Shown: piece by piece, positions 1-64,000 of the stretch
Numbering within the stretch: the first letter of the stretch is position 1
Layout: each line of letters opens with the position of its first letter
Position numbers and translations under genes: made by a program
IMG/VR virus record: IMGVR_UViG_3300020178_000002
Coordinates: 124,001 to 188,000 of that record
Reading direction: 5' to 3' (one strand)
Length of the DNA: 64,000 bases
Notes under the pieces: generated by a model
Databases searched by the model: none
What the model saw: the letters and a program-made list of their open reading frames with translations, nothing else
Told to the model about the DNA's origin: nothing

Positions 1-184
1 TTTCCTTTTTTTCTTTTGAAGTAAAAGTAAGTCTTTCTTCTTCTCAAGATACTCTAAGTTCTCAATGTTCTTTTCAAGCTCCTCTGAAAAATGATCTTTG
101 AGTTTAATTAGGTTTTCAAGCAAATCGCCTACTTGAGTACCCTCAAAGTTGACCTTAGTGCCCTCTGTCTGATTCCATTTATTC

Positions 185-3100
185 TCACTCATCTATGTCC
201 TCCAAAGCTTTTATGTCTGGGCTTGCCAGATCTATTCGAGAGAGCTTTTGTAAAGTACCCTCTACAGTATTAGTCCTTACCTTAATCCACCTGTTTCTCT
301 TCTCTCTAGCTTCCATAATAGAAAGACCAGAATTAAACAGTGAAGGCATACCTGTCACTAAAGTATGACCCTCATTAAGCATTTGAGGGTCTTCTACTAG
401 CAATCTTCTGTCTGGAACAGACAACATATCATCACTGAATGGGAATGAACCATCTCCAAGTATTGTCGAAATCAACAAATCATTTGAAGGGTGGGTGTTA
501 TCATTAACCCCTACCTTATCAATCAAATCTTCTGCTTCATATAAAGCCCAAGTTTGTCTTTCTAAAGGTATAGAGTTAAATTGCCTAATCTTATCAGCCC
601 AAGATAAGGTTCTCTCTCTAAAGAAGAAAACAAGAGCTGCTAAAGAATCATTAAGATAGGTCTTCCTCTTGTATATCTTGTAAGAGAATGGATGAATTGA
701 ATTAGGGTTAGCTGTGTAAGTTCCATTTTCAATACCAGATGTCACCCTTAGTTCATTTGAACTCACACCATTAACCAATGGTAAGAAATAATCTTCTGGA
801 TTATCATCTCCTGCATAAAACTCAACAGATATAGAGTTAGCTGTAAATGAAGTGATCTTATAAACACCTCTATTGTCATCCAAAGGACTAGGGCTACCAA
901 ACACCCCCTGTGAGTCATCACCTAAAGGTGGCTGACCATACTCATCTAAAGTGTTCGGAAGCAAACCTTGAGGATCTATGATCAAGTAATATAACTCTTG
1001 ATCATCTGCATTTAAGAGAAGATTGAAATCTACATTGGTGTCTGTTAGCTCATTTACTTGGTCTACACTTATCCCATCTACAGGCTCTGATGAATACACC
1101 TCTTCAAAGCCATGTGAGATGAACTTCTCAAAAGACTGTATTTCAGGTACTAAACTATCCCTAACCTCTACTTTAAAGTAAGAATGCAGGTCTGAAAGAG
1201 AACCCGAAACGACCTTACCTAATAAGTAGGTGTCGTCTACCTCTGAAACTCTAAACTTAAGAGTTTCATTGTCCTCTTCATCAAAACACCTTACTATATC
1301 TCCGATAGATACTGTGTCTGTAAAGAGACCTATGTTAGTACCCTGACCACTATAATCAAAGTAGTCCTCAACAGAAGCTAACCTTATTAAATCTCCCACT
1401 CTGTCTATCTGGCTAACAATCCCATATCTTTCATCATAAAGGAATCTAAAGCCTGTTAAAGTAGTATGAAGCCTTGTAAATAATTCACTAAATCTTCTAA
1501 GCCTACGAACTACAAAACCTACTTCTTCATAACCTACCCAACCTGTAGTGCCACTCACTGTGTAATCAGAAAAAGTCTTAACTTGTGAAGTAGGGTCACC
1601 CAATAAAACAGGCTCTGTACCTCTGTAATCTCTCCATAATTCTGGGAAAGAATTGTCTAAGTAAATACCCCTATAACTATTCACTGTGAATGTTATAATG
1701 TCCTCTGGTGTTATAAAGGCTTCACCATAGTCATTCCCTGCACCATCTAAGATGGAAGCAAAAGAAGCAGACCATGAACCCCCAAAAAGAACCCTCAAAG
1801 TATAAAGACCTGAAACTATAAAACCATCATATATGCTTGAAAGAGAACTTGAAGTACCTGTTAAACCACCAGCTACTTGTAAAGAGTAGTCAAAAGAACC
1901 CTCTACATCAACAATATGCAAAGAGCTGACTAAAGAAGTCTTAAGGGTATCAAATGAAAACTTATGAATACCAGCAATGGTCTGACCAGCACTGTCTAAA
2001 AGTGCTGGAAGCGAACTAAGAAGCAAAGATTGCCCATCTAAATACTCTGGGTCAGAACTTACCAAGAAAGAGCTTCCATCTAGGCTATCATATTCCAATC
2101 TCAATGCAGAAGTTGAGAAAGTCTGGTCATAAGCACCTAGAACCTCTGAACTTGGGGCAACAAGGTAATTGTCATTCAATAAGATTACAATCTCTCGATA
2201 GCCTGCATCATTGAAATGCAAACTTAGGTCTTCCATATCTGTCTCTATTCTGGCTACACCTAAGTCATAAGACACACTTGTTATGGTAGGGAATACAGCA
2301 CCTAATATAGAACTGTTTGTTAAAGATTCAGCAAAAGTTGATGAGTTATCTACCAACTCCACTGAACTTATTCTATGTGTTCCTGAGGCATGACCTTTAT
2401 CTAGATAAATTAAGTCTCCTATCTGAACATTCTCAAGGCTACCTAAATCTTCAGAAATCTCTCGAATGAAACCTCTAAAAGAAGAAAATGGAGCTAAAAC
2501 TGATGTGTATTTACCATACCTACCTGTACCTGATAAAATCTCACCAGACTCTTGTACCTCTGAGCCTACAAATAAAGATAAAGGAAGGTCAGACCTAGAT
2601 ATGTTGTGTAAAGATTTAAACCTAAGTCTATTTAAGTCAATGACCTCAATAAGCCCAGAATCAAACAGGTAAGGATCATAGCCCATCTTAGTGTTTGTAT
2701 TAATGTCTGACTCTATTAAAGTAAAACCACCACCCGACTCTTCTTTAACAAAAACACCAGAAGAAAGGATCTCAAAAACAGAGGTGACTTTCAGAGATGT
2801 CTGACCACCTCCTGCATCTAACAAGGTTTGTTCATTTGTGTTTGAATGTAAGGAGTTGAAATCGAAATCAGATATAAAATCAAGCCTGTTAGAATCAATA
2901 TAGTCAGAATTACTTAAGCCAAACTCAACATCAAGCCTGTAGTCTAAGTAGATTATAGGGTAATTATTGCCTAAGCCCATCTCTGCAACTCTTTCAGACC
3001 CTTGTCGAGTAAAGAATCTATATGCAATCACTGCACCCCAAAAATGAGATAAAGCTACTGAGTTGTAAAGCCAAGTTTCCCAAGCAGCATTAGATGGCCA

Positions 3101-6100
3101 ATTAACTTCCTCTGCCACAGTCAAGATGTTTGGTATCTGAGATTGTGTTATCTCTATGCTGTTAGCTGTATAGCCTGTCACTGATATGTTCTGTGCAAAA
3201 ACTTCTACACCATCATTGTTGACTGTTTTAATAAACCAACCAGCATCGTAAGTTAAAACAATCTGAAAAACAGAGTCTGGACCATAATAGTCATGGATCT
3301 TGATTGTTAAAGTACCACCATCAGTTGTTATCTTATCGAGTATTGAATCTATATTGTCATAGCCTGCAAATAAAATATCTGTAATTGAGCTATCCCAAGC
3401 AGATATTGAATTATTGTAGATCAACCTTTCTCTTACTGTCACACCTCTATCTAAATCTGATGCAAGCTCTACTGAAACATTTGTTAAAGAAAAAGAGTTT
3501 GCATCTGTGGGAGATTGGAAATGAGGCATTAGTAAATCCGTACCTTGTACCAAAGCCAACTCAGAGATCCCTGTAGCAGAACTACCTGCACCCAAAGACT
3601 CTGGCTTGATTAAGATCAAATCACCCTGTCTTGGACTTTGTAATGCATCTCCTGAAACAACAGAGAAATCTTCACTTGTAGTTAGGTAGCCAGATGCAAT
3701 CAGAGCACTGTTATCTCTTAAATCATCTGGGTAAACTGACTCTAAAACTCCATTATTACTTGCTTCAAGGAGAACTCTAGGGATTAACTTTTGGTTTTCA
3801 GCTAGTACATCTCTCTCGGAAAGACTCTTGAGATAAGGCAAGCTATAATCCCCTGCATCATTTACAGGCAATCCTTGTAAAGCTGGATATATAAAAGGGT
3901 CTACTGAATTATATACAAAGCTAGCCTTGCCCTCTAAAGCTGTAAGACCCTTTGGTACATTCTGATCTTCTATCTCTTTCCAAGGAAAGCTAGGGTCTTC
4001 AAAGCTAGGTAGAGAGATGTCTATGATTTCACCTGTGTTATACTTCAAGCCCACATCTGAACCGACTCTGTAAACATTCAGATTCTCCTCACTATCCAAG
4101 TCTTGATCTATGTTTTCAGATAAAGTGTCTCCAAGAACTATCTCTGCATCTGAAAGACTAACACCAGCCACCTCTAAAGTTCCTGAATTGCCATCTAAAA
4201 CAACCAAACACCCCGAAAGAAGCTTTGAGACTTTAGCTAATCTAGGCTTAGGTGGTACATCAAGACCAAACACAGAATCTAGCCTTGAAATATCACTAAC
4301 ATCAAGTATAGGCTGCATAAAATCTCCTACACTTAAAGAAAGATGTGTGCCTATACTCAAACCTTGAAAAACAAAGTCTGGGTTTCCTGTGGTAATGTCT
4401 GGTACAGAACCACCCTCTGAAATAAATCTAGCTGTATCTGGAAGCCCATTCAAATAAGGAAAATCATCAAGACTTACTGCTGATACAAGAAAAGTTGGCT
4501 GACCCTTAGATTGTAAATCAATCTCGGGAAAGCCATATGCAGAGTATGAAATAACCCTAAAGCGAGAAGGTCTTTTCTTTAATGTTAAAGAACTCAAGTT
4601 TGTTATCTGGCCTAGAGACAAGTTCTCTGCAAAAGCTATTACACTACCATTCGTGGTCTTGGCATCTCTGTCAGAATAAAGATCACCTGGAACAGTCACT
4701 GTTTGAATTTCTGTTTCAGTGGGAAATAGCCTACTGAAAATAGATGGCTCATAAGATTGCTGGTATTGAGGCAAATGACCATACCTCAAATGAGGATAAG
4801 GCAAAGTAATGTCTGTCTCTAAGCTTCTAGCCCAAGAGGTCATTACATAATCATCCATCTCATTCATGATAAGCTTCTTCTGATCCTCCATTAGACTCTT
4901 AAGAGTAGAAACATCTGGTGTCTTATCATCAACTTTAATTAAGTCAAATGCACTAGGATATAGATCAGAGTTTAAAGGATAAAGAAGCTCTTGTAGGACA
5001 TATCTAGGCTGAATCTCCCTTGTTAAAGGATCTTCTAAACCAGCACCGCCCCAATGACCTGCTTTCATTAAGTCAAACTTAAATCGACCATCTCTGTCTC
5101 CTACAACATCTCCTGTTGCCGTAGACATTATATCTTCAAGAGGTGAGACATATCCATCATAAAGCAGTACCCTAGATCGAGCCACCACATCTTCTGCAAG
5201 AATGTCATAGAAACTCAATGAACTACCATAGGTCACTGCACCATTTAATGTTCTCTTTGCACCATTCCCATTAGAGGATTGAACTCTCTTGATTAAATTG
5301 CCTGCAACTTCACCTGCATAAACATCCTCATCAACAACCCTTATGTTAAAGGTGTCTGGTGCATATACAAAACAACTAGTCTCTAAGTTTAAACCTTTAT
5401 ACTCAGAAGGCTGCTTAGAAGCCTTGTAGCTAATCTCATAACTTGGGTAACTTGCACGACCACCAGCTAAATAGATAGGGTTCAAACTTGTTAAAGCAGT
5501 ATGTAAGAAATAATAGCTTGTAGACTCTGAAACCCCTAAGCCTACGAGAATCACTAAACCTGTCTCTAAGTCTATCTTGTAGTCCTTGCCCTCTGATAAC
5601 TCGTAACCATAACCCTTCAAATGATCATATTTAATGAGGACATAAGGGTATTCAGAGATAACACCTGTTGAAACAGGCAAATTCTTCTCTCCCTCTTCCA
5701 ATATAGGTCTGTATGATACAATCAAAGAAGATGCGTCAGAAGTAAAACTGTGACCAAAACTAAATCCTTGTATAGTGATCAAGGTATAACCATCTTCGGT
5801 CAGTGTTGATTGTAGCACCTCATACAAAACACCCTCTACTCTCATCAGAGTTTGAGGCTTAAAGTAAGAAACAAAGTCTCCTTTGATTGTAAACTCTGGA
5901 CTCTTAGGCTTAGAGCGAAGCTCACAGCCCACTAAGGAAATAAATGCGTTTTGTCTGTCCACAGAGTCATAGGTCAATAGAGGTACTATAAACTTATAAA
6001 GCTTGCCTGCCTCTGTATTAGACCTACAAGGCAAAGTTGTTGTGATCTCGGATGATGAAACTGATGAAACCTCAAACCACTCAAGACCTACTTTGATCAA

Positions 6101-9100
6101 ATCCCCTGACTCAATCTCTCCTGTTAAGTCCACAGGTGTTAGGATTGTATTTGTGCCTTGGTCAATCTTAAACTTAGATGATAAAATCGAACCCGAAAGA
6201 CGAACCGCCTGTTCGCCCCCTATCGAACTTTTTACACCATAAGACACCTTGACCTTAGACTCAAGACTTACAGGCTCTCTAAAGGTAATCTGAGAGCCTG
6301 TAAAGGTGTATTCAAAACTTCTAAGCTTACGACTGTCTATATAAATAGATGGACTTAGATCAAACTCTACATCTCGACCCTCAGAATTGAATGTGTATCT
6401 CTTGTCTGATTGCCTAACGGCTTCCTCTCCCGAAACATAAAAAACCAATGTCTCAATCAAATCTTCACCATCAAGACTTGTATACAAAACCTCAAGACCA
6501 ATACCAGAATCCAAAGGCTCACTGAAACTTATAGAACCACTCGTTGGATTAAAGCTCACACCCAAAGTCTGAACCAAGAAAGAATCAAGACTTGCAAAAG
6601 GTGAACTAAGATCATCTCCAGATAAACTGACCTCTGCAATATCCTCTAAGTTTTCTCTAGGCTCTCTTATTAAGATTACATCTGATGTCACCCAATCTGA
6701 TTCAAACCAAGTCTCGCCATCCCACTCCTGAAAAACAAACCTGCCAGAGCTAGTAATAAACCTAAGATTGTCTACAGAAACTCCATCTCTATAATCAACA
6801 CCATCTACCCTAAGCCTATAAGAGTCTGACAATATATGAACGTCTTCTACATCATAATTGTAGTAAGGTGTCTTTTCCACATTCTCCTCTCGCAAAACCA
6901 CTAAAGGACAATCTTGCTCTCCACTCCTTATTAACAGCTTAGATTTAAAGTCTCTCACCTCGTCTAGTCTCAAAGTAGAGTAAACCTTATAAACCTCAAC
7001 ATCATCACTCGCTGAATAGGACTTCAAGACCTCTCCCGATAACCTAGTCAAGTCTGGTGTCTCTCCCTCAACTAAACCTTCCCTATAACCTCTCAAACAA
7101 GACCATATACCCTCTCCACTCACTAAGTCTGATGAACTTAAAGTAAACTGACCACCACCCATCACACTTTCTACTTTTACATAAAAGCTGCCCCAAGATA
7201 TAAAGTCACCTGCCCTAATTAAAGAAGAATCACCTAAAAGAGAATAAAGGCCAGAGCCTAAGTTTGTTAATGAATAACCTCGAGCTACCTCTGAACCAAG
7301 ATCTTTCTTTAATCTCAGAACTCCTTGCCTTATGTCATAGTCAACACCCTCTGTAAAAGTATCTTCTGTAAACCCTGCATCTCCAAAGTCACTCTTTACT
7401 TTTAAACTCGTACTGCCCTCAATTACACCATAGTCCAAGTTGATTGTAGATAAAGGCTCTCTTACTGAACCTCTCAAAGAACCTGAACCTATCCAATCAA
7501 AACCTAAACTGTTTACTCGATAGTCCTCTCCCTCTATTAACTTGTTCTCACCAGCCTTGTAATAACCACCATCACTATAACCACCTAAGTCTTGTCTAGG
7601 TCGGAAATTCAAAAACTGCTGCGTAGATACATCATTCACAACACCAATAGACTCTGAATCATATCTCTCATAACCCTTAACTGTACTGCCTAGCAGGTTC
7701 ATATATAAACCATTATGGCCACCTGGCATTAAACCCAATCCCTTTAACAAAATACGCTCTGACTCTGTAGATGGATAAGATACCTCATAACCCTCTTTGA
7801 TTAAAATATGACCACCTATGAAATCAACCCCATCACTACCAACAACACCTGACCTAGTGAAATCACAAACATCACCATTTGTTAGCCTAAAACTACCACT
7901 CTCCACTAACCAATTCTTCTCACTTAATTGGCTGGCATAAACTCCACCTAAACAACCTACACGACCACCATATAACTTATGACCCTCTGTCGAGACTAAC
8001 TTAGACCAACTACTCGCTAAATATACCCGACTGCCTAATATATAACCCACATTCCTATCCAACACCTTAGGCAAATCTTTAACAAATAAACACTCCAATA
8101 ACTCAGAGCCTATACCCACCCAATAACGCTTCTCACTGTAAGATAAAACTAACCTACTACCATCACTCTCAAAACCACTAGGCTCTACACCACTAGGCTC
8201 TACACCACTACCATCAGGTACAAAATCTAATGGTATATCCACTGAACCTACCACCTGACCTAAATCATAACCCACTAAGTCCAAACCACTGTGACCCAAT
8301 ACTAAACCATCATAAGATAAACCCTCTGATTCTATTGCACCATAGCTTATTCGACCATCTTCCAATAACTCCACAACTCCCCTCTCTATCTCCTCACTAA
8401 AATCTAAAACCCGAATAACCTCCATATAACCCCTATCACCATCTCTCAATAAAGGTGTCTCTATCACCGAAGGACAAGGAGATAAATATGAACCTCGACT
8501 TACCAAACTACCCTTTTCCTCTAAACCCTCTTGCCTTAAGTAAATCACTTCCTCTCCTAAATGACCCACTACTCCCAACTCTCCAGAGGGTGTATATACC
8601 ACCCCCTCTACTCCCTCTGGAATCTCACCACCATCACTTATTAAAGGGATCTCTAAACCACCTATCTCATAACTCTCTCCACCTAAAATTAATCGACCCT
8701 CTAAGCCCACAACCCCCAAATCATCACCAACTACTCCTATACTCTCTCCCTCTGTTCCCATCAATAATGACCAACTACTCCCTGACCAATAATACCTAGA
8801 ACGCTCTATGTCATTTCTAGTCCACCAAAAACCTAAACCCACTAAACCTAAACCAACATCTAAATCTGATCTGTCACTCTCTACTACTGTACCCCTATAC
8901 AATAACCTTAAACTACTACCCAAATCATCAAACACTTCCGATACAAGACCATCCCTCAAACCCGTACCATAATAATGCTTCTCTCCAACTGCATAAAGAT
9001 ATGTAAAAGATATATCCCGACTCTCTACCCCTATCTCCCCATCTCCTGCACTTATATATAAAATGTCTCCTAAATCTCCACCTATGAAATAATCCTCTCG

Positions 9101-9208
9101 ACCCTTTAATAAACCATCCTTATATGAATTGTCTAAACTCCTTAAAGCCAGAGAAGTTGAAGGACTATTGTCGTCACCACTGCGTACATCTAATATGATC
9201 TTGCTCAT
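185..9208 (-). CDS. Very large (3007 aa) putative virion structural protein (baseplate/tail-associated)
   Basis: 9 kb uninterrupted ORF, rich in G/S/D/V/L, with repeated beta-type segments (e.g. LIEGEDYRV, FTEGVDYDI, LSEGKDYKID); phage context. No enzyme motif recognised. Confidence 0.55.
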   Translation of the reverse strand: MSKIILDVRSGDDNSPSTSLALRSLDNSYKDGLLKGREDYFIGGDLGDILYISAGDGEIGVESRDISFTYLYAVGEKHYYGTGLRDGLVSEVFDDLGSSLRLLYRGTVVESDRSDLDVGLGLVGLGFWWTRNDIERSRYYWSGSSWSLLMGTEGESIGVVGDDLGVVGLEGRLILGGESYEIGGLEIPLISDGGEIPEGVEGVVYTPSGELGVVGHLGEEVIYLRQEGLEEKGSLVSRGSYLSPCPSVIETPLLRDGDRGYMEVIRVLDFSEEIERGVVELLEDGRISYGAIESEGLSYDGLVLGHSGLDLVGYDLGQVVGSVDIPLDFVPDGSGVEPSGVEPSGFESDGSRLVLSYSEKRYWVGIGSELLECLFVKDLPKVLDRNVGYILGSRVYLASSWSKLVSTEGHKLYGGRVGCLGGVYASQLSEKNWLVESGSFRLTNGDVCDFTRSGVVGSDGVDFIGGHILIKEGYEVSYPSTESERILLKGLGLMPGGHNGLYMNLLGSTVKGYERYDSESIGVVNDVSTQQFLNFRPRQDLGGYSDGGYYKAGENKLIEGEDYRVNSLGFDWIGSGSLRGSVREPLSTINLDYGVIEGSTSLKVKSDFGDAGFTEDTFTEGVDYDIRQGVLRLKKDLGSEVARGYSLTNLGSGLYSLLGDSSLIRAGDFISWGSFYVKVESVMGGGQFTLSSSDLVSGEGIWSCLRGYREGLVEGETPDLTRLSGEVLKSYSASDDVEVYKVYSTLRLDEVRDFKSKLLIRSGEQDCPLVVLREENVEKTPYYNYDVEDVHILSDSYRLRVDGVDYRDGVSVDNLRFITSSGRFVFQEWDGETWFESDWVTSDVILIREPRENLEDIAEVSLSGDDLSSPFASLDSFLVQTLGVSFNPTSGSISFSEPLDSGIGLEVLYTSLDGEDLIETLVFYVSGEEAVRQSDKRYTFNSEGRDVEFDLSPSIYIDSRKLRSFEYTFTGSQITFREPVSLESKVKVSYGVKSSIGGEQAVRLSGSILSSKFKIDQGTNTILTPVDLTGEIESGDLIKVGLEWFEVSSVSSSEITTTLPCRSNTEAGKLYKFIVPLLTYDSVDRQNAFISLVGCELRSKPKSPEFTIKGDFVSYFKPQTLMRVEGVLYEVLQSTLTEDGYTLITIQGFSFGHSFTSDASSLIVSYRPILEEGEKNLPVSTGVISEYPYVLIKYDHLKGYGYELSEGKDYKIDLETGLVILVGLGVSESTSYYFLHTALTSLNPIYLAGGRASYPSYEISYKASKQPSEYKGLNLETSCFVYAPDTFNIRVVDEDVYAGEVAGNLIKRVQSSNGNGAKRTLNGAVTYGSSLSFYDILAEDVVARSRVLLYDGYVSPLEDIMSTATGDVVGDRDGRFKFDLMKAGHWGGAGLEDPLTREIQPRYVLQELLYPLNSDLYPSAFDLIKVDDKTPDVSTLKSLMEDQKKLIMNEMDDYVMTSWARSLETDITLPYPHLRYGHLPQYQQSYEPSIFSRLFPTETEIQTVTVPGDLYSDRDAKTTNGSVIAFAENLSLGQITNLSSLTLKKRPSRFRVISYSAYGFPEIDLQSKGQPTFLVSAVSLDDFPYLNGLPDTARFISEGGSVPDITTGNPDFVFQGLSIGTHLSLSVGDFMQPILDVSDISRLDSVFGLDVPPKPRLAKVSKLLSGCLVVLDGNSGTLEVAGVSLSDAEIVLGDTLSENIDQDLDSEENLNVYRVGSDVGLKYNTGEIIDISLPSFEDPSFPWKEIEDQNVPKGLTALEGKASFVYNSVDPFIYPALQGLPVNDAGDYSLPYLKSLSERDVLAENQKLIPRVLLEASNNGVLESVYPDDLRDNSALIASGYLTTSEDFSVVSGDALQSPRQGDLILIKPESLGAGSSATGISELALVQGTDLLMPHFQSPTDANSFSLTNVSVELASDLDRGVTVRERLIYNNSISAWDSSITDILFAGYDNIDSILDKITTDGGTLTIKIHDYYGPDSVFQIVLTYDAGWFIKTVNNDGVEVFAQNISVTGYTANSIEITQSQIPNILTVAEEVNWPSNAAWETWLYNSVALSHFWGAVIAYRFFTRQGSERVAEMGLGNNYPIIYLDYRLDVEFGLSNSDYIDSNRLDFISDFDFNSLHSNTNEQTLLDAGGGQTSLKVTSVFEILSSGVFVKEESGGGFTLIESDINTNTKMGYDPYLFDSGLIEVIDLNRLRFKSLHNISRSDLPLSLFVGSEVQESGEILSGTGRYGKYTSVLAPFSSFRGFIREISEDLGSLENVQIGDLIYLDKGHASGTHRISSVELVDNSSTFAESLTNSSILGAVFPTITSVSYDLGVARIETDMEDLSLHFNDAGYREIVILLNDNYLVAPSSEVLGAYDQTFSTSALRLEYDSLDGSSFLVSSDPEYLDGQSLLLSSLPALLDSAGQTIAGIHKFSFDTLKTSLVSSLHIVDVEGSFDYSLQVAGGLTGTSSSLSSIYDGFIVSGLYTLRVLFGGSWSASFASILDGAGNDYGEAFITPEDIITFTVNSYRGIYLDNSFPELWRDYRGTEPVLLGDPTSQVKTFSDYTVSGTTGWVGYEEVGFVVRRLRRFSELFTRLHTTLTGFRFLYDERYGIVSQIDRVGDLIRLASVEDYFDYSGQGTNIGLFTDTVSIGDIVRCFDEEDNETLKFRVSEVDDTYLLGKVVSGSLSDLHSYFKVEVRDSLVPEIQSFEKFISHGFEEVYSSEPVDGISVDQVNELTDTNVDFNLLLNADDQELYYLIIDPQGLLPNTLDEYGQPPLGDDSQGVFGSPSPLDDNRGVYKITSFTANSISVEFYAGDDNPEDYFLPLVNGVSSNELRVTSGIENGTYTANPNSIHPFSYKIYKRKTYLNDSLAALVFFFRERTLSWADKIRQFNSIPLERQTWALYEAEDLIDKVGVNDNTHPSNDLLISTILGDGSFPFSDDMLSVPDRRLLVEDPQMLNEGHTLVTGMPSLFNSGLSIMEAREKRNRWIKVRTNTVEGTLQKLSRIDLASPDIKALEDIDE

Positions 9209-9217
9209 TATGTTTTC

Positions 9218-9793
9218 CTAATAAAGTAAAGCCTGTATCGGTAAAGAAGCTGGAGAAGATGGCTGACTCGGTACTCCTATTACCACTCCCGATAATACCT
9301 GACCAAGCTTCAGTAAGCTGTAGATACCTTGAGCTATACCAAAACAAATCTTCTCAGAGAAAATTATACCCTCTCCCTTTAACGAACTATTTAACAAAAC
9401 TTGCAAACTCCCTAAGTCGCAAACTAAGTTTAAACCCGTTCCTGTAAATGCCCCTACTCCCAAACCTGAAGATATACCACCAAGACTATAAGAACCCTTT
9501 ATACCCATTGTTAAAGATAAAGCTAAGTCCTTGGCCAATACTCCCTGTATACCATTACTCACAAAGCTACCTATCACAACATCTAGGCTTAAAGGTACTA
9601 TAAACTGACCCTGTATAGTTCCACTTAAACCCACTAAACCCTCTCCCTTTGTAGCTAACACCACTGTCTTAAGCCAACTCGAATAACCCAGAGAGATTCC
9701 TGTACTGACCATCTTCTGAAATTCAAAAGATGAAAGCCCTTTGACAGGATAACCATTAAAGCTACTCAAGCTTATGTCCAATATGCTTTTCAA
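9218..9793 (-). CDS. Gly-rich hypothetical protein, possibly baseplate/spike-associated
   Basis: 191-aa ORF co-oriented with, and 9 bp upstream of, the 3007-aa gene. TTG start is uncertain. Confidence 0.45.
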   Translation of the reverse strand: MKSILDISLSSFNGYPVKGLSSFEFQKMVSTGISLGYSSWLKTVVLATKGEGLVGLSGTIQGQFIVPLSLDVVIGSFVSNGIQGVLAKDLALSLTMGIKGSYSLGGISSGLGVGAFTGTGLNLVCDLGSLQVLLNSSLKGEGIIFSEKICFGIAQGIYSLLKLGQVLSGVVIGVPSQPSSPASLPIQALLY

Positions 9794-9967
9794 TGCTATA
9801 CCCTACCACTTTTTCAGTTGTCAATGCACCTTGTCTGTAAGACTCAGTGCAGGACACTGTTCTTTTTATAGCCTTAGTGCAGAATATAAATAAAGTACAA
9901 AATATATTAAACCCACAGAGAAAATGATCAAGGATTTTGATTTTTATTTTTGAACAGTTGCTAGGGC

Positions 9968-9992
9968 AAAAAAAAAGACCCCGAAGGGTCTT
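9968..9992 (-). terminator. Intrinsic terminator
   Basis: Minus strand reads AAGACCC-TTCG-GGGTCTT followed by a T run, just after the stop of 9999..10571. Confidence 0.9.
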
Positions 9993-9998
9993 GTAAGT

Positions 9999-10571
9999 CT
10001 ATATGAGTGTTACCTTTGAAATGGGTACTATACTAGACAAACCATAGTCATCAGCCCAATAAATAAATCCCATTGCGATACCATTAGGGTTAGTCTTCTC
10101 TTGTTGAAAAGGTCTCATAATATGGCCTATTGAGTTTGGTACATCTGTATGTTGTACTAAGGCATCTTTTGTATATAGGTTTATCGAGTCTGAGTGGGTA
10201 ATAGAAACAGCATTCTTTAGCAGGTCAGCTTGACCAGGTGCTGGTATAACAGGTTTCAATGTATCAGTTTTCTGTAATTTGAGATCACCTGTTTCGAGGC
10301 ATTGTATTCTAGTGAAGTTATCTTTGATCAGAGTAACGAAGTAAGTTTTGTTAACAAAGCAAAAGGTAGAGATTTCTTTTGGAGTATTTTGGGTTCTCCA
10401 TTCTCTTAGGAATTTGTTTACTTCTCTCTCATCAATGAGTTCTTTTACTAGTTCTGGATCAATGCCCCTGAAGGGGGCATGAGATGCATCTTTATATGGT
10501 TTGTGCTCTGGTTCTGTGCCATGAATGGCTTTGTATGTATTCAGAGCTTGTTCATATAGTAGAGTTTGCAT
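9999..10571 (-). CDS. Hypothetical protein, paralog of 10552..11238 (shared ~60-aa N-terminal module)
   Basis: N-terminus LYEQALNTYKAIHGTEPEHKPYKDASHAPFRGIDPELVKELIDEREVNKFLREW is nearly identical to the neighbour's. Confidence 0.8.
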   Translation of the reverse strand: MQTLLYEQALNTYKAIHGTEPEHKPYKDASHAPFRGIDPELVKELIDEREVNKFLREWRTQNTPKEISTFCFVNKTYFVTLIKDNFTRIQCLETGDLKLQKTDTLKPVIPAPGQADLLKNAVSITHSDSINLYTKDALVQHTDVPNSIGHIMRPFQQEKTNPNGIAMGFIYWADDYGLSSIVPISKVTLI

Positions 10572-11238
10572 CAGTAGAGATTTCCCCGATAAGGCAATGT
10601 TTAGAGTGATATGAGAACCATATTTTCACTATACCGTTTTCAAAAGGCTGTTTATAATCAATGCTGTGATATTGCATAGAAAGAATCCCTTTTCCTCTAT
10701 AAAAGAGTGTTGGTTGTTCTATGTGTTTAAAATGATTTTGATGGTAGTCTTTGCAAAAGATTTCCATAACACCTTTTTTTGGATAAAAGTATTTTTCAAC
10801 CAGATCTTTTTCTGAGGGTAGGAAGATTCGGCTTCTTAGAGAGCTTGCCTTTTCATAGCTAGTAAGCTGACCTACTGTATTAAAATCTTCGTTATAATCA
10901 GGGTCAGAGACTTTTTCATGGTAGGCTAGTAAGTCAATGGTTTTTACATGCACCTGGGATGTCTCTTGATTTGGCAAGCAAATGGAAGATGGCCGCCTTC
11001 GACTTTTAAAAGGTACAAAGTCATTGCTGGCATGGGCAAAGTCAATTTCTTGAGGTTTGTTTTCTTTCTTCCATTCTCTTAGGAACTTTTTTACTTCTCT
11101 TTCATCCACAAGTTCTTTTACTAGTTCAGGATCAATGCCCCTGAAGGGGGTATGAGAAGCATCTTTATATGGAAGATGGTCAGGTTCTGTGCCATGAATA
11201 GCTTTGTATGTGCTTAGAGCTTGGTTGTATAGGTTCAT
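10552..11238 (-). CDS. Hypothetical protein, paralog of 9999..10571
   Basis: Start moved to ATG 11238 (MNLYNQAL): TAATG overlap with the upstream stop, GGAG SD, and alignment with the paralog. Confidence 0.8.
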   Translation of the reverse strand: MNLYNQALSTYKAIHGTEPDHLPYKDASHTPFRGIDPELVKELVDEREVKKFLREWKKENKPQEIDFAHASNDFVPFKSRRRPSSICLPNQETSQVHVKTIDLLAYHEKVSDPDYNEDFNTVGQLTSYEKASSLRSRIFLPSEKDLVEKYFYPKKGVMEIFCKDYHQNHFKHIEQPTLFYRGKGILSMQYHSIDYKQPFENGIVKIWFSYHSKHCLIGEISTDANSTI

Positions 11239-11795
11239 TATTTTCTCCATTCGATAAGTATTGGTGTGCAATCAGGATGGACAATGCCCCATCCTTTATA
11301 ATGAGCCATTTGTTCACCGACTTTAATAGTTTTGCCTGTCAAGATGCATGAGATATCAGACTTACATTCATATAGTTTAAAGGAGTCCATTTTAATTTTC
11401 TTGGAAACCTTTAAGCCTTTGAATGAGAAGCCAGCCTTAACAGCTTTTTCTTCAAGAGCTGCTTTCTTAGAGCGAGTTTCTTTTCTTGATGCATTGAGTA
11501 CAATCTTTTTCTCTTTGCACATATCACTGATCATGCAGTTTGCACATTCAGAATTTTTTGGGCTATATTTTGAGAAGCATTTTGTCTCTTCTTTCATAAT
11601 GCTAATTGCAAAGTCTTTTTGGTAAAGGTATTCTTCAGCATCAATAACAGGCACAGGTGTTTCTTTTTGTAGTGTCAATTCAACCAAGTTAAAGTCTGGG
11701 TAAAAAGAATTGACTGTACAATTGACAGGTGTTGGAAGACCTTTAAATTCATCATTTAAGATCTTTGAGCTTTCAATTAGGTTTAAGATAGTCAT
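11238..11795 (-). CDS. Cys-rich putative zinc-binding protein
   Basis: CF-x8-ECANC-x5-C cluster and a C-terminal C..C..HxxC cluster; AAGGAG SD. Confidence 0.65.
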   Translation of the reverse strand: MTILNLIESSKILNDEFKGLPTPVNCTVNSFYPDFNLVELTLQKETPVPVIDAEEYLYQKDFAISIMKEETKCFSKYSPKNSECANCMISDMCKEKKIVLNASRKETRSKKAALEEKAVKAGFSFKGLKVSKKIKMDSFKLYECKSDISCILTGKTIKVGEQMAHYKGWGIVHPDCTPILIEWRK

Positions 11796-11806
11796 AGCAA
11801 GTCTCC

Positions 11807-12982
11807 TTATAGGTCAATAGGACACTTGTTTTGATCTCCACCATTATCTTGAGTAGTCTCATCTTCCTTTGTGACTAAGAATACTTTTACAGCAGTCTCT
11901 AATACGCTTCGAGTATCCTTATCAAAACAGTGACCTGTCAGAAAGTCTAGTGTTTCTAGTGCTGCTTCATTGAATTCCATGTCATAAATTGACATGAAGT
12001 CTTCAATATGACCCAACCATGCTAGTCCTTGTCGGATTGAGCAATCTAGTGCTAGGTATTCTTCTCGAACAGCTTTTCGTAATGCTCTAGAGCATTGAAC
12101 AATAGTTTTAATATTGTCATTATGAACCTCTGGGAAGCTTGCTTGTAAGATGTTTTCTTCAAACTTAGCACTAGGGTGTGGGATATAGATAGCACTCATA
12201 CGATTGCTCATAGAGGTATCTTTTGATTGGTAATTCATACCACGACCACCATCACCATCAACACCAGAGTTTGATGTAAAGATAAAGCGAGTGCCTTTTA
12301 GGACTTTGAACATTTCACCTGTCAATGGACAAGTAAGCATTTCTTTACCTAGCTCACAGGCTTGGCGAAGTGCTTCAATTTGCTCTGAACCAGCTCTGTC
12401 ATAGTCCGAGATAAGTATAATGGCTGGGATTTGAATAATTGCGATTACTTTGTTCTCTGTTCTCTTATCTAGATGTACAGTCCACCCCTCATTTTCCATT
12501 TCAGCCACTACATCTTGGATAGCTTGTTCATCTAGCTGATCACCGCCCTCTAAAAGTAGGCTTAGATCTCGTTTGATGGTAATTCCTTGACTAGCATGTC
12601 GAAGCATACCAGAAATTTCTTCTGTTACAGTAGCTCCATTTTCCTCTTTCATAGTCATTCGGTTGATCCAACCGCTAGCATCACCATTTGTGTTAAAGTT
12701 AAACTGTGCAAATGGCAGATTCTTTCTTGCTGCAAGGTTAATAACAAACTCGTCTTTTCCTGTACCTGTCTCACCATTGATAATGAGGTGTTGCTTTTTG
12801 CTAAAAATGACAGCTTTTTGGAATGGGTTCAGTCGAGTATCATCTTCAACGTAGTTCTTTGTGGCTTTTGCCTGTTGGAAACCTGCTTTTTCAAACTCTT
12901 CTGGGAAGATTGGTGAAACAACTTGAGGAACACCAAAAAAGTTGAGTTTCTTAATAGTATTTGTTGATGCTTTGCTACGCAT
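11807..12982 (-). CDS. MoxR/CbbQ/CobS-type AAA+ ATPase
   Basis: Walker A GETGTGKD, Walker B-like ILISDYDRA, sensor FIFTSN, arginine finger SNRM, C-terminal SIRQ; next to a VWA gene. Confidence 0.85.
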   Translation of the reverse strand: MRSKASTNTIKKLNFFGVPQVVSPIFPEEFEKAGFQQAKATKNYVEDDTRLNPFQKAVIFSKKQHLIINGETGTGKDEFVINLAARKNLPFAQFNFNTNGDASGWINRMTMKEENGATVTEEISGMLRHASQGITIKRDLSLLLEGGDQLDEQAIQDVVAEMENEGWTVHLDKRTENKVIAIIQIPAIILISDYDRAGSEQIEALRQACELGKEMLTCPLTGEMFKVLKGTRFIFTSNSGVDGDGGRGMNYQSKDTSMSNRMSAIYIPHPSAKFEENILQASFPEVHNDNIKTIVQCSRALRKAVREEYLALDCSIRQGLAWLGHIEDFMSIYDMEFNEAALETLDFLTGHCFDKDTRSVLETAVKVFLVTKEDETTQDNGGDQNKCPIDL

Positions 12983-13012
12983 ATTTAAATTCCTTTTCTT
13001 TAAAGTTTTAAC

Positions 13013-13103
13013 TACCTCTACTTATCAAATAGGGAGTAGGGGGTATTAAAAAAGTTTGTTAAAAAAATCATGCCCCCTCAGGCTCATTTGATAAGTAGAG
13101 GTA
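13013..13103. promoter_or_regulatory. Divergent promoter pair (CCCCC-N9-TTTGATAA on each strand) forming an 18-bp inverted repeat
   Basis: TACCTCTACTTATCAAAT (13013-13030) is the exact reverse complement of ATTTGATAAGTAGAGGTA (13086-13103); each copy has a C5 run 9 nt upstream of TTTGATAA; located between divergent genes. Confidence 0.7.
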
Positions 13104-13121
13104 TAGACGAAAGGAAATTAA

Positions 13122-14339
13122 ATGAAACGTAATCCATATGAACAAAAACACCCCTATTCCAACATTCGAGGGGCTTTTTACTCGGTATTAAGCCAGATGC
13201 CTCAAGATGTGAACACATCAGTGACTCATTCGGGTCAAACGTTTGCAATAAGTGGCACTTTTAAGTGGCTAGACTTTAGTAGATTCATTACTGATTGTCA
13301 CAAAGACCATGTATATTCTACTTTAATTAACAGAAGAATCGTGAAGAAAGATGTGACTCTTTATATTGCATCAGAGTTTGTGCTAAATGTGTGTGGTCTT
13401 TCTCAAAGTGAGGCAATTGCAGCAGGCTTACATGAAGGTGGACATGCTTTATGTGATATGGCTGGTTCAGACTACCCTAGTAGACAAGAATTCGACCAAC
13501 ATATCCTGCCTTACATCACTAATGAGCCAAGAGTATATTCAAATTCAGATCTAGGTAAATGGGTTAATGTACTCGCTGATGGTCGCCTTGAAAATGGAAT
13601 CAGCTTACAGTTTCCAGATGTTGAGAGGTACTTTTATGCAATTCAAAATTGGGTACACCGATTAGAAGCAGAGAATAGAGGTCAAGAGGCATCAAGTGAC
13701 TTTATGATGGCTCTTCGAGATGCTGTCAAAGGTTGGGATAATGAATCAGCGAGAGAGGTCTGGGAAGAATACTTGCCAGAAGCAAGAGATCTTGTAGAGA
13801 AACTAAAGCCAATTTGGTCAAAGGTTCTTCCAAAGAACACTAATTGGAATGAAACAGCTCATTTGCCACTCCAAGCAGCCTTAGAGATCGTCAATGCGAT
13901 CAAAGATGAGTTTGAAAATGAAAGCAAAAACCAACAGGGTCAAGATTCTCAAGATTCTGGTGGTCAAGGTTCTGGAGATCAAGATTCTGGTGGTCAAGGT
14001 TCTGATGATCAAGATTCTGATGATCAAGGCTCTGATGATCAAGATTCTGAAAGCCAAGATTCTGAAAGCCAAGATTCTGAAAGCCAAGATTCTGATGATC
14101 AAGGTCAACAAGGTCAAGACCAACAAGGTCAACAGGGTCAAGGTTCTCAAGATTCTCAAGGTTCAAGCAAAAAAGGCACACTTGAGATGTTAGAAGACCT
14201 CCTAAATGGAGAGGGCAAAGCCTTAGACCCAAATTCAGGTATGGCTGAAAACATGAGGCAAGTAGAAGAAAAACTTGGTCACAAGATTTATGTGCCAAAC
14301 AACAAACCAATAACAGAAGAAAAAAGAAGATTAAAATGA
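13122..14339 (+). CDS. CobT-N-like / HExxH metallopeptidase-like partner of the AAA+ ATPase, with acidic linker
   Basis: LHEGGH (HExxH) and NVLADGRLE motifs typical of VWA-associated N-terminal domains; QDS/QGS low-complexity tail. Confidence 0.7.
   Translation: MKRNPYEQKHPYSNIRGAFYSVLSQMPQDVNTSVTHSGQTFAISGTFKWLDFSRFITDCHKDHVYSTLINRRIVKKDVTLYIASEFVLNVCGLSQSEAIAAGLHEGGHALCDMAGSDYPSRQEFDQHILPYITNEPRVYSNSDLGKWVNVLADGRLENGISLQFPDVERYFYAIQNWVHRLEAENRGQEASSDFMMALRDAVKGWDNESAREVWEEYLPEARDLVEKLKPIWSKVLPKNTNWNETAHLPLQAALEIVNAIKDEFENESKNQQGQDSQDSGGQGSGDQDSGGQGSDDQDSDDQGSDDQDSESQDSESQDSESQDSDDQGQQGQDQQGQQGQGSQDSQGSSKKGTLEMLEDLLNGEGKALDPNSGMAENMRQVEEKLGHKIYVPNNKPITEEKRRLK
13941..14166 (+). repeat. Coding 15-bp tandem repeats (QDSDD/QDSES/QGSDD)
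   Basis: Units such as CAAGATTCTGAAAGC x3 and CAAGATTCTGATGAT. Confidence 0.9.
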
Positions 14340-15106
14340 GCAGCAGTATTGAATTAAAGGAAGTTAAAAAGAACCTATTAAAAGGCTCAAACCAAGTAAG
14401 AAGAGCATTAGAAGATTATGCTCGTGACCACACCACATATAAAGAGGGTGTGACTTTTAACAATAATAGAATGGTGTCTGGAGTAGCCAAGTCTAAACGA
14501 GGCTTAATCGACAACAAATTGTACAACACAAGAAAAAATGTAATCAAAGTGCAAGCAGGATTTAGTTTTGCCAGCGACCATAGTTCATCACTTAATTGGC
14601 ATGGCGATTGGGGTCAGATTTGTAAGCTAATTGGAGGTCTGCATGACCTCTCTGACAAGCTAAACATCAAGTCTCAATCAGCTCTAGTTAGGTTTGATTA
14701 TGATTGGGACATAGAGGGTTGTTCATCTCGGGCTATACCTCACATGGTTAGATTATTAGACCATAATCAAAAGTGGAAAGACTCATATCTTCCTCAAATC
14801 AAGAATATCCGCCCAAAAGGTGGCACAAGCCTTATCTCCTATGCAGAAGCTGCACTTAGATTAGCTAGGGAGATCCCTGATTGTACTCACAGAGTAGCTT
14901 TTTTCCTCACAGATGGAGAGTGTTCAGAAAAGGTCTACTTAGAGAGCTTGCGTCAATCTGCAGCAGCAGAGGGCATCCATCTAGTAGGTATTGGGCTAGG
15001 TGTAAAAGGTAAGGGATTACCTAATGGCATTGATGGAAGAAGTGCCGAAGAAATCAGTTTAAAGATGTGCAAGATTTTAACAGAAGTAATAAAAGGAAAG
15101 AAATAA
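14336..15106 (+). CDS. von Willebrand factor A (VWA) domain protein, CobT-C-like
   Basis: MIDAS elements DHSSS, GGT and FLTDGE, plus HLVGIGLG; ATGA overlap with the upstream gene. Confidence 0.85.
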   Translation: MSSSIELKEVKKNLLKGSNQVRRALEDYARDHTTYKEGVTFNNNRMVSGVAKSKRGLIDNKLYNTRKNVIKVQAGFSFASDHSSSLNWHGDWGQICKLIGGLHDLSDKLNIKSQSALVRFDYDWDIEGCSSRAIPHMVRLLDHNQKWKDSYLPQIKNIRPKGGTSLISYAEAALRLAREIPDCTHRVAFFLTDGECSEKVYLESLRQSAAAEGIHLVGIGLGVKGKGLPNGIDGRSAEEISLKMCKILTEVIKGKK

Positions 15107-15627
15107 TGAACCACCCACAAGTAGAATGTAGAAACAACAATTTAAATTACTTATTCACACTCAACCTCAAAGCTAGCTATAAAGACATCTTACAGCGTAG
15201 ACTAGCTATTCTGGAAGCTTGGGCTAGCAACCATAGCTTAGAGTCAGCCACAGAGCTAATCAATAACTCTATGAATGGCTACAGGGCAAAGCCAAAAGAG
15301 GTACAAAAAGCAATCTTTGGAACAAGAGGGATGATTACTTCAATCCGAAACTCTTTAAGTCGTCAAGGAAACTCTTACAATCCTTACCGACAAGTAAAGT
15401 TGGTTCGTAAAGAAGGTACTCCTTTCCTTGAAGAGCTAGGTACAAACCAACTCTGGATTCGAGGTGAGGTTATTAAAGGTCAAGCTCCACAGAAGAAAGT
15501 AAGTAATGTGCTGACTGCCATTAGACAGTGTGTAGAAAGCAACTTAAACCTACCTCTCTATATCCGCCATAAGATTGTAGAACATGATGAGACAGTTTGC
15601 CGAGATGCAAATGGAAACCCAGTATAA
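15106..15627 (+). CDS. Hypothetical protein
   Basis: Start moved to ATG 15106 (TAATG overlap with the VWA stop, AAAGGA SD). Confidence 0.7.
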   Translation: MNHPQVECRNNNLNYLFTLNLKASYKDILQRRLAILEAWASNHSLESATELINNSMNGYRAKPKEVQKAIFGTRGMITSIRNSLSRQGNSYNPYRQVKLVRKEGTPFLEELGTNQLWIRGEVIKGQAPQKKVSNVLTAIRQCVESNLNLPLYIRHKIVEHDETVCRDANGNPV

Positions 15628-15641
15628 AAGGAGATTAAACA

Positions 15642-16439
15642 ATGACTAGTTACTACAAAACAGTAAAAACAAATACATTCCTGATCCTAAATGAAAAAGG
15701 TCTGGCCATGACTAAGAAAGATATTGTAGCTGAATATCTAAGTCGTGATAGTTCACCAGAACACAACCAGGACAAGAAGCTATACAATAACATCAGTCAA
15801 GCTCTTAACAAGTTTAAGAAGCAAGGGTATATCATTAGCCCTGCTCGGGCTACCTATCAAATCAAAGAGGTTATTACAGACCTACAAACACTTGTAGACA
15901 GCAACAAAGACTTAGTGGCCACCAGCTTTGTTAGTCACAACCCTCAACCTACTACAACTACAGTAGTAGAGGAAGAAGCTACCACTACAGAGGAAGTACT
16001 CTATGTAGAGATCCCAGACCCTATTATTGAAGATCCTTTCTATATGGAGGAAGAAACAGTCATTCTTCCAGAGTGCGTATATTCCCCTCTGTCGCTAGAA
16101 GTTAGTCTGACTAATGGTAAGACCCTCACAGGAACTTATGAAGTGGCTAGACATGAAAATAACTTGCTTATTAAGAGTGGAGACAGAGTAGCGATTGTAT
16201 CTATGGAAGTAGAAGCCAATTCAGAGCATGATGCTATTAACACCTTTGTTGAGAAGGTAGTTGAAGACTTTCACCATGCACCTAATGATGTATATGGGGC
16301 TGAGAGATTCTGCAAAGTTCTTATGGTATGTGTTGACGCTCACAAGCATGACAGCCCATTAGGGGGGCTTGCTGATGACTGTCAAGACTCACTATGTCCT
16401 ATTCATAGCATTTGGTCTGATAAAGTAAAGATTGTCTAG
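15642..16439 (+). CDS. Protein with probable N-terminal winged-helix domain and C-terminal Cys/His cluster
   Basis: MTKKDIV...YNNISQALNKFKKQGYIISPARATYQI fits a wHTH pattern; C-terminal CVDAH...CQDSLCPIH; AAGGAG SD. Confidence 0.55.
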   Translation: MTSYYKTVKTNTFLILNEKGLAMTKKDIVAEYLSRDSSPEHNQDKKLYNNISQALNKFKKQGYIISPARATYQIKEVITDLQTLVDSNKDLVATSFVSHNPQPTTTTVVEEEATTTEEVLYVEIPDPIIEDPFYMEEETVILPECVYSPLSLEVSLTNGKTLTGTYEVARHENNLLIKSGDRVAIVSMEVEANSEHDAINTFVEKVVEDFHHAPNDVYGAERFCKVLMVCVDAHKHDSPLGGLADDCQDSLCPIHSIWSDKVKIV

Positions 16440-16448
16440 GAGGTTAAT

Positions 16449-16868
16449 ATGGAAGTTTTATATTGGGGTAAAGGAAGAGTTCGCTGCTTTGTAAATAGCA
16501 ACAGGAGCATCATTGTTCATTGGGGAAGAAAATCTGAACCTACTATAGAGATTAAAGGGGCTGAGATTCAGAGTGAAACAAAAGACTATATCTTATTGAG
16601 TGAACTGTCTTCTTCTGGAAGAGTCTCTGTGTCAGGTGCATCCTTTAGCTGGATGCCCGATGGCGATAGGACTCTTTTTGTCGATAACACAGGCCGAAAG
16701 CTATGGGCTAACTCTGTTGAGGTAGTAGAGGAAGAATACTTGACAGAAGAAGAAAAGCTGCAAGGGCTTAAGAAGCAACAGTTGAAAGCAAGATCTAATA
16801 GAGGTTCTCTTGTCGTTTCTTTCTGTATGCTTGCTCTTGTCGCTTACTTGCTAAGAGGATGTTTCTAA
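16449..16868 (+). CDS. Hypothetical protein with C-terminal membrane anchor
   Basis: AGGAGG SD; hydrophobic LVVSFCMLALVAYLL at the C-terminus. Confidence 0.7.
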   Translation: MEVLYWGKGRVRCFVNSNRSIIVHWGRKSEPTIEIKGAEIQSETKDYILLSELSSSGRVSVSGASFSWMPDGDRTLFVDNTGRKLWANSVEVVEEEYLTEEEKLQGLKKQQLKARSNRGSLVVSFCMLALVAYLLRGCF

Positions 16869-16869
16869 G

Positions 16870-16891
16870 CCCCCCCTGTTCTCTTTGATAA
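16870..16891 (+). promoter_or_regulatory. CCCCC-N9-TTTGATAA promoter-like motif
   Basis: Same motif as 13073-13094; 30 nt upstream of ATG 16921. Confidence 0.6.
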
Positions 16892-16920
16892 GGAGTGGTG
16901 AACATAGAAAGGATTTTATT

Positions 16921-17361
16921 ATGGTATACGATATGATTATGAACACGTTAGAGTCGCCCTTACTTTTGGGCACTGCTGCTTTCCTAGTGCTGACTGCTCT
17001 AGTGAAGCTACTAAGACCCAGCTCTGTTGAAGCACAGTTTAGAGATATGGTTGATCTCGATCTTTCCTCTCATGTTAGAGAGAAGATTCTTGAGATTCAG
17101 GAGAAGCACCCAGAGAGCTGTCGCTCTTGTTATGCCACTGCTACTAACCCTCTGTTCTTGACTGATGATTCCGAAGAGGAAGAGTGTCCTGATTGCTATG
17201 CGATTGGGCTTGACCCTTATGATACGGATAAGAAGCTGAAGAAGCAGGGTCAGTATATGGTGTCTACCCTGTATGGTGTAGATCCTCTTTACCGAGGGTA
17301 CTCGCTGCCAGGTGGTAAGCTACTTGCCATGATCGAAGATGATATGTCTGAAGATGATTGA
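16921..17361 (+). CDS. Membrane-anchored protein with two CxxC motifs
   Basis: Start moved to ATG 16921 (AAAGGA SD); N-terminal hydrophobic helix; CRSC and CPDC. Confidence 0.7.
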   Translation: MVYDMIMNTLESPLLLGTAAFLVLTALVKLLRPSSVEAQFRDMVDLDLSSHVREKILEIQEKHPESCRSCYATATNPLFLTDDSEEEECPDCYAIGLDPYDTDKKLKKQGQYMVSTLYGVDPLYRGYSLPGGKLLAMIEDDMSEDD

Positions 17362-17496
17362 GTCTCGCTTGAGTCTCGATCTCTCAGAACCCGAACAAAA
17401 AAACAATGGGCGGTTTGGGACTCCCCAAATAGCCATATTGAAAACGTATTGAAAATGACAGGTCGAATTTGAAACCATGTTTAAACGATGGTTTCC

Positions 17497-17534
17497 ATGC
17501 CCCTTTGAGCCGATGGCTCTGGGGGCATTTTTTT
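17497..17534 (+). terminator. Intrinsic terminator
   Basis: ATGCCCCT..GAGCC-GAT-GGCTC.GGGGGCAT followed by a T run. Confidence 0.8.
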
Positions 17535-17550
17535 ATAGAGAGGATTTATT

Positions 17551-17904
17551 ATGAAAGATAGAGAGTACACAGAGATTGTTAATGGCAAGAGAGTAGCTCA
17601 CCAAGAATTGATTTTATATTATTATCGTGAAGATCGCAAAGTGGTCATAAGCAAAGTGCTTAAAGAGTTGAATTTCGTAGAGGTTGAGGGCTTAGTATCT
17701 AATGATGTGTATTTCATTAACTCTAAGGACTGTGATCTTAGAGTTAAATGGACATTTCCTACTCAACTAGAAATTGGATTTTGTAGTATTGAGAAGGAAG
17801 TTTGGTTTGATGATGAAGAAGATTCTTATAGAGACTTCAAATTTGTGAAAAGGTTTATTGAGGCAGTTAGGCAATGTTGGGAGGGTGTAGAAGATGTTGG
17901 GTGA
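17551..17904 (+). CDS. YTExVNGKR...IRxxW family small protein
   Basis: YTEIVNGKRV, VLKELNF, VRQCW. Confidence 0.8.
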   Translation: MKDREYTEIVNGKRVAHQELILYYYREDRKVVISKVLKELNFVEVEGLVSNDVYFINSKDCDLRVKWTFPTQLEIGFCSIEKEVWFDDEEDSYRDFKFVKRFIEAVRQCWEGVEDVG

Positions 17905-18035
17905 TTATACGGAAGTAGTTAATGGTAAGAGAGTCCCTTTAAAGCATTTAAAGGGTGAGATACCATCGTATGTATCTTTATGACATAGTGAGTTGTATCC
18001 TTAGAGACATAAGAGCAGCTTGGGAAAAGGGTTAG
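17894..18035 (+). pseudogene. Internally deleted, frameshifted member of the YTExVNGKR...IRxxW family
   Basis: ATG 17894 gives MLGDYTEVVNGKRVPL... with a stop at 17983; the +1 frame reads ...ILRDIRAAWEKG-stop 18035. Confidence 0.7.
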
Positions 18036-18143
18036 TCTCTCAGGAGGGGGGGGTCTTATATATGAGCGTTTTTGGAAAAGCGGTGTTGAAGAAGTGGTCT
18101 CATATATTATTTGGGTTTGTGGATTTTGGGTTTGATTTTGAAA

Positions 18144-18196
18144 GGGGGTTTTAGATTTTTCTAAGCCCCCTTTTTTGTTTTGATAATAAGGGTAAA
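18144..18196 (+). promoter_or_regulatory. Terminator-like hairpin fused to the CCCC-N8/9-TTTGATAA promoter motif (copy 1)
   Basis: GGGGG..TTAG/CTAA.CCCCC hairpin plus T run; 18167-18196 is identical to 18982-19011 (30 bp). Confidence 0.65.
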
Positions 18197-18214
18197 CATA
18201 AGAAAGGATTTAAG

Positions 18215-18613
18215 ATGGTATTTATTTACAGCAACAATTTCGGACATCTTGCACATAAGAGATTTTTTGATGTCTTGGAAGTGAATGGGGGAGAGGTATT
18301 AGCAAAGCTTGACAGTGGTGAGGATTTGCTAGTTTGCTTTGATGGTTTCTTAACAGAATTAGCAAATGGTCATGTGGTTTATGATGTGGGAGTATTTGAC
18401 CCAGAGAAGAGTTATGAGGATCTGGACAAGTACTATGGTTTGATAGTGGGGGATGTCTTACATATCAGCAAGTCATTCTCTGAGATAGAGAATAAGGCTT
18501 TTGATATGGGAGAGGGTCTTAACTTGGACAAGGCTGGTTCAGAGTTGGACAAGATAGAGGATTTGGAATCAGAATTGAAGTTGAAGAAAGAGAGGCTTGG
18601 TTATGTTAGGTGA
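18215..18613 (+). CDS. Hypothetical protein
   Basis: 132-aa ORF with AAAGGA SD, downstream of the promoter motif. Confidence 0.75.
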   Translation: MVFIYSNNFGHLAHKRFFDVLEVNGGEVLAKLDSGEDLLVCFDGFLTELANGHVVYDVGVFDPEKSYEDLDKYYGLIVGDVLHISKSFSEIENKAFDMGEGLNLDKAGSELDKIEDLESELKLKKERLGYVR

Positions 18614-18941
18614 TTTTACTCAAGTGGTTGATGGTAAGAGGGTAGCTCTTGAGAGTTTGAAGAATGAGTTCTTTTCAGATGATATTTTTGATCTTCAATT
18701 TACTTTATTCAAAGAGCTTAATTTTATATTTGTTGGTGAGGAGTCTGGTCTTAGTACCTACAGACATGCAGTGGACTCGTCATTAGAGATAGTTTATGAA
18801 TATGATAACACTTTTGCTTTTAAGTATAAGGATAGTTTTTTAAGGATTGAGCTTAAGAATGGTATTTGTGTTTATGATGGTGTTGAGACTTTTCTATCGA
18901 GTATAAGATCTGTTTGGGCTAAGGGAAAAGACTCACATTAA
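18603..18941 (+). CDS. YTExVNGKR...IRxxW family small protein
   Basis: ATG 18603; FTQVVDGKRV, LFKELNF, IRSVW. Confidence 0.8.
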   Translation: MLGDFTQVVDGKRVALESLKNEFFSDDIFDLQFTLFKELNFIFVGEESGLSTYRHAVDSSLEIVYEYDNTFAFKYKDSFLRIELKNGICVYDGVETFLSSIRSVWAKGKDSH

Positions 18942-18959
18942 GTTTGTGGTTTTGGGAGT

Positions 18960-19011
18960 GGGGGGGTTTAGAAAAAACTAACCCCTTTTTTGTTTTGATA
19001 ATAAGGGTAAA
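18960..19011 (+). promoter_or_regulatory. Terminator-like hairpin fused to the promoter motif (copy 2)
   Basis: GGGGTTTAG-A6-CTAACCCC plus T run plus TTTGATAATAAGGGTAAA. Confidence 0.65.
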
Positions 19012-19037
19012 TGGAACGATTAAAGGAGATTAAGATT

Positions 19038-19283
19038 ATGGATAGATTTTTAAGTTTAGTATCTTTGTTCTTTTTCCTCTTGGGTATATCTTGTTTTGGC
19101 AATTTGCCTATGCCTTACAAGGGTGGTTCAACAGGATATATTTGTGAGGGTTACGAGGGTATTCAGTTAGTAGAGATGATGACAACGAACAGTAGAAAGT
19201 TTTTTGGAGAAGACAAGGTGCTGTCTTATGCCTATATATATAAGACATGTGAGATAGTGGAGTTACCGACAAATGGGAATTAA
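19038..19283 (+). CDS. Putative small lipoprotein
   Basis: Start moved to ATG 19038 (AAGGAG SD); hydrophobic signal ending LGISC (lipobox-like). Confidence 0.6.
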   Translation: MDRFLSLVSLFFFLLGISCFGNLPMPYKGGSTGYICEGYEGIQLVEMMTTNSRKFFGEDKVLSYAYIYKTCEIVELPTNGN

Positions 19284-19452
19284 GATAATTTACACAGTAT
19301 TAGCTTTTGTATTTGGTTACTTGGCATTGGGTTTCTTTTTAGAGAGGTCAATAAATAAGAATGGTTTTTGGAGTATGGCGAACTTGAAGTTGATCTTTTA
19401 TTTCAATGTTGTATTTGCTGGTTTGTTTTACTACTTGAGGTATTGGCTATGA
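19273..19452 (+). CDS. 59-aa two-helix membrane protein (not in the ORF track)
   Basis: Manual translation MGIKIIYTVLAFVFGYLALGFFLERSINKNGFWSMANLKLIFYFNVVFAGLFYYLRYWL; fills the gap, GGAG SD, ATGA overlap with the next gene. Confidence 0.65.
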   Translation: MGIKIIYTVLAFVFGYLALGFFLERSINKNGFWSMANLKLIFYFNVVFAGLFYYLRYWL

Positions 19453-19799
19453 GATACACAAAGGTAGAGAATGGCCAGAGGGTTTGGTCTTCAGATTCCG
19501 CAGCTATGACTTTATATCAAGATGCACGAATGGATGCAGGTGGTTTAGGTTCAAGTTATTTTAATGTTATGCTTAAACATGCTTTATTGGAGTGTGGTTT
19601 TAAAGAGCTTGCGGAGAATACTCTGATATATGTGCTTGGTGATCCTCCATTGGGTTCACCTCTTCTTGGAGGTCGTGTGCAGATAATGACTTACAATAAT
19701 TTGTATAGGAAGAAGATATCTGTAGCGAGTGAAAAAGGTTTGGAAGAGGTTAAGGACATATTGCAGTTATTTGATTTAATAAGGAGTCATTGGAAATGA
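19449..19799 (+). CDS. YTExVNGKR...IRxxW family small protein
   Basis: Start moved to ATG 19449 (GAGGT SD); YTKVENGQRVW, ALLECGF, IRSHWK. Confidence 0.8.
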   Translation: MRYTKVENGQRVWSSDSAAMTLYQDARMDAGGLGSSYFNVMLKHALLECGFKELAENTLIYVLGDPPLGSPLLGGRVQIMTYNNLYRKKISVASEKGLEEVKDILQLFDLIRSHWK

Positions 19800-20116
19800 G
19801 TTTAACAGAGGTAGTTAATGGTAAGAGGGATTGGGCTGAAGTGTTTTTGCCAGCATATCTAAACAGGACACTTATGGCATCTAATTTGGATATGCATATG
19901 ATAGGTGAGGTTTTAGAGGAGTGTGGCTTCTCGAAAGAGTATGGCAAAGAGCTTTGGTTTCTGGGAGAGCCTTTTTGTGATCATATGAGGGGTCAGATAG
20001 AAATACTCTCATCTGGTCAGGGTCAGGGGATTTCTATAAGGTCATCAGAGCACATGGAAACGATCACAGATTTTAATTTATTTTTTGAGAAGATTAGGGA
20101 ACATTGGGAGTTATGA
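19796..20116 (+). CDS. YTExVNGKR...IRxxW family small protein
   Basis: ATG 19796 (ATGA overlap); LTEVVNGKRDW, VLEECGF, IREHW. Confidence 0.8.
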   Translation: MSLTEVVNGKRDWAEVFLPAYLNRTLMASNLDMHMIGEVLEECGFSKEYGKELWFLGEPFCDHMRGQIEILSSGQGQGISIRSSEHMETITDFNLFFEKIREHWEL

Positions 20117-20454
20117 GTTTAACAGAGGTAGTTAATGGCAAGAGGGATTGGACAGATCTTAATTCAGTGGCAGGTAGGTATAAGGCTGCTCTTGAGTATG
20201 TTGATGCCACTAGTGATTTTAATGAAATACTTAAAGGAGCTTTGCTTGAGTGTGGTTTTAAGGAGGCAGAGAACAGGTATGTTTACAAACTTGGAGAGCC
20301 TATTAGTGAGGATCATGGTCATGCTCGAGTTATGGTTTATACTTATATGAGTTTGAAAACTTTTGGTTTTATTAAGGTGACGAGTAGAAATGGTATAGAA
20401 GAGGTTAATGATATATCAGAGTTATTTAATTTAATAAGGAGACATTGGAAATGA
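20113..20454 (+). CDS. YTExVNGKR...IRxxW family small protein
   Basis: ATG 20113 (ATGA overlap); LTEVVNGKRDW, ALLECGF, IRRHWK. Confidence 0.8.
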   Translation: MSLTEVVNGKRDWTDLNSVAGRYKAALEYVDATSDFNEILKGALLECGFKEAENRYVYKLGEPISEDHGHARVMVYTYMSLKTFGFIKVTSRNGIEEVNDISELFNLIRRHWK

Positions 20455-20828
20455 GTTTAACAGAGATTGTTAATGGTAAGAGAGATTGGACAAAAGAGGG
20501 TAAGCAGGTTATCCAGAACATTTTGAGTTGGGGCATGGACAAGGGCAACTATATGATGTTAGAGGACATTCTAACATTGGAGCTTGAGAAGACAGATTTC
20601 TCAAAAAAGGTATTGTGTGGAGATGGTAAGCGTAAGGCAATATGGGAGTCAGAGTGGGGTTGTTTGATTTACCTTGACTTGGACATGGAGACAGAGGTGG
20701 ATTCAACTTTCCATGTGAGCCTATTAAACTACAGGGGTTTTGATTCTACTAACATTCTGGATTTATGGGGTTTGATCAGACAAACTTGGGTTTGGAAGCA
20801 AAAGAACGATGCATGGGAAAACAGGTAA
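20451..20828 (+). CDS. YTExVNGKR...IRxxW family small protein
   Basis: ATG 20451 (ATGA overlap); LTEIVNGKRDW, LEKTDF, IRQTW. Confidence 0.8.
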   Translation: MSLTEIVNGKRDWTKEGKQVIQNILSWGMDKGNYMMLEDILTLELEKTDFSKKVLCGDGKRKAIWESEWGCLIYLDLDMETEVDSTFHVSLLNYRGFDSTNILDLWGLIRQTWVWKQKNDAWENR

Positions 20829-20921
20829 GCTTTTTCGATATCTTGTACCCCCCTCTTTCTTTCGATTCTTCAAAGTAATACCGATCAGGCAAGAGTTTGG
20901 TGTTTAAGTCCTTGAGTTTAG

Positions 20922-20950
20922 AAGCAGGCCATTAGGTCTGCTTTTTTTTT
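20922..20950 (+). terminator. Intrinsic terminator
   Basis: AAGCAGGCC-ATTA-GGTCTGCTT plus T run. Confidence 0.85.
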
Positions 20951-21023
20951 GTCTGGAGCTTGCCAATTTATAAGTCTGTGTGAAAGGATATAAGTATCCC
21001 ACTTTTTCAAAGGAGCATGAGTC

Positions 21024-21176
21024 ATGGAAATCATAATAACAGATAAGATGCTTGAAGACTTAAAGAGAGAGTCGGAGAGACCTTTTTTGCAACTACCCCT
21101 ACCAGAGCCAGACTTTAAAAAGAAGAAAGAGGCTAAGAAAAAAGAACCTAAGAGGGTGATAATTATAGACATTTAA
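21024..21176 (+). CDS. 50-aa hypothetical protein (not in the ORF track)
   Basis: AAGGAG SD; MEIIITDKMLEDLKRESERPFLQLPLPEPDFKKKKEAKKKEPKRVIIIDI. More credible than the antisense ORF 20918..21172. Confidence 0.65.
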   Translation: MEIIITDKMLEDLKRESERPFLQLPLPEPDFKKKKEAKKKEPKRVIIIDI

Positions 21177-21253
21177 TAAAGTTTTTTCGACCTTATTAAA
21201 AAAATTCTATAATAGATATCGTAGTTTTAATATTTTTAAAAGGTTGTTAAAAA

Positions 21254-21688
21254 ATGGTTTTAGATGAAATGAGTTTGTTTGATCACTTCTTCCAAACGTT
21301 ATACAGTTTGGGAGTCTCGACAGACAATGAGTTATATTACAGTGAGTCAGAAGATTGTATTGAGGGTAAATACCTTCTTGTGGACTTTAAGATTCCAGAT
21401 ATGGTGTGTCACCACAAAGCTTACTTAGAGGGTGGTGAGATTAAAGAGAAGACAGTTTACTATAGACCTCAAGAGGTTAGGATTTTAAACCTTCTGCGAT
21501 CTTCTTACCCTGACATTGAGTTTGAAGTATCTTTAAGAGAAGAGCATTTTTCAAGAATTAACCTTGAAGCTGACTTTGATGATGATCTGAATGACTTCTT
21601 CAATACCTTAGACATTAAGGGAGTGGAAGTTCCTACTTTTGGTAAACCTCTAAGTTATGTGAATATTGTGATTGATGGAAGAGATTGA
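21254..21688 (+). CDS. Acidic hypothetical protein
   Basis: 144-aa ORF with AAAGG SD. Confidence 0.7.
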   Translation: MVLDEMSLFDHFFQTLYSLGVSTDNELYYSESEDCIEGKYLLVDFKIPDMVCHHKAYLEGGEIKEKTVYYRPQEVRILNLLRSSYPDIEFEVSLREEHFSRINLEADFDDDLNDFFNTLDIKGVEVPTFGKPLSYVNIVIDGRD

Positions 21689-22088
21689 AGTTTCAGTTAG
21701 TTTAACAAAGCTTGAGGGGGATCAGGTTGTCTGGTTGCAACCTTCTTATAAAGCGTTGCCTTTTGACATGATTGCCCTTGAGGTAGCTTGTTATTTCGAC
21801 AGACATATAAAAAGCCCTGCCTTCCATGTTTTTGAGACAGATTACTCAGATTTCACTTTTAGGGTAGAGGTCTCTTTAGCGGATTGTTGGACAGTTTGCT
21901 TCAAGAAGAAGAAAAATAGGGAAAGTCTTAATTTCAAGGTTTGGGGAGCGATATATGGTTTCGACTTAGTATCAGAAGAAGAGTCAAAGACTTGGGCTTA
22001 CCCTTTTTTCTTTTCAGAAATCACAGAAGAAAGTTTCTGGGTTCACTTAGAAAATTTCAGTGGGAAGAAGTTAAGATGGAAGGGTTGA
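21672..22088 (+). CDS. Hypothetical protein, possible distant member of the YTExVNGKR family
   Basis: SLTKLEGDQVVW resembles SLTEVVNGKRDW, but the C-terminal IRxxW is absent. Confidence 0.6.
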   Translation: MMEEIEVSVSLTKLEGDQVVWLQPSYKALPFDMIALEVACYFDRHIKSPAFHVFETDYSDFTFRVEVSLADCWTVCFKKKKNRESLNFKVWGAIYGFDLVSEEESKTWAYPFFFSEITEESFWVHLENFSGKKLRWKG

Positions 22089-22133
22089 TTTACTTAACCT
22101 TATTTATAAGTTTTTTAATAGGGTTGTTTATTT

Positions 22134-22169
22134 AGGCAGGTTCTCATATGAGGCTCTGCCTTTTTTTTT
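22134..22169 (+). terminator. Intrinsic terminator
   Basis: AGGCAG..CTCA-TA-TGAG..CTGCCT plus T run. Confidence 0.8.
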
Positions 22170-22212
22170 GTTTATAGTCTCCATGCATTATTAATGTGAA
22201 AGGCATGGAACT

Positions 22213-23049
22213 ATGAACAAAATACAGAGATTAGAAGCAAGAGTAGCTAGGCTTGAAAAAGAGTCTTTTATTTCGGCTCAAAAAGTATGGGATACAGCAA
22301 ACAGCATACTCCCTCAATTAAACAGGCTTAAGGGTGCTGCGAAAGAGCTGATTAGACTAGTGACAGGTGCTATACGCAGTGTTTGGGCAGAGTTGAATTT
22401 AATAGTTCGCAAGAAGAACAAGAAGAAGATACTTGGTTATTTGGAAGCTTCTTTTGAAGAAACTATAAAGAATGCTTTCCAGCCATTTGTCTCGGTGTCA
22501 GAGCCACCAGAGCTTGTGGCATTCTTGCCAGGCAATCTATTAGGTTCTACTTTTAGGTTCAAGAATAGGAAGTATCAGCTTAAAGAGTTATTAAGGCATG
22601 ATGCTGTGACAGGTCAAGGTGCTTACAATGCATATAATGAGTGGGTCACAGAGTATGGGTTATACTTGGACTATATGATGGATAAGTACCCAAGACCAGA
22701 CAGCAAAGTGGGCAAGAAGGTTGTTTATCAGATGATGGAGAACCTGAAAATAGGGAGACTTAGCAAACTTGCTTGGAAGTTTTTTAACATTTGGATAAAG
22801 GTAAGTTCCCAGATTGGTTTAGTGGTTGGTTTAGCGACAGCTTTATCTGCACTTTCTTTAGCTGTGGGTGTGAGAGGGGCAGTGAAAACATTTACTACTC
22901 TCCTTAATAATAAGATAGACAAGGAGATAGGTAAGACAGACTTAGCTAGTAATCCTTTGTTTGACCCTAACAAGACAGCCTCTCAAAGGAAGCTTTCATC
23001 TTTAGCTTTAGTGACCTTAGTGTTAGAGGACATTCACTATTCTTATTAG
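22213..23049 (+). CDS. Leader-tagged protein, distant member of the 27.8-32.7 kb hydrophobic paralog family
   Basis: Leader MNKIQRLEARVARLEKES; AYNEWVTEY matches AYxSWxxDY; hydrophobic stretch; KTAS before a short C-terminal tail. Confidence 0.75.
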   Translation: MNKIQRLEARVARLEKESFISAQKVWDTANSILPQLNRLKGAAKELIRLVTGAIRSVWAELNLIVRKKNKKKILGYLEASFEETIKNAFQPFVSVSEPPELVAFLPGNLLGSTFRFKNRKYQLKELLRHDAVTGQGAYNAYNEWVTEYGLYLDYMMDKYPRPDSKVGKKVVYQMMENLKIGRLSKLAWKFFNIWIKVSSQIGLVVGLATALSALSLAVGVRGAVKTFTTLLNNKIDKEIGKTDLASNPLFDPNKTASQRKLSSLALVTLVLEDIHYSY

Positions 23050-23095
23050 TTTTTTTATTGTTGCCAATAGGCAGAATAAACTAAGGACAAGAGCC

Positions 23096-23431
23096 ATGAC
23101 ATCAGAGAACCAGAATAAAATGATAGAGTTGATATTCAAGATTTTGAGTGTCCTCGTAATTCCGTTTGGGGCATATATAATTTCAATGTCAACAGACATT
23201 AAGTTATTAGAGCAGAAGCTTCAATCTCAAGAAGAGAAAGTTTCCCAGATTATTTTAAAAGTAGAGAAGCTAGATAAAGATGTTGCAGAGGGTTGGAGCA
23301 ACATTAAGCTTAATACTCAAGAAGTACGACAGATGAAAGAGATGATCACAAATCAGTCTCAGATGGTTAGAGAAGTGTATGAGTATGTGCTGAGACAACA
23401 GGGGGGGAGAAGACAAGGCAGAGGAAACTAA
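23096..23431 (+). CDS. Membrane-anchored coiled-coil protein (possible lysis accessory)
   Basis: N-terminal TM (LIFKILSVLVIPFGAYII) followed by a heptad pattern. Confidence 0.6.
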   Translation: MTSENQNKMIELIFKILSVLVIPFGAYIISMSTDIKLLEQKLQSQEEKVSQIILKVEKLDKDVAEGWSNIKLNTQEVRQMKEMITNQSQMVREVYEYVLRQQGGRRQGRGN

Positions 23432-23432
23432 A

Positions 23433-23768
23433 ATGAAAAAGTTCCTCATATTGTCTCTTAGTCTAACTTTATTAATGTGCATTGCTGGTTTAAAAGCTCA
23501 GAGAGTAGAAAAAAAAGAAATTAAGTTGCTTGAATCTCAGGTTGAGGTGGTAGATATAAAGAAGAACCGAGAGGTTGAATCTTTAATGTATGAAACCCAA
23601 GCATTGATGAAAGAAACTTGTAAGCTTCATCAACTGCTTATAAAGGAAAAGACCAATGAGCAACGAAAGTCAAACACCAGTAGAACCACAGAGCGTAGGC
23701 ACACTCACAGAGGAAGAAATGGGTATGATTGCCCAGCTTCGTCAAGCAGCCACCCAACTTCTAAATAA
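23433..23768 (+). CDS. Protein with N-terminal signal/anchor sequence
   Basis: MKKFLILSLSLTLLMCIAG; 3' part overlaps the next gene by about 110 nt. Confidence 0.55.
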   Translation: MKKFLILSLSLTLLMCIAGLKAQRVEKKEIKLLESQVEVVDIKKNREVESLMYETQALMKETCKLHQLLIKEKTNEQRKSNTSRTTERRHTHRGRNGYDCPASSSSHPTSK

Positions 23769-23961
23769 TCTTGGTCAGCTTGAGCTTCGTAAGAGCCAGA
23801 TTGTAGCTCAACTTCAGAGAAATGAGGGGCAAGCCCAACAAATTCTTGTTGATGCTAAGAATCGTTTAGGTATTCCAGAGGGTGCTGCTTGGCAAGTACA
23901 AGAGAATGGTGAAGTTCTCGCTGTGATGCCTTCTGAAGAGGAGACTAGCACAGAGGGCTAA
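23656..23961 (+). CDS. Small coiled-coil hypothetical protein
   Basis: 101 aa, AAGGA SD, followed by a terminator. Confidence 0.75.
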   Translation: MSNESQTPVEPQSVGTLTEEEMGMIAQLRQAATQLLNNLGQLELRKSQIVAQLQRNEGQAQQILVDAKNRLGIPEGAAWQVQENGEVLAVMPSEEETSTEG

Positions 23962-23992
23962 TACTTTAATTGACCCTTTTATCTAGTGTTTT

Positions 23993-24035
23993 AAGAGCTC
24001 TATTGCCATCATGTTGGTAGTAGAGCTTTTTTTTT
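23993..24035 (+). terminator. Intrinsic terminator
   Basis: AAGAGCTCTATTGCCA / TGGTAGTAGAGCTTTT stem plus T run. Confidence 0.85.
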
Positions 24036-24072
24036 GTTTATTGATAGCCTTCTTATAAGATAAAGAAAGGCT

Positions 24073-24597
24073 ATGGTAATGAAAAAAGAGATTGAAAAAT
24101 TAAAAGAAAAGGCAGACCTTAGTTTGCATAGGAAAAGTAATATCTCTGTTCTCATAGAAGAGTTTAAAGAGATTACCATGACCTTAGCAGCAGATGTTCA
24201 TACTGAGAGGAATATGTTTGAGTTAAGGCAGTATCAGCATTTGATTGATCTGCTCAATAGCATTAGAAAAAGAAACTCTCTGATAGAAAGGCAAACCAAA
24301 CTACCTTTCTACAATCTGGTTCAAGCATACCATCTATCTTTATACTTCACTTCATTAAGATATGTCCTAAAAGATAACAAGTCTCCAGAATTTGAGAAAA
24401 TAGACGAGATCATGGAAGATGTGGACTTTATTTTAGAAGAAGGAAAAAAAGTCATTTCAAAGTTCCATCACCAGATGCTTGAAAGAAAAGCAAATGAAAC
24501 AAAGCAAGCAATCATAAAAAGGCTTTCCAGAATAGACCGATTATTAAATAGGTTTATGAGAAAGAAAGCAGCAGAACTGTCTAACTCAAAGCTGTAG
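24073..24597 (+). CDS. Helical hypothetical protein
   Basis: 174-aa ORF; C-terminal KKAA motif. Confidence 0.7.
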   Translation: MVMKKEIEKLKEKADLSLHRKSNISVLIEEFKEITMTLAADVHTERNMFELRQYQHLIDLLNSIRKRNSLIERQTKLPFYNLVQAYHLSLYFTSLRYVLKDNKSPEFEKIDEIMEDVDFILEEGKKVISKFHHQMLERKANETKQAIIKRLSRIDRLLNRFMRKKAAELSNSKL

Positions 24598-24606
24598 GGT
24601 ATTAGT

Positions 24607-25977
24607 ATGTCGCATGGTTGGTACAATAGTAGAAGTCCTTGGCCTCTACCACCTAAAAACACAGTAGCTGTTTCTCCTTTTAAAAAAGGAGAGATTGATG
24701 TCAGGTGGGATAACCCATCTCTCCTTCATGGTAACGAGGGCTGGATTATAAGAGGTGTAAATATATACCGCTCTAGTAACTCTGATAGAGGGATGTATCG
24801 GAGAGTTAATGTAGTTCCTGTTGGTGGTGGTCTATATAGAGATCAAATGCATACATGGACAGTACATGAAGAAGTGGTTGAGGGTTCTGCATGGATTAGT
24901 TTTGGAGATCAAGCAGAAGACCCTTATAGGTTTCAAACTAAGTTCCCTATAGCCAAACTTAATGGTGTGCATGAAGCAGGTGATTGCTCTAAAGATGTTG
25001 TAGTCACAATAGATGGAGAGGTAGTTCCTGTTTCTATGGTTCTTGGAGAGCTAAGACAAGTCATCTTGTATTATCTAGGTGTAGAGACTGACAATGCTAT
25101 TACTTTGAGAAAAGAAGCGAAGCTTGAGATAACAGAGAACTCTGTTGTTAAAGTAAGTTATCTTGCATATGACCCTAGCAGCAGGCTGGGTGTGGGTGTA
25201 GACAGAAGAGACTTCTATCGACTAACTACAGTTGCAGAAGATCCCCTAACAGGCAGACTTCACGAAACACCTTTAGATCAGTGTCAGCCTTTCTCAGATA
25301 GAGAGGTTGAAAAGATAGACTATATGTGGAGAGAAGGTATCCGAAGAAACAATTGGATATTAGAGCAAGGTGGTGAGAGAGTAAAGCTCTTTACTAGAAA
25401 GCAAGTAGGAGAGCCTTGTTTCTGTACTGCTTTCAACAGGGAAACCTTAGCTTACTCAAAGCAACCAGACAGTCTTTGCAAGATTTGTTTCGGTGTTGGT
25501 ATCAAGGGTGGCTATGAAGGTCCTTATGATATAATCATAGCTACAGATGAGACAGAGAAAAGAATTGTTCAGGAAGACAAGGGTCGGAGAAAAGAACACA
25601 GCTATGAGGTCTGGATAGGGCCTAGTCCTATTGTTTCTCAGAAAGACTTCATTGTTAAAGTGAACAATGACAGATACTCTATTGGTGCTGTGAGATACCC
25701 ATCTAACAGGGGTAATATTCTACAACAGCATTTTAACATAGCTTATTTAGACAGTGGAGACATTAGATATAACTTCCCTATAGAGGGAGTGCCTGTCTAT
25801 TGGGCAAAGACTCAATATGGCTATTGGCCTCAAAGAGATACTTACACAGCTCGTTCTGATGCAAAGTATCCTTTGGTTCAAGACACAGCTTACCCTACGG
25901 GGTCAAACAGACCAGATGTTGCTGACGCTTTGGAGAATAAAGGCAGGACAGCGACATGGGAAAATCAAAACTATTAG
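24607..25977 (+). CDS. Putative neck/head-closure protein with N-terminal FN3-like region
   Basis: IDVRWDNP...GVNIYRS and FYRLTTV (FN3-like); CFC...CKICFGVGIKGGY motif that I associate with large-myovirus neck proteins. Confidence 0.5.
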   Translation: MSHGWYNSRSPWPLPPKNTVAVSPFKKGEIDVRWDNPSLLHGNEGWIIRGVNIYRSSNSDRGMYRRVNVVPVGGGLYRDQMHTWTVHEEVVEGSAWISFGDQAEDPYRFQTKFPIAKLNGVHEAGDCSKDVVVTIDGEVVPVSMVLGELRQVILYYLGVETDNAITLRKEAKLEITENSVVKVSYLAYDPSSRLGVGVDRRDFYRLTTVAEDPLTGRLHETPLDQCQPFSDREVEKIDYMWREGIRRNNWILEQGGERVKLFTRKQVGEPCFCTAFNRETLAYSKQPDSLCKICFGVGIKGGYEGPYDIIIATDETEKRIVQEDKGRRKEHSYEVWIGPSPIVSQKDFIVKVNNDRYSIGAVRYPSNRGNILQQHFNIAYLDSGDIRYNFPIEGVPVYWAKTQYGYWPQRDTYTARSDAKYPLVQDTAYPTGSNRPDVADALENKGRTATWENQNY

Positions 25978-25986
25978 GAGAATAAA

Positions 25987-26799
25987 ATGAAAAGAACAAT
26001 AAGAGAACTTGAATCTAGGATTGCTAGACTCGAGAAACATTCATCAAAGAAAACTGCTATGAAGATAATTCACAGAGAGTTGATAGAATACCTGAAAAAG
26101 AAAAATCTTAAGAATGTGGGTAAGAGTGAGCCACTAGAATATGGTGGGCTATCGAGAAAAATAGGATTTGAATTTACGCTTATCCTTAACGACAATGAAT
26201 ACGAGGAGATGACTAAGTTCTTCAATAAGAATAAAAAATATAATAATGAGATAGTCATCAACGATGATGCTGTTGACGACATTATTGAACACCATTTAGA
26301 TGAAGACGAATACTTTGCACCTAGTAATGCTAGATACTCAGGGGGTAGTCCTTTTTGCATTCTTTCCCTATATAAAAATGGGTTGTTTACTCTTACAGTC
26401 GAAATGACTGTTCATAAGAAAAAAACTCCAAAGATTCCTACACCCCTTCAAAAGATTAACTTAGGGATAGGGAAAACTGTTTTTGATATCAAGAAATTGA
26501 CAACAGACTTGTGGATGCTTTTAAAAGACCAAATTGCATTCAAGCTAGAATCAATGGGTAGGGAAGAAGAAGAGCTAGAAGACCTTGCAAATCAGTATAT
26601 GATGAAAGTCCGTTTAGTTATGGATGCTGATGGGTTCTATTTTTTAAGGGTTAAGTCAGGAAGAAATCACTATATTCTTGACATGGAAGACACAGAAAAA
26701 CATGAGATTACAAACTCCAGAGGAAGATACACACAGAAAGCTCTAGAAAGACACCTAGACTTAAACTATGACGACTACACAAGATGGAAAGTAAAATGA
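25987..26799 (+). CDS. Leader-tagged hypothetical protein
   Basis: MKRTIRELESRIARLEKHSSKKTA leader; AGGAG SD. Confidence 0.8.
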   Translation: MKRTIRELESRIARLEKHSSKKTAMKIIHRELIEYLKKKNLKNVGKSEPLEYGGLSRKIGFEFTLILNDNEYEEMTKFFNKNKKYNNEIVINDDAVDDIIEHHLDEDEYFAPSNARYSGGSPFCILSLYKNGLFTLTVEMTVHKKKTPKIPTPLQKINLGIGKTVFDIKKLTTDLWMLLKDQIAFKLESMGREEEELEDLANQYMMKVRLVMDADGFYFLRVKSGRNHYILDMEDTEKHEITNSRGRYTQKALERHLDLNYDDYTRWKVK

Positions 26800-27230
26800 A
26801 AAGAACAGCACATGAAATAATTAGAAGTCTTGAACTTAGAGTAGCTAGACTTGAGAAGCAATCATCACATACAACATATAAGTTAAGTCCAGTTAGACCT
26901 GGACTTAAGAAGTACTTAGAAAATAAACTTAAGAGCATCCTTAGCGAAAGTGGCTATGGTGAAGATTCTTTTGAGGGGGTTGACAGAGTATTTCTTCAGT
27001 GGGATTTAGGAAATAGCTGGGGTGCAGATAACTACTTTGCAATTGGAGTAGACTCAGGTGCAGATACCTTTAGACTTATTTTGGATGATCATAAACCCAG
27101 TGACTTTGGAGATATAGATCCTTATGATGGAGATCCCAGAGGGCCTATTGATTGGACTCCTAAAAAAGTAAACCAAACTAAGCTAATGGATGCACTAGAA
27201 GAATACGATAATGATCTTTGGGAGATCTGA
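26796..27230 (+). CDS. Leader-tagged hypothetical protein
   Basis: Start moved to ATG 26796 (ATGA overlap); MKRTAHEIIRSLELRVARLEKQSS. Confidence 0.8.
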   Translation: MKRTAHEIIRSLELRVARLEKQSSHTTYKLSPVRPGLKKYLENKLKSILSESGYGEDSFEGVDRVFLQWDLGNSWGADNYFAIGVDSGADTFRLILDDHKPSDFGDIDPYDGDPRGPIDWTPKKVNQTKLMDALEEYDNDLWEI

Positions 27231-27790
27231 TGGTTTTTGATTTAAGAAAAGTTAAAAGAAAACCTGAGAGTAATCTTTTAAGTGACAAGAACAAATGGGA
27301 CTTGAGAACTTATAAGGTAAGACGAAATGTTTTTCCTAATGCAAAAGCTCTGGGTGAAAAAGGGATAGATAAAGAGATCATTAAGATCTTTGGGGAAGAG
27401 TTTGTTAAAGCTATTGTAGAAGAAGCAAAGAAAGCTTCTTCTAAAGGTGCGTCTATCCCTAAGTCAGAGGATTTTTATAACTCTTTCAGTTATGAGATAA
27501 CAAAGGGTGGGAAGATAAAGATACATAGCACATGGAAGTGGGTTAATAAGTACCTTCAAGCTAAGTCACCTTATGAGATGAACATCTATAGAAGAAGAGG
27601 TGAAAGCAAAGTAATTCCCTTAAGGACAAAAGATGGTGGTGTTGTTTTCAGGCAAGCACCTCTTATAGGTTCTAAAGGTTGGATTCACCCTGCAATCTTG
27701 AAATATAATTTCATTGAAGTAGGTCTCAAGAAAGGTGAGGAGAGAGCCATTCGAAGGGCTTTAACTTATATACAGACATCCAGATCTTAA
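27230..27790 (+). CDS. Basic protein, possible neck/tail-completion component
   Basis: Start moved to ATG 27230 (GGAG SD); C-terminal WIHPA...FIE pattern; morphogenesis context. Confidence 0.45.
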   Translation: MVFDLRKVKRKPESNLLSDKNKWDLRTYKVRRNVFPNAKALGEKGIDKEIIKIFGEEFVKAIVEEAKKASSKGASIPKSEDFYNSFSYEITKGGKIKIHSTWKWVNKYLQAKSPYEMNIYRRRGESKVIPLRTKDGGVVFRQAPLIGSKGWIHPAILKYNFIEVGLKKGEERAIRRALTYIQTSRS

Positions 27791-27846
27791 TATTCCATTT
27801 ATATCACCCTTAGCTTGTAAAAAGTGTAATCAGCGAGGGTTATATA

Positions 27847-28947
27847 ATGAATAAAGTATCTGCACAGCAAATCAGATCTCTTGAGGTCAGAATAGCTAGG
27901 CTTGAAAAAGAAGCTGGCTTTCAAGAGTTTATGGAAAGTGTCTCTAGTACATTTAAAAGCATAGTTAACATTCCTAAAAACATGGTGATTAGGATAATAA
28001 ATGCTTTTAAAGAAATTTTTACAACTGTAGAACTGTCATTAGAAGACGAAGAAAAAACAATTGAAAATGCACTTGGCTTTTTATTGGGTTCTCGCATCTT
28101 TAGAGCAATGGCTGGAGTCATAACAACAACAGATGATTTGCCTACGATTGTTAAATTCAATAGGAAGCAGCCTTTAAAGTCTACATTCACGGGTGGGCTT
28201 GCAGGAAAGGCTAAGGTTCAATTAAAGAACCTTATTAAGCGTTATAATGAAACAAACCAGACAAGAATGAAGTCTGCCTATCTTTCATGGTATTCAGATT
28301 TCAAGCACATCCTAAACCCAAAAATTAAAGAAGTTGAGGGTGTTGAATTTGCACTTCGAGAAATCAAGAAGGTCTCAAAGTTAGCATATAGGTTCTTGTC
28401 TTCAATCATCTCTGTATTAGGTGGTGTTGTTGCTATTAAAGGGACAGTGATCTCAACTCTGCTATTTATACTAGGTAGGATCTTTTTGCAGAAGTATGGT
28501 TTTCCAGTAGGAAGACCTAGTGAATGGACTCAAAATGAAGTTGTTTTTTCAAAGGTCACTGTTGAACCCGTAAATGCTACTATACATAGGAATGTAATAG
28601 ACGTTACCAGAGATAGATATAGTGATTATAAGAAACTTTCTCCTATACAAAAGCAGATTTTTGTTGAAAAAATACATGCTAAGGTAGAACAACACCCAAT
28701 GAAAAATTGGCAACCAGATTCAGCAGCTAACCTTCAAGATGTTAAGGATTGGATTAGATGGAAGCCTATTCAGTTTACCACAGCAATCTTGACACCTATT
28801 TTAGCACTCATTGAAACAATTATGTACAAGTGGGTGATTAAGACAGACGAATATGATGAAATGGTAAAAGAGCTAGAATCAAGAAATAAGAAAGCTTCTC
28901 AATACCCAACACTCTCTTATTTAACTCAGATTTTAGAAGGCAGGTGA
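27847..28947 (+). CDS. Leader-tagged hydrophobic paralog 1
   Basis: MNKVSAQQIRSLEVRIARLEKEAG; STFTGG; two hydrophobic segments; KKASQYP tail. Confidence 0.85.
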   Translation: MNKVSAQQIRSLEVRIARLEKEAGFQEFMESVSSTFKSIVNIPKNMVIRIINAFKEIFTTVELSLEDEEKTIENALGFLLGSRIFRAMAGVITTTDDLPTIVKFNRKQPLKSTFTGGLAGKAKVQLKNLIKRYNETNQTRMKSAYLSWYSDFKHILNPKIKEVEGVEFALREIKKVSKLAYRFLSSIISVLGGVVAIKGTVISTLLFILGRIFLQKYGFPVGRPSEWTQNEVVFSKVTVEPVNATIHRNVIDVTRDRYSDYKKLSPIQKQIFVEKIHAKVEQHPMKNWQPDSAANLQDVKDWIRWKPIQFTTAILTPILALIETIMYKWVIKTDEYDEMVKELESRNKKASQYPTLSYLTQILEGR

Positions 28948-28950
28948 GAC

Positions 28951-30051
28951 ATGAATAAGGTATCAGCACAACAAATTAGATCTCTTGAGCTTAGGATAGC
29001 TAGGCTTGAAAAAGAGGCTGGCTTTATAGATGATATGGTAGGTGTCTTTAAAAAGACACTCAACATACCTAAGAATATGTTCTTAAAGATACTTTATGCC
29101 TTCAAAGAAGTTTATGATGATGTTGTTGTATGGAACACAGAATCAGAATCTAAGGCTATGGATTCATTAGGTGCATTATTGGGCATAAGAATATTTAGAT
29201 CTTTAGCTGGTGTTATAACTACAAGTGAGGGTTTACCTAAAATTGTCAAGTTCAACTACTCTGACCCTTTAAGCTCAACCTTCACAGGTGGACTTGCAAT
29301 GAAGTCTAATATCCCTCTTAAGAAGCTTATCAATATGTATGAGGGTGAGAACCAGACCAGAATGAAGAGAGCTTACACTTCATGGTATGCAGACTATAAA
29401 GAAATCATAAACCCTTCTGTCTCTGATAGAGAAGCGATTGATATTTTCTTAGATCTTTGTAAAAGAGGTGGGAAGTGGCTCTATCGCTTAATGACTGCCC
29501 TTATAGGTTTGGTTGGTATAGCGACTCTTAAGTCCACAGTCATATTCAACATCATTATTATGGTTGTACAGAGATATGTGCAGATAGGGATGTTTGATTT
29601 TCGAAATATGGATAAGAGAATTCTGGACTTCCAAGAAACAACAGTAAAGTATATAGACATAAAATCTGTTAAGTATCTTGAAGCAGAGGGTGTTATTGAA
29701 AACACTCACAAATTCATATCTGATGTTCTGGTTGGTGGGAGAGGGTATGTTCCTCGAAAAGAAGTAAAGGAATTTACTCTCGCTATTGTTGAAAAGCCCT
29801 TGCAGAAATACCAACCTATTGATTTTGTGTCTTGGAAAAAAGTTAGAGAGTACATGACACAAAACTACACTACCTTTATTGGTGTTTTCCTAACAGGATT
29901 CTTAGCTCTACTTGAGAAAGCACTTTATAAATGGGTCTTTAAAACAGAAGACTATGAAAAGATGAAAGCTGAAAGTGATGCAATGGGCAAGACAGCTTCT
30001 AAATACCCTGCAATTGCTTATATGGCTAGAAAGCTAGAAAGCTATTTATGA
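28951..30051 (+). CDS. Leader-tagged hydrophobic paralog 2
   Basis: Same leader; STFTGG; KTASKYP tail. Confidence 0.85.
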   Translation: MNKVSAQQIRSLELRIARLEKEAGFIDDMVGVFKKTLNIPKNMFLKILYAFKEVYDDVVVWNTESESKAMDSLGALLGIRIFRSLAGVITTSEGLPKIVKFNYSDPLSSTFTGGLAMKSNIPLKKLINMYEGENQTRMKRAYTSWYADYKEIINPSVSDREAIDIFLDLCKRGGKWLYRLMTALIGLVGIATLKSTVIFNIIIMVVQRYVQIGMFDFRNMDKRILDFQETTVKYIDIKSVKYLEAEGVIENTHKFISDVLVGGRGYVPRKEVKEFTLAIVEKPLQKYQPIDFVSWKKVREYMTQNYTTFIGVFLTGFLALLEKALYKWVFKTEDYEKMKAESDAMGKTASKYPAIAYMARKLESYL

Positions 30052-30632
30052 TATACTCGCTTCAATGTACCTACTCAAATGGCATAAGAATAAACTCTTT
30101 AAATATATCACTTGCTAATGGACAGTCTTTCGATTGCCCAAAGCAAACATATGATACTAATAAAGAAATCCAAGCTCTGGTGTCCTCTGGTATGTTGAAG
30201 CTAAAAGTAAAAGAACACAAGTCTGGCCTTAGAGCGAACTCTAATAAACGAGTTTTACGAAGCAACCCGACTAATGAGAGAGTTGTAGAGAGAGTTGTAG
30301 AGAGAGTTGTTGAATCCCCAATAGACATGGATGCAATCACTAGGAATGTAGTTGAGCAAATAGGTGCTGTACTATCTCCTGAGATATTGGCTCAAGCAAT
30401 TGCAGCACAACTCCCTACTGTCCAAGCTAATTACCCACAGAAAAATGAGGGTAATAGTTCTTTTATGTCTTCTAGTGAAGACAATCTAATGTTTATCCCC
30501 TCTACTATTGTAGATAGAAATACTGTTGCTTCTAAATCCTCTGCCTCTGAAAGCATATCGGAAGACTCTGATGGTCTTGCTGATGCTATGGCTGCTTTAA
30601 AAGCAATGAAAAAGAAGAAAGGTCAAACCTAA
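30048..30632 (+). CDS. Hypothetical protein with ERVV x3 repeat
   Basis: 194 aa, overlapping both neighbours; 12-bp coding repeat GAGAGAGTTGTA. Confidence 0.75.
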   Translation: MIYSLQCTYSNGIRINSLNISLANGQSFDCPKQTYDTNKEIQALVSSGMLKLKVKEHKSGLRANSNKRVLRSNPTNERVVERVVERVVESPIDMDAITRNVVEQIGAVLSPEILAQAIAAQLPTVQANYPQKNEGNSSFMSSSEDNLMFIPSTIVDRNTVASKSSASESISEDSDGLADAMAALKAMKKKKGQT

Positions 30633-31564
30633 TGAATAAAGTATCTGCACAGCAAATCAGATCTCTTGAAATGAGAATTGCCAGACTCGAAAGAGAGGCT
30701 GGTCTTAAAGAAATCTTTGATGACATCTCTGGATTTGTTAAAGGTGTTGTTAACATTCCTAAAAACTTCATCAAGAAAATCATCAATGTTTTCAAAGATG
30801 TTGGAAACAACCTAACTGTCCTTCTTTCAAAACAAGAAGATAGGATTGTTAGAGCCCTTAAATCTGCATTGGGAATCCGAGTAGCTGCGACTCTTGAAGG
30901 CTTTGTTATAGATACTAGAGATCTTCCTATCATTGTAGACTTTAATCTTATGAATCCTATTAAGTCTACTTTCACAGGTGGCAATGCAGGATCTTCAAAA
31001 GTATCTTTGGACAAGTTGGCATCTCTCTATGATGGAGAAGAAGCTAGAAGAATTAAGTCAGCTTTCCTTTCATGGAAATCAGACTACCTTCCTTCTTTAA
31101 ATGCATTACAAGGAAAAGATGATGTTGGAGTTATTAAGGGCTTTCTAAAACTGATACAAAGGTCATCTAAACTGCTTTACAGATTCTTGAAGATTGCTCT
31201 AAGCATATTCAGCATTGCCCAGCTTATTGCAGCACCTTGGGGATCTTGGGTTTTAGGTTTAGCTATGGTCTTCATAGGGAATCATAATATGTTGCCTATA
31301 TCAGCCGACTATACTCTTCTAACAGATAAGAGTCTAGCTAATATTATGGATGCCAAAGACTTCTTACCTCGTAATGAAGTTCCATTGTTGAAATCTTTTG
31401 GTCCTGCTATTATCACTACTGTTCTTAAGATTCTTGAAAAAGCATTCTATCGCTATGGTGTTAATGTTGATGCCTTTGACGAGGAATCTATGGGTAGAAC
31501 AGCTTCTCAATTCCCAAGAGTTGCTTCTGTAACTAGAAGACTCGAACACTACGCTTACGCTTAA
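30632..31564 (+). CDS. Leader-tagged hydrophobic paralog 3
   Basis: Same leader; STFTGG; RTASQFPRVAS tail. Confidence 0.85.
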   Translation: MNKVSAQQIRSLEMRIARLEREAGLKEIFDDISGFVKGVVNIPKNFIKKIINVFKDVGNNLTVLLSKQEDRIVRALKSALGIRVAATLEGFVIDTRDLPIIVDFNLMNPIKSTFTGGNAGSSKVSLDKLASLYDGEEARRIKSAFLSWKSDYLPSLNALQGKDDVGVIKGFLKLIQRSSKLLYRFLKIALSIFSIAQLIAAPWGSWVLGLAMVFIGNHNMLPISADYTLLTDKSLANIMDAKDFLPRNEVPLLKSFGPAIITTVLKILEKAFYRYGVNVDAFDEESMGRTASQFPRVASVTRRLEHYAYA

Positions 31565-31615
31565 TATCTTATTTATCATTAGCTTCCTGTGAAAAAAACA
31601 CAGGGGGCTGATGAT

Positions 31616-31747
31616 ATGACAAGATACCAGATGAAAAGATTAGAGATGAGGATTTCCAGAAAACTCGAAAGGAAGTCCAAACTTCAACTTCAGCGTATCT
31701 ATCAGAGATTAGCTTCTTTAGAAAAAGAGGTTAAATCCAATGAATAA
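31616..31747 (+). CDS. 43-aa peptide made of two leader-like motifs (not in the ORF track)
   Basis: MTRYQMKRLEMRISRKLERKSKLQLQRIYQRLASLEKEVKSNE; AGGGGG SD; own TA-N5-TTTAT motif. Confidence 0.65.
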   Translation: MTRYQMKRLEMRISRKLERKSKLQLQRIYQRLASLEKEVKSNE

Positions 31748-32669
31748 AGTATCTGCACAGCAAATCAGATCTCTTGAAATGAGAATAGCTAGACTTGAAA
31801 GAGAAGCTAGCTTTCAAGATGTTTTGGATGACATCAGTGGTTTTGTTAAAGGTGTTGTTAATATCCCTAAGAACTTTATTAAAAACATCATCAATGTTTT
31901 GAAGGATGTAGGTAACAACCTTAAAGCAACTTTTGCTGAACAGCGTGAAGTTATTTGTGAAGCCCTAGAGTCTGCATTGGGAATCCGAGTAGCTGCTACT
32001 CTACAAAACTTTATTGTAGATACCAGAGACATGCCTGTTATCGTTGAGCTCAATGTAATGAACCCAATCAAGTCGATATTCACAGGTGGTAAAGCTGGTT
32101 CTTCAAAGTATGCTCTTGATAAGCTGGCATCTCTTTATGACCGTGAAAGGTCTAAAAGAATCAAGTCTGCATACCTCTCTTGGAAGTCAGACTACTCTTC
32201 TCAAATAGATATTCTTCAAGGAAAATTTGATGAGTCTAACTCTGTTAAAAGATTAATGAAGTTTCTTCAAAGAAGCTCTAAGGTTGCTTATAGATTTTTC
32301 AAAGTTCTTTTCAGCATAGTCTCTATGACAGAGGTTATTGCAGCACCTTGGGGCTCTTGGATTATTGACCTAGCAACAATTACAGTAGGGTCACTTGATC
32401 TAATACCATTTTTACCAAAAGAGTCATGGACTCTTAGTAAAGTTGAAAGTATCACTGGTTTATCTTTCACTACCAATACCCTGAGTAAAAGTGTGGTCAA
32501 GACAATCCCTGCTACAATAGTCACCTCTGTTCTTAAGCTTCTTGAAAAAGCATTCTATCGCTATGGTGTTAATGTTGACGCTTTTGACGAGGAATCTATG
32601 GGTAGAACAGCTTCTCAATTCCCAAGAGTTGCTTCTATAACTAGAAGACTTGAAAACTATATCCTTTAG
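31740..32669 (+). CDS. Leader-tagged hydrophobic paralog 4
   Basis: Same leader; close paralog of 30632..31564 with a near-identical 3' end. Confidence 0.85.
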   Translation: MNKVSAQQIRSLEMRIARLEREASFQDVLDDISGFVKGVVNIPKNFIKNIINVLKDVGNNLKATFAEQREVICEALESALGIRVAATLQNFIVDTRDMPVIVELNVMNPIKSIFTGGKAGSSKYALDKLASLYDRERSKRIKSAYLSWKSDYSSQIDILQGKFDESNSVKRLMKFLQRSSKVAYRFFKVLFSIVSMTEVIAAPWGSWIIDLATITVGSLDLIPFLPKESWTLSKVESITGLSFTTNTLSKSVVKTIPATIVTSVLKLLEKAFYRYGVNVDAFDEESMGRTASQFPRVASITRRLENYIL

Positions 32670-32683
32670 AAAGGCTCGAAAGA

Positions 32684-33091
32684 ATGAATAAAGTATCTGC
32701 ACAGCAAATCAGATCTCTTGAAATGAGAATAGCTAGACTCGAAAGAGAGGCTGGTCTTATAGACCATTTCTATAAATCTCCATACAAAGAAAAACTAAGC
32801 CCTGAAGATATAATAAAAGGCTTTATTAAAGTTTTTAATCGTGCTTGTAGACATGGAAGTGTTATGTCTATCTACTCAGACCCATATGAAAATGATTTCA
32901 TCCTTACCTTGAGACTTAACATCGGGATTGTAAAAATAAAAGTTTCTATAGATGGGGAATTGATAGAGGTCTATAAAAATGATGGTGCTGTATACACAAG
33001 GCTTATGGCATCTTTTGAATACAAAGATATTAAAAAGGGAATGGTCAAGGTTGTTAAAGCCCTTGAAGCTAAATCTATTTACTATGTATAA
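32684..33091 (+). CDS. Leader-tagged hypothetical protein with unrelated body
   Basis: Identical MNKVSAQQIRSLEMRIARLEREAG leader, then no visible similarity to paralogs 1-4. Confidence 0.8.
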   Translation: MNKVSAQQIRSLEMRIARLEREAGLIDHFYKSPYKEKLSPEDIIKGFIKVFNRACRHGSVMSIYSDPYENDFILTLRLNIGIVKIKVSIDGELIEVYKNDGAVYTRLMASFEYKDIKKGMVKVVKALEAKSIYYV

Positions 33092-33151
33092 AGCTTTTAT
33101 TGTTTAGAGGTATAATAATAACAAACCCCTAAAGAATAAGGAGACTCTATC

Positions 33152-34144
33152 ATGAGTAAAGGTGTAGGATTAGATATTGGAACTATGAACCTTGTTTCAT
33201 CAAGAATGAATAAGAAAGAAGTTTCAATCAGAAGAATGAGAGACTTGTTTATTGACCTGCCTGCTTCTGCAAAGAAAATGCTTAAGTTAGGTTCGGTTTC
33301 ATATATTGAGTCTGACGAGCATTTATTGGTTCTTGGCGATGAAGCTATGGAAGTTGCAAATATGTTCGGCAGAGAGGGTCGTAGACCCCTTAAAGCAGGT
33401 CTTGTCTCTCCAGACGAGATTGACTCCCTCACAGTTCTTGGTCACATGGTTAAAGATGTGCTTGGAGAGCCTTCACATGAGGGTGAGCATTGCTACTTCT
33501 CTATCCCAGCAGCACCTGTTGATGTTCAAATGGATGTTGTTTACCACAAGGGAGTATTTACTCGCATTGTTCAAGAATGTGGATATACCCCTCACCCAGC
33601 AAATGAAGCTATGGCTATTGTATTTGCAGAGACAGCTAAAGAGGGCTTCTCAGGCATTGGCATTAGTTTTGGTTCAGGTATGACCAACATTGCTCTTGCA
33701 ATTAACACCATTGAGGGTCTCAGCTTCTCAGTTGCTAGAGGTGGGGATTGGATTGACCAAGGTGCTGCAAGATCAGTTGGTGGTACAGCCTCTAAGATGT
33801 GTGCTGTCAAAGAGAAAGGCATTGACCTTAATGCACCTAAGAATAGAGAAGAAGAAGCAATCTCCTTTTACTATAAGGCTTTGATTGAACATGCTCTTGA
33901 TAACATTGCTCAACAGTTTGTAATGAAGGGTGGACACCTTACTCTCAACAAGCCTATTCCAATTGTAGTAGGTGGTGGAACAAGTCTAGCTGGTGGGTTC
34001 ATGGATTTCTTTAGAGAGGTCTTTGAAACTAAGCGTAAGCGTTTCCCTATCGAGATCTCTGAGGTACGTCATGCTTCTGACCCATTCCATGCAGTTAGCA
34101 AGGGTATGTTAGTTCTTGCCCAACAAGAGTATGACGAGGATTGA
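33152..34144 (+). CDS. Actin-fold (MreB/FtsA/ParM superfamily) ATPase
   Basis: Phosphate-1 GLDIGTMN, connect NEAMA, phosphate-2 GISFGSGMTNI, adenosine VVGGGTSL; AAGGAG SD. Confidence 0.85.
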   Translation: MSKGVGLDIGTMNLVSSRMNKKEVSIRRMRDLFIDLPASAKKMLKLGSVSYIESDEHLLVLGDEAMEVANMFGREGRRPLKAGLVSPDEIDSLTVLGHMVKDVLGEPSHEGEHCYFSIPAAPVDVQMDVVYHKGVFTRIVQECGYTPHPANEAMAIVFAETAKEGFSGIGISFGSGMTNIALAINTIEGLSFSVARGGDWIDQGAARSVGGTASKMCAVKEKGIDLNAPKNREEEAISFYYKALIEHALDNIAQQFVMKGGHLTLNKPIPIVVGGGTSLAGGFMDFFREVFETKRKRFPIEISEVRHASDPFHAVSKGMLVLAQQEYDED

Positions 34145-34150
34145 TTAAAC

Positions 34151-34196
34151 AAAAAAAGAAGCCCCACTCCCCAATTAAGGGAAGCAGGGCTTCTTT
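34151..34196. terminator. Bidirectional terminator between convergent genes
   Basis: A7-GAAGCCC..TCCC / GGGA..GGGCTTC-TTT. Confidence 0.75.
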
Positions 34197-34229
34197 AATA
34201 AAAATCGTAGGGCTTAATCCAAGTGGATG

Positions 34230-34523
34230 TTAGATAAGTTCAATGCCTTCAGAATCATATATATGATGACCCATTCTCTCGGAGAGAAGATGAAGAAGTA
34301 CCTTATCTGCTGGTAATGTTATAGTTTCAGAGTCACCATTTGAAAAATGGACTTTTCGGTTTCTTGAGTCAAACTCTATGAAACCGATATTACTTCCATC
34401 ATGGGAATCTTTTTCAACATGTCTTTGAAGTAAGTCAAAGTTGATCTTTACCGCAGCTTCTTTTTCGAGTCTAGCGATTCTCATTTCTAGTTCAGAAATA
34501 ATTTTTTGAGCTGATTTGTTCAT
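34230..34523 (-). CDS. Leader-tagged small hypothetical protein
   Basis: MNKSAQKIISELEMRIARLEKEAA; AAGGAG SD; TA-N5-TTTAT at 34562-34575 on the minus strand. Confidence 0.8.
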   Translation of the reverse strand: MNKSAQKIISELEMRIARLEKEAAVKINFDLLQRHVEKDSHDGSNIGFIEFDSRNRKVHFSNGDSETITLPADKVLLHLLSERMGHHIYDSEGIELI

Positions 34524-34577
34524 CAGTATCTCCTTATTGTTTGTTATGTTATGTAGTTTATATAAATAGATTATTAA

Positions 34578-35516
34578 TTAGAAGTTGAAGATACAATCCT
34601 CAGGAAGTTTATCTTCTCTCCAACGCTCTAAGATAGGGTGACGAATAGCACCTGTCGGGTACTGTCCATACCCTTTAATTTCAGCAACACGACCTACGAA
34701 CTTTTCCATTTGGTCTCGAGGTCCTGTCTCTCCAAGAGAACCTACAACACGAAGATTGCCTTCTTTGTCATAGAATCCATAGTTGAGTCCTACATAACCT
34801 TTTGACCAAGGATCTGTGTGAAGACCCTCTGGGTAGAGTTTGCCATCAGTGCCAACCTCTCCAGGTCGGACTCTCCACTCGCTTGGCTTTGCATTAGCGT
34901 CTACAATCACAACGTCATAGTTGTCAGTAAACTTTAACTTAGCCCAAGAAGAACGGCTATTTGCTTTGTAAGGTGCGTTCACATCTTTTAGCATAATACC
35001 CTCATGTCCTCGCTCTAAAGCGATTTGCATGAGATCCTCAGTGTTATTCTCTCCCATGCTGTAAATCTCTGAAAGACAAAGATTTGAGAATGAAGAATCG
35101 AAAACACTTTCAAGGATAGCTCTACGCTCTTTCCATGAGAGGTCTCCTACATATTGTCCGTTGTGATAAACAATATCGAAAGCTGAAAAAACAAGGCTCT
35201 CTGGAGACTCGGCTCTAAGGTTGGAAACTCGGTCAGAACCCTCTGCACCTTCTCTGGGGATAATCTCTCCATCAAGAAGTGTTCCTGCTGGAACTTCTGC
35301 TTGAGCATGACTTAGACACTTAATGTCTTTTCCGATTCGTGACCATGCCACGTTATTTGAAATAAGACATCGGTGTCCATCGAGCTTCATTTCAGCAATG
35401 TAGTCTGATGACCCATTAACTTTATCCACCAACTTTTCTTTTGCAGTCTTCGCAAGTTGGGGGCGAAGAAACTTATAAACACCACAAGGTGAACTTACAT
35501 CAATTTTCTTTGGCAT
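34578..35516 (-). CDS. lig: ATP-dependent DNA ligase
   Basis: Motif I EMKLDGHR (KxDG), III LDGEI, IIIa FDIV, IV EGIMLK, V KLK, and OB-fold IRHP...WREDK. Confidence 0.92.
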   Translation of the reverse strand: MPKKIDVSSPCGVYKFLRPQLAKTAKEKLVDKVNGSSDYIAEMKLDGHRCLISNNVAWSRIGKDIKCLSHAQAEVPAGTLLDGEIIPREGAEGSDRVSNLRAESPESLVFSAFDIVYHNGQYVGDLSWKERRAILESVFDSSFSNLCLSEIYSMGENNTEDLMQIALERGHEGIMLKDVNAPYKANSRSSWAKLKFTDNYDVVIVDANAKPSEWRVRPGEVGTDGKLYPEGLHTDPWSKGYVGLNYGFYDKEGNLRVVGSLGETGPRDQMEKFVGRVAEIKGYGQYPTGAIRHPILERWREDKLPEDCIFNF

Positions 35517-35552
35517 ATCTGATTTCCTTTTCTATCTGTTTGTTAATATTAC

Positions 35553-35574
35553 TTATCAAATAGATAGGTGGGGG
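35553..35574 (-). promoter_or_regulatory. CCCCC-N9-TTTGATAA promoter-like motif upstream of the ligase
   Basis: Reverse complement reads CCCCC-ACCTATCTA-TTTGATAA. Confidence 0.65.
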
Positions 35575-35583
35575 TCAGATATA

Positions 35584-36393
35584 TTAGATGTAAGGAACAG
35601 ATTTTGGTCTCTTGTCTACAATGCGATATTCGTTACCGAATTTATCTTTAACATAGAGACTTTTTAAGTCACTAGAAACTCTAAGCTTTCTCTTGTATTT
35701 CTTCATAGTTTCTACATTAATGAGTTCTACACTTTGATTCCTTTTGTAGTACTTATTAATCATGTAGACATTTGGGTGACTATCGCTTACAAGGAAAGCT
35801 CCTATGATGCCAATGCTTGTGTATTTACTATCTTTGAATCCCTCAAGCTGCTCAGGTGTAACATTTTTATTCTTATTTGCACGAACACCACTCATGTCAG
35901 TATTCATAAATATAGCATCTTTAAAACTATTATTAATAATAGTAGATCTTTCTAGGCTTGCCTCTCGAAAAGAGACTCCATTCAAATTATTATGCATAAA
36001 ACTTGAGTTGTCTAGTGAAGCAATGTTGAAATATGCCCCTGTAAGATTACTTTCGTCAAAGGTAGACCTCTGAAGGTCACAGCCCGAGAACTCTGCATAT
36101 ATAGCTTTACATTTGAAAAGATGAACATTACCTTTGCTTAATTGTAACTGTGTAGTTAGCATTGTGCAATTTATAAATTTGGTATCTTTAAAACTACATC
36201 GCCCTAAGTTTGCACCACTAAGGATACAATTTTTAAAAGTAGTGCCATGAAGTTTTGTCTCTGAAAGATTTGCACTTGTGAAATCCACACCTGTGAATGT
36301 CTTATTAGAGAGATCTATTTCTTCAAGACTTGCGTGTTGTAAGTTCTTATTTCCAGCCATTAGTTGGTCTACAGAAAATTGATGTGCTGACAT
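35584..36393 (-). CDS. Pentapeptide-repeat protein
   Basis: A[DN][LF]xx periodicity (ASLEE IDLSN...VDFTS ANLSE...ANLGR...SNLTG AYFNI ASLDN). Confidence 0.9.
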   Translation of the reverse strand: MSAHQFSVDQLMAGNKNLQHASLEEIDLSNKTFTGVDFTSANLSETKLHGTTFKNCILSGANLGRCSFKDTKFINCTMLTTQLQLSKGNVHLFKCKAIYAEFSGCDLQRSTFDESNLTGAYFNIASLDNSSFMHNNLNGVSFREASLERSTIINNSFKDAIFMNTDMSGVRANKNKNVTPEQLEGFKDSKYTSIGIIGAFLVSDSHPNVYMINKYYKRNQSVELINVETMKKYKRKLRVSSDLKSLYVKDKFGNEYRIVDKRPKSVPYI

Positions 36394-36459
36394 TTTTCAT
36401 TTCCTTTGTCTGTTTTGTATAGTGGGTAATAGATAGGTTATAAAATAGAGGTGTTCTTC

Positions 36460-36921
36460 ATGTGGAAAACAGGGTCTAACAGGAAAGTTATTTTCTCAGA
36501 CATACTTTCCTTTATAAGCAATTCTCTAAAGTACGAGAGCAGAGTAGTAGTAGGTACAGATAGCCAGCCTCACAGAGAAGGCTCTCTTTTCGTAACTGCC
36601 ATTACAGTAATGTCGGTTTCGGTAGACTATGATTGTAGATACTTCTACCTCAAACACCCACCAAAAGTAGCTCATGGTTTATTTGACAGATTGTTTAGTG
36701 AGACACAACACTCTTTAGATATTGCTTCTGAAATAAGAGAGAGCATACCCTCAGTGAGTATTGAGATTCACTTAGATATAAGTCCATCTGATTCCAAAAG
36801 CAGAACTTCTCAATATGCAAACTCTCTTGTATCTCTGGTTCATGGTTATGGTTATAATCAGGTTAAAGTTAAACCAGAGGCATGGTGTGCTAGTGCCATA
36901 GCAGATTTCCACTCTAAATAG
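36460..36921 (+). CDS. Ribonuclease H-like YkuK family protein
   Basis: VGTDSQ, RLFSETQHS, EIHLDI, KPEAWCASAIAD. Confidence 0.8.
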   Translation: MWKTGSNRKVIFSDILSFISNSLKYESRVVVGTDSQPHREGSLFVTAITVMSVSVDYDCRYFYLKHPPKVAHGLFDRLFSETQHSLDIASEIRESIPSVSIEIHLDISPSDSKSRTSQYANSLVSLVHGYGYNQVKVKPEAWCASAIADFHSK

Positions 36922-36960
36922 TCTAGGATTCATATAAGTCCTCTTAAAAGGAGACTTATA

Positions 36961-37332
36961 TTGAAATACACCGAAATAAAAAATGGCCTTAGAGTGCTTA
37001 CTGTGGATGCTATTGGGATAATCAATGAAGCAAAGTTCCAGGCTGAAGAAGAAAAGGCAATAGAAGTAGTTGTAGCTGCTTTAGAAGAAGCAGGGTTCAA
37101 AAAGAAAGATGAGTCCCAACCAGATCGTGTTTTGATTATGGTACATAATTCAGAAAGCTTCCCTATTGAGATTTACTTTTTCTTGCCAGCATACACAGGA
37201 GGTTTTGTTCTTCAAAGTGGCTGGGAGATTATAGGTTGGCATAATAATAGTCAAAGCATAAATGAGATGAAGAACATCTTCAGCCATATAAGATCTTGCT
37301 GGAAGCAACAGTTTAAGAAGGATTCTTTATAA
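36961..37332 (+). CDS. Dispersed member of the YTExVNGKR...IRxxW family
   Basis: YTEIKNGLRV, ALEEAGF, IRSCWK; AAGGAG SD. Confidence 0.75.
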   Translation: MKYTEIKNGLRVLTVDAIGIINEAKFQAEEEKAIEVVVAALEEAGFKKKDESQPDRVLIMVHNSESFPIEIYFFLPAYTGGFVLQSGWEIIGWHNNSQSINEMKNIFSHIRSCWKQQFKKDSL

Positions 37333-37681
37333 ACACATAGTGAAGATATACAGAGGACAGCAAGTAATAGCTTTCACTCTTATGTCTTTTAGACTTTGCT
37401 TTTGTTAAGAAGCCATCTGGGTCAAGTTCTAAAAACTTATACTTCTTTGCTATTCTCTTAAAAGTAGATACCATTCTTCTAATGACAGCTTTTCTTTCTG
37501 GAGTCGCAAGATAGCCATCAAAAGTAGTAAAGGTCTTAGAGGTTTCAAAAGCAAAGGGTCTGATTGAGATGCTGTATAAAACACCCTCTTCACGAATTCT
37601 TTCCAGCTTGAAAGTCACTTGTACTTTGTACTTTAAAGAAGATTTAAGCTCTTCTATGAACTCTTGAAGATAGTCTTCCAT
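37313..37681 (-). CDS. Hypothetical protein
   Basis: 122-aa ORF in a minus-strand operon. Confidence 0.7.
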   Translation of the reverse strand: MEDYLQEFIEELKSSLKYKVQVTFKLERIREEGVLYSISIRPFAFETSKTFTTFDGYLATPERKAVIRRMVSTFKRIAKKYKFLELDPDGFLTKAKSKRHKSESYYLLSSVYLHYVFIKNPS

Positions 37682-37684
37682 ACT

Positions 37685-38044
37685 TTATCTCCATGCAGTG
37701 CAGATTGTCTTGTAGGATTGTGCTTGTCGCTGTTGCTGTCTCTGTTGTTCCTGCTGCTGTTGTTCCTGTGGATGAGGTAAACGATAAGGAACTTTTACCT
37801 CATCTGGGTAAAGCGACAGCACATCTAGTTGCTCTGTTTTGAAATCTTTCTTGACCACCTTCTTAAACCTTAGATGGCACATAGGGTCTGGATCATAAAC
37901 TTCCACGAGAGTGTATGGCATTGCATGCCCACCACATTGTGGCAGGTGTCCACAGTGGGAGTGTTCTGGTCTGAATACATACTCAGGCAAAAGGTAAGTA
38001 CAAGAAGATAGTAGAGTAAAAAGCAAGATGTGTATCAGTCTCAT
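37685..38044 (-). CDS. Putative lipoprotein with Gln-rich stretch
   Basis: MRLIHILLFTLLSSC lipobox; HSHCGHLPQC; poly-Q region. Confidence 0.65.
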   Translation of the reverse strand: MRLIHILLFTLLSSCTYLLPEYVFRPEHSHCGHLPQCGGHAMPYTLVEVYDPDPMCHLRFKKVVKKDFKTEQLDVLSLYPDEVKVPYRLPHPQEQQQQEQQRQQQRQAQSYKTICTAWR

Positions 38045-38047
38045 ATT

Positions 38048-39163
38048 TTAGCCTTCCCACTCATCAAATTCCATGATGTCAACTTCAAGTTTTTCTATGG
38101 GTGTAAATTTTAGTTTAATCTTACCGAGAATCTTCTCAAGCTCATTTTGTGTATTTGCTCTGACTCTAGCTCTATTTGGTTTTAAGAACTCAACAGTGAT
38201 TCTATCTCCTGTACCCCATTCAAGAGTTCTGTCTCTACCAGCCATTTCTGTGACTCTAAAGAAAGCAAAGCCTGGTTTATCCTCATCATTTATAACAAGA
38301 GGATCACCATATTGGGTATCTAAGTAAACTTTGTAGCCCATATCTTTTAGTTTGTTATAAACATCTTCTGCTTTAGGTACATTTGTCTCATCATAGATAG
38401 CAAGTCCAAGACCTAGAACTTCGCTTATAAAGTATGCCAGATCCCAATTATCACTTGAGAACTTCATCTTTGGGTGGAAGATGTTTGTGATCACAGGTGT
38501 TGTTCCAACATGCTTTAGCTTCCTATCAATACCTAGATTTTCAAAGTTCCAATCTCGGTCATTCTTATTTTCATGGAATCCTTCAATTAGCTCTAACTTA
38601 TCTTCTAAAGTCTTCCCAGATGAGTTAATGGCTTTAGAAACTTCTCGAGTGTCTCGATCTCTCATGTCTTTAGAGATATCAACAACGACCTCTTTCAAAT
38701 CTTCCATGTCATTAACATCAACTTCACTCTCAAGCATTTCCTTGATTCTGTTTTTAACATTTGATGAAAGGGGGGTGTTTGCAGCCTTCATGTTCTCAAG
38801 TCTTGCAATCCTATTGCTTAACTCTTGAATCTTACTTTGTGAAGATAGACTTGAAACTCTCAGTTTGAGGTATTTCTTAAGAGTCATACCAGGCTCTTCT
38901 TGCCTAGAAGATAAAGAAAGTGGGAATTGATATGAGGGCAGGAAGCCTGACTTGAACTGTCCTGTATATAAACCACCTTCACCATCTATGTGTAAGACTA
39001 CTCTTTTAGTATATCCACTTTCTGAAGAAACTTCCAAATCCTGTGTGAGGTAAGGGTGGTCTTTATCTACACTTGGTCTACCCACAGGTTTTACAAAGTA
39101 CCCTGATGTTTCAAGGTGGTTGTTTAATGACATGATTGCAGGTACAAGATATTTCGTGATCAT
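38048..39163 (-). CDS. Two-part protein with an internal leader-like motif
   Basis: Internal SKIQELSNRIARLENMKAA at about residue 110-130. Confidence 0.75.
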   Translation of the reverse strand: MITKYLVPAIMSLNNHLETSGYFVKPVGRPSVDKDHPYLTQDLEVSSESGYTKRVVLHIDGEGGLYTGQFKSGFLPSYQFPLSLSSRQEEPGMTLKKYLKLRVSSLSSQSKIQELSNRIARLENMKAANTPLSSNVKNRIKEMLESEVDVNDMEDLKEVVVDISKDMRDRDTREVSKAINSSGKTLEDKLELIEGFHENKNDRDWNFENLGIDRKLKHVGTTPVITNIFHPKMKFSSDNWDLAYFISEVLGLGLAIYDETNVPKAEDVYNKLKDMGYKVYLDTQYGDPLVINDEDKPGFAFFRVTEMAGRDRTLEWGTGDRITVEFLKPNRARVRANTQNELEKILGKIKLKFTPIEKLEVDIMEFDEWEG

Positions 39164-39292
39164 AATTTCTTCCTTATCTTTTTATTTTAAAGACTCTAAC
39201 CATAAATAAGATACAAATCCTAGTTATTAGCACTCTTTCCTTATCCTATAGTTTATTTATTGTATAAGATAAGAAAAAAATAGGAGAAGAAA

Positions 39293-40195
39293 ATGAAAGT
39301 CAACTTCAAAGGAAGAGAGGTCTCTCTAACAACCGTTGAAAACTACGCTTCAGACAAGAGACATCCCGACCACAAAGACGCAGTTTCGTTCTTAAAGAAG
39401 AGTGAGAACGAAAAAAAGCCCTCACAGCAGAAGAAGCAGGTTGGATTCGACAACTACAAAAGACAGGGTGTTTCCGAATTGAGAGACCCTAAGAAGCTCC
39501 AAGAAATAGAGAGCCTCGCAAAGAAGCTAAAAGTGAAGCCAAATGCAGACGATGCTCATATGTCAGAAAGTTTGGTGCGTTCTGAAGGAGTTTTCAACGA
39601 CTACTCTTTGCAAAATGCAGGGGCTGAGAAGATATTTGAACCAGAGATGGAGGGAGAACTTCAAGATCTCCTTTATCCTGATGAAGCCCAAGTACATGAC
39701 TATGATGTGTACCACTTCGGAAAGATCAAAGTCCCCACTTTAAAAGAGCTTGAGTCTGCATATGAGGCAGATCTAGAAGCTGGTAAGTACGACAATGTTT
39801 ATGAAAAAGACCACGAAGCGGTGATCAAATATGTTAGGAAGAATTTTGAAGACATTAAAGCAGCCTTCGAGAAACAAAACCAAATTCGTGAGTTAAGGCA
39901 GCAGATCGAATCTGAAAAGAATGATGTACAAGAACGAGCCGAGACAAGATCAGACCAGCTAAAGAAGTTGATCGAGGTTTCTGAAAGCCTTGAAGACCTA
40001 AAGATGTTTGAGGATGAGATAGTAGAGTTGTCAAAGACTTATCTGGAAGGCGAGTCTCTTCTATCAGACAAGTCACTTGAAAAAACATTCAAGAAAAAGA
40101 GGAAAGGTCTTAAAAAGAATGCCTCTTTGAAGATAGCTTCCTATGTTCTCTCTCATATTAAAGAAGAGATAAAGAGCCTTAAGACCACCTTGTAA
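39293..40195 (+). CDS. Charged helical protein, probable head-internal protein
   Basis: K/E-rich; C-terminal KNASLKIAS tail; TA-N5-TTTAT upstream. Confidence 0.6.
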   Translation: MKVNFKGREVSLTTVENYASDKRHPDHKDAVSFLKKSENEKKPSQQKKQVGFDNYKRQGVSELRDPKKLQEIESLAKKLKVKPNADDAHMSESLVRSEGVFNDYSLQNAGAEKIFEPEMEGELQDLLYPDEAQVHDYDVYHFGKIKVPTLKELESAYEADLEAGKYDNVYEKDHEAVIKYVRKNFEDIKAAFEKQNQIRELRQQIESEKNDVQERAETRSDQLKKLIEVSESLEDLKMFEDEIVELSKTYLEGESLLSDKSLEKTFKKKRKGLKKNASLKIASYVLSHIKEEIKSLKTTL

Positions 40196-40270
40196 ATCTC
40201 CACTCTCTTTTAGATGATAGACTCTTTATAATTCACCTGAAGCGACAAACACAGCTAAGGAGGATTAAAG

Positions 40271-41374
40271 ATGTTTCATCATTTAACAATGGCCGTAAGA
40301 GATAGGATGATTAAAGAGTTAAAGACATACTGGCAAGATCACCCTAGATATGAAACCCTTGCTAAAAACATACAGGGGAAATATGCTTTTGATGAAAGGC
40401 CACAGTTTGGAATGGTAGTTAAAACTTCTGGAGCAAGCAATGTGGTATTGAGCCCAGATAACTTTATAGGTCACATAAAAGGCTTTACTACTCTTGCAAA
40501 AGTTAAGGGTAAAAAGAGTGTCTCTATTGAGTGGGTCAAGGAAGACAGAAACACAAAAGCTCAAGAGGGTATCTACCACATACAAGTACAAAAAGACTCT
40601 ATGGTTGAAGATCCTAATGCATATCTTTTTGTGATTCAAAGATATGTTTCACGAAAAGAGTCTGCACCTTTGTTTACAGATCCAAGCACAATAGAACTAA
40701 ACTATGTTCCTTTTGCTGACTCTTTAAGAATAAGAGAAGCCCCTTCTGGGAGGGTTTTAGGGGCTTCTGAGTATGCTATTAATGGTTCTACTATTACATT
40801 ACTAGAAGAAGTGCAAAGAGGCTTATCTTTAAGTGTGGAGTATACTAGCAAAGATGATTTCTTAGAAGGCCCTTTCAGTGTTTGTCCAGACCATGTTTAC
40901 AGGAACATCATTCCAGGCATAATGATTTCAGTAGGCAGGTGGATAGAAGCAGGGGATGAGCAGATAATAGTTGTGACAGAAAACTTAGAGCTTATTGCAA
41001 GAGAATATGGTGGCAGGTGGGATATAAGTGTAGACATAGACTTAGTTGCAAGAGATGTTCATTCTCAGGCAGACATATCTGATAGAACTGTTGTTTGGCT
41101 TTGGTCAACTTTAAGACCGAAGCTTGCTAATATGGGTCTTGAGATGTCGGATGTGAGTTTGGGTGGCGAGGGTGAAGAAGTATATGATGAGAATGGTGAT
41201 GATTACTTCTACACCGCTAGTATAAGCTTAAGCATACAAGCGGATTGGTTTATTCATTTCCCAGTTCTTATACCTATTAGAGGGGGTGCTGTGGACAGCA
41301 TTGCAGTAGAACAAATAGACTCACCTGTTGTTGGACTTGGGAACACCAACAGCTTCATTCAGAGGTTGATGTAA
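40271..41374 (+). CDS. Putative tail terminator/completion-like structural protein
   Basis: Just upstream of the sheath; C-terminal ISVDIDLVARD...YFYTASISLSIQADW pattern; AAGGAGG SD. Confidence 0.45.
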   Translation: MFHHLTMAVRDRMIKELKTYWQDHPRYETLAKNIQGKYAFDERPQFGMVVKTSGASNVVLSPDNFIGHIKGFTTLAKVKGKKSVSIEWVKEDRNTKAQEGIYHIQVQKDSMVEDPNAYLFVIQRYVSRKESAPLFTDPSTIELNYVPFADSLRIREAPSGRVLGASEYAINGSTITLLEEVQRGLSLSVEYTSKDDFLEGPFSVCPDHVYRNIIPGIMISVGRWIEAGDEQIIVVTENLELIAREYGGRWDISVDIDLVARDVHSQADISDRTVVWLWSTLRPKLANMGLEMSDVSLGGEGEEVYDENGDDYFYTASISLSIQADWFIHFPVLIPIRGGAVDSIAVEQIDSPVVGLGNTNSFIQRLM

Positions 41375-41647
41375 AAAATCTAAGAGTTTTTCTTTATCCT
41401 CTAATGAAACAAAGATTGGAGCTTTCTCTCCAACATAAGCTCCTTGTGTATTAAATTCAAAGTGATCTTCAGCCTCGAGATAAGCTTCTTCCTTAGAGAG
41501 AGTATTTGGGTTTCTCTTTAAAAACTCTTCTGCCCAATATTTAATAAGCTTATCTTTGTCATAAACAACTGCAAAAGGTTGATATGAGAGTCCGATAATC
41601 ATGTTGTTAAAAATATCTCTTGGTTCAAGTAAGATAAGTTTTTCCAT
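41321..41647 (-). CDS. Conserved small phage hypothetical protein
   Basis: AVVYD...EAEDHFEFNTQGAYVGEKAPIF motif recalled from other phage proteins; AAGGAG SD. Confidence 0.7.
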   Translation of the reverse strand: MEKLILLEPRDIFNNMIIGLSYQPFAVVYDKDKLIKYWAEEFLKRNPNTLSKEEAYLEAEDHFEFNTQGAYVGEKAPIFVSLEDKEKLLDFLHQPLNEAVGVPKSNNR

Positions 41648-41747
41648 ACCACTCTCCTTTGATTCATTTCTTTAACATACCATAGGGCTATCAATAGTTT
41701 ATTTATCTTATCACTACATAAGTGAACATCTTATAAGCTGGGTGGTT

Positions 41748-42182
41748 ATGCCAATACTAAAGTTTCAATGTCAATCTTGTGGTCTACTTCAAAGAAAAAG
41801 AGTTCCTACACAGAAAGAGTCTATAGACTGTTCATGTGGAGAGAAAGCTTTTTTAGAAGGAAGTACACCTAATTCTTCCGTTGGGTTTTCTGCTGATGTG
41901 GAAGGCACAATGAGGGTACAGACTTCAGGTATTGAATCTTTTGACCTAAACTTTGATAGAGTCATAGGCGAAGAATCGAAGCAAAGATGGGATACTATTT
42001 ATCAAAGAAGAAAAGATAAGTGGGACATAATCCATAGCAATGAAGGCACTAACGGCTATGACATCATGAGACTACCTGACGGACATTATGAGTCCTTGCC
42101 TAAGCAAGCTAAGATGTTCCGAGATGCCCGTGAGGAAAATATGAGCAAACTTAAATCTCAAAATAAATCAGTGAAGGAGTAG
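41748..42182 (+). CDS. FmdB-like zinc-ribbon protein
   Basis: MPILKFQCQSCG...CSCG. Confidence 0.7.
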   Translation: MPILKFQCQSCGLLQRKRVPTQKESIDCSCGEKAFLEGSTPNSSVGFSADVEGTMRVQTSGIESFDLNFDRVIGEESKQRWDTIYQRRKDKWDIIHSNEGTNGYDIMRLPDGHYESLPKQAKMFRDAREENMSKLKSQNKSVKE

Positions 42183-42186
42183 TCTA

Positions 42187-45100
42187 ATGGCTATCGAAGG
42201 AAGCAGCTATCTGCCACCTGGTGTCTATACCAACACCATTTTTGAAACACAAAACCAGAATCAAGCTCTGGTACAAGGTCGTGTGCCTACACTTATAGGT
42301 ACAGGTCGTGAAACAGTTATTAGTACAGGAAATATTCTTGTCAGAGGTTCATCTTCAACAGTAGATCAACGTATTGTAGAAGAAGACCCTACTGGAAGAA
42401 TGGTCTCTGGTGTAGATGGGAATGGAAATTACATCTACACTGATTATAGTGAGGGTGCTAACCAACTACAAGTTAGACACTTTCCTATTGTATCAGGAGA
42501 TGGTTCTGGAAGTACAACTAATGTCCCTAGCTCTGTAACAGTTTCTATTAATGGAACAAACACAGTCATTATCTCTTTAGATGGTGCAAATGGTTTGATC
42601 ACTTTAGCAGAAGCACCTAAAGAGGGTGATGATGTAAGAGTCTCTTACTTCTTTAATAGAACAGACACTTTGGTAGAGGGTGAAAACCTTTCAAGCCAAG
42701 TATCTCCTCAAGACACAGAGCTTTTGGGTAGCAACTCTAACTTTGTTATTGATGCAAGCTCAAATACTCTTATCCTTACTGTGGATGGCGAGACTGGTGT
42801 TATCACTCTCCCTAATGGAGCCGCTGGTGATAGAGCCAACTCTCTACAAAGAGTTATTGCTACTCTTAATGGTGCTGGTCTAGCAACCCTCGAAGCAGAC
42901 TCTTACACTGATGCAGAAGGCAATGACAATCTTATCCTTACTGCAAAAGGTTCTATTCTTGTAGGTAATGGTACAGCGAATTTCTCTGTTGGTGTTTATA
43001 ACAACCAAACAGGAACAGCTCGTAATCGTACTTTCTACACTCAATATGGACCTATTGTAGATGGAAGCAATGGTGGTGTGGTCACTACCGACACATCACT
43101 TGTCACTATCCGAGTTAATGGTGTTGAAGTGACACCTGCTTCTGTCGATGGTGCAAATGGATCTATTACTTTAGCTCTAGCTCCTGTAGTAGACTCAAGC
43201 ATTGAGGTTGATTACTACCACAATACATTCCAAGATCAGTTTGATTACATTCCAGGCAGAGACATTACCTCTATCGACAGAGTTTCTTTAGTTGCTTCTG
43301 GTGGTGGTGGACCATCTTTGTTTGTTCAAGATGTTGACTTTGTTCTTTCAGAGGATCGAATTGTCTGGGGATCTGCTTCTGTGGTATCTGCTGGTTCAAT
43401 TCAAGAGGGTGAAGTTGCTTTCGGAAGCAATCAAATCAGTTCTTCTTTAAGAGATGAGAAAGCATATCTTGTTGAATGTTCTTCTGTTTCAACAACAACT
43501 ATCCCACCTCGAGTTCTCTCAAATACTTTCAAGCTTCCTTTCCAACCTGTAGATGGTTCAGGTTTAGGTAAACCAACTAGAAGAACAGATCTCGTTGAAG
43601 TAAGAACTGGGGTTTCTTTAGCAGATGCTTTGGAGAGAAGTCCTGCCACAGTTGTTAAAGTAGACCCTGTAAATTCACAAGTGGTTCTATCCTCAGCAGT
43701 TCCAACAAACCATAAGGTTTTTGCAAGCTTCTACTACTCAAACATCCAAGACAGCTTTGGCACTTCAGCTTATGTTGTGGAGGTAGAGAGTGTTGGTGCT
43801 TCTGGCATTGGTACATATTCTCTTTCATCTCCTACTAGAACCTTCTATAGTGTTGATTTGGAGAGTAAGGGTGTAGATCTTCAAGAAGTTACTTTAACAT
43901 TCCCTTCTGGATCTGAAGCAAGATCTGGTGCTAGGATTGCTGATGGAACTCCTGTTTCAGAGAATGTGACTGTTGAAATCAGAAACTATGATGAAACACC
44001 TGCATTTTTCTTCTCTGAAGGCTTTGGTGACTACTTCCTAATTCAAGGTTCTTCTGACACCTTAGCGATGGAAATTGATCTTCAAGCAACTACTGTTGAT
44101 TTTTCTGCCCCAATGGGTGCTGGTAGAAATGGTAATATTACAACAGTTGTCGGTGGGGTTCTTCCTTATGATGCTGCATCTAACAATACCAACTATGGTG
44201 CAACAGCTTTAACAAGAGCTATGACTCTTACTGTTGATGGTATTACATTTGCAGAGGCTTCAATTAATGGTGTTGGTGATGATGTAGAAGATTGGGTTTC
44301 TGCAATCAATACTGTTGCTGATGCAGAAGCACCTGTTTACACTTCAATGTCAGCATTTGGTGCTTGGGAAGCTAAAGCCAACACCTATGCCTCTTTCAAG
44401 TTCAGATATGTAGGTGATAGCAATGGTTCAAGTGTTGCTACTGCTACTATCCAAGCTGCTGTGTATTTAAGTCAAACAGATCTTGCTAATGCTGTATCTA
44501 CAGCTATCACGAATGCAATCGCAAATGATATTGTAAATGCAAATGCAGACTTCACAGGGTTAAGCTTAACCTGTGGTGTAGATAGCTTGAGTAGATTGAC
44601 TTTCTCATTGGACTCGCTTCCTAATCTGAATGATACTTATGGCTTCATTGAGTTTATTTCAGATACAGATACCTCGTTCTTAACAATTGCTGGTATTGAC
44701 TATGATACTGAAAATAACACTACAAATGGAAATGGTACTCAGACTAAGTTCGGATATCTTCCTGTAGCAGCTTTCTCAAGAACAACCCTTACCTCTGGAG
44801 AGCTTAGAGATAGACTCATCCTTAAGGGCAGAACTGTGGTTGGTAATTCTTACTATCCTGTTTCTGACCTTGGTGTTTCAATTGATCAAGGTACAAGAGT
44901 AGAGGATGCTGGTTTTGAAGTTGGAACAGTAGTTCCTTCAGTAAGAACATCAGTAGTAGATGCTCCAAGTATTCTTTTGAGACTCGGTTGGTCAGAAGTT
45001 GATGGCGATGGTATACCTGCAAAGACTCTTTACAGCACAGGCAATGACCAGAACAACACTCTATCTTTAGAGATTGATGGTCAGACTATCAACATCACTC

Positions 45101-46998
45101 TAAATGATGCTACTGCTCAAGGTAATCTGACTTCAATTACAGATATCCTAACAGACATTTCTGGAGACTTGGCTGGAAGTGCTACTGCACATATTGAGGG
45201 TGCTGGTATTCGCATTGTAAATGCTAATGCAAACATCAGCTCTTACATTAAAGTTGGTGCAGGCACAGGGAACAGTGCATTTGGTGTCACAGAGGGAGAT
45301 TCTGTCTCTGCTGTGGGTGTAAGTGCTAAAGCTGTTGTTTCTTCTCTTATGAGTCATTCTGAAGCTAAAGCTAATTTCTCTACCTCTTTGTTCTCAACAG
45401 AGCCACAAGCAAATGCTGCTGTTGGTTATTATGCAGACAAAGCTGTTGCATATGTGTTCAAGAATCAAGTTGGCAGAGAGTATGTTGGATTTGAGAGTCT
45501 TTCTACAGGAAATTCATCTATCCTTGAAGTCACTGGTGGAAGAATTGCAACAACTAAGGGCAATGGTCTTAAGCTTGTTGTAGGCTCTGGTGCAGTAGGT
45601 GAGGAAGCATATCAAGGATTTGTTGTTACTTCAGACAATGCACAAGGTTCTGGTTCTGCAAACACCTCTCGACTAAATGATGCTGTTGGTGCAGATGGTA
45701 TCATTGGTCAAACATATATAGATGAAGTGACAGGCTTAACCTTTACTTTACTTGAGAGAGAAGGTGGTATTGATTATCCTACAGGTGCAGATGCACAGAT
45801 TAGTTTCAAGGTAGGTACTGTCTTCACATCTAATGCGAATATCCCGACTCCAGCTATTCCAGGTGTTTCATTGATTGTATCTAACACTTTAGATACTTCT
45901 ATTGGTGATACTGCATTGGTTGAAGTTTTTAATAAAGAAGGTAATGAGCCAAACTTAGGTCAGGTTTATTATGTTGACTTTACTAGAATTCGTACTGAGT
46001 TTAATACTCGTACCTTCTCTAGTCTTGCAGATGTCATTTCAACCTATGGTGAGATCAGCCCAAATAACTCTTTGAGTCTTGGTGCTTTGTTAGCTTTCTC
46101 AAATGGTGCAACTGCAATAGCCTGTAAGCAAGTTCAACTTGAAGCAGGAGAGTCAAGCTTAAGTGAAGATCAAGTGGTTCAAGCAATCCAAGACCTTGAG
46201 GGTGAGATTGTTCCAGGATTGACACCATCTGTTATTGTTCCTTTGTACCCAGCCACTACAGCGATTGTTTCTGCAATCTCTAACCACTGTGACATTCAGT
46301 CCTCTTTGCGTTATCGTTCAGAGCGTAGAGCTGTTTTGGGTGTAAGAGCTGGAACACAACCTAGAGAAGTACAGTCTCTAGCACAATCTGCAAACAACAC
46401 AAGAATCTGTATTGTCTATCCAGACCTTGCAAACGTTTCTTATGTAGATGGAAATGGTATCACTCAAACAATTCTTGTCGGTGGTGAGTATGTTGCTGTT
46501 GCAACAGCTTTAGCAACAAGCAATCCTTCTATTGATAGTGCTACTCCTTGGACAGGTCGTTCTATTGCAGGTATTTCTTCACTTGCTCGTCTACTTGACG
46601 AGGTAGATGCAAATGCAACTGCAAATGCAGGTGTTACAGTTCTTTCTCAAAGAGCTGATGGCATTAAGGTAAGACATGGCTTAACTACAAACATGACTTC
46701 TGTTCTTACAAAGACTCCTACTGTTATCCAGATTGCAGATGACGTTCAGATTCGCTCTAGGAACTTACTTTCACGCTATGTAGGGGTTAAGTTCGTACCT
46801 CAAGTGATTCAGCAAATAGAGGGTAGATTAAACGCTTTCTTTAAGCAACTTGTAAGAGATCAAATCATTTCAACTTACACAGGTCTTTCAGTGTCGAGAG
46901 ATGCAACTGACCCAACTCAGTTGAATGTTGAAGTTTTCTACAAGCCTGTTTACCCACTTCTATATATCCAATTTACTTTCACAGTACAGGGTAGCTAA
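42187..46998 (+). CDS. Contractile tail sheath protein (1603 aa, large insertions)
   Basis: N-terminal YLPPGVYT; C-terminal sheath domain (HCDIQSSLRYRSERRAV, VRHGLTT, YVGVKF, VEVFYKPVYPLLYIQFTFTV). Confidence 0.9.
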   Translation: MAIEGSSYLPPGVYTNTIFETQNQNQALVQGRVPTLIGTGRETVISTGNILVRGSSSTVDQRIVEEDPTGRMVSGVDGNGNYIYTDYSEGANQLQVRHFPIVSGDGSGSTTNVPSSVTVSINGTNTVIISLDGANGLITLAEAPKEGDDVRVSYFFNRTDTLVEGENLSSQVSPQDTELLGSNSNFVIDASSNTLILTVDGETGVITLPNGAAGDRANSLQRVIATLNGAGLATLEADSYTDAEGNDNLILTAKGSILVGNGTANFSVGVYNNQTGTARNRTFYTQYGPIVDGSNGGVVTTDTSLVTIRVNGVEVTPASVDGANGSITLALAPVVDSSIEVDYYHNTFQDQFDYIPGRDITSIDRVSLVASGGGGPSLFVQDVDFVLSEDRIVWGSASVVSAGSIQEGEVAFGSNQISSSLRDEKAYLVECSSVSTTTIPPRVLSNTFKLPFQPVDGSGLGKPTRRTDLVEVRTGVSLADALERSPATVVKVDPVNSQVVLSSAVPTNHKVFASFYYSNIQDSFGTSAYVVEVESVGASGIGTYSLSSPTRTFYSVDLESKGVDLQEVTLTFPSGSEARSGARIADGTPVSENVTVEIRNYDETPAFFFSEGFGDYFLIQGSSDTLAMEIDLQATTVDFSAPMGAGRNGNITTVVGGVLPYDAASNNTNYGATALTRAMTLTVDGITFAEASINGVGDDVEDWVSAINTVADAEAPVYTSMSAFGAWEAKANTYASFKFRYVGDSNGSSVATATIQAAVYLSQTDLANAVSTAITNAIANDIVNANADFTGLSLTCGVDSLSRLTFSLDSLPNLNDTYGFIEFISDTDTSFLTIAGIDYDTENNTTNGNGTQTKFGYLPVAAFSRTTLTSGELRDRLILKGRTVVGNSYYPVSDLGVSIDQGTRVEDAGFEVGTVVPSVRTSVVDAPSILLRLGWSEVDGDGIPAKTLYSTGNDQNNTLSLEIDGQTINITLNDATAQGNLTSITDILTDISGDLAGSATAHIEGAGIRIVNANANISSYIKVGAGTGNSAFGVTEGDSVSAVGVSAKAVVSSLMSHSEAKANFSTSLFSTEPQANAAVGYYADKAVAYVFKNQVGREYVGFESLSTGNSSILEVTGGRIATTKGNGLKLVVGSGAVGEEAYQGFVVTSDNAQGSGSANTSRLNDAVGADGIIGQTYIDEVTGLTFTLLEREGGIDYPTGADAQISFKVGTVFTSNANIPTPAIPGVSLIVSNTLDTSIGDTALVEVFNKEGNEPNLGQVYYVDFTRIRTEFNTRTFSSLADVISTYGEISPNNSLSLGALLAFSNGATAIACKQVQLEAGESSLSEDQVVQAIQDLEGEIVPGLTPSVIVPLYPATTAIVSAISNHCDIQSSLRYRSERRAVLGVRAGTQPREVQSLAQSANNTRICIVYPDLANVSYVDGNGITQTILVGGEYVAVATALATSNPSIDSATPWTGRSIAGISSLARLLDEVDANATANAGVTVLSQRADGIKVRHGLTTNMTSVLTKTPTVIQIADDVQIRSRNLLSRYVGVKFVPQVIQQIEGRLNAFFKQLVRDQIISTYTGLSVSRDATDPTQLNVEVFYKPVYPLLYIQFTFTVQGS

Positions 46999-47051
46999 TA
47001 CTTTCTTTATTAAAGGATCATTCTTAGTTTAAGATTAACTAGGAGTGATCC
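46997..47051 (+). promoter_or_regulatory. TA-N5-TTTAT motif followed by a 15-bp hairpin occluding the SD
   Basis: GGATCATTCTTAGTT (47015-47029) pairs with AACTAGGAGTGATCC (47037-47051), which contains AGGAG. Confidence 0.7.
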
Positions 47052-47054
47052 AAA

Positions 47055-47525
47055 ATGTTAGAAAGAAAATTAAGAAACCTTTTTCTGAGGGTTGCTAAAT
47101 TAGAAGCAGCTTCAGAAGAATCTGCATTCTTTGATAACCCTCTTAAAAAGAACGTTAGAGAGTTCGCAGAGTCAGAAGCTATCTCTAACGATCTGGAAGT
47201 TGCTCAGAATGCAACTCATGATGTAGGGCCTAAATCTCCCTTACTTATGAGAAGCGAAGCTCTTGTCGCTCCACCAACTCCTTCCGAGATAAAGAAGAAG
47301 CCAGGTGGGTCAGAGTTCTCTACTTTAAATCAATTGGTTATTGAGACAGAAGAAAAAGTACCTGTTCAAAAACCAAAAGGTTCAGAACCACCACCAGCAT
47401 CTTTGGCCGAAGGTAAGGAAAAAGATCTTGTTGAAAAGGCTAATGAGAGAGAAGAAGTCTCCAAAAGAGAGAAACTCAAGGCCATCAAAGAAGTAATGAA
47501 AAAGAAGTCTAAGTATAGGAGATAA
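47055..47525 (+). CDS. Leader-tagged low-complexity protein
   Basis: MLERKLRNLFLRVAKLEAAS. Confidence 0.75.
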   Translation: MLERKLRNLFLRVAKLEAASEESAFFDNPLKKNVREFAESEAISNDLEVAQNATHDVGPKSPLLMRSEALVAPPTPSEIKKKPGGSEFSTLNQLVIETEEKVPVQKPKGSEPPPASLAEGKEKDLVEKANEREEVSKREKLKAIKEVMKKKSKYRR

Positions 47526-47528
47526 GTC

Positions 47529-48089
47529 ATGTCTAACGAATTAAATATCACATCAGAAGATCTTCAAGTAATGAAACATGGAGATAGAAGCCCTGTGACA
47601 GCAGGTGCTTCATTAAGAAACACAGGTTGGAAAGCAGGTGTCTGGGTTAAATATGTCGAAGAAGAAAATACAGCATCTGAATATACAGTAGCTCTTTCTG
47701 ATGGTGTGTATGCTACTGGATTCCTCATGTATGGCAGTGAAGACTATTCAAATGCTAGACAAAGCACATATAGAAACTTTACCTCATATCAGCAAACAGG
47801 GCCTCTAGCTTCTGCTTCTGGTGCTGCTGTCCTAACAATGGTTATGGGTGGGGGTAGATTCTTATTTACCCAATATGAAAGATTCAATCTTGATGGTCAA
47901 GGTAATAGAACCATTCCTGCGAACTACCAACTTAATGAAAACTTAAAGGTTTCAGAAAATGGTCTGCTTTGTAATGATGGAGATGTTGCTCTATTAGCTA
48001 AAACAGGTGGAGCTATCTCTCTTCTAGTTGGAGTTTGCTGTAAGACTCCTAATACAGATGGGAAACTAGGCTTAGACCTTAAGTATTAG
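47529..48089 (+). CDS. Putative virion structural protein (decoration-like)
   Basis: 186 aa, Gly-rich beta type. Its C-terminal NENLKVSENGLLCND...VGV parallels GESLFASVNGYLTND...IGV in 55964..56545. Confidence 0.5.
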   Translation: MSNELNITSEDLQVMKHGDRSPVTAGASLRNTGWKAGVWVKYVEEENTASEYTVALSDGVYATGFLMYGSEDYSNARQSTYRNFTSYQQTGPLASASGAAVLTMVMGGGRFLFTQYERFNLDGQGNRTIPANYQLNENLKVSENGLLCNDGDVALLAKTGGAISLLVGVCCKTPNTDGKLGLDLKY

Positions 48090-48098
48090 GAGAGAATC

Positions 48099-48638
48099 AT
48101 GTTAAAGCTTTCATCTTTTGCACAGAAAATATTAGAAGAAGTAGAAAAAAGAGAAGCAGAACTAGAGAACCTTGTTAGAAGGTCTGCTATTCTTGAAGAC
48201 CAGAGATGGTTCTATCCTCTTTTGGCAGGCCACTTTGAAGAAGCGATTCAAAAAGCAAGTGACCCTAAAGTCAAAGATATAATAGAAGAGATAAGATCTA
48301 ATGTAGATGAGGGCTTAGATCCGATAGATGACTTTACATGGTTTATCTCTGTCCACCATAAGAAACTTCGTAAGAGAAACCTAAGAAAGAACATGGGCTT
48401 TTTAGACTTTATAAAGTCTATGAAGAAACTTGCTTCTGATATTAAGAAGAAAGGTCTTAGAGTAAAGTTTAATACTACCTACACACCTAATGGGTTTTCT
48501 TTATCTGGATTCATGGTTTCAGAAACTGATATGGATGACAAAGGTGTGTTCGATGTTAATGTTAAAGGGAACGCATACTCTAAGTCTGAAGTAGAAGACT
48601 TGCTTGAAGTTATTTTCCAAAGAGTAAGCTTCAACTAA
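48099..48638 (+). CDS. Hypothetical protein with weakly leader-like N-terminus
   Basis: AQKILEEVEKREAELENLVRRSA; internal KKLAS; AGGAG SD. Confidence 0.7.
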   Translation: MLKLSSFAQKILEEVEKREAELENLVRRSAILEDQRWFYPLLAGHFEEAIQKASDPKVKDIIEEIRSNVDEGLDPIDDFTWFISVHHKKLRKRNLRKNMGFLDFIKSMKKLASDIKKKGLRVKFNTTYTPNGFSLSGFMVSETDMDDKGVFDVNVKGNAYSKSEVEDLLEVIFQRVSFN

Positions 48639-49285
48639 GTCTCTGACCACTTAAAGAATCTGTCATTCTCTTTGTGAGTTATACCCTTACGCTTCACTTT
48701 ACCTGCTTTCTTCCCACGCACATATCTTTCAAAGTCGGTGAAGTGTTTCTTCTCTAAGGGTGTAAGGTCTTCCTTTTCTATCCCACCCTCAATGAATAAC
48801 CAAAATCTGGCAGAGGCTCTAGCAACCCAGAAAGCATCTGCTTGGTGATTGTTCCATCTTTTAGCACCTTGGCCTTCAGTAGCCTTCTTTGCAGCATCTA
48901 CCATATCTGCTTTACCCATTTTCCAGCCTTTTGGTCGATTGAGGAAATCTGCAGCATGGGCTTTAACTTGATTGGGTGAGAGATAAACTGTGTCTACCTT
49001 TTCAAGCATAAGGGCTTCATTGCTGTATAAAAACAATCCATACATACCCTCTGAATACAAGTCATTAAAGATTGGAGACTCTATCCCTACTCTTAATGTT
49101 TCTGTAGGGTGATTGCTTCTGAGTGTTTTAATAATCTCCATTAAACCATCTCTTAAATCTATATATCTTTTAACAAACAGTGTTGAGGTATCTGTTTTCA
49201 TAGTTCCTTTGTCCATGAACGCACCCTCATCAGAAATAAGAGTCCAGCCAAAGTTTCTTAGTGATGGGTCTAGTCCTAGAATCAT
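48635..49285 (-). CDS. ruvC: RuvC-like Holliday junction resolvase
   Basis: ILGLDPSLRNFGW (catalytic D), GIESP (E), PNQVK, KADMV, HQADAF. Confidence 0.85.
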   Translation of the reverse strand: MILGLDPSLRNFGWTLISDEGAFMDKGTMKTDTSTLFVKRYIDLRDGLMEIIKTLRSNHPTETLRVGIESPIFNDLYSEGMYGLFLYSNEALMLEKVDTVYLSPNQVKAHAADFLNRPKGWKMGKADMVDAAKKATEGQGAKRWNNHQADAFWVARASARFWLFIEGGIEKEDLTPLEKKHFTDFERYVRGKKAGKVKRKGITHKENDRFFKWSET

Positions 49286-49364
49286 ATCTTATTCTCCTTT
49301 GTTTACTTGGTTAGTATATTTATATTTTGTTTATATCTAAACCAAGAAAAAAAGGAGGTGGTCA

Positions 49365-49985
49365 ATGAGTAATGAGAAAGATATGGGTTTGTTGCCTATC
49401 ATGAGTCCCTTATACAATCTAAGGGAGATTACTAAACAAATGGCTCTACTAGAAGACCATTTGAACCACCCTCGAAAAAGATGTCCTGACTGTATCCGAA
49501 AACATTTTTTAACAATAGAAGCTCTTTTTGAAGAAGCAGTCTCCTTAGACAAAACATTTGAATATGGTGAATACTTGGATGGCAAAGCCCAGACTATGAG
49601 AGATATGCAAGCTCATTGGTTAGATAATGATGGTGATGATAGCTATCTAGAGCTTGCACAAGGACTCAGGGCAATCCGAAAAGACTTTGCCCCTATTTGT
49701 TTTGATGTTAGAAAAATGGCAAGTACAAGAAGTCACATCTGTTCTGTCTATAAAGGTCGGCTTTTTTTTTCAACAAAAACCACAACAGAGGTTGAGGAAG
49801 AGAAAATAGAGTCTCTTGTTAGAAAAAACCCTACAAAAAAGCCACCTCGAAAAGACCTTCGAAAAAATAGGTATGAAATGCCAGATCAAGATTTAGAGGG
49901 TACAGGCAGAGGCGATGGTGGAGACAGGGATTTGTCTCGCAGAGACCATAAGATGGCTAGGAACATTCTTAAAAGATGGTGTTGA
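49365..49985 (+). CDS. Two-part hypothetical protein with H/CxxC/H metal-binding N-domain
   Basis: NLREITKQMALLEDHL...RCPDCIRKHFLTIE; RKMAS linker; basic C-terminal part. Confidence 0.75.
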   Translation: MSNEKDMGLLPIMSPLYNLREITKQMALLEDHLNHPRKRCPDCIRKHFLTIEALFEEAVSLDKTFEYGEYLDGKAQTMRDMQAHWLDNDGDDSYLELAQGLRAIRKDFAPICFDVRKMASTRSHICSVYKGRLFFSTKTTTEVEEEKIESLVRKNPTKKPPRKDLRKNRYEMPDQDLEGTGRGDGGDRDLSRRDHKMARNILKRWC

Positions 49986-49986
49986 T

Positions 49987-52743
49987 ATGTTTGATCATAT
50001 ACTAAAAGAGCTAAGAGTCTCTAAAACTTTGCTGGATAAAACATCTGAAGCTCTTAGAAAGAGAGCTGAAGATAAAGAAATTCTTCAAAAAGCTAGAGAG
50101 TCCTTAAAGGATAAAAAATATAAAGACCCCGAGAACAATAAGGAGATCTCTTTTAGTACTGCATACAATAGGAAAGTACCTCAAGCCCAACAAGACCTCC
50201 AGAAAGCCCTCTCCAAAGTCAGGTCTGAAGGTCAAGAAGAAGGTTCAGTGGATACTAGTGGCCTAAATGAAGAACAAGTAGATCTTCTTGAAAGAATAGC
50301 GAAAGGTAAAAAGACCAGCGATATGTCTCTGGTTGAGCAGAGAACCTTAAGAGAGTCTTTGGCCTTACTTTTTGATGCTCAGGACACATTGAAAAAAGAT
50401 GGAGTTGAAGAACCTTTAAAGACAGCAGAGCCTAAGAAGAAAAAACAGTATGCTAAAAAGGTAAAAAAGAAAGTAGTCGAGAAGGGTGAGAAAGTTGTCA
50501 AAAGTCTTAAAAAAGAGAAAGATTTACCAGAAGACACTACCATAGAAGATATTGTAGATGTAGACACCCTAGCTGAAACACATTCTGAAGATGCAAATGC
50601 CATAGATACTACTTTAAAGAAGCAAGAGAGCAGCAGGAAAGATAAGCTTAAGAAGAGGTTTCAAGAGCAAGAACAGAAAGCAGACAAAGATAAAGGTGCA
50701 ATCTTAAAGAGTCTGGAGAAATCCATAGACTCTTTTTCTCAGAAAGCTATTGAAGACCTTGAGGATAAGATAAAAGATGTTAAAGAGTCTTTGCAAAACA
50801 AATCCCATTCTAAAGACAAGCTTGATGATCTTGAAGAACAGCTTGAAGATCTTGAGTACCAGAAAGACATAAGAGAGCTAAATGCAAAAAATACCCAAGC
50901 GAAGTATCAAAAATCATTAAAAGATGCATTGGAAAACATACCTGATTTTGATGATGAACAAACAAAGAAGCTTTCCGAGTCCTATGCTAAAATGGGTGGT
51001 GATCTAGTAAGGAAACTAGAGGATATAGAAGATCTCAAGAGCTTTGTAGATGATAACCTATCAGAGTTAGAAAACTTAGATGAGTCTAGTGAGGAGTATG
51101 CAGAAAATGTAGGTAAACTAATGGCTCTTAAAACAATGAAAGAGGAAGTTATTAGTGACCCTACATTTGGCTTTTCTCCACCAGCTAAGAATTCAAGTCC
51201 AGAATTCTTAGAGGAATACAAAGAGTTTTTAGGGGAAGAACAAAGAAAGAAGTTCAATTCTTTCACCCCCGAAGAAAGAAATTCTGCTAGTTCAAAGCTT
51301 GCGTATGAAAAAGAAGACTTAATGGACATAATAGATGACGCAAGTACTTCACCAGAAAAAAGAGAGGAAGCCCAAAGGAGACTTTTCTTAGTTAAAGAAA
51401 CCGAATCAGCTCTCAACACCTCTCGAATACTGAATGGAGAAGACCCTATAGATGGTTATTACTATGTGGATGAGAATCTTTTAAATATAGCTAAGACTGA
51501 TGATGGTGAATATAATGAAAGTCTAGTCAAAGCTATCTCTGTTATTTCAAAGACAGATGTTTCAAATGAAGAGATGAGAAGCATTGTAGATACTGCTCTA
51601 AAAGATATGCCATTAGAACAGTGGGAGTCCATAGTTGGAGATTCTGAAATATACAATAGTATGAAAGGTCCTTTAGATCCTCTTTACTGTCCCATACACC
51701 CAGACAATATAGCAAAGGGTGTTAGTGGAGAAACAGTAAACAGAAAAGAAGATTGTCCTAGACCTGTTAGTGAGGACATGATCAACACTATCAAAGACAC
51801 TATCAACAAATCCTATTTAGATATACAGACCTCATTTAAAGCTCAATCTAAGAAGAAGTCTCTAACAACTCGTAAGAACAAAAACCTATCTAAGTTTCTA
51901 CATGAAAACCAAGATGATTTTATGGAGAAGCTAGTAAGTGGGGTAGGAAAAGATGGCAATCCAATAACAGACGAAGAAAAGGAAGACTTCATGAATTTCT
52001 TCTTCATGAAGATAAGAGGACTCAGTGTTTTGAATCTTGACCTGCAAGGTGAAAAGATCACAGGTGTTCGAGACATTATGAAGCAACTAAATCGTGTTCG
52101 AAAATTGGATGGGGCAGAGAAGATAAGAGCAACAGAAGAGCTTAAGAAGGTTTTTCTTGATTTAATGGAGAAAGATCCTATCGAAAAGCAGTCTTCTTTT
52201 AATAATCTATTTATTGACTATACTAATACCTATGGAGGTGTATTCATGCACAAAAAATCAACAACATACCAAGACTACCAGAAAAGAAGTAAAGACTTCA
52301 AAGTAGGTATGAAAGTATATTACTTTTGGGAGGGCAACAGTAGCCAACCTGGAGTAGTTGTTGCTGTCTACCCTTCTATTGGTATGGTAGATGTCGAATA
52401 CCCTCATGGCAGTCAAAGAATCCCTGTCGAAGAACTTATCGTTGATGCTTCAGGAGATGTCAAGGCATTGCCTGAGTCAACGATTCCAGGTGGCAGGGGG
52501 GTTGTTCCTGTAAGTGCGAGAGTAGCAAATAACTACTTGAAAAAAGCTATTTATTGGAGAAATATAAATAGAAGATACAAGCTATGTAAAGGTGAAGACC
52601 CCAACAAGCCAAACTGCCCAAAGTGTAAAACCCAAATGGGTAAAACAGTTTATAAGAGAAGAGACTCACAGAGCGAAAGACTATTTGCCTGCCCTAGTTG
52701 TCTCTTTGTTATCAAGTCCTCTGATATTGAAGGAGCAAACTAA
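49987..52743 (+). CDS. Large charged coiled-coil head-region protein with C-terminal SH3-like and zinc-ribbon domains
   Basis: Start moved to ATG 49987; K/E/D-rich; C-terminal FKVGMKV...PGVVVAV and CPKC...CPSC; probable in-frame internal start at 52246. Confidence 0.7.
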   Translation: MFDHILKELRVSKTLLDKTSEALRKRAEDKEILQKARESLKDKKYKDPENNKEISFSTAYNRKVPQAQQDLQKALSKVRSEGQEEGSVDTSGLNEEQVDLLERIAKGKKTSDMSLVEQRTLRESLALLFDAQDTLKKDGVEEPLKTAEPKKKKQYAKKVKKKVVEKGEKVVKSLKKEKDLPEDTTIEDIVDVDTLAETHSEDANAIDTTLKKQESSRKDKLKKRFQEQEQKADKDKGAILKSLEKSIDSFSQKAIEDLEDKIKDVKESLQNKSHSKDKLDDLEEQLEDLEYQKDIRELNAKNTQAKYQKSLKDALENIPDFDDEQTKKLSESYAKMGGDLVRKLEDIEDLKSFVDDNLSELENLDESSEEYAENVGKLMALKTMKEEVISDPTFGFSPPAKNSSPEFLEEYKEFLGEEQRKKFNSFTPEERNSASSKLAYEKEDLMDIIDDASTSPEKREEAQRRLFLVKETESALNTSRILNGEDPIDGYYYVDENLLNIAKTDDGEYNESLVKAISVISKTDVSNEEMRSIVDTALKDMPLEQWESIVGDSEIYNSMKGPLDPLYCPIHPDNIAKGVSGETVNRKEDCPRPVSEDMINTIKDTINKSYLDIQTSFKAQSKKKSLTTRKNKNLSKFLHENQDDFMEKLVSGVGKDGNPITDEEKEDFMNFFFMKIRGLSVLNLDLQGEKITGVRDIMKQLNRVRKLDGAEKIRATEELKKVFLDLMEKDPIEKQSSFNNLFIDYTNTYGGVFMHKKSTTYQDYQKRSKDFKVGMKVYYFWEGNSSQPGVVVAVYPSIGMVDVEYPHGSQRIPVEELIVDASGDVKALPESTIPGGRGVVPVSARVANNYLKKAIYWRNINRRYKLCKGEDPNKPNCPKCKTQMGKTVYKRRDSQSERLFACPSCLFVIKSSDIEGAN

Positions 52744-52744
52744 G

Positions 52745-54133
52745 ATGGCATTTTTAAGGTACGCAAAAGCTAATGTAGTTCGCCCTCAAGTACACGGGCT
52801 AGATTGGGACAAAGTAAGAGTTGCTTCTGGTAATAGGCAACTAAACCAATCTTTAAAGAAAAAAGCTGAAGATATTCTAGGGGAGGCATTTACCCCAGAT
52901 AGATTTCTTTTAACACATGCTACTATCGTATGTTCTGTAGATTCTGTAACGCCTCCAAATACAAAAACAGGATCTATTAAAGAAGGTGGCTTTACTATAA
53001 ACAGAAAGTATTCTGATTACAGAATCTCAAAGGAGACTGACAAGTATATTAATAATAACCTAGACTCATGGTCTAGAGGTGTTATTAAAAGATCTTATCA
53101 GACTTTCATAGGTTCTCATAACTTTGTAGAGCATGTTCAAGTAGAAGAGCTTTCTAAGGGCAAAATCATTGATGCTGTTTTAAGAGACATTGGTGAAAGC
53201 CTCTATGTAGATATTCTAGTAGCTACTGATAGGAAACACAAAGACCTTGTAGAGCAGATTCTCTCTGGCCAGATGAACTCTATGTCTATGGGTTGTTCAG
53301 TCGATTTTACTATTTGTACTAAATGTGGTCACGTTGCAGCAGACGAAACTGAAATGTGTTCACATGTGAAGTATGAAAAAGGAAATACATTCTTTGATGA
53401 CCAAGGCAATAAGCACAGAGTTGCTGAGTTATGTGGTCACGAAGATGTGGGTGAGACTGCTGGTGTTACTTTTATTGAGGCTTCTTGGGTTGCAACTCCT
53501 GCTTTTCCAGGTGCGGTTGCTAGAAATACCATTGAAATACCCTCTTCTGATAACCCCTCAGAAGTTCCTTCAAAATGGGTAGATAAATCTGCAAGCCTTT
53601 CTTTAACTTCTGCTTTTGGAATGGAAGAAGAAGAAGAATCTGAAGAAGGTGGAGATAAAGAACCAGCAGACGAGTCTCTCCTTAAGAAGCTAGATTCAGT
53701 ATATGAGCAAGCTATCATAGACAGATTCAAGAATAAGCTTGAAACTGAGATGAAGAAAGAGAAAGCTCAAGAGAAACTCTATCCTCCCACAAGTCAATCT
53801 TCTGTAGCCCAGAACGACACTGTGATTAAAGAAGGAAAGAAAGTCTCAACCAGAGAGTATACTAAAGCATTAGATATTTCTGTAAAGACAGCTTCTAATT
53901 TAGAAGAAGCACTCTTTAACATTGCTTTAGTAAACAATCACTTTGGTGTCAGCATCCCTTCTCACCTTTATAAGATAGCCAGTAAGCTAGGAAGCACTTC
54001 TAAATATGCATCTGTTCAAGATTATATTGAGAAAGCTGTAAGCCTACATGGTAAAGCATTATCGGAGAAAGATTCTTTCATCTTAATTCGGTTAGCAAAA
54101 ATAACATCCCTTAACAACTTCGGGCAGAAATAA
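52745..54133 (+). CDS. Prohead maturation protease (HK97/herpes assemblin-like) with Zn-binding insertion
   Basis: Start moved to ATG 52745 (AAGGAG SD); NFVEH, GKIIDA, SMSMGC, CTKCGH...CSH, FIEASWVATPAFPGA; upstream of scaffold and capsid genes. Confidence 0.8.
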   Translation: MAFLRYAKANVVRPQVHGLDWDKVRVASGNRQLNQSLKKKAEDILGEAFTPDRFLLTHATIVCSVDSVTPPNTKTGSIKEGGFTINRKYSDYRISKETDKYINNNLDSWSRGVIKRSYQTFIGSHNFVEHVQVEELSKGKIIDAVLRDIGESLYVDILVATDRKHKDLVEQILSGQMNSMSMGCSVDFTICTKCGHVAADETEMCSHVKYEKGNTFFDDQGNKHRVAELCGHEDVGETAGVTFIEASWVATPAFPGAVARNTIEIPSSDNPSEVPSKWVDKSASLSLTSAFGMEEEEESEEGGDKEPADESLLKKLDSVYEQAIIDRFKNKLETEMKKEKAQEKLYPPTSQSSVAQNDTVIKEGKKVSTREYTKALDISVKTASNLEEALFNIALVNNHFGVSIPSHLYKIASKLGSTSKYASVQDYIEKAVSLHGKALSEKDSFILIRLAKITSLNNFGQK

Positions 54134-54169
54134 AGTCTTGCCCTCTACGATATGAAAGGACTATGCCTT

Positions 54170-55819
54170 ATGTCTAGGTATTCCCGTTCTAAGTCTCGCA
54201 TGACTTCAGCTCGAAAAAGTCGTGTTCGCAAAGCAACCTCATCAGTTCCAGGTTATGATAATCTAGGTTGGGATCACTTCGGTCACCCTGCTTCAGCAGA
54301 ACAACCAGATCTTGAAGAATATGGTATTGATTCTGATTTCGGTGAAGGTGTTCGCAAAGGTCCTTATGAGGACAGCCCTGCACCTGCTTCTTACTCATGG
54401 GAGCCTGATCACCCTGCACACTCAAAGAAAGCTCTAAAGAGTGCTATGGAGCGTAAAGCTGCTAAGTGCATTCGTATTGCTGAGTCTCGTCTTGGTAAGT
54501 TTGCTTCTCAACGTGAGATCGAAGATCTTGCACTTCGCTTCATGGATCTTCCTAACAGTGTAATCAACTCAAGAGTTGCTAGCATTGAAGACCCAATGGC
54601 TGAAGAAATTGATGCTATGCATGATATGTATGCAGAAGACATTGATCCAATGGCTGAAGAAGTCGAAGGTATGATGTACGCAGAAGACCCTATGGCTGAA
54701 GAGGTTGAAGGCATGATGTATGCTGAAGACCCTATGGCTGACCTTATGTATGACGACATGGATGACGACATGGGTATGATGGCAGACCTTATGGATGACT
54801 CTATGGATGATTCTATGGATATGATGGCAGACCTTATGGATGACTCTATGGATGATTCTATGGATATGATGGCAGACCTTATGGATGATTCTATTGATGA
54901 CGACATGGATATGATGGCTGACCTTATGGATGATGACATGGGTGATTCTATTGATGACGACATGGGTATGATGGCTGAAAGTCTTTTCGCTATGGAGCAT
55001 GACGCTATGGAGCATGACGCTATGGAGCATGGCATGTTTGCAAGCATTGATGAGCCTGTAGCAGACGACATGGGCGACATCATGGCAGACTTGTTTGGAG
55101 AAGAAACTGAGAGTGAAGCTGATATCCTAGCTGACGAAGTTGCTAGTCTTAAAGCTGCAAATGCCAGACTAGCTCGCAAAGTAAGAAATCTTAGCAGAAC
55201 TGTAAACGCTTCTAAAGCAGAGGAAGTAAAAGCAGAAGAGACTGAGGCAGAAGAAACTGAAAGCACCGAAGAGAAAGTAGCTCGTATCGAGAGACTTGCA
55301 AACGCTTTAGCTGACTACATGGCTGAGATGGAGCGTACTGCTGCTGAAGAGGAAGAAGCTAAAGAGGAAGAAGCTCCTAAAGAAGAAGCTAAAGAAGAAG
55401 CTCCTAAAGAGGAAGCTAAAGAAGAAGCTCCTGCTGAGAAGAAAGCTTATAACTCAATGGCAGATATTCTTGCAGAGCTTGAAGTAGAGAGTGAAGAAGT
55501 TGATCCTATGGCAGAAGAGCTTGAGCCTGTAGCTGAAGACCCAATGGGACTAGACAGTGTGGCTGACATGCAAATTGATGCTCGTCTTGCTTCTATCTTC
55601 ACTGCTGGTGAAGAAGGTGAAGTTGCAGAAGAAACTGAAGCAGAAGAAACTGAAGCAGAAGAAACTGATGCTGGTAAGAAAGCTTCATATCGCCCAAGCA
55701 CTCAAGCTCGTCAAGCATCTGTAAAGACTCTTGGAAACATCAGTCGTGAAGCTTCAAGCTCTGATGAACTCAGCAAGCTTTGGGAATCTGCTCCAGACGT
55801 AAGCAAATTCTTCGGTTAA
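54170..55819 (+). CDS. Capsid scaffold-like acidic protein with Met/Asp repeats
   Basis: Start moved to ATG 54170; highly acidic, low complexity, coiled coil; between protease and capsid genes. Confidence 0.75.
   Translation: MSRYSRSKSRMTSARKSRVRKATSSVPGYDNLGWDHFGHPASAEQPDLEEYGIDSDFGEGVRKGPYEDSPAPASYSWEPDHPAHSKKALKSAMERKAAKCIRIAESRLGKFASQREIEDLALRFMDLPNSVINSRVASIEDPMAEEIDAMHDMYAEDIDPMAEEVEGMMYAEDPMAEEVEGMMYAEDPMADLMYDDMDDDMGMMADLMDDSMDDSMDMMADLMDDSMDDSMDMMADLMDDSIDDDMDMMADLMDDDMGDSIDDDMGMMAESLFAMEHDAMEHDAMEHGMFASIDEPVADDMGDIMADLFGEETESEADILADEVASLKAANARLARKVRNLSRTVNASKAEEVKAEETEAEETESTEEKVARIERLANALADYMAEMERTAAEEEEAKEEEAPKEEAKEEAPKEEAKEEAPAEKKAYNSMADILAELEVESEEVDPMAEELEPVAEDPMGLDSVADMQIDARLASIFTAGEEGEVAEETEAEETEAEETDAGKKASYRPSTQARQASVKTLGNISREASSSDELSKLWESAPDVSKFFG
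54590..55030 (+). repeat. Coding tandem repeats (EDPMAEEVEGMMYA; 45-bp MADLMDDSMDDSMDM; 15-bp AMEHD)
   Basis: Exact 45-bp units at 54779-54823 and 54824-54868, plus degenerate copies. Confidence 0.9.
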
Positions 55820-55963
55820 TCCGAGAATTGTTTAATAGTTTGTTTATAGCAAACGCATAACTAATGGAACTATTGGGGTTGGGTTTTGACCCACCTCTTC
55901 TTTTATTAACACACTACTCACTTGATTACAGTGAGTATGAGCAAATCACATAGGAGATTAACT

Positions 55964-56545
55964 ATGGCTCTACTTGGACAAGCAAGTGGTGGGTTCACTG
56001 AGAGCAGCTCTGCTCTTCGTATTTTGCACGTTGGTGTTCGTAACACTGTCGGTCAACTTACAGAAGACAGCTTCACTCAGACCAACCCCCCAATCGAAAC
56101 TACTGCTGCTAGAGTAAGTACTTCAGCAGGTCTTTTAACCAACGCTCTTGGTATTCTTTCAGGCTCTATTGCATTCGCAAGACCTGACGAGGGTGCTAAC
56201 TATCATGGTGGTCCTTCTGCAAGAGTTGCTGCTAGCGACCGTGTTCTTGGTGTTTTCATCAACAATGCTTCTGGCAATGCTTTTGAGAACCAACCTGGTG
56301 TAGCAAGCAACAGAGGACCTTATGTTTCAGCACAAGGTACTTATGCTAACCGTCTTTATGAGACATCACAAACAGGTGCTGATGTTGCTCTCACTTACAC
56401 CATTGGTGAATCACTATTTGCTTCTGTAAATGGTTACTTAACTAATGACACAAATGAGAGAGCTTTTGATGAGACTGTTATCGGTGTTCTTAAAATCTCT
56501 CCGGACTCTAGCTCAGACGAGTTGGTTTACGATCAACGCATCTGA
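55964..56545 (+). CDS. Putative capsid decoration/cement protein
   Basis: Start moved to ATG 55964 (AGGAG SD); immediately upstream of the major capsid gene; Gly/Ser/Ala-rich. Confidence 0.6.
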   Translation: MALLGQASGGFTESSSALRILHVGVRNTVGQLTEDSFTQTNPPIETTAARVSTSAGLLTNALGILSGSIAFARPDEGANYHGGPSARVAASDRVLGVFINNASGNAFENQPGVASNRGPYVSAQGTYANRLYETSQTGADVALTYTIGESLFASVNGYLTNDTNERAFDETVIGVLKISPDSSSDELVYDQRI

Positions 56546-56563
56546 TAGGAAAGGAAGTATATT

Positions 56564-57442
56564 ATGAGTAATACAGTTGATAATTCAGTAAAACAAAAGA
56601 TCATTAGCGACTACATCAAGACCCCTCAAGGTCGTGCAAAGCTAGCTGCTTCAATGACTCAACCTCTTCGTCTTCGCCGTGACTATACAAGCGTTGGTCG
56701 TAAGACCTTCCTTGTTGAGCAACTTCCTGATGGTGCGTTGCCTATTTACGACAAAGACCCAGACGTAACAGCTTTCGTAGTTGGTGAAGAAGGCGAGAAC
56801 ATTCTTGCTATCACCAAGCCTCGTCGTGTTATCTTCCCTCTCTTTGAGATTGCTTCTAACCCTGAGATTCCTTTAACTCAGATCAAGGAAAGACGCTTCG
56901 ATCTTATCGAGAGAGCACAGGATCTTGCTAGAGCACAAATTCAGGCTGCTGAAGACGAGCGTGTATTCGCTATTCTTGACGCAGTTGCAGCTAATGGTTT
57001 CGACAGCGTTTCTGGTCAAACCAATGCTGACATTCCTGTTATCGCTCCTCTTAATGGTGCTGTTCTTGCTGACGCATACAGCCTAATTGAGAGACATGAC
57101 CTTAGAGTTGCCCGTGTATTTATGAATGCTAGAGACTATGCTGACATTCGTAAGTTCGGTCGTGACATTCTCGATATCGAGAGTCAAGCAGCCCTTCTCA
57201 AGACAGGTCTACAAGCAACTCTTTGGGGTGCTCAAATCATCACAAGTCGTCTTGTTCCTGTTGGTACAGTTTATGTTTGTTGTGAGCCAGAAATGTTCGG
57301 TCGTATCCCTGTTCGTACAGAGTTGACTGTTCTTTCTGCTGACGATCCAAAAGCTCGTACAATCGGCTTCTCTTGCTTCGAGAATCTAGGTATCGGTGCT
57401 TATAACCCTCGTGGTCTTGCTAGACTTACTGTTACTCGCTAA
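56564..57442 (+). CDS. Major capsid protein (HK97 fold)
   Basis: 292 aa; PLFEIASNPEI...RRFDLIERAQ...IQAAEDERVF, VFMNARDYADIRK, LWGAQIITSRLVPVG; strongly biased codons; terminator follows. Confidence 0.88.
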   Translation: MSNTVDNSVKQKIISDYIKTPQGRAKLAASMTQPLRLRRDYTSVGRKTFLVEQLPDGALPIYDKDPDVTAFVVGEEGENILAITKPRRVIFPLFEIASNPEIPLTQIKERRFDLIERAQDLARAQIQAAEDERVFAILDAVAANGFDSVSGQTNADIPVIAPLNGAVLADAYSLIERHDLRVARVFMNARDYADIRKFGRDILDIESQAALLKTGLQATLWGAQIITSRLVPVGTVYVCCEPEMFGRIPVRTELTVLSADDPKARTIGFSCFENLGIGAYNPRGLARLTVTR

Positions 57443-57492
57443 TCATTAGCTAAGTAAATGACCTAGAGTCTAGGTCAAGGGTTATCGAAATT

Positions 57493-57527
57493 AAACCTCA
57501 ACTTCTTCTGGGAGTTGGGGTTTTTTT
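57493..57527 (+). terminator. Intrinsic terminator of the capsid operon
   Basis: AAACCTCAACTTC / GGAGTTGGGGTTT stem plus T run. Confidence 0.85.
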
Positions 57528-57628
57528 ATTTATAGTCCTCCTTAGCTTTGATACTACTTAAAACTTGATCATTCCAAACCCTAGTATTTCGTTTATAGCT
57601 CCCATAGACAAAACAAGGAGTAAAAAAA

Positions 57629-58231
57629 ATGAAGCTGTTCAATACAAAAAGAAGCCTAGCAATACATCCAGGTAGTCTTAGACTAAACCACACCAAGTTC
57701 TTAAACGATTGGTCTAGAAGTAAAGCAGGACCTAAAGATTTTGTTATCTTCTTTAAAGGTGGAAAGTACCTTAAAGTCTCTTTCAACCAGAACTCTCCTC
57801 ACTATAAGAGATCTGTACCGAAGTTTGACAGAAATAAGGTGTTTGGTCTTGCTACTAAAATTCCAAGAGATGGGAAATGGCAATTTGTAGCTTATGTTTA
57901 TGACAATGAACATAATCTGAGACAACTAACTGTCACAGGAGAAACCACTGCCAGAAAAGCTCTCAAAAAAGGTATTCTTGAAATGAGAGAGTATTATGTT
58001 CGCATAAACGGACTCCTTTTAAGAAGTCCAGAAAAAAAACTAGAAGATGCCCTCAAGTCACATGATTGGTGGCACATGATGAGCGATGACCATAGAGTAT
58101 GGAGAGCTGGTGAGAGTAGTATGGAGAAAATCAAGAGCCTGTTAGATAAAGTGGACGATGCCACAGGTAAAGAACTTTGGTTAAAGTATGCACCAGATCA
58201 GTTTAAAGGTTATTATAGTAACAACTCTTAA
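57629..58231 (+). CDS. Hypothetical protein with C-terminal HDW...SDD motif
   Basis: LKSHDWWHMMSDDHRVWRAG; AAGGAG SD; TA-N5-TTTAT upstream. Confidence 0.7.
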   Translation: MKLFNTKRSLAIHPGSLRLNHTKFLNDWSRSKAGPKDFVIFFKGGKYLKVSFNQNSPHYKRSVPKFDRNKVFGLATKIPRDGKWQFVAYVYDNEHNLRQLTVTGETTARKALKKGILEMREYYVRINGLLLRSPEKKLEDALKSHDWWHMMSDDHRVWRAGESSMEKIKSLLDKVDDATGKELWLKYAPDQFKGYYSNNS

Positions 58232-58249
58232 CTTTAAGGAGATGACTCA

Positions 58250-58786
58250 ATGAGGATCTTTCTGTTTTTACTATTCTTGACCCTTCCCTTATCTGCTCAT
58301 GCAGAAGAAGAACCTATACATAGACCTTGGGAAGCTAGTCTTGGTAATACCCAAATGTTTATTGGCTGGTATAAAAAGGGTTCTTACCCTGTACCAACTT
58401 CTTCTGCCACTTTAATTCTTTCAAGAGAAGTGGTTTTTGACTTCTCATTGTGGGCTGTATTCAATCTCCCTCTTAATTCTAACAGAAGAGTTACAGAAGA
58501 GGGTTTACTTGTAGAGAGCCAAACACCACCTACTTTTATGTTAGGTCTTAGTTATGAGTTTATCAGGTATGGAATGAGTGAGGGTAGGAGTCTAGGTCTT
58601 GATGCAGGATTTTCTGTAGGTAGACCTCTAACTCTTGAGGGTCAACTCTTTCCTGTAGGTGCGTTTAGATTAAAACTCCTTACAAAACAAGATAGCTCTA
58701 TGTATGCTGGAATAACAACCTCACCTTATAACCCAGAGGGTGATTTGGTTTGGGGCTTGATCTCTGGCATGGGATATAAGTTTTAA
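58250..58786 (+). CDS. Secreted, probable outer-membrane beta-barrel protein
   Basis: Signal peptide ending AHA; alternating amphipathic strands; C-terminal GMGYKF. Confidence 0.6.
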   Translation: MRIFLFLLFLTLPLSAHAEEEPIHRPWEASLGNTQMFIGWYKKGSYPVPTSSATLILSREVVFDFSLWAVFNLPLNSNRRVTEEGLLVESQTPPTFMLGLSYEFIRYGMSEGRSLGLDAGFSVGRPLTLEGQLFPVGAFRLKLLTKQDSSMYAGITTSPYNPEGDLVWGLISGMGYKF

Positions 58787-58852
58787 AAAAAAGTACCCCC
58801 CTTTAATTAATCAGATAACAATAAGTATCTATTTTATTAAAGGAGAAAAATT

Positions 58853-59113
58853 ATGAATGAGAAGATTGTATTAAGTATTTTGTTTGTTCTAGGTATTGCA
58901 GCACTTGTCTATGGTCTTAATAGAGAGAGCCTTGAAAGTGCTGTAGGTGAGGACAAGACATACAGCATTAGCTGTGAAACCCCAAAGGGTTGGGTAGAGT
59001 ACAAGACCCACAGAAAACCTTTTGAAGCAAGTTGGAGGCGAGGTGGGGTTTGGTATTTTGAAACCCTAGAGGGTAAGAACATTACCTCTACCAAGTGTCA
59101 CAGCGAAGAATAA
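58853..59113 (+). CDS. Small membrane-anchored protein
   Basis: N-terminal TM; two Cys; AAGGAG SD; variant CCCCCC-N9-TCAGATAA upstream (58796-58818). Confidence 0.7.
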   Translation: MNEKIVLSILFVLGIAALVYGLNRESLESAVGEDKTYSISCETPKGWVEYKTHRKPFEASWRRGGVWYFETLEGKNITSTKCHSEE

Positions 59114-59198
59114 TAAGTTATCTCTCTAAAATAAGAAACCCCATAGGTTTTTTTGATAATAGGCTTATTAGCAGTCATTAATCAAAGGAGTGTAAAAG

Positions 59199-59765
59199 AT
59201 GAAGAAATCTGCAAATGAAATTATTCAAAATCTTGAAACCAGAGTAGCCCAGCTTGAAAAGAAGTCTGCTCGAAAGTTCTCCCTATCCGCAGACTACCAT
59301 TATGTGTTTAAGCGTAGTTATTATGCTAAGTCTGTAGAGCGAGTAGACCATTCTAAGGTTCTCTTTGAGGGCCCTAAAAAGAAGTTTATTCCTCAAGGTT
59401 GGTCATATGGAGTTGATGAGATCAATTCTTTTGTTGAGAGAGATTTGATTCAGGAGATTGGTAAGATCCAAAAAGAGATCGAGGAAGTTTTTTATGCAAG
59501 TGGAGTTGACCCAACAGAGTTAAGGGAAGATTTCGAGGACTCTGGCAACAAGTTTGAGTGGGTGTTGGTTGCTCAAGGTCGTGCGTATGAGGGAGAGGTT
59601 TTGAAACTCGCCTATGTACGCATTAAAGATAAGACCTACAACTTCTATGTAGCACCCTCAATCGAAATTAAGGTTCTCAACACAAAAGGCAGGGCTGTTA
59701 AGGCAAACTACATCCTTAATACCCTAGCATCCGAGCTAGGTATGAGAACTGTCCGTATCGGTTAA
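59199..59765 (+). CDS. Leader-tagged hypothetical protein
   Basis: MKKSANEIIQNLETRVAQLEKKSA; AAGGAG SD. Confidence 0.8.
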   Translation: MKKSANEIIQNLETRVAQLEKKSARKFSLSADYHYVFKRSYYAKSVERVDHSKVLFEGPKKKFIPQGWSYGVDEINSFVERDLIQEIGKIQKEIEEVFYASGVDPTELREDFEDSGNKFEWVLVAQGRAYEGEVLKLAYVRIKDKTYNFYVAPSIEIKVLNTKGRAVKANYILNTLASELGMRTVRIG

Positions 59766-59808
59766 GAACGTCTAGTAGGTTTGGACTATGAAAGTGGTCA
59801 GCTAAATT

Positions 59809-59847
59809 AAGCCCTGCTACCCTTATTGGGTGGTGGGGGTTTTTTTT
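59809..59847 (+). terminator. Intrinsic terminator (direct-repeat copy 1)
   Basis: AAGCCCTGCTACCC-TTATT-GGGTGGTGGGGGTTT plus T run. Confidence 0.85.
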
Positions 59848-59902
59848 GTTTGTTTATAGTCCTAGGTGTCGTGTACCCTCACCAATACCATAAGGATTAG
59901 CT

Positions 59903-60802
59903 ATGAGAAGAATAGCATCAGAAATACTCAGAGAATTAGAGATAAGAGTAGCCCATTTAGAGGGTATGAGCCAAGATGACATGAGAAAGTCTATTGAGGT
60001 TGTGATAGAAAAAACTCCATCAAAGGTAAGAATAGATTATGTTGAGTTCCCTAAAACCCAAGAAGAGTTTTTAGAGATAGAAGCAAAGAACTTACCTGTT
60101 GTTTTTTATAATTGCCCTCTTGGAACAGAGATGGCAAGCCGATTAGATTTATTTAAGTCAGGCTTTAATCCTGTTGTGCAAGCAAGGCTTGCAGACAGAA
60201 AAAGCAAAGATATTGGTGAGGAAGTAGATATTAATCTCAAAGACCTTTTAAGGTCAAATTTTAACAATGGTACTCGATATGTAGGAAAACAACGTCTTAT
60301 GAAAGTAGGTTTGAAAAAACTGTTGGGTGTCAATCTTTATGAGAGAGGTCAGATTCTAGATGGGATGGAGGTGAGTTCTGCAAATATGTGGTGTGGGCCT
60401 AAAGGTTGTATTACACCATTACACCTCGACACAATTAACAACTTAGCATGGAACATATACGGACAAAAAACATGGTTTTTAGTGAGCCCAGAAGATATGT
60501 ACCACAATGCTTACTTAGAGCCATTCAAAGAGCCTTATGAAGAAGACTACAAAGGTGATTGGGATAGGAATGATAATAAAAGATCCCCTACTTTTTCAAA
60601 GATGACAGGGAATCCTTTAAAAAGCTTCGATAAGTTCCCGAAAGCTAGGGATATAAAATACCACAAGGTTGTTTTTCGGGAAAATGAGATACTGTATCTT
60701 CCTGCCTATTGGGGGCATTATGTTAAGACCGACTCTGACTCTTTGATGATTAACCACTGGTATGATGAAGTGCCAATTATTCTTAGATCTGAAAGAAAAT
60801 AA
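59903..60802 (+). CDS. Leader-tagged JmjC/cupin Fe(II)-2-oxoglutarate oxygenase
   Basis: NMWCG...TPLHLD (HxD), GQKTW, ILYLPAYWGHYV (distal H), INHW; leader MRRIASEILRELEIRVAHLEG. Confidence 0.88.
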   Translation: MRRIASEILRELEIRVAHLEGMSQDDMRKSIEVVIEKTPSKVRIDYVEFPKTQEEFLEIEAKNLPVVFYNCPLGTEMASRLDLFKSGFNPVVQARLADRKSKDIGEEVDINLKDLLRSNFNNGTRYVGKQRLMKVGLKKLLGVNLYERGQILDGMEVSSANMWCGPKGCITPLHLDTINNLAWNIYGQKTWFLVSPEDMYHNAYLEPFKEPYEEDYKGDWDRNDNKRSPTFSKMTGNPLKSFDKFPKARDIKYHKVVFRENEILYLPAYWGHYVKTDSDSLMINHWYDEVPIILRSERK

Positions 60803-60810
60803 ATTAGAAG

Positions 60811-60850
60811 AAGCCCTGCTACCCTTATTGGGTGGTAGGGGTTTTTTTTT
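60811..60850 (+). terminator. Intrinsic terminator (direct-repeat copy 2)
   Basis: AAGCCCTGCTACCC-TTATT-GGGTGGTAGGGGTTT plus T run; one mismatch to copy 1. Confidence 0.85.
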
Positions 60851-60899
60851 GTTTATTAACTTGTGTTATAAGTAAAGAGAATAACACAAGGGGATAATC

Positions 60900-62267
60900 A
60901 TGGAAGCTCCAGAAATAGACAAAAGAACTTTAAACTTCAAAGACAGGTCTTTGTCAGAGTTTCAAAAGTTAATCAAGTCTCTAAAAAAGTACTCTGATCA
61001 GATTAAATCAGAAATAGATGAGGACACCAAGAGACTTAGAGAACTGAAGATTCTTTTAGAGAGCCTTCCTCAAGTTAGAAACTATATTAGAAAGTTTGTA
61101 GGTCCTCTTAGAGAAGATACGTTTAAGTCAAAGAGGAATAAGACCCTGAAGCTATTAGCTGAGAACCTGTTAGGTCTGAAAACTTTAGAAGAGGTCTTGG
61201 CTGAAAAGGAAAAGATTGCTCTCAAGTCTAGGAGAGACATTCAACTTTATAAAGGTCAGAAAGAATACTTGAAGATCATACCTAAAGAGATAAGGGTATT
61301 CTTGCCAGATACTATCACAATAGATGTAGATTCAGAGGGTAGGGTAAAGAGAATAGGTGAGTTGTTTGCGAACAAGACTTATACGCTCACAGAAAAGCTC
61401 TCTAATCAACGAAAACTCTTAGAGAGGTATAGTGACATAAGTTCCTCACTAAAAAGCGGTCTAAGCTCAAATAAAGAGCAGGAGAGGATTTCATCACTTA
61501 TTAGCTTAATAATATTAGAGACAGGTATTCGACCAGGTAGAAAAGGAAACAGAATCTTAAAAGATGAAGATGAGATTCAGACATTTGGTGCAACTACTCT
61601 AAGAAGAAGCCATGTTAAGTTTTTGAGTGATGGTACAGCCCAGCTTACTTTTAAAGGTAAGAAAGGTGCAACAAACAAAGCCATTGTTAGAGACTCTGAT
61701 GTGGTTTCAGAGTTAAAAAGAATCTCAAAGAGTTGTAAGGGGGAAGACTGTCTCTTTAAGTATGAAGATGGTTCAGATTACACTTACTCCCACCTCAAAG
61801 ATTTCTTTAACAAAAACTTTGAGGGTCTAAAGATCACAGACTTTAGAAAGTTAAGAGCAACAGAAGAAGTATTTAACTTACTCAAAGAAGAAAGAAACAA
61901 CTTACTTTCAAAAATAAAATCCTATTCTGACTTAGAAGCAGCAGAGGCAGAGAAGAAGACTGTAGCTGAAATCTGTAAGGTTTTAACTAAAGCCCATGAG
62001 CAGGCACAGATAGCCCTGTCACATGATTCTTCTAGGACTACAAAACAATCTTACATAAACCCAGAAGTCATTCTTCACTTCTTAAGCACGGCAAACTTGA
62101 AAGGGTCTTTAAAAGACACTATTCTAAAAGGAAAGACGAAACTACACTTTGATCCTCAAATGTTTTTAAGGCAGTCTCAAAGAGTAGCTTCGTCTTTTAA
62201 ATTTTCTGGTGAAGTATCAGGGTTCACCCTACATAACATGGTAGAATTGTTAGAACACATTATTTAA
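60900..62267 (+). CDS. DNA topoisomerase IB (poxvirus/bacterial type)
   Basis: Catalytic pentad visible in GIRPG, FKGKKG, DFRKLRAT, LSH and KQSYINP; FGATTL motif. Confidence 0.88.
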   Translation: MEAPEIDKRTLNFKDRSLSEFQKLIKSLKKYSDQIKSEIDEDTKRLRELKILLESLPQVRNYIRKFVGPLREDTFKSKRNKTLKLLAENLLGLKTLEEVLAEKEKIALKSRRDIQLYKGQKEYLKIIPKEIRVFLPDTITIDVDSEGRVKRIGELFANKTYTLTEKLSNQRKLLERYSDISSSLKSGLSSNKEQERISSLISLIILETGIRPGRKGNRILKDEDEIQTFGATTLRRSHVKFLSDGTAQLTFKGKKGATNKAIVRDSDVVSELKRISKSCKGEDCLFKYEDGSDYTYSHLKDFFNKNFEGLKITDFRKLRATEEVFNLLKEERNNLLSKIKSYSDLEAAEAEKKTVAEICKVLTKAHEQAQIALSHDSSRTTKQSYINPEVILHFLSTANLKGSLKDTILKGKTKLHFDPQMFLRQSQRVASSFKFSGEVSGFTLHNMVELLEHII

Positions 62268-62277
62268 GGGGTTTTTT

Positions 62278-62838
62278 ATGAGTAATGACTTTGGTGGGGG
62301 TAATGAAAGATCTCTCTATATTCCAATGAGTGAAATAGAGATGGAGTTTATCCATAGACTTGTAGAGGCAAAAGAAATCTATGTAGAGATACATGGCTGG
62401 GGTCACATCAACCAACCAACTATTACCTTTGGAGATAAGAATCTTCATGTTGGTTTTAAGATGTTCTTTGACAGACCAAACTTTCCAATGCCTGTTTACT
62501 TCTTTGATATGGAACTTAAGACTAGATCAAACATTACTCTTTTTAGGGAGAAGATGTCTGCCATGTATGGGGGAGAGCCTTTGAGTGTAATGGAGGGCTT
62601 AGAGCTTGATATGGTCTGGGATATATCTATCAAATACATAGACCCTAAACTAATAAAAGCCTTGATGCCAAACACTTTAGGTTTAACAACAAGGCTTCAA
62701 GATACTGCCACTCATGATATTACAGTGACAGGTAATATGTCTCTGAATCGAGACTTAAAAGAAAAGGCTTACCATTTAGATCAAATGGAAAAACTAATAA
62801 AGGCCGATAACATGCGAAAGATAAAGACTAACTCTTAA
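62278..62838 (+). CDS. Hypothetical protein
   Basis: 186-aa ORF co-oriented with topoisomerase IB. Confidence 0.7.
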   Translation: MSNDFGGGNERSLYIPMSEIEMEFIHRLVEAKEIYVEIHGWGHINQPTITFGDKNLHVGFKMFFDRPNFPMPVYFFDMELKTRSNITLFREKMSAMYGGEPLSVMEGLELDMVWDISIKYIDPKLIKALMPNTLGLTTRLQDTATHDITVTGNMSLNRDLKEKAYHLDQMEKLIKADNMRKIKTNS

Positions 62839-64000
62839 AGAGACTTGGATAGTACAGTACTAACTGTCTCCCATACTTTCTTAGGGTAGACCAAACATAC
62901 TTTTGAAGATCCACATCGTTTTCAAGTAGTCCACTAATACGAATATGTCTCATATTGTGAGAGTCTGGCTTATTGAAACCAACATTATCTTTCAAGGAAG
63001 CACCATCGCAACGCTCTAGCATTAGATTTAATGCGTCAAAAATATCTTGAGCTTGCTGAGAGTCTGGTGTAGGCAATAGCTTCGAATCGCCAAGAGATTT
63101 CTTAATAGATTTAACTTTCAATGAAGCTTGAGCTTTCATGAGCTTATCAGAAGCTCTTTTAATTGCTTTTTCTCGAGCTTTCATTCTAGCTTCTCTATCT
63201 AAAACACTCTCTTCTTTGATTTGAGAACTAAGGCCATTCTGGTTGCTATTTGGTGTATATTCAATAGAGCCTTCTGCATCAATTGCAGCGTGGATCATTT
63301 TAGCCTTACTATCTAAGATGTTGTATAAGTGAACATCAAGAGAGCAGTTGCTTACTAATCTGATATATTGAAGATTAGAAGCAGTCTGACCGATACGACA
63401 AATTCGATCTTCAGCTTGTAGATTAAGAGCAGGATTCCACTCTAGGTCTACAAAAATCATCTTACTTGCATTTGTAAGAGTAAGACCAACACCACCAGCT
63501 TTGATTGTTAAGGCAATGCCTTTTAGAAATCCATCTTGAAATTTATGAACAAGGTTATTTCTTTCTACAAGACTAGTATCAGATGTAATCACACCCCATC
63601 CATCTCTGACAGAAAGAGCTTCTACAGGTGCTTTATGTGCAGAGAAAACAACTAGAGGTTCATCAGCTTCTTCAAAACTCTCAACAAGATTTAACAAAGC
63701 TGGGATCTTATCTTTAGCAAGCTTTGCCCTTGCTTCTGAGAACTCTTGGAAGTCTGGCAAGCTATCTTGGACTCGAACATCTTTAATCTTCTCATATGCA
63801 ATCTCTAGCATCTGGAAAAGACTTTGATCTTTCACTTCTACAAGCATATCTTGATATTGCTTAGGTGGCAAGTCAGTTAAAACATCAGACTTGAGTCTGC
63901 GTTTCATAACTTTCTTTAACAATAAAGGAACTTCATTAGTAGGTGTTCCAAATTTCCAGCCATACATTCCTTTAGAAGCATTCATGCTAGAGGTGAAGTG
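62828..64000 (-). CDS. SNF2/HARP-like helicase, C-terminal part (5' end outside the window)
   Basis: RRLKSDVLTDLPPK, LVVFSAH, AGGVGLTLT, WNPALNLQAEDRICRIGQ; the frame stays open to position 64000. Confidence 0.9.
   Translation of the reverse strand, partial: HFTSSMNASKGMYGWKFGTPTNEVPLLLKKVMKRRLKSDVLTDLPPKQYQDMLVEVKDQSLFQMLEIAYEKIKDVRVQDSLPDFQEFSEARAKLAKDKIPALLNLVESFEEADEPLVVFSAHKAPVEALSVRDGWGVITSDTSLVERNNLVHKFQDGFLKGIALTIKAGGVGLTLTNASKMIFVDLEWNPALNLQAEDRICRIGQTASNLQYIRLVSNCSLDVHLYNILDSKAKMIHAAIDAEGSIEYTPNSNQNGLSSQIKEESVLDREARMKAREKAIKRASDKLMKAQASLKVKSIKKSLGDSKLLPTPDSQQAQDIFDALNLMLERCDGASLKDNVGFNKPDSHNMRHIRISGLLENDVDLQKYVWSTLRKYGRQLVLYYPSLFKS

What the first reader, a model, noticed from the sequence alone, without database searches (positions are those of the whole stretch)
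31563..31747. Stand-alone micro-gene consisting only of two tag-like motifs
Seen: a 43-aa ORF (31616-31747) containing MKRLEMRISRKLERKS and LQRIYQRLASLEKEV, with its own TA-N5-TTTAT motif, SD and SD-occluding hairpin, overlapping the next start. Inference: an empty tag, acting as a competitor/regulator of loading, a core filler peptide, or a donor/relic of tag shuffling.
Basis: partly seen in the sequence, partly recalled or inferred. Interest (0 to 1): 0.6.

Follow-up and report, generated by a model that had tools for sequence, protein, structure and literature searches.

The report
Conserved tag-like micro-gene in jumbo phage
A 43-codon gene in an uncultured 312-kb marine or salt-marsh phage is real and protected by selection; it encodes one long basic helix resembling two worn copies of the address tag on 24 of the phage's proteins, but what it does is still unproven.

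Summary
Window 31616-31747 is a 43-codon ORF in the 175-nt gap after a 310-aa tagged gene. It has a promoter-like motif (31565-31576) and a GGGGG Shine-Dalgarno (SD). Its leader hairpin is larger than reported: 18 bp, 31574-31616, -26.9 kcal/mol, the strongest of 58 comparable leaders in the genome. The ORF overlaps the next ATG by 8 nt.

The ORF is kept in five diverged relatives from metagenomes, always directly after the ~310-aa gene. Changes are almost all synonymous (dN/dS 0.03-0.14, p about 5e-5 per contrast). It is therefore a real protein-coding gene, not a relic.

The product is predicted as one continuous helix (pLDDT 95.6), pI 10.7. Both halves resemble the N-terminal tag of 24 phage proteins (p<=0.002 against shuffles). 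A fixed one-residue insertion makes it fail an ungapped tag profile.

There are no homologues outside this phage clade among 1.84 billion representative proteins.

Function is inferred only. The likeliest role is a tag-mimicking basic helix that takes part in tag-dependent head-core assembly, with translation gated as in T4 gene e. The RNA data and the one complex prediction were uninformative.

The parts
30632..31564 (+). 310-aa tagged gene that precedes the micro-gene in every relative that has it. Its product ends ...RRLEHYAYA.
31560..31577 (+). Promoter-like motif (extended CTTAATA-N5-TTTAT-C; core TA-N5-TTTAT at 31565-31576). It overlaps the stop codon of the upstream gene and the first 3 nt of the hairpin.
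   Evidence: Genome-wide enrichment upstream of starts. Nearly invariant in relatives. Transcription start not mapped.
31574..31616 (+). Leader hairpin of 18 bp with a 7-A loop. It sequesters the SD and ends at the first base of the start codon.
   Evidence: -26.9 kcal/mol, strongest of 58 leaders. Kept with compensatory changes in relatives (92% of cells paired against 36-57% when slid; 3 pairs changed on both sides).
31603..31607 (+). Shine-Dalgarno GGGGG of the micro-gene, 8 nt before the ATG. Relatives have GAGG or GGGG at the same place.
31616..31747 (+). Micro-gene of 43 codons. The product is 5.4 kDa, pI 10.7 (13 K+R, 5 D+E), predicted as one helix over residues 3-42.
31628..31678 (+). 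First tag-like motif (residues 5-21, QMKRLEMRISRKLERKS). It is tag-like with a one-residue insertion (K16) and is the nearly invariant core of the family.
31688..31732 (+). Second tag-like motif (residues 25-39, LQRIYQRLASLEKEV). It aligns to the tag without a gap. The hydrophobic a/d positions are kept in all lineages.
31724..31730 (+). AAAGAGG, the SD of the downstream tagged gene, lying inside codons K37-E38-V39 of the micro-gene. It is deleted in relative L011, where no gene follows directly.
31740..32669 (+). 309-aa tagged paralogue whose ATG overlaps the micro-gene's end by 8 nt (31740-31747). In relatives this position is taken by the 135-aa tagged gene.

Best explanation
The segment is a genuine small gene, mostly unannotated, of an uncultured ~312-kb tailed jumbo phage. 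The phage has a contractile-sheath domain, a head protease and a major head protein.

**Product.** The gene encodes a 43-residue, strongly basic, single long amphipathic helix. Its two halves each resemble the ~15-residue N-terminal helix ('tag') carried by 24 otherwise unrelated proteins of this phage.

**Proposed mechanism.**
1. *Shown.* The peptide sequence itself is under purifying selection, most strongly over residues 1-24.
2. *Shown.* The gene sits inside a hypervariable cluster of tagged genes and heads its own expression unit: promoter-like motif, leader hairpin, SD, micro-gene, then usually a tagged gene coupled by an 8-nt overlap.
3. *Inferred.* The tags act like T4 capsid-targeting sequences, as N-terminal helices that dock cargo onto the prohead core. 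The micro-protein uses its tag-like hydrophobic seam for the same kind of helix-helix contact. It would then be co-assembled as a small basic core or internal peptide, or occupy or bridge tag-binding sites and so influence loading.
4. *Inferred.* The hairpin acts like the leaders of T4 genes e, soc, 49 and I-TevI. Read-through transcripts from the upstream gene form the full 18-bp stem and are not translated. Transcripts started at the gene's own promoter lack part of the 5' arm and are translated, which restricts synthesis in time or amount.
For: **A real gene**
- It is a 43-codon ORF in five lineages: window and L003-L006, L002, L013-L015, L011/L012.
- NG86 (Nei-Gojobori) dN/dS is 0.03-0.14. 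Binomial p is 3.5e-5 to 6.8e-5 per contrast.
- Residues 1-24 show 9 synonymous against 2 non-synonymous changes versus L011, at saturated dS.
- It is more conserved than its tagged neighbours: 93% against 65% identity for L013.
- In L011 it stands alone behind its own motif, with no coupled gene.

**Tag relation**
- Gapped alignment to the tags is significant for both halves.
- The best non-self hits are tags.
- The first motif starts at residue 5-6, as canonical tags do.
- The tag of the 135-aa neighbour is modelled as an N-terminal helix (residues 3-22) followed by a low-confidence linker. The micro-protein is one helix, pLDDT 95.6.

**Head context**
- Head protease, hyper-acidic 555-aa scaffold-like protein (pI 4.1) and major head protein lie 21-26 kb downstream.
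- The peptide is basic, like T4 internal proteins. Those enter the acidic gp22 core through an N-terminal CTS (capsid targeting sequence) (PMC9026906; PMC3012670).
- One tagged protein is a pentapeptide-repeat protein.
- Tagged genes are rearranged as cassettes at tag-coding repeats.

**Gating**
- The hairpin is the strongest of 58 leaders and shows covariation.
- The probability that the SD is unpaired rises from 0.00-0.22 to 0.4-0.9 if transcripts start 6-10 nt after the motif.
- The T4 precedent is described in PMC3014915.
Against: - There is no direct evidence of translation or of presence in virions. Metatranscriptome contigs cover neighbouring genes but not 30847-31731.
- The function of the tags themselves is unproven. 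No tag receptor is known, and the T4 cleavage motif L/I-X-E is not at the tag's end.
- The first motif has an insertion that shifts the heptad register and fails the ungapped tag HMM. It may therefore not bind what tags bind.
- The LEKE of the second motif may be kept for the downstream SD rather than for tag-like function.
- Complex prediction with the scaffold-like protein gave no verdict.
- In the window's own phage, a residual 9-bp stem (-11.4 kcal/mol) would still cover the SD after a +6 start.
- The more distant relatives L008 and L009 lack the gene at this position, so it is not essential to the whole group.
Confidence: 0.4

Rival explanations
1. Tag-binding escort or adaptor ('anti-tag'). 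The 40-residue helix pairs with the tag helices of newly made cargo, up to two per peptide. It would keep them soluble or bundle them, rather than using the tags' receptor itself.
For: - There are two tag-like segments on one uninterrupted helix.
- Tags have a heptad pattern with complementary g/e charges that would allow tag-tag-type pairing (by inspection).
- It is constantly adjacent to tagged genes and coupled to one in four of five lineages.
Against: - No interaction was tested.
- The net charge of +8 on the peptide and +2 on the tags does not favour pairing.
- No co-variation is seen between the peptide variants and the neighbouring tags.
Confidence: 0.15
2. Nucleic-acid-binding basic peptide. 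It could be a DNA counter-ion or condensing peptide. It could also be an RNA-binding regulator of the arginine-rich-motif kind, for example one that represses its own hairpin-bearing leader.
For: - pI 10.7, with 13 K+R in 43 residues.
- It is helical.
- A conserved A-rich-loop hairpin lies immediately upstream in the same transcript.
Against: - The hairpin loop and upper stem differ between L002 and the window while the peptide is identical except for S41P. The lower stem differs in L013. No conserved RNA recognition element accompanies the invariant peptide.
- The continuous hydrophobic seam argues for protein-protein contact.
- No Rfam family was found.
Confidence: 0.15
3. Expression device only. 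The ORF is a leader cistron whose translation opens or loads ribosomes for the downstream tagged gene, which has no promoter of its own. The peptide itself has no role.
For: - There is an 8-nt stop/start overlap in four of five lineages.
- The downstream gene's SD is embedded in the ORF.
- One promoter-like motif serves micro-309-135.
Against: - A pure leader needs an open frame, not a fixed amino-acid sequence, yet dN/dS is 0.03-0.14.
- In L011/L012 the ORF is kept with its own motif, hairpin and SD although nothing is coupled to it.
Confidence: 0.12
4. Non-functional relic of tag duplication or shuffling, or a chance ORF.
For: - It lies between tandem paralogues that recombine at tag-coding repeats.
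- The ungapped tag HMM is not significant.
- Most gene callers did not call it.
Against: - The frame, start and N-terminal 24 residues are preserved across lineages with dS up to saturation.
- There is no DNA similarity to the tag repeats.
- SD and hairpin are conserved.
Confidence: 0.03

Closest known systems
T4 capsid targeting sequence (CTS) and internal proteins IPI/IPII/IPIII, Alt (PMC9026906, PMC3012670)
   Same: - A short conserved N-terminal peptide sits on many otherwise unrelated, fast-evolving proteins.
- The cargo genes are clustered and vary between close relatives.
- Cargo is basic and the core protein acidic.
- The tag-coding DNA is kept nearly identical among neighbouring genes.
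   Different: - The tag here is a ~15-residue heptad helix (I-x-x-L-E-x-R-I-A-R-L-E-K-E), not T4's 10-residue CTS.
- There is no L/I-X-E site at its end.
- Packaging and cleavage are unproven.
- I found no described T4 gene that consists only of CTS-like sequence, so the micro-gene has no counterpart in that system to my knowledge.
Small T4 prohead core proteins and peptides (gp67, gp68 and their fragments) (PMC9026906)
   Same: They are small proteins that are part of the scaffolding core and are encoded among head genes.
   Different: There is no sequence similarity. The T4 proteins are processed fragments of larger precursors. Incorporation of the 43-mer is only inferred.
T4 gene e / soc / 49 / I-TevI leaders: an SD-sequestering hairpin whose 5' strand is encoded at a late promoter (PMC3014915)
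   Same: - The hairpin buries the SD and abuts the AUG.
- A conserved promoter-like motif overlaps the 5' arm.
- An upstream gene on the same strand can supply read-through transcripts.
- About a dozen other genes of this phage have the same layout.
   Different: - The promoter motif (TA-N5-TTTAT) differs from TATAAATA and its class is unknown.
- Transcript 5' ends are not mapped.
- In the window's phage a 9-bp residual stem could persist.
Arginine-rich-motif peptides binding RNA hairpins (lambda N / boxB)
   Same: A short basic helix is encoded next to an A-rich-loop hairpin.
   Different: The hairpin's loop and stem sequences vary while the peptide stays invariant. The peptide has a leucine-zipper-like seam. 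The resemblance is recalled from memory and was not supported by the comparison.

Membership tests
N-terminal tag family of this phage (24 proteins) | Ungapped match to the tag profile (I-x-x-L-E-x-R-[IV]-A-x-L-E-K-x-[AS]) within the first ~15 residues | tested here: inconclusive
   The ungapped HMM gives 5.7 bits, E = 6. Gapped Smith-Waterman is significant for both halves, p <= 0.002. The first motif starts at residue 5-6 as in tags but has a fixed one-residue insertion.
N-terminal tag family of this phage (24 proteins) | Tag followed by a linker and a cargo domain | tested here: not met
   The protein ends 4 residues after the second motif. AF2 gives one helix over 3-42 with no further domain.
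T4-type CTS / internal-protein system | Short conserved N-terminal peptide shared by otherwise unrelated, variable proteins | tested here: met
   24 ORFs carry the tag at residues 1-15. The bodies are unrelated and mostly without Pfam domains. The cluster is hypervariable while the neighbouring volactin gene is 97-100% identical.
T4-type CTS / internal-protein system | Propeptide removed by the prohead protease after an L/I-X-E site | tested here: not met
   The tags end L-E-K-[EQ]-[AS], so P3 is E and not L/I (by inspection). Actual cleavage cannot be tested here.
T4-type CTS / internal-protein system | Tagged proteins, and here the 43-mer, are physically inside the head | not testable with these tools
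   This needs virion proteomics. The phage is known only from metagenomes.
T4 gene e-type translational gate | Stable hairpin that sequesters the SD and/or AUG | tested here: met
   18 bp, -26.9 kcal/mol, all 12 nt of the SD window paired. A 15-bp subset of the stem scored z = -6.5 against shuffles. Conserved with compensatory changes.
T4 gene e-type translational gate | Promoter placed so that its transcripts lack the 5' strand of the hairpin | tested here: inconclusive
   The promoter-like motif overlaps the first 3 nt of the 5' arm. Modelled starts at +6 to +10 free the SD partly. No 5' ends were mapped.
Arginine-rich-motif RNA-binding peptides (lambda N-like) | Cognate hairpin with a conserved recognition loop that co-occurs with the peptide | tested here: not met
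   Loop and stem sequences differ among relatives that share an identical or near-identical peptide.
Any described protein family | Significant match in Pfam, PHROGs, PADLOC, PDB sequences, ESM Atlas or metagenomic proteins outside the clade | tested here: not met
   No hits. The only match among 5.8 billion clusters and 1.84 billion representatives is the clade's own P0016.

The most novel reading that the evidence does not exclude
The micro-gene is a dedicated 'tag-only' regulator. It would be a free copy of the capsid-address helix, made under tight translational control. It would compete with or bridge the 24 tagged cargo proteins at their docking sites and so set how much and which cargo a jumbo-phage head takes up. 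No such stand-alone targeting-signal gene is known to me in any phage cargo-loading system.
Probability: 0.15. Interest if true: 0.7.

Novelty: new variant of a known kind. Interest (0 to 1): 0.45.

Why it matters
If the tags are capsid-addressing helices, this phage clade offers a second, independent cargo-loading code besides T4's CTS. The micro-protein would be its simplest natural ligand: a 43-residue peptide that can be synthesised and used to fish for the receptor, to test competition, or to load foreign proteins.

The finding also shows that a 43-codon ORF missed by most gene callers can be under selection as strong as that on a neighbouring actin-like gene (volactin).

The leader hairpins suggest that T4-style translational gating is used widely in a very distant jumbo phage.

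The practical limit is that the phage is uncultured and its host unknown.

Tried and rejected
- **Complex prediction.** The micro-protein against residues 310-405 (coiled-coil part) of the acidic 555-aa scaffold-like protein scored 0.02 against a mark of 0.32. There was no verdict and controls were not run. This is not evidence either way.
- **RNA runs.** Four metatranscriptome runs hold parts of the locus as contigs, one salt-marsh and three marine. None covers 30847-31731. This is uninformative for expression.
- **Cultured-phage records.** There was no DNA or protein match for the locus. The 555-aa protein has only a weak hit to an uncultured 485-kb phage.
- **Viral and JGI contig scans with the peptide profile.** These returned only the genome itself and L012.
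- **Word search with the 43-mer.** It sees only proteins of 24-75 aa and found one cluster, P0016. The exhaustive profile search, which has no length limit, also found only P0016. No longer kin or fusions exist in that library.
- **ESM Atlas, PDB sequences, PADLOC, Pfam, PHROGs, Rfam.** Nothing was found.
- **Intrinsic terminator reading of the hairpin.** There is no T-run and no terminator call.
- **Longer 52-aa form from GTG 31589.** Rejected. The extension lies in the hairpin and is closed by a stop in L002, L013 and L011.
- **Paralogue elsewhere in the genome.** None found.
- **Programmed frameshift fusing the micro-ORF to the next gene (+1 frame).** I saw no slippery site, and L011 has no downstream partner. 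Not pursued.
- **Recent origin from a tag.** There is no significant DNA similarity to tag-coding repeats.
- **Caveat on the dN/dS figures for L011.** The C-terminal dN is inflated by a two-codon shift. The collinear part ends at codon 36.
Full report
**Where the window lies.** The window is bases 124001-188000 of a single 312,136-bp contig, about 38% G+C. It is a tailed jumbo phage.
- A 1603-aa ORF ends in a phage tail-sheath C-terminal domain.
- ORF 52592-54133 matches head-maturation-protease PHROGs.
- ORF 56564-57442 matches major-head-protein phrog_2522 at 8.5e-51.
- Between protease and head protein lies a 555-aa hyper-acidic, Met/Asp-rich repeat protein (pI 4.1) with short coiled-coil stretches. 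By position and composition it looks like a scaffold.
- No cultured phage record resembles the locus.
- Identical or related contigs come from estuarine, marine and salt-marsh metagenomes.

**The tag system.**
- A pattern search and then a profile found 24 ORFs across the genome whose first 1-15 residues carry the same helix-forming motif, roughly I-R-S-L-E-M-R-I-A-R-L-E-K-E-[AS].
- Ten of them lie in the window, eight between 22.2 and 34.5 kb.
- Their bodies are unrelated and almost all lack known domains. One is a pentapeptide-repeat protein.
- In the low-confidence model of the 135-aa member, the tag is an N-terminal helix (residues 3-22) followed by a poorly defined linker.
- Tag-coding DNA is 85-98% identical among neighbouring paralogues whose bodies are only ~63% identical as protein.

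**The observation.**
- The stop of the 310-aa tagged gene is at 31562-31564.
- TA-N5-TTTAT is at 31565-31576.
- GGGGG is at 31603-31607.
- The ATG is at 31616 and the TAA at 31745-31747.
- There is an 8-nt overlap with the ATG (31740) of the 309-aa tagged paralogue.

**The promoter-like motif.** The motif is a real upstream signal of this genome.
- Of its 144 occurrences, 58 lie in the 7% of the genome that is non-coding.
- 59 lie 0-60 nt upstream of a start.
- The extended consensus is TTAATA-N4/5-TTTATA.
- The copy in front of the micro-gene fits the extended consensus. It sits 39 nt before the ATG, within the usual distance.

**The leader hairpin.** It is larger than reported.
- It has 18 consecutive pairs (31574-31591 with 31599-31616) and a 7-A loop.
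- A fold of 31577-31630, which holds 15 bp of the stem, gave -23.1 kcal/mol, z = -6.5 against shuffles.
- From the TAT of the motif to the ATG the energy is -26.9 kcal/mol. This is the most stable of the 58 motif-to-ATG leaders in the genome, and the whole SD window is paired.
- About a dozen other genes have the same layout in weaker form.
- No Rfam family and no intrinsic terminator fit the hairpin.

**Relatives.** The 309-aa neighbour has homologues on metagenomic contigs. Fetching them gave five distinguishable lineages that carry the micro-ORF.

| Lineage | Peptide | Gene order around the micro-gene |
|---|---|---|
| window, L003-L006 | identical to the window | window: 310 - micro - 309 - 135 - volactin; L003-L006: 314 - micro - 135 - volactin |
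| L002 | S41P | 309 - 310 - micro - 135 - volactin |
| L013-L015 | R15K, R19M, V39A | ~310 - micro - 135 - volactin |
| L011/L012 | 83% identical over codons 1-36 | 311 - micro - volactin |

- In every lineage the ORF directly follows the ~310-aa gene.
- In L011 the micro-gene ends 64 nt before the volactin gene, so the micro-gene stands alone behind its own motif, hairpin and SD.
- The rearrangements have their breakpoints at tag-coding repeats.
- The more distant relatives L008 and L009 have only a 72-nt gap at this place and no micro-ORF.
- Only the Logan gene calls list the ORF. The ENA and JGI calls leave the gap empty.

**Selection.**
- Against L002 there are 7 synonymous and 1 non-synonymous changes. 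Against L013 there are 10 and 4. Against L011 there are 18 and 18 (the latter inflated by a two-codon shift at the C-terminus).
- dN/dS is 0.03-0.14, and the deficit of non-synonymous changes has p = 3.5e-5 to 6.8e-5 in each contrast.
- In codons 1-24 the window and L011 differ by 9 synonymous and 2 non-synonymous changes.
- The background divergence of these phages is modest: volactin dS is 0.08-0.43.
- The peptide is better conserved than the tagged genes beside it, 93% against 65% for L013.
- This pattern is what a translated, functional peptide gives. It rules out a chance ORF or a decaying relic.
- The longer form from GTG 31589 is not conserved.

**The product.**
- It has 43 residues, 5.4 kDa, pI 10.7, with 13 K+R and 5 D+E.
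- AF2 with the four-sequence alignment gives one uninterrupted helix over residues 3-42, mean pLDDT 95.6.
- By inspection the hydrophobic positions (6, 9, 13, 17, 25, 28, 32, 35, 39) form one seam with a stutter in the middle.
- Residues 5-21 align to the tag with one inserted residue (K16), which is fixed in all lineages and absent from all 24 tags. Residues 25-39 align without a gap.
- Both halves beat 3000 composition-preserving shuffles (p = 0.0003 and 0.0017), and only 0.1% of random 43-aa windows of the genome's long ORFs score as high.
- The best non-self tblastn hits are tags.
- An ungapped tag HMM does not recognise it: 5.7 bits, E = 6.
- There is no significant DNA similarity to the tag repeats, so any common origin is old.
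- The codons K37-E38-V39 (AAAGAGG, 31724-31730) are also the SD of the next gene. L011, which has lost that gene, has lost exactly these codons. Part of the second 'tag-like' motif may therefore be kept for that reason.
- There is no paralogue in the genome.
- There is no homologue anywhere else: Pfam, PHROGs, PADLOC, PDB sequences, ESM Atlas, the word search (limited to 24-75 aa) and the exhaustive profile search of 1.84 billion representatives (no length limit) find only the clade's own P0016.

**Hairpin conservation and likely role.**
- In the five lineages the stem is kept although both arms change. 92% of cells are paired against 36-57% when the partner is slid. Three pairs changed on both sides, and 8 of 500 shuffles reach the covariation score. 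With five sequences this is moderate support.
- Because the promoter-like motif overlaps the start of the 5' arm, the layout matches T4 genes e, soc, 49 and I-TevI. There, read-through early transcripts fold and hide the SD, while transcripts from a late promoter inside the 5' strand are translated (PMC3014915).
- Modelled starts 6-10 nt after the motif raise the probability that the SD is unpaired from 0.00-0.22 to 0.4-0.9, depending on lineage. In the window's phage a 9-bp residual stem (-11.4 kcal/mol) remains at +6.
- Transcript ends are unmapped, so this step is inference.

**Expression data.** One salt-marsh and three marine metatranscriptome runs contain contigs of neighbouring genes. 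The salt-marsh run is identical in sequence. None of them covers 30847-31731. Contigs at this depth show presence, not absence, so translation and transcription of the micro-gene remain untested.

**Mechanism.**
- *Shown:* this is a conserved, selected 43-residue basic helix. It is encoded as the first cistron of its own small unit inside a hypervariable cluster of tagged genes, behind the tightest SD-occluding leader of the genome.
- *Inferred:* the tags work like T4's capsid-targeting sequences, N-terminal peptides with affinity for the acidic scaffolding core (PMC9026906; PMC3012670).
- *Inferred:* the micro-protein uses its tag-like seam for the same kind of helix-helix contact. It would be co-assembled as a small basic core or internal peptide, or occupy or bridge tag sites.
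- *Inferred:* its strict translational gate suggests that timing or dose matters.
- I give this about 0.4.
- The rivals are a tag-binding escort (0.15), a nucleic-acid-binding peptide (0.15), a mere leader cistron (0.12) and a relic (0.03).
- The leader-cistron and relic readings are weakened by the selection pattern and by the stand-alone copy in L011.
- The RNA-binding reading is weakened because the hairpin's loop and stem vary while the peptide does not.
- The one complex prediction, against the coiled-coil part of the scaffold-like protein, gave no verdict and counts for nothing.

**Comparison and novelty.**
- The system most resembles T4's CTS/internal-protein arrangement in logic. The tag sequence, its helical heptad nature and the missing L/I-X-E site differ. 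Packaging is unproven.
- I found no described gene that consists only of targeting-tag-like sequence. A literature search for the motif found nothing.
- I therefore rate it a new variant of a known kind: a small phage head-associated protein or targeting-tag system, with function still open.
- Interest is moderate (0.45). The gene is real and unusual in form, and it could give a handle on an unstudied cargo-loading code. However, the phage is uncultured and every functional step is inferred.

Noticed in passing
window 33152-34144 (+): This is a volactin-family actin-like gene (PF25216, 5e-74) in a jumbo phage. It is 97-100% identical in protein among relatives whose neighbouring tagged genes are only 45-87% identical (dN/dS about 0.02-0.05).
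   Followed up: partly
window 54152-55819 (+): A 555-aa hyper-acidic protein (pI 4.1, 152 D+E) with Met/Asp-rich tandem repeats and two short coiled-coil stretches lies between the head protease and the major head protein. By position and composition it is a scaffold candidate. It has no family match.
   Followed up: partly
whole genome (G000), e.g. window 27791, 46999; genome 260175(-), 245808(-), 15870(+): The promoter-like motif TTAATA-N4/5-TTTATA lies 20-60 nt upstream of about 59 starts. In about a dozen cases a leader hairpin follows that runs from the TAT of the motif to just before the ATG and pairs an anti-SD with the SD. This is a T4 gene e-like layout used genome-wide.
   Followed up: partly
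window 27847-33091 versus L002, L003, L011: The tagged paralogues are inserted, deleted or reordered between close relatives, with breakpoints at the near-identical tag-coding 62-nt repeats. The 309-aa gene is absent in L003, placed before the 310-aa gene in L002, and the 135-aa gene is deleted in L011. This is cassette shuffling like that of T4 internal-protein loci.
   Followed up: partly
genome 225808-226434 (-), locus L029: One tagged protein is a pentapeptide-repeat protein (PF13599, 8.6e-14). An untagged pentapeptide-repeat gene lies at window 35584-36393. These may be DNA-mimic-type proteins, by analogy only.
   Followed up: no
window 185-9208 (-) and 42187-46998 (+): A 3007-aa ORF has no Pfam match. 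A 1603-aa ORF has only its last ~90 residues matching the tail-sheath C-terminal domain, plus a weak DUF2460 hit near the N-terminus.
   Followed up: no
window 60900-62267 (+): A 455-aa protein carries a eukaryotic-type topoisomerase IB catalytic core (PF01028, 3.6e-17). An ATP-dependent DNA ligase lies at 34578-35516 (-), as annotated on the relatives' contigs.
   Followed up: no
window 30632-31564, 31740-32669, 27847-30051: By eye, the ~310-aa and 366-aa tagged paralogues contain long hydrophobic stretches, for example around residues 190-230 of the 310-aa protein. These could be membrane segments, as in ejection proteins. This was not analysed.
   Followed up: no

What the first reader, a model, noticed from the sequence alone, without database searches (positions are those of the whole stretch)
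33152..34144. Phage-encoded actin-fold ATPase inside the morphogenesis region
Seen: a complete set of actin-superfamily motifs, with phosphate-2 reading SFGSG instead of DxGxG. Upstream lie both TA-N5-TTTAT (33089-33100) and TATAAT (33111). Established: jumbo phage cytoskeletons are best known as tubulin (PhuZ); actin-like proteins are described in few phages (e.g. AlpC of prophage CGP3). Inference: a filament for positioning DNA or capsids. The low-complexity 30048..30632 protein could be an adaptor, but that is speculative.
Basis: partly seen in the sequence, partly recalled or inferred. Interest (0 to 1): 0.6.

Follow-up and report, generated by a model that had tools for sequence, protein, structure and literature searches.

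The report
Volactin-type actin gene in huge phage
A complete 312-kb salt-marsh phage carries a very conserved gene for an actin-like protein of the recently named volactin family; all 14 related phage loci with sequence upstream pair it with one small partner gene beside the tail genes, so these huge phages probably build their own actin-type filament in the infected cell.

Summary
The ORF at 33152..34144 (+) is real and encodes a 330-aa actin-fold protein. It matches Pfam PF25216 (Volactin) over its full length (E 5e-74). It models confidently (pLDDT 89), and its best structural matches are the filament formers MamK, MreB and BeeR. In a tree it falls inside a well-supported Volactin family, apart from E. 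coli MreB, FtsA and DnaK, in a phage-only clade.

The odd phosphate-2 motif (Ser in place of Asp) is a signature of the whole family, not a defect of this gene.

The window comes from a complete 312-kb virus record. In related huge-phage contigs the actin gene sits just upstream of a tail-terminator-like gene and a giant tail-sheath gene. It is the best-conserved gene of that block (56-65% identity against 26-48%).

In most relatives the two genes overlap or nearly touch.

TA-N5-TTTAT is a real genome-wide promoter-like motif, though this gene's copy is a weak one.

Filament formation and partner binding were not shown; the one co-folding test gave no verdict. I found no paper describing this family in phages. 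Best reading: an actin filament plus adaptor, made with the structural genes.

The parts
33152..34144 (+). Volactin-family actin homologue, 330 aa
   Evidence: Pfam PF25216 E 5e-74. AF2 pLDDT 89, pTM 0.87. Foldseek: MamK filament TM 0.74, BeeR 0.73, MreB 0.66-0.68. Phage clade supported 98/99 inside the Volactin family, itself 99/99.
33138..33143 (+). Shine-Dalgarno AAGGAG, 8 nt before the ATG
   Evidence: Read from the sequence.
33089..33100 (+). TA-N5-TTTAT promoter-like motif (weak copy), 63 nt upstream of the start
   Evidence: The motif is enriched in intergenic DNA and at a fixed position genome-wide.
33111..33116 (+). TATAAT hexamer without a scored -35 partner
34155..34196 (.). 18-bp G+C-rich hairpin between convergent genes; terminator-like
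   Evidence: An RNA-library contig of a relative ends at 34165.
30048..30632 (+). Partner gene X (194 aa): folded N-domain 1-55, basic linker, disordered middle, conserved F-I-P motif (149-151), acidic stretch, C-terminal amphipathic basic helix (175-192)
   Evidence: Orthologues lie directly upstream of the actin gene in 14 related loci. hhalign of close against distant groups: probability 98.6%, E 9e-16. AF2 model. No Pfam or PDB relative.
30632..33091 (+). Insertion between X and the actin gene: three paralogues with a shared N-terminal leader, plus one small ORF
   Evidence: Absent at this place in most relatives.
27218..27790 (+). Conserved 190-aa gene of the syntenic block, upstream of X in relatives
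   Evidence: 26-52% identity in 15 loci.
24607..25977 (+). Conserved 456-aa gene of the syntenic block, function unknown
   Evidence: 41-48% identity in distant relatives. No Pfam or PHROG match.
34230..40195 (.). Second insertion, between the actin gene and the tail genes: leader paralogue, DNA ligase, pentapeptide-repeat protein, RNaseH-like protein and others
40271..41374 (+). 367-aa gene, directly downstream of the actin gene in relatives; tail/neck-terminator-like (a lead only)
   Evidence: 35-42% identity in relatives. ESM Atlas neighbours carry SP10_terminator and Phage_tail_terminator_9.
41742..42182 (+). Conserved 146-aa gene just before the sheath gene; its L004 orthologue has a weak Zn-ribbon (Zn_ribbon_8) Pfam hit
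   Evidence: No Pfam match for the window copy itself.
42187..46998 (+). Giant tail-sheath protein, 1603 aa
   Evidence: phrog_2839 tail sheath E 3.5e-30. Orthologues of 1640-1780 aa in relatives.

Best explanation
The gene encodes a phage-specific branch of the volactin family of actin homologues. Most likely it binds ATP and polymerises into filaments in the infected cell. It probably works as a two-gene module with protein X (30048..30632). X's conserved C-terminal F-I-P motif and amphipathic basic helix would dock on the filament. X's folded N-domain and basic linker would hold a cargo or an anchor: DNA, membrane or a virion part. The module is ancestrally the first unit of the tail-gene block and carries the same promoter-like motif as the structural genes. 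I therefore infer that it is made late and organises virion assembly or positioning. Shown here: family membership, fold, conservation, synteny, gene coupling, and presence in RNA libraries. Inferred: polymerisation, X binding, timing, and cargo.
For: Family and fold. The founding member, volactin, forms dynamic filaments in vivo (PMC10869688). The nucleotide-site residues D8, G10, T11, E152 and G275-S278 are nearly or fully invariant across 31 phage copies. The gene is the most conserved of its block, 56-65% identity against 26-48% for its neighbours, as expected for a polymer whose surfaces are constrained. X-actin gene pair: the two genes overlap by 4-8 nt in 7 loci and are 9 nt or less apart in 4 more. 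X orthology: E 9e-16. Conserved short motifs in an otherwise disordered X recall adaptor tails such as that of ParR (the ParR comparison is my own knowledge). Tail-block position. The motif is shared with structural-gene heads. Contigs 100% identical to the gene occur in a salt-marsh metatranscriptome library, and relatives occur in marine ones. Close copies were found in only 4 of about 186,000 species genomes, all on small phage-like contigs.
Against: There is no direct evidence of filaments. The three-copy co-fold scored 0.17, under the mark of 0.42, which is no verdict. X binding was not tested. No centromere-like repeat array lies next to the module (the intergenic DNA there is under 90 nt). 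Late timing rests only on a motif whose copy here is weak. RNA-library contigs can include DNA and cannot show transcript starts or levels. In this phage, X and the actin gene are separated by 2.5 kb of inserted genes. Ser in place of the phosphate-2 Asp might slow hydrolysis; its effect is unknown.
Confidence: 0.55

Rival explanations
1. It is a non-polymerising actin-fold ATPase that acts as an assembly chaperone for the giant sheath or tail (Hsp70-like logic), with X as a co-chaperone.
For: It sits at the head of the tail block. Hsp70 homologues are the commonest viral proteins of this fold in BFVD. Self-association got no support (which is not evidence either way).
Against: It lies inside the Volactin family and well apart from DnaK. 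Filament formers give the best structural matches; EutJ and the BiP NBD have lower TM scores, 0.52-0.55. It has no substrate-binding domain: 330 aa is the bare actin core.
Confidence: 0.15
2. It is a filament that takes over host cell shape or division, for example enlarging the cell for huge virions, in the way volactin acts on shape in Haloferax. It would not move phage parts.
For: Volactin is a cell-shape factor. Chromosomal bacterial homologues exist: 22 of 301 sampled genomes of one phylum, one on a 2.29-Mb contig. A phage copy could therefore interact with or replace a host system.
Against: The phage clade is deep, monophyletic and only about 36% identical to the cellular copies, so it is not a recent host pick-up. 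It has its own conserved partner, which was not found beside the cellular copies. It lies among structural genes, not early genes.
Confidence: 0.15
3. It is a ParM/AlpC-type DNA segregation or replication-positioning motor for the phage genome, for example during a carrier or plasmid-prophage state, with X as the DNA-binding adaptor.
For: The gene order, adaptor followed by actin, resembles alpA-alpC of prophage CGP3 (PMC4446434). X has a strongly basic linker after its N-domain in all orthologues.
Against: No iteron array lies near the module. X shows no RHH or other DNA-binding fold: best Z 4.6, no Pfam. The genome has direct terminal repeats, and the module sits in the tail block.
Confidence: 0.12

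Closest known systems
Volactin (VolA, HVO_2015) of Haloferax volcanii; Pfam PF25216
   Same: Same Pfam family, matched over the full length. Same clade in the tree. Same motif set in the archaeal relatives read, including S-F-G-x-G-M-T-N and G-G-D-W-I-D.
   Different: Only 34-40% identical to archaeal members. Encoded by a huge phage. It has a dedicated upstream partner X and lies in a tail-gene block. Volactin is a chromosomal cell-shape factor.
AlpC/AlpA of Corynebacterium glutamicum prophage CGP3
   Same: A phage-encoded actin-like protein with an adjacent small partner gene (PMC4446434).
   Different: A different actin family: no cultured phage in the 50,697-record phage collection matched this protein. 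AlpA binds DNA and supports replication. Here the context is tail genes, and no DNA site was found. I did not compare the sequences directly.
ParM/ParR and Alp7A/Alp7R plasmid systems
   Same: An actin-like ATPase plus a small adaptor whose flexible C-terminal tail docks on the filament. The architecture of X is compatible with this (my knowledge of ParR).
   Different: The partner lies upstream, not downstream. There is no centromere array. ParM was not among the top 50 structural matches. No StbA/ParM Pfam hit.
MamK, MreB and BeeR bacterial actins
   Same: The closest solved folds: TM 0.74, 0.66-0.68 and 0.73.
   Different: 14-19% identity. No MreB_Mbl Pfam hit. E. coli MreB lies outside the family in the tree.
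PhuZ tubulin spindle of nucleus-forming jumbo phages
   Same: A cytoskeletal polymer encoded by a very large phage (PMC8314001).
   Different: Tubulin fold, not actin. No PF00091 match in this genome or in five relatives. That Pfam model may miss divergent PhuZ.

Membership tests
Volactin family (Pfam PF25216) | Full-length match to the family profile above the curated cut-off | tested here: met
   250 bits against a cut-off of 35, positions 3-321 of 321; the same from the genome search.
Volactin family (Pfam PF25216) | Monophyly with archaeal members to the exclusion of other actin-fold families | tested here: met
   The 30-row family is supported 99/99 against E. coli MreB, FtsA and the DnaK NBD. 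ParM, MamK and Alp7A were not in the tree, because no sequences were available to me.
Volactin family (Pfam PF25216) | Family motif set: D-x-G-T-M-N, N-E, S-(F/V)-G-x-G-(M/L)-T-N, G-G-D-W-I-D, G-G-(T/S)-(S/A) | tested here: met
Volactin family (Pfam PF25216) | Forms dynamic filaments in cells | not testable with these tools
   Known only for HVO_2015 (PMC10869688). The co-fold of three copies gave no verdict.
Actin/ASKHA superfamily | Two RNaseH-like lobes with phosphate-1, connect-1, phosphate-2, adenosine and connect-2 motifs | tested here: met
   AF2 model pLDDT 89. At least 500 PDB matches at E 0.001 or better; all of the 50 listed rows are actin-fold proteins or complexes containing one. 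Motifs. The phosphate-2 Asp is replaced by Ser.
Type II (ParM/Alp) partition or positioning systems | Adjacent adaptor gene that co-occurs with the actin-like gene | tested here: met
   X lies directly upstream in 14 related loci. Physical binding was not tested.
Type II (ParM/Alp) partition or positioning systems | Centromere-like repeat array next to the operon | tested here: not met
   TRF found no array beside the module. The intergenic spaces there are under 90 nt.
Type II (ParM/Alp) partition or positioning systems | Adaptor with a DNA-binding fold (RHH or HTH) | tested here: inconclusive
   The X N-domain is confidently folded but has no clear structural relative: best Foldseek E 0.17, VIA Z 4.6. 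It has a basic linker.
MreB | Match to the MreB_Mbl profile; mreCD neighbours | tested here: not met
   No PF06723 hit at E 1 or better. The neighbours are phage genes.
FtsA | Match to the FtsA profile with the 1C domain | tested here: not met
   PF14450 E 0.059, 14 bits against a cut-off of 31.8. PDB FtsA E 0.62.

The most novel reading that the evidence does not exclude
A third, virus-only branch of the volactin actin family, together with its own adaptor protein X, forms an actin-based cytoskeleton that a widespread clade of huge phages uses to organise tail or virion assembly. This would be an actin counterpart of the PhuZ tubulin spindle. X's terminal helix would dock on the filament as ParR or WH2 peptides do.
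Probability: 0.3. Interest if true: 0.8.

Novelty: new variant of a known kind. Interest (0 to 1): 0.62.

Why it matters
Phage cytoskeletons are known mainly as PhuZ tubulin in nucleus-forming jumbo phages. Phage actins are known from a few temperate or Bacillus phages.

This gene represents a large environmental clade. The word search found 2065 related protein clusters, on contigs up to 473 kb, from salt-marsh, marine and other samples.

In that clade an actin homologue of a family characterised so far in one archaeon is a core gene. It is the best-conserved gene of its neighbourhood and is tied to a dedicated partner and to the tail genes.

If it polymerises, huge phages have recruited both major cytoskeletal folds. 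That would offer a tractable pair of proteins for studying how a minimal actin and one adaptor organise a virus factory. It would also give the little-studied volactin family, including its bacterial chromosomal branch, a second experimental entry point.

Tried and rejected
- Co-folding three copies of the actin scored 0.17 and 0.02 against a mark of 0.42. This is no verdict and is not evidence either way.
- PHROGs and NCBIfam gave nothing for the actin. A sequence search of the PDB gave nothing significant.
- The first genome-contig scan, with the single protein, found none.
- X has no Pfam match, no significant Foldseek match and no clear VIA match, best Z 4.6.
- I looked for shared neighbours around the cellular bacterial and archaeal homologues. 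None is shared with the phage, and none is conserved among the bacterial loci.
- I looked for a centromere-like array with TRF. None lies next to the module.
- BFVD holds no close viral structure. The nearest are phage G gp506 and viral Hsp70s at 10-16% identity.
- There is no tubulin-family match in this genome or in five relatives. This is a weak negative, because PhuZ is divergent.
- The idea of a recent capture from a host is rejected: the phage clade is deep and only about 36% identical to any cellular copy.
- The idea that the actin is packaged through the shared N-terminal leader is rejected: it lacks that leader.
- I did not run the large all-against-all protein search, because the family scan had already settled identity.
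- I could not name the bacterial genomes behind the G handles, and I could not read HVO_2015 itself.

Full report
**What is there.** The ORF at 33152..34144 (+) is intact. It is 330 aa long and is preceded by AAGGAG 8 nt upstream of the ATG. An 18-bp G+C-rich hairpin at 34155-34196 follows it and separates it from a convergent gene.

The protein matches Pfam PF25216 (Volactin) from end to end: E 5.2e-74, 250 bits, cut-off 35. The only other Pfam hit is a sub-threshold one to FtsA. PHROGs, NCBIfam and a sequence search of the PDB gave nothing useful.

An AlphaFold2 model built on 31 homologues is confident (pLDDT 89, pTM 0.87). Its best solved-structure matches are filament-forming actins: the MamK filament (TM 0.74), BeeR (0.73), MreB (0.66-0.68), crenactin and actin. 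EutJ and the Hsp70 nucleotide-binding domains give lower TM scores.

**Whose gene it is.** The window is positions 124001-188000 of a 312,136-bp IMG/VR virus record. That record has direct terminal repeats and is rated 100% complete. Its G+C content is 38.4%, and it carries six tRNA genes near one end.

The window also holds:
- a 1603-aa tail-sheath gene (phrog_2839, E 3.5e-30);
- a prohead-protease-like gene;
- a weak capsid-family hit;
- a type IB topoisomerase, a helicase and an ATP-dependent DNA ligase.

Near-identical DNA occurs in salt-marsh metagenomes, and relatives occur in marine and seawater metagenomes.

**Relatives.** The word-based protein search found 2065 related clusters. The top 120 all carry PF25216, are 61-98% identical, and come from contigs up to 473 kb. 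Two uncultured huge phages in GenBank hold copies: LR745208 (485 kb, 62.5% identity) and LR756511 (595 kb, 31%). No cultured phage matched.

Among one genome for each of about 186,000 prokaryote species, close copies (59-65%) occur in only four MAGs of unrelated taxa. All four sit on 9-29 kb contigs, and three of the four also carry the giant sheath gene, so I read them as mis-binned phage DNA.

More distant cellular members do exist:
- 22 of 301 sampled genomes of one bacterial phylum, one of them on a 2.29-Mb contig;
- 30 of 301 genomes of one archaeal phylum;
- haloarchaeal megaplasmids.

All of these are 34-40% identical to the phage protein.

A maximum-likelihood tree (LG+C20) places all 30 family rows together (99/99) against E. 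coli MreB, FtsA and the DnaK nucleotide-binding domain. Inside the family there are three clades: a bacterial one (97/100), an archaeal one (82/89, which attracts the long LR756511 branch), and a phage one of 13 rows that contains the window protein (98/99). I had no ParM, MamK or Alp sequences to add to the tree.

**The odd motif.** But every family member I read has Ser there:
- all 31 phage copies (S172 invariant);
- six bacterial copies and ten archaeal copies;
- nineteen further archaeal copies.

It is therefore a family signature, not a lesion. A machine-read copy of the volactin paper's motif table prints Asp for HVO_2015. That table visibly drops residues in every row, and I could not read HVO_2015 itself, so this one point stays open. 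The other nucleotide-site residues are conserved: D8, G10, T11, E152 and G-G-T-S.

**Context.** I compared the window's ORFs with 16 related loci. The ancestral gene order is: a 456-aa gene, a 190-aa gene, X, the actin gene, a 367-aa gene, a 146-aa gene whose L004 orthologue has a weak Zn-ribbon hit, then the giant sheath gene.

The actin is the best-conserved member of this block, at 56-65% identity against 26-48% for the others. That fits a protein whose whole surface is constrained. The 367-aa protein resembles tail/neck terminators according to the ESM Atlas; this is a lead only.

In this phage two insertions have split the block:
- 27847-33091, except X itself, consists of paralogues that share an N-terminal leader.
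- 34230-40195 brings the ligase, a pentapeptide-repeat protein, an RNaseH-like protein and others.

"Inside the morphogenesis region" is therefore correct, and more so ancestrally than today.

**The partner.** In all 14 related loci with upstream sequence, the gene directly upstream of the actin gene encodes a 190-240-aa protein of the same build.
- In seven loci its stop overlaps the actin start by 4-8 nt.
- In four more loci the gap is 1-9 nt.
- Only in the window and in locus L018 have leader paralogues been inserted between the two genes.

A profile-profile comparison of the close and distant groups gives 98.6% probability and E 9e-16 over the full length.

The protein has these parts:
- a confidently folded N-domain, residues 1-55, pLDDT about 94;
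- a strongly basic linker;
- a variable disordered middle;
- a conserved F-I-P motif (I and P invariant, F nearly so);
- an acidic Ser-rich stretch;
- a C-terminal amphipathic helix ending in Lys/Arg, pattern L-x-D-A-x-x-A-L-K-x-x-R-K.

It has no Pfam family and no clear structural relative. Short conserved peptides in a disordered tail are how ParR-type adaptors, and WH2 motifs in eukaryotes, engage actin-like filaments. That comparison is my own knowledge and a resemblance, not a test. A terminal amphipathic basic helix could equally be a membrane anchor.

**Regulation and expression.** TA-N5-TTTAT is a real signal. Of 144 genomic hits, 64 fall in the 8% of the genome that is intergenic, and 57 sit upstream of same-strand starts, mostly at 40-60 nt. 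The extended consensus is TTnTTAA-TAnTnTnTTTAT-A.

The motif heads the terminator-like gene, the 146-aa gene before the sheath gene, the gene after the sheath, and 10 of the 26 leader-bearing genes. It does not head the ligase, pentapeptide or topoisomerase genes in this window. The actin gene's copy lies at 63 nt and fits the flanks poorly, so assigning it to this promoter class is tentative.

Contigs 100% identical to 33094-33622 and 33670-34033 occur in a salt-marsh metatranscriptome library. Contigs of 90-97%-identical relatives occur in two marine RNA runs from one sample. These are assembled contigs. They show presence in RNA libraries, but not transcript starts, strand or level.

**How it most likely works.** I commit to a filament-plus-adaptor module, made with the structural genes, that organises assembly or positioning in the infected cell (confidence 0.55). 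Shown: family membership, fold, conservation, synteny and gene coupling. Inferred: polymerisation, X binding, timing and cargo.

The rivals are:
- a non-polymerising chaperone for the giant tail (0.15);
- a host-shape takeover filament (0.15);
- a ParM/AlpC-type DNA positioning system (0.12). It is weakened by the lack of any repeat array beside the module and of a recognisable DNA-binding fold in X.

The single co-folding job, three copies of the actin, gave no verdict.

**Known or new.** Volactin was described in 2024 as a dynamic filament that influences cell shape in Haloferax volcanii (PMC10869688). Phage actin-like proteins are known from prophage CGP3 (AlpC, PMC4446434), from Bacillus pumilus phages, and as an mreB-like ORF in phage 0305phi8-36.

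The huge-phage survey paper mentions tubulin but not actin. Full-text searches for volactin, for actin-like proteins in jumbo or huge phages, and for phage-encoded actin homologues found no paper linking this family to phages. BFVD holds no close viral structure. No tubulin-family gene was found in this genome or in five relatives.

I rate it a new variant of a known kind. It is a phage actin, but of a different family, core to a huge-phage clade, with its own partner and a tail-gene setting.

Noticed in passing
window 26784, 27847, 28951, 30632, 31740, 32684 (+) and 34230-34523 (-); at least 26 ORFs genome-wide: A shared N-terminal leader (about 25 aa, core L-E-x-R-I/V-A-x-L-E-K-E/Q-A/S) heads many otherwise unrelated proteins. 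It also occurs in related phages. It resembles a capsid-targeting or propeptide signal, such as that of the T4 internal proteins, and a prohead-protease-like gene lies at 52592-54133. The actin lacks the leader.
   Followed up: partly
whole genome; e.g. window 23047, 27791, 39249, 40218, 41695, 46999: A promoter-like motif, TTnTTAA-TAnTnTnTTTAT-A, lies 40-60 nt upstream of 57 of 328 ORF starts, including the heads of tail genes.
   Followed up: yes
window 185..9208 (-): A single 3007-aa ORF; not analysed.
   Followed up: no
window 42187..46998 (+): The tail-sheath protein is about 1600 aa, and only its last 330 residues or so match a sheath profile. Orthologues of 1640-1780 aa occur in all relatives whose loci reach that far, so a giant sheath marks this phage clade.
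   Followed up: partly
window 60900..62267 (+): Eukaryotic-type DNA topoisomerase IB catalytic core (PF01028, E 3.6e-17) in a phage genome.
   Followed up: no
window 34578..36921: An inserted cassette between the actin gene and the tail genes: ATP-dependent DNA ligase, a pentapeptide-repeat protein and a PF04308 RNaseH-like protein.
   Followed up: no
window 54152..55819 (+): A highly acidic protein with tandem repeats, lying between the protease-like gene and a weak capsid-family hit (56564..57442); scaffold-like.
   Followed up: no
loci L045-L048, L035, L036 (G014, G054, G138, G082, G194, G190): A chromosomal bacterial branch of the Volactin family is present in 22 of 301 sampled genomes of one phylum, one copy on a 2.29-Mb contig. 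It has no conserved neighbours. I found no study of it.
   Followed up: partly
loci L025-L028: Four MAGs labelled Thermoplasmata, Actinomycetota, Legionellales and 'uncultured bacterium' carry phage-clade actin genes on 9-29 kb contigs. Three of the four also carry the giant sheath gene. This is probably phage DNA binned into cellular genomes.
   Followed up: partly
L023 (LR756511.1) 9759-9989 and 9998-11017: The distant 595-kb phage copy (31% identity) is preceded by a 76-aa ORF. It has a W-A-I-P-E-F stretch and a basic C-terminus, so it may be a minimal analogue of X.
   Followed up: no
PMC10869688, Supplementary Fig. 8b (machine-read): The table prints Asp in phosphate-2 of HVO_2015, and its 'phosphate-1' segment looks shifted by about 10 residues. 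All 29 archaeal family members read here have Ser.
   Followed up: partly

What the first reader, a model, noticed from the sequence alone, without database searches (positions are those of the whole stretch)
52745..55819. [KR]-x-A-[SAG] motif saturates protease, scaffold and cargo: predicted maturation cleavage code
Seen in the scaffold: RKAT, KKAL, KFAS, RVAS, KVAR, RTAA, KKAY, RLAS, KKAS, RQAS, REAS. In the protease: RVAS before the catalytic domain, and KSAS, KTAS, KIAS, KYAS after it. Tagged proteins end their leaders in KEAG, REAG, REAS, KEAA, KTAM or KSAR. Short C-terminal tails begin with KTAS (22213, 28951), KKAS (27847), RTAS/RVAS (30632, 31740), KNAS/KIAS (39293) and RVAS (topoisomerase IB). 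KMAS splits 49365 into two parts. Established: herpesvirus assemblin, which shares the fold of HK97-type prohead proteases, cuts after Ala in x-x-A|S. Inference: this protease cuts [KR]-x-A|[SAG] and trims cargo at one or both ends.
Basis: partly seen in the sequence, partly recalled or inferred. Interest (0 to 1): 0.8.

Follow-up and report, generated by a model that had tools for sequence, protein, structure and literature searches.

The report
Jumbo-phage head protease cleavage motif
In this uncultivated 312-kb phage the four-residue motif Lys/Arg-any-Ala-Ser is too frequent, too precisely placed and too well conserved around the head protease, the scaffold and many tagged proteins to be chance. 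It most likely marks where the protease cuts during capsid maturation, a herpesvirus-like specificity for which I found no report in a phage.

Summary
Among all 8000 a-x-b-c patterns in the genome's 331 ORFs, RxAS and KxAS rank 4th and 5th. Together they occur 131 times against 57 expected, and 100 against 47 after paralogue control. Only this spacing, Ala at the third position and Ser at the fourth are enriched.

- **Protease and scaffold:** the protease has 5 sites (0.44 expected) and the scaffold 6 (0.62 expected).
- **Conservation:** across 56 relatives the sites flank the protease catalytic domain and are depleted inside it. Scaffold sites at residues 118 and 534 persist in 83% and 96% while the second position varies freely.
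- **Tails:** sixteen protein families carry a site 10-30 residues from the C-terminus, against 4.2 expected.
- **Fold:** the protease model resembles herpesvirus assemblins (Z up to 9.4).
- **Other phages:** Tunturi_5 and, more weakly, phage G show related K-x-A-[AS] enrichment. A more distant Erwinia jumbo phage shows none.

Cleavage itself and the scissile bond remain inferred. Ala or Gly at the fourth position appears only as a substitution at orthologous sites. Only 8 of 29 N-terminal leaders end in the canonical motif. I rate this a new variant of a known kind, a prohead-protease cleavage code.

The parts
52745..54133 (+). Head maturation protease, 462 aa. Disordered N-terminus (residues 1-33), catalytic domain (34-264) with a Cys/His zinc-ribbon-like insert, disordered linker (265-317), C-terminal helical domain (369-454).
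   Evidence: phrog_18299 'head maturation protease', E 1.3e-16. AF2 model. Its top 13 structural matches are herpesvirus proteases, Z 6.8-9.4. S181 and H58 are invariant in 41 relatives. The ATG at 52745 matches the start used by relatives.
52817..52828 (+). RVAS, protease residues 25-28. Predicted N-terminal autoprocessing site.
   Evidence: The motif is present at this column in 54 of 56 relatives: first position R 54, second variable, third A 54, fourth S 39, A 14, G 1. It lies in the pLDDT<50 segment 1-33.
53585..53596 (+). KSAS, protease residues 281-284. Predicted release site after the catalytic domain.
   Evidence: 46 of 56 relatives have at least one site in the linker, against 0.22 sites per sequence expected. 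Only 6 of 56 have one in the catalytic domain. The linker is disordered in the model. Tunturi_5 (KVAS 265) and phage G (KVAS 248, KIAS 274) have sites in the same place.
53885..54013 (+). KTAS (381-384), KIAS (410-413) and KYAS (420-423) in the protease C-terminal helical domain.
   Evidence: Column occupancy is 50%, 41% and 11%. KTAS and KYAS fall between predicted helices and KIAS inside helix 406-415, so use of these sites is uncertain.
54152..55819 (+). Scaffold protein, 555 aa, acidic with Asp/Met-rich tandem repeats. It has eight [KR]xA[SAG] sites.
   Evidence: No family match. It lies between the protease and the decoration and capsid genes. [KR]xA[SAG] is 8 against 1.9 expected, p 4e-4.
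54452..54508 (+). RKAA (101-104) and KFAS (116-119) in the conserved N-terminal scaffold domain.
   Evidence: KFAS column: 83% of 54 relatives, first position K27/R21, second position 8 or more different residues, third A52, fourth S45/T7. RKAA column: 76%, but inside a block where every position is conserved, so it is not diagnostic.
54572..54583 (+). RVAS, scaffold residues 141-144.
   Evidence: Present in 26% of relatives at this column.
55334..55345 (+). RTAA, scaffold residues 395-398. Weak candidate.
   Evidence: Only 9% of relatives have the motif at this column.
55583..55594 (+). RLAS, scaffold residues 478-481.
   Evidence: Present in 31% of relatives at this column.
55676..55756 (+). 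KKAS (509-512), RQAS (520-523) and REAS (532-535). This cluster would detach the last 21-46 residues of the scaffold.
   Evidence: REAS column: 96% of 54 relatives, first position R38/K15, second E/T/V/Q/A, third A54, fourth S46/A5/G2. KKAS column: 69%, plus 15% one column away. RQAS column: 35%. The position resembles the herpesvirus maturational site near the scaffold C-terminus (PMC4498786).
49713..49724 (+). KMAS, residues 117-120 of ORF 49365-49985, at the end of its conserved N-terminal domain.
   Evidence: Most relatives keep [KR]xAS just after this domain, with a variable second position. In some relatives the domain is fused to proteins of more than 1000 aa.
27847..32669 (+). Four paralogous tagged proteins (27847, 28951, 30632, 31740). 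Each has an N-terminal leader ending in KEAG, REAG or REAS (residues 21-24) and a C-terminal tail starting at KKAS, KTAS or RTAS, 16-21 residues from the end.
   Evidence: Both boundary motifs are kept in 14 homologues down to 34% identity, while the hydrophobic middle region varies.
22972..22983 (+). KTAS at the start of the 22-residue C-terminal tail of ORF 22213-23049, which also carries a leader.
34067..34078 (+). RHAS at the start of the 22-residue C-terminal tail of ORF 33152-34144.
40115..40141 (+). KNAS and KIAS at the start of the C-terminal tail of ORF 39293-40195.
62181..62192 (+). RVAS, 25 residues from the C-terminus of the topoisomerase IB homologue (60900-62267).
   Evidence: Pfam Topoisom_I, E 3.6e-17. 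Site position.
56639..56650 (+). KLAA, residues 26-29 of the major capsid protein. Uncertain as a site.
   Evidence: Kept in 98% of 54 relatives, but the whole N-terminus is conserved. Phage G has RVAL at this position.

Best explanation
Lys/Arg-x-Ala-Ser, with Ala or Gly tolerated in place of Ser, is the recognition motif of this phage's assemblin-fold prohead serine protease.

Proposed sequence of events inside the procapsid:
1. The 462-aa proenzyme frees its catalytic domain (about residues 28-283). It cuts in the disordered N-terminus (RVA/S) and in the linker that joins the domain to a C-terminal helical docking domain (KSA/S).
2. It cuts the scaffold at its conserved N-terminal domain (KFA/S) and at a C-terminal cluster (KKA/S, RQA/S, REA/S). 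This detaches the last 21-46 residues, which presumably hold the shell.
3. It trims targeting appendages from packaged proteins: the N-terminal leader helix (..LE.R[IV]ARLE) where it ends in the motif, and short C-terminal tails that begin with the motif.

Shown: the statistics, the placement, the conservation and the fold. Inferred: that the motif is cut, that the bond is Ala|Ser (by analogy with assemblin), and that tagged and tailed proteins are capsid cargo.
For: **Specificity.** RxAS and KxAS rank 4th and 5th of 8000 patterns. Neighbouring patterns are near 1. The excess survives paralogue control (100 against 47) and trimming of both protein ends (61 against 31).

**Placement around the protease.**
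- Among 56 relatives a site is present in the N-terminus in 55, in the linker in 46 and in the catalytic domain in 6, where it is depleted (0.12 against 0.37 per sequence).
- Among the 150 best representatives of 50%-identity clusters, 93 of 112 have a site in the N flank and 101 of 148 in the C flank. About 0.22 would be expected.
- Both flanks are disordered in the AF2 model.

**Conservation.** Scaffold sites are conserved with a basic first position, a free second position, Ala at the third and Ser>Ala>Gly at the fourth.

**C-terminal tails.** Sixteen families have a site 10-30 residues from the C-terminus, against 4.2 +/- 2.0 expected.

**Fold.** The model's top 13 matches are herpesvirus proteases, Z 6.8-9.4. 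S181 and H58 are invariant. Inteins in relatives sit within the catalytic domain, including at or near the motif that holds S181.

**Relatives and control.**
- Tunturi_5: KxAA ranks 1st and KxAS 26th of 8000. The densest proteins are annotated 'DNA ejection protein', 'DarB-like antirestriction protein', 'virion structural protein' and the scaffold. Six neighbouring proteins gp335-340, 2845 aa in all and several annotated as tail proteins or tail fibres, have none.
- Phage G: KxAS is 63 against 38.6.
- The Erwinia phage control shows no enrichment.

**Precedent.** SPN3US gp245 cuts itself and many head proteins at a short motif, A-X-E (PMC10052503). Herpesvirus proteases have a release site and a maturational site (PMC4498786).
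Against: - There are no proteomic or biochemical data for this phage or, as far as I could find, for its clade.
- Only 8 of 29 leaders end in the canonical motif.
- Leaders often also begin with a motif-like [KR]-x-A-S at residues 2-6, where a cut would seem to achieve little.
- Some instances lie in predicted helices or are not conserved.
- Ala and Gly at the fourth position are not enriched genome-wide.
- LR745208, the nearest relative among deposited phage records (MCP 89%), shows only 1.3-fold genome-wide enrichment.
- A UvrD-like helicase, not an obvious head protein, carries six sites.
- Foldseek E-values for the fold match are weak on their own.
Confidence: 0.68

Rival explanations
1. 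The motif is an uncleaved short docking motif. It would bind the scaffold, the shell interior or a chaperone and mark the edges of targeting helices, while the protease cuts elsewhere.
For: - It sits next to leader and tail helices.
- Leaders also start with a motif-like sequence, where cutting seems pointless.
- Half of the leaders lack the canonical motif at their end.
Against: - A docking motif would not be expected on both sides of the protease catalytic domain, in disordered linkers, while being depleted inside the domain.
- It would not be expected many times within the scaffold and within 'ejection' proteins.
- Small residues at the third and fourth positions with a free second position are typical of a protease subsite pattern.
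Confidence: 0.13
2. The protease does recognise the motif, but the cut bond or the main determinant differs from Ala|Ser. It could be after the basic residue, as HK97 gp4 cuts after Lys, or after Ser.
For: The sequence alone cannot place the bond. Known phage prohead proteases cut after Glu or Lys (PMC10052503; HK97 from general knowledge).
Against: - Invariant Ala followed by Ser>Ala>Gly is the pair that assemblins cut (established knowledge).
- The fold match is to assemblins.
- The residue after the basic position is unconstrained.
Confidence: 0.1
3. The motif is a phosphorylation site of a basophilic Ser/Thr kinase (R/K-x-x-S).
For: A basic residue three places before Ser fits the R-x-x-S class.
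Against: - No Pkinase domain is found in the genome.
- Ser is replaced by Ala or Gly at orthologous sites, for example 15 of 56 at protease site 27.
- [KR]xAT is not enriched, 31 against 35.5.
- Ala before the Ser is invariant.
Confidence: 0.04
4. The excess is a by-product of composition, helix propensity or shared ancestry of paralogues, and has no function.
For: Several hits come from two 11-member paralogue families. The dipeptide AS is itself 1.2-fold enriched.
Against: - The excess survives paralogue control and trimming of both protein ends.
- Only the exact spacing is enriched.
- The Erwinia jumbo phage shows none.
- Positions are conserved across 42-77% identical relatives while flanks and the second position vary.
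Confidence: 0.05

Closest known systems
Herpesvirus assemblin (pUL26 / UL80a protease) with its release and maturational sites
   Same: - The fold matches (Z 6.8-9.4 to VZV, PrV, HSV, HCMV and KSHV proteases).
- A Ser and a His are conserved.
- The protease domain is followed by a linker and a C-terminal assembly domain.
- One predicted site lies just after the protease domain and one about 20 residues from the scaffold C-terminus (PMC4498786).
- Ala then Ser occupy the positions assemblins cut between (established knowledge).
   Different: - There is no detectable sequence similarity.
- The third residue before the presumed cut is basic here, whereas the herpes consensus is (V/L)-x-A|S or Y-(V/L)-(K/Q)-A|S.
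- The scaffold is a separate gene, not a nested in-frame one.
- The protease has a Cys/His insert.
- The host is bacterial.
- Dozens of further putative substrates exist.
Cleavage codes of T4 gp21 (L/I-x-E) and of phiKZ gp175 / SPN3US gp245 (A-x-E)
   Same: A short motif is used for self-processing, scaffold or inner-body breakdown and removal of propeptides from many packaged proteins, with several sites per propeptide (PMC10052503).
   Different: - The residue before the cut is Ala, not Glu, and a basic residue is needed two places earlier.
- Many predicted cuts remove C-terminal tails, whereas SPN3US cuts give N-terminal propeptides apart from the one from self-cleavage (PMC10052503).
- Nothing is verified experimentally.
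T4 capsid targeting sequence of the internal proteins IPI-III and Alt
   Same: A short N-terminal leader shared by unrelated packaged proteins ends at a protease site (general knowledge; T4 review PMC9026906 not read in detail).
   Different: - The leader here is a 20-residue helix (..LE.R[IV]ARLE) on 29 proteins.
- Its end is canonical in only 8 of them.
- A second, C-terminal, tag class seems to exist.
Head maturation proteases of phage G (gp19), Tunturiibacter phage Tunturi_5 (gp331) and Bxz1-like mycobacteriophages (Cali gp93)
   Same: They are homologous catalytic domains. Tunturi_5 and phage G have [KR]xA[SA] on both sides of the domain.
   Different: - Tunturi_5 prefers K-x-A-[AS], with KxAA the top pattern of its proteome.
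- Phage G shows Lys only and a weaker excess.
- In Cali the protease is fused to a 1286-aa protein.
- I found no published cleavage sites for any of them.

Membership tests
Assemblin-fold prohead serine proteases (HK97 gp4 / T4 gp21 / herpesvirus assemblin superfamily) | Characteristic fold of the catalytic domain | tested here: met
   The AF2 model has pLDDT 80-95 over residues 40-255. The 13 best VIA-align matches are all herpesvirus proteases: Z 6.8-9.4, rmsd 2.4-4.7 A (at most 3.9 for the first twelve) over 107-130 residues. The next unrelated match scores 5.5. Foldseek alone is weak, E 0.3-1.5.
Assemblin-fold prohead serine proteases (HK97 gp4 / T4 gp21 / herpesvirus assemblin superfamily) | Conserved catalytic Ser and His | tested here: inconclusive
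   S181 (in SMSMGC) and H58 are invariant in 41 relatives, and H130 is also invariant. Inteins in relatives interrupt the domain at about residues 181-183.
Assemblin-fold prohead serine proteases (HK97 gp4 / T4 gp21 / herpesvirus assemblin superfamily) | Gene next to the scaffold and major capsid genes | tested here: met
   The order is protease, scaffold, decoration-like protein, MCP (phrog_2522, E 8.5e-51). The order is the same in relatives.
Assemblin-fold prohead serine proteases (HK97 gp4 / T4 gp21 / herpesvirus assemblin superfamily) | Match to a curated sequence family (Pfam Peptidase_S78, S77 or S21) | tested here: not met
   No Pfam family matches at E<=0.01. There is no S78 match in the genome and no PDB sequence relative. 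Only PHROG families match: phrog_18299 'head maturation protease' and phrog_2774. It is a divergent lineage.
Prohead-protease cleavage code (as in T4, phiKZ, SPN3US) | Motif on both sides of the protease's own catalytic domain (self-processing) | tested here: met
   with disordered flanks in the model.
Prohead-protease cleavage code (as in T4, phiKZ, SPN3US) | Several motif copies in the scaffold or core proteins | tested here: met
   The scaffold has 8 against 1.9 expected, with conserved columns. Tunturi_5 gp332 has 9 and gp328 has 14.
Prohead-protease cleavage code (as in T4, phiKZ, SPN3US) | Motif at the junction between targeting peptides and mature packaged proteins | tested here: inconclusive
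   C-terminal tails are clear: 16 families against 4.2 expected. Among N-terminal leaders only 8 of 29 are canonical and 23 of 29 have LE-[KR]-x-[AS].
Prohead-protease cleavage code (as in T4, phiKZ, SPN3US) | Peptide bonds at the motif are cut in mature virions | not testable with these tools
   This needs virion mass spectrometry or an in vitro assay. The phage is an uncultivated IMG/VR record.
Assemblin-type Ala|Ser specificity | Ala before and Ser after the cut bond | tested here: inconclusive
   Ala is invariant and the next residue is Ser>Ala>Gly at conserved sites. Only A-S with a basic residue two places before the Ala is enriched. Which bond is cut is not known.
Basophilic kinase phosphorylation sites (R/K-x-x-S/T) | Ser and Thr interchangeable, acceptor never lost, and a kinase present | tested here: not met
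   [KR]xAT is not enriched. Ser is replaced by Ala or Gly at orthologous sites. No Pkinase domain is found.

The most novel reading that the evidence does not exclude
A widespread clade of mostly uncultivated large phages, with at least 315 50%-identity protease clusters at E<=1e-30 and reaching Tunturi_5 and phage G, uses a prohead protease with herpesvirus-like Ala|Ser specificity gated by a basic residue two places before the Ala. It combines this with two removable address tags, an N-terminal helix and a C-terminal tail that may mimic the scaffold's shell-binding end. These would load dozens of enzymes into the capsid for injection, including topoisomerase IB, a JmjC-type hydroxylase and a UvrD-like helicase.
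Probability: 0.45. Interest if true: 0.72.

Novelty: new variant of a known kind. Interest (0 to 1): 0.6.

Why it matters
Experimentally established phage prohead-protease specificities cut after Glu (T4, phiKZ, SPN3US) or Lys (HK97). An Ala-Ser site in a phage enzyme of the assemblin fold would extend the phage-herpesvirus kinship from fold to substrate recognition.

A short, readable code also turns raw genomes of this uncultivated clade into predictions. It would indicate which proteins are packaged, where their mature ends lie, and which enzymes are probably injected.

The removable leader and tail could serve as tags for loading foreign proteins into capsids, as the T4 targeting sequence has. 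The prediction can be tested at once on two cultured relatives.

Tried and rejected
- **Sequence families:** Pfam on the protease and scaffold gave nothing useful. Peptidase_S78 is not in the genome. A profile search of PDB sequences gave only spurious low-complexity matches.
- **Literature:** searches on cleavage sites in phage G, Tunturi_5 or related jumbo phages found nothing on this clade. The phage G multi-omics paper used fully tryptic searches only.
- **Close relatives in records:** megablast against deposited phages found no close relative.
- **Cargo orthologues:** orthologues of the cargo genes downstream of the MCP (59199, JmjC, topoisomerase IB) were not present in the head-region loci of relatives. 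Conservation of their sites could not be tested.
- **Cargo structure:** the AF2 model of cargo paralogue 30632 was too poor (pLDDT 54.6) to judge site accessibility.
- **Tail helices:** a test of whether C-terminal tails are unusually amphipathic was not significant (p 0.11).
- **The 783-aa protein with 10 sites:** it has no family and no informative Atlas neighbour.
- **Glu-type code:** the top genome pattern AxLE comes from the leader core RIARLE and does not flank the protease domain. I therefore rejected a Glu-type code.
- **DNA-level motif:** rejected because codons within the motif follow background usage.
- **MCP KLAA:** left undecided. It is conserved, but inside a fully conserved N-terminus, and is absent in phage G.


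Full report
**Context**

The window is bases 124001-188000 of a 312,136-bp uncultivated IMG/VR phage record with direct terminal repeats and 38% GC. The finding covers two adjacent genes.
- ORF 52745-54133 matches PHROG 18299, 'head maturation protease' (E 1.3e-16), and has no Pfam family.
- ORF 54152-55819 is a 555-aa acidic protein with no family, here called the scaffold.
- These are followed by a decoration-like ORF and the major capsid protein (phrog_2522, E 8.5e-51).

The capsid protein is 89% identical to that of uncultured phage LR745208, 47% to Tunturiibacter phage Tunturi_5 and 38% to Bacillus phage G gp27.

I called 331 non-overlapping ORFs on the whole genome and scored all 8000 patterns a-x-b-c against protein-specific composition.
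- RxAS (54 against 21.4) and KxAS (77 against 35.6) rank 4th and 5th.
- The top pattern, AxLE, comes from an N-terminal leader discussed below.
- The signal is very specific. [KR]xAS is 131 against 57 (z 9.8). [KR]AS, [KR]xxAS and [KR]xxxAS are 1.25-1.3-fold.
- Replacing Ala by Gly, Ser, Thr, Val or Cys gives 0.74-1.14. Replacing Ser by Thr, Asn, Ala, Gly, Asp or Glu gives at most 1.0. Ser is therefore the enriched fourth residue, not the class [SAG].
- Codons used inside the motif follow background usage, so this is not a DNA-level repeat.
- With one member per paralogue family the excess remains, 100 against 47. It also remains in protein interiors, 61 against 31.
- In 5000 shuffles the protease has 5 against 0.44 (p 2e-4) and the scaffold 6 against 0.62 (p<2e-4).
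- MCP, decoration protein, tail sheath (1603 aa), the 942-aa upstream protein and the portal have none.
- An Erwinia jumbo phage with a more distantly related protease, used as an outside control, shows no enrichment: KxAS 26 against 26.5 and RxAS 15 against 24.7.

**Placement and conservation**

A scan of viral contigs with the protease returned 80 loci, giving 54-56 distinct relatives with 42-77% protease identity.
- In their proteases, [KR]xA[SAG] occupies the column of window residue 27 in 96%. The first position is R in 54, the second varies, the third is A in 54, and the fourth is S 39, A 14, G 1.
- By region, 55 of 56 have a site in the N-terminal 35 residues and 46 of 56 in the linker after the catalytic domain. 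49 of 56 have one in the C-terminal domain. Only 6 of 56 have one in the 225-residue catalytic domain, which is fewer than expected.
- An AlphaFold2 model built on 41 sequences gives a confident catalytic domain (residues 34-264). Both flanks that hold RVAS and KSAS are disordered. A helical C-terminal domain spans 369-454.
- A full HMMER search of 1.84 billion cluster representatives found 1777 family members. Among the best 150, 93 of 112 have a site in the N flank and 101 of 148 in the C flank, against about 0.22 expected.
- In the scaffold, columns 534 (REAS, 96%), 118 (KFAS, 83%) and 511 (KKAS, 69% plus 15% one column away) are conserved. The first position is basic, the third is Ala, the fourth is Ser>Ala>Gly or Thr, and the second is unconstrained. 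This is the signature expected of a recognition motif rather than of a structural element.
- RKAA at 101-104 sits in a block where everything is conserved, so it is uninformative.
- The KMAS of ORF 49365 lies at the end of a conserved N-terminal domain and is kept, with a variable second position, in most relatives. In some relatives this domain is fused to proteins of more than 1000 aa.

**Cargo**

Twenty-nine proteins in the genome start with a shared leader of the form ..LE.R[IV]ARLE.
- 8 of 29 leaders end in [KR]xA[SAG], and seven of those eight belong to one paralogue family. 15 end in [KR]xA. 23 have LE-[KR]-x-[AS].
- In relatives the leader is more often followed by a clean motif such as KQAS, RQAS, REAS or GRTAS.

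C-terminal tails give a stronger signal.
- [KR]xAS lies 10-29 residues from the C-terminus 29 times, against 2-4 per 10-residue bin elsewhere.
- This involves 16 independent families against 4.2 +/- 2.0 in shuffles.
- The tails include those of a topoisomerase IB homologue and of a UvrD-like helicase outside the window.
- In one cargo family both boundary motifs persist down to 34% identity while the hydrophobic middle varies.

**Relatives with names**

- **Tunturi_5:** KxAA is the top pattern of all 8000 (87 against 41) and KxAS ranks 26th. Its protease has KTAA before and KVAS after the domain. The site-dense proteins are annotated by the depositors as 'DNA ejection protein', 'DarB-like antirestriction protein', 'virion structural protein', plus the scaffold-position gene and one hypothetical protein. 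Six neighbouring proteins, gp335-340, totalling 2845 aa and several of them annotated as tail proteins or tail fibres, have none.
- **Phage G:** KxAS is enriched 1.6-fold (63 against 38.6). Sites flank the gp19 protease domain and lie near both ends of the portal.
- **LR745208:** only 1.3-fold genome-wide, but 20 against 5.5 in its head locus.

The code appears to be a clade character whose first and fourth positions drift.

**Fold and known systems**

- Foldseek against the PDB gives only weak matches, but most of the top 15 are herpesvirus proteases.
- Re-alignment gives Z 6.8-9.4 for 13 herpesvirus protease entries, above 5.5 for the next unrelated chain.
- S181 (the second Ser of SMSMG) and H58 are invariant.
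- Many relatives carry one to three inteins inside the catalytic domain, some at about residue 181-183. This fits a functionally central motif.
- Herpesvirus proteases release themselves at a site after the protease domain and cut the scaffold near its C-terminus (PMC4498786). Their Ala|Ser specificity is established knowledge.
- SPN3US gp245 gives the phage precedent for a short code, A-X-E, used for self-cleavage and for many head proteins (PMC10052503).

**Mechanism proposed**

1. The proenzyme is co-assembled through its C-terminal helical domain.
2. It frees its catalytic domain at RVA/S and KSA/S.
3. It cuts the scaffold at KFA/S and at the C-terminal cluster, detaching the last 21-46 residues.
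4. It removes leaders and tails from cargo.

The statistics, placement, conservation and fold are shown. The cutting, the exact bond and the packaging of tagged proteins are inferred.

**Rivals**

- An uncleaved docking motif (0.13).
- A different scissile bond within the same motif (0.10).
- Kinase sites (0.04), contradicted by Ser-to-Ala or Gly substitutions, no Thr enrichment and no kinase domain.
- A non-functional by-product (0.05), contradicted.

**Verdict**

- It is a new variant of a known kind, a prohead-protease cleavage code with assemblin-like Ala-Ser and a basic residue two places before the Ala.
- It can be tested directly on cultured Tunturi_5 and phage G.
- Interest 0.6.

Noticed in passing
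window 22213-34523, 47055, 59199, 59903 and elsewhere in the genome: Twenty-nine proteins of unrelated families share an N-terminal leader of about 20 residues, of the form ..LE.R[IV]ARLE-[KR]-x-[AS]. It makes AxLE the most over-represented a-x-b-c pattern in the genome (94 against 37). The scaffold contains similar segments (RVASIE, KVARIE). It looks like a capsid-targeting tag.
   Followed up: partly
window 59909-59920 (RIAS, residues 3-6 of the JmjC protein); also leaders in relatives, e.g. MRRSASE and MRRTASE: Leaders often begin, as well as end, with a [KR]-x-A-S-like sequence. A cut there would remove only 4-5 residues. The cleavage model does not explain this.
   Followed up: no
window 60900-62267, 59903-60802; genome G000:C1:201998-205123: A topoisomerase IB homologue has a C-terminal tail after RVAS. 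A JmjC/cupin hydroxylase has an N-terminal leader. A UvrD-like helicase has six sites and a C-terminal tail. All three may be packaged and injected enzymes.
   Followed up: partly
genome G000:C1:257191-259542 (minus strand), outside the window: A 783-aa protein with no detectable family carries 10 [KR]xA[SAG] sites against 1.8 expected, spaced 30-100 residues apart. It would be cut into about 11 pieces, like an inner-body or internal head protein.
   Followed up: partly
window 54650-55031 and 55343-55432: The scaffold gene holds tandem DNA repeats with periods of 42, 45/90, 15 and 27 bases. They encode Asp/Met-rich and Glu/Ala/Lys-rich peptide repeats. The nearest deposited relative (LR745208) lacks the Asp/Met array.
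   Followed up: partly
window 53315-53365 (protease residues 191-207): Invariant C191, C194, C205 and H207 form a zinc-ribbon-like insert inside the catalytic domain. Herpesvirus proteases are not known to have one.
   Followed up: no
proteins P0016, P0022, P0025, P0050, P0061 and many others: Protease genes of many relatives are interrupted by one to three inteins (Hint plus LAGLIDADG domains). Insertion points are near window residues 103-107, 122-128 and 181-193, the last at or near the catalytic-serine motif.
   Followed up: partly
window 49365-52743: ORF 49365-49985 overlaps the longest reading of the next ORF. That ORF more likely starts at 49987. In some relatives the two are one fused protein. 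The 942-aa product is not a recognisable portal. Its last 180 residues (zinc ribbon plus a small beta domain) form a separate conserved ORF in distant relatives. The real portal lies outside the window at G000:C1:243860-245527 (minus strand).
   Followed up: partly
window 27847-32669 (paralogues) and alignment A5: The tagged paralogue family has a variable middle with two long hydrophobic, transmembrane-like segments. This would fit ejection proteins that insert into the host membrane.
   Followed up: no
L089 6902-10762 (Mycobacterium phage Cali gp93): The gene annotated 'tape measure' carries the head-protease domain at its N-terminus, fused to a 1286-aa protein just upstream of the capsid gene. 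This arrangement resembles a herpesvirus protease-scaffold fusion.
   Followed up: partly
window C-terminal tails, e.g. 28888-28947, 29989-30051, 62181-62267: Tails after the motif often end in a hydrophobic residue plus Glu within the last 12 residues: 13 of 23 against 52 of 234 other proteins. They loosely resemble the scaffold's own last 21 residues and may mimic the scaffold's shell-binding end.
   Followed up: partly
window 58250-58786: An ORF with a clear N-terminal signal peptide sits in the head gene cluster just downstream of the capsid gene.
   Followed up: no
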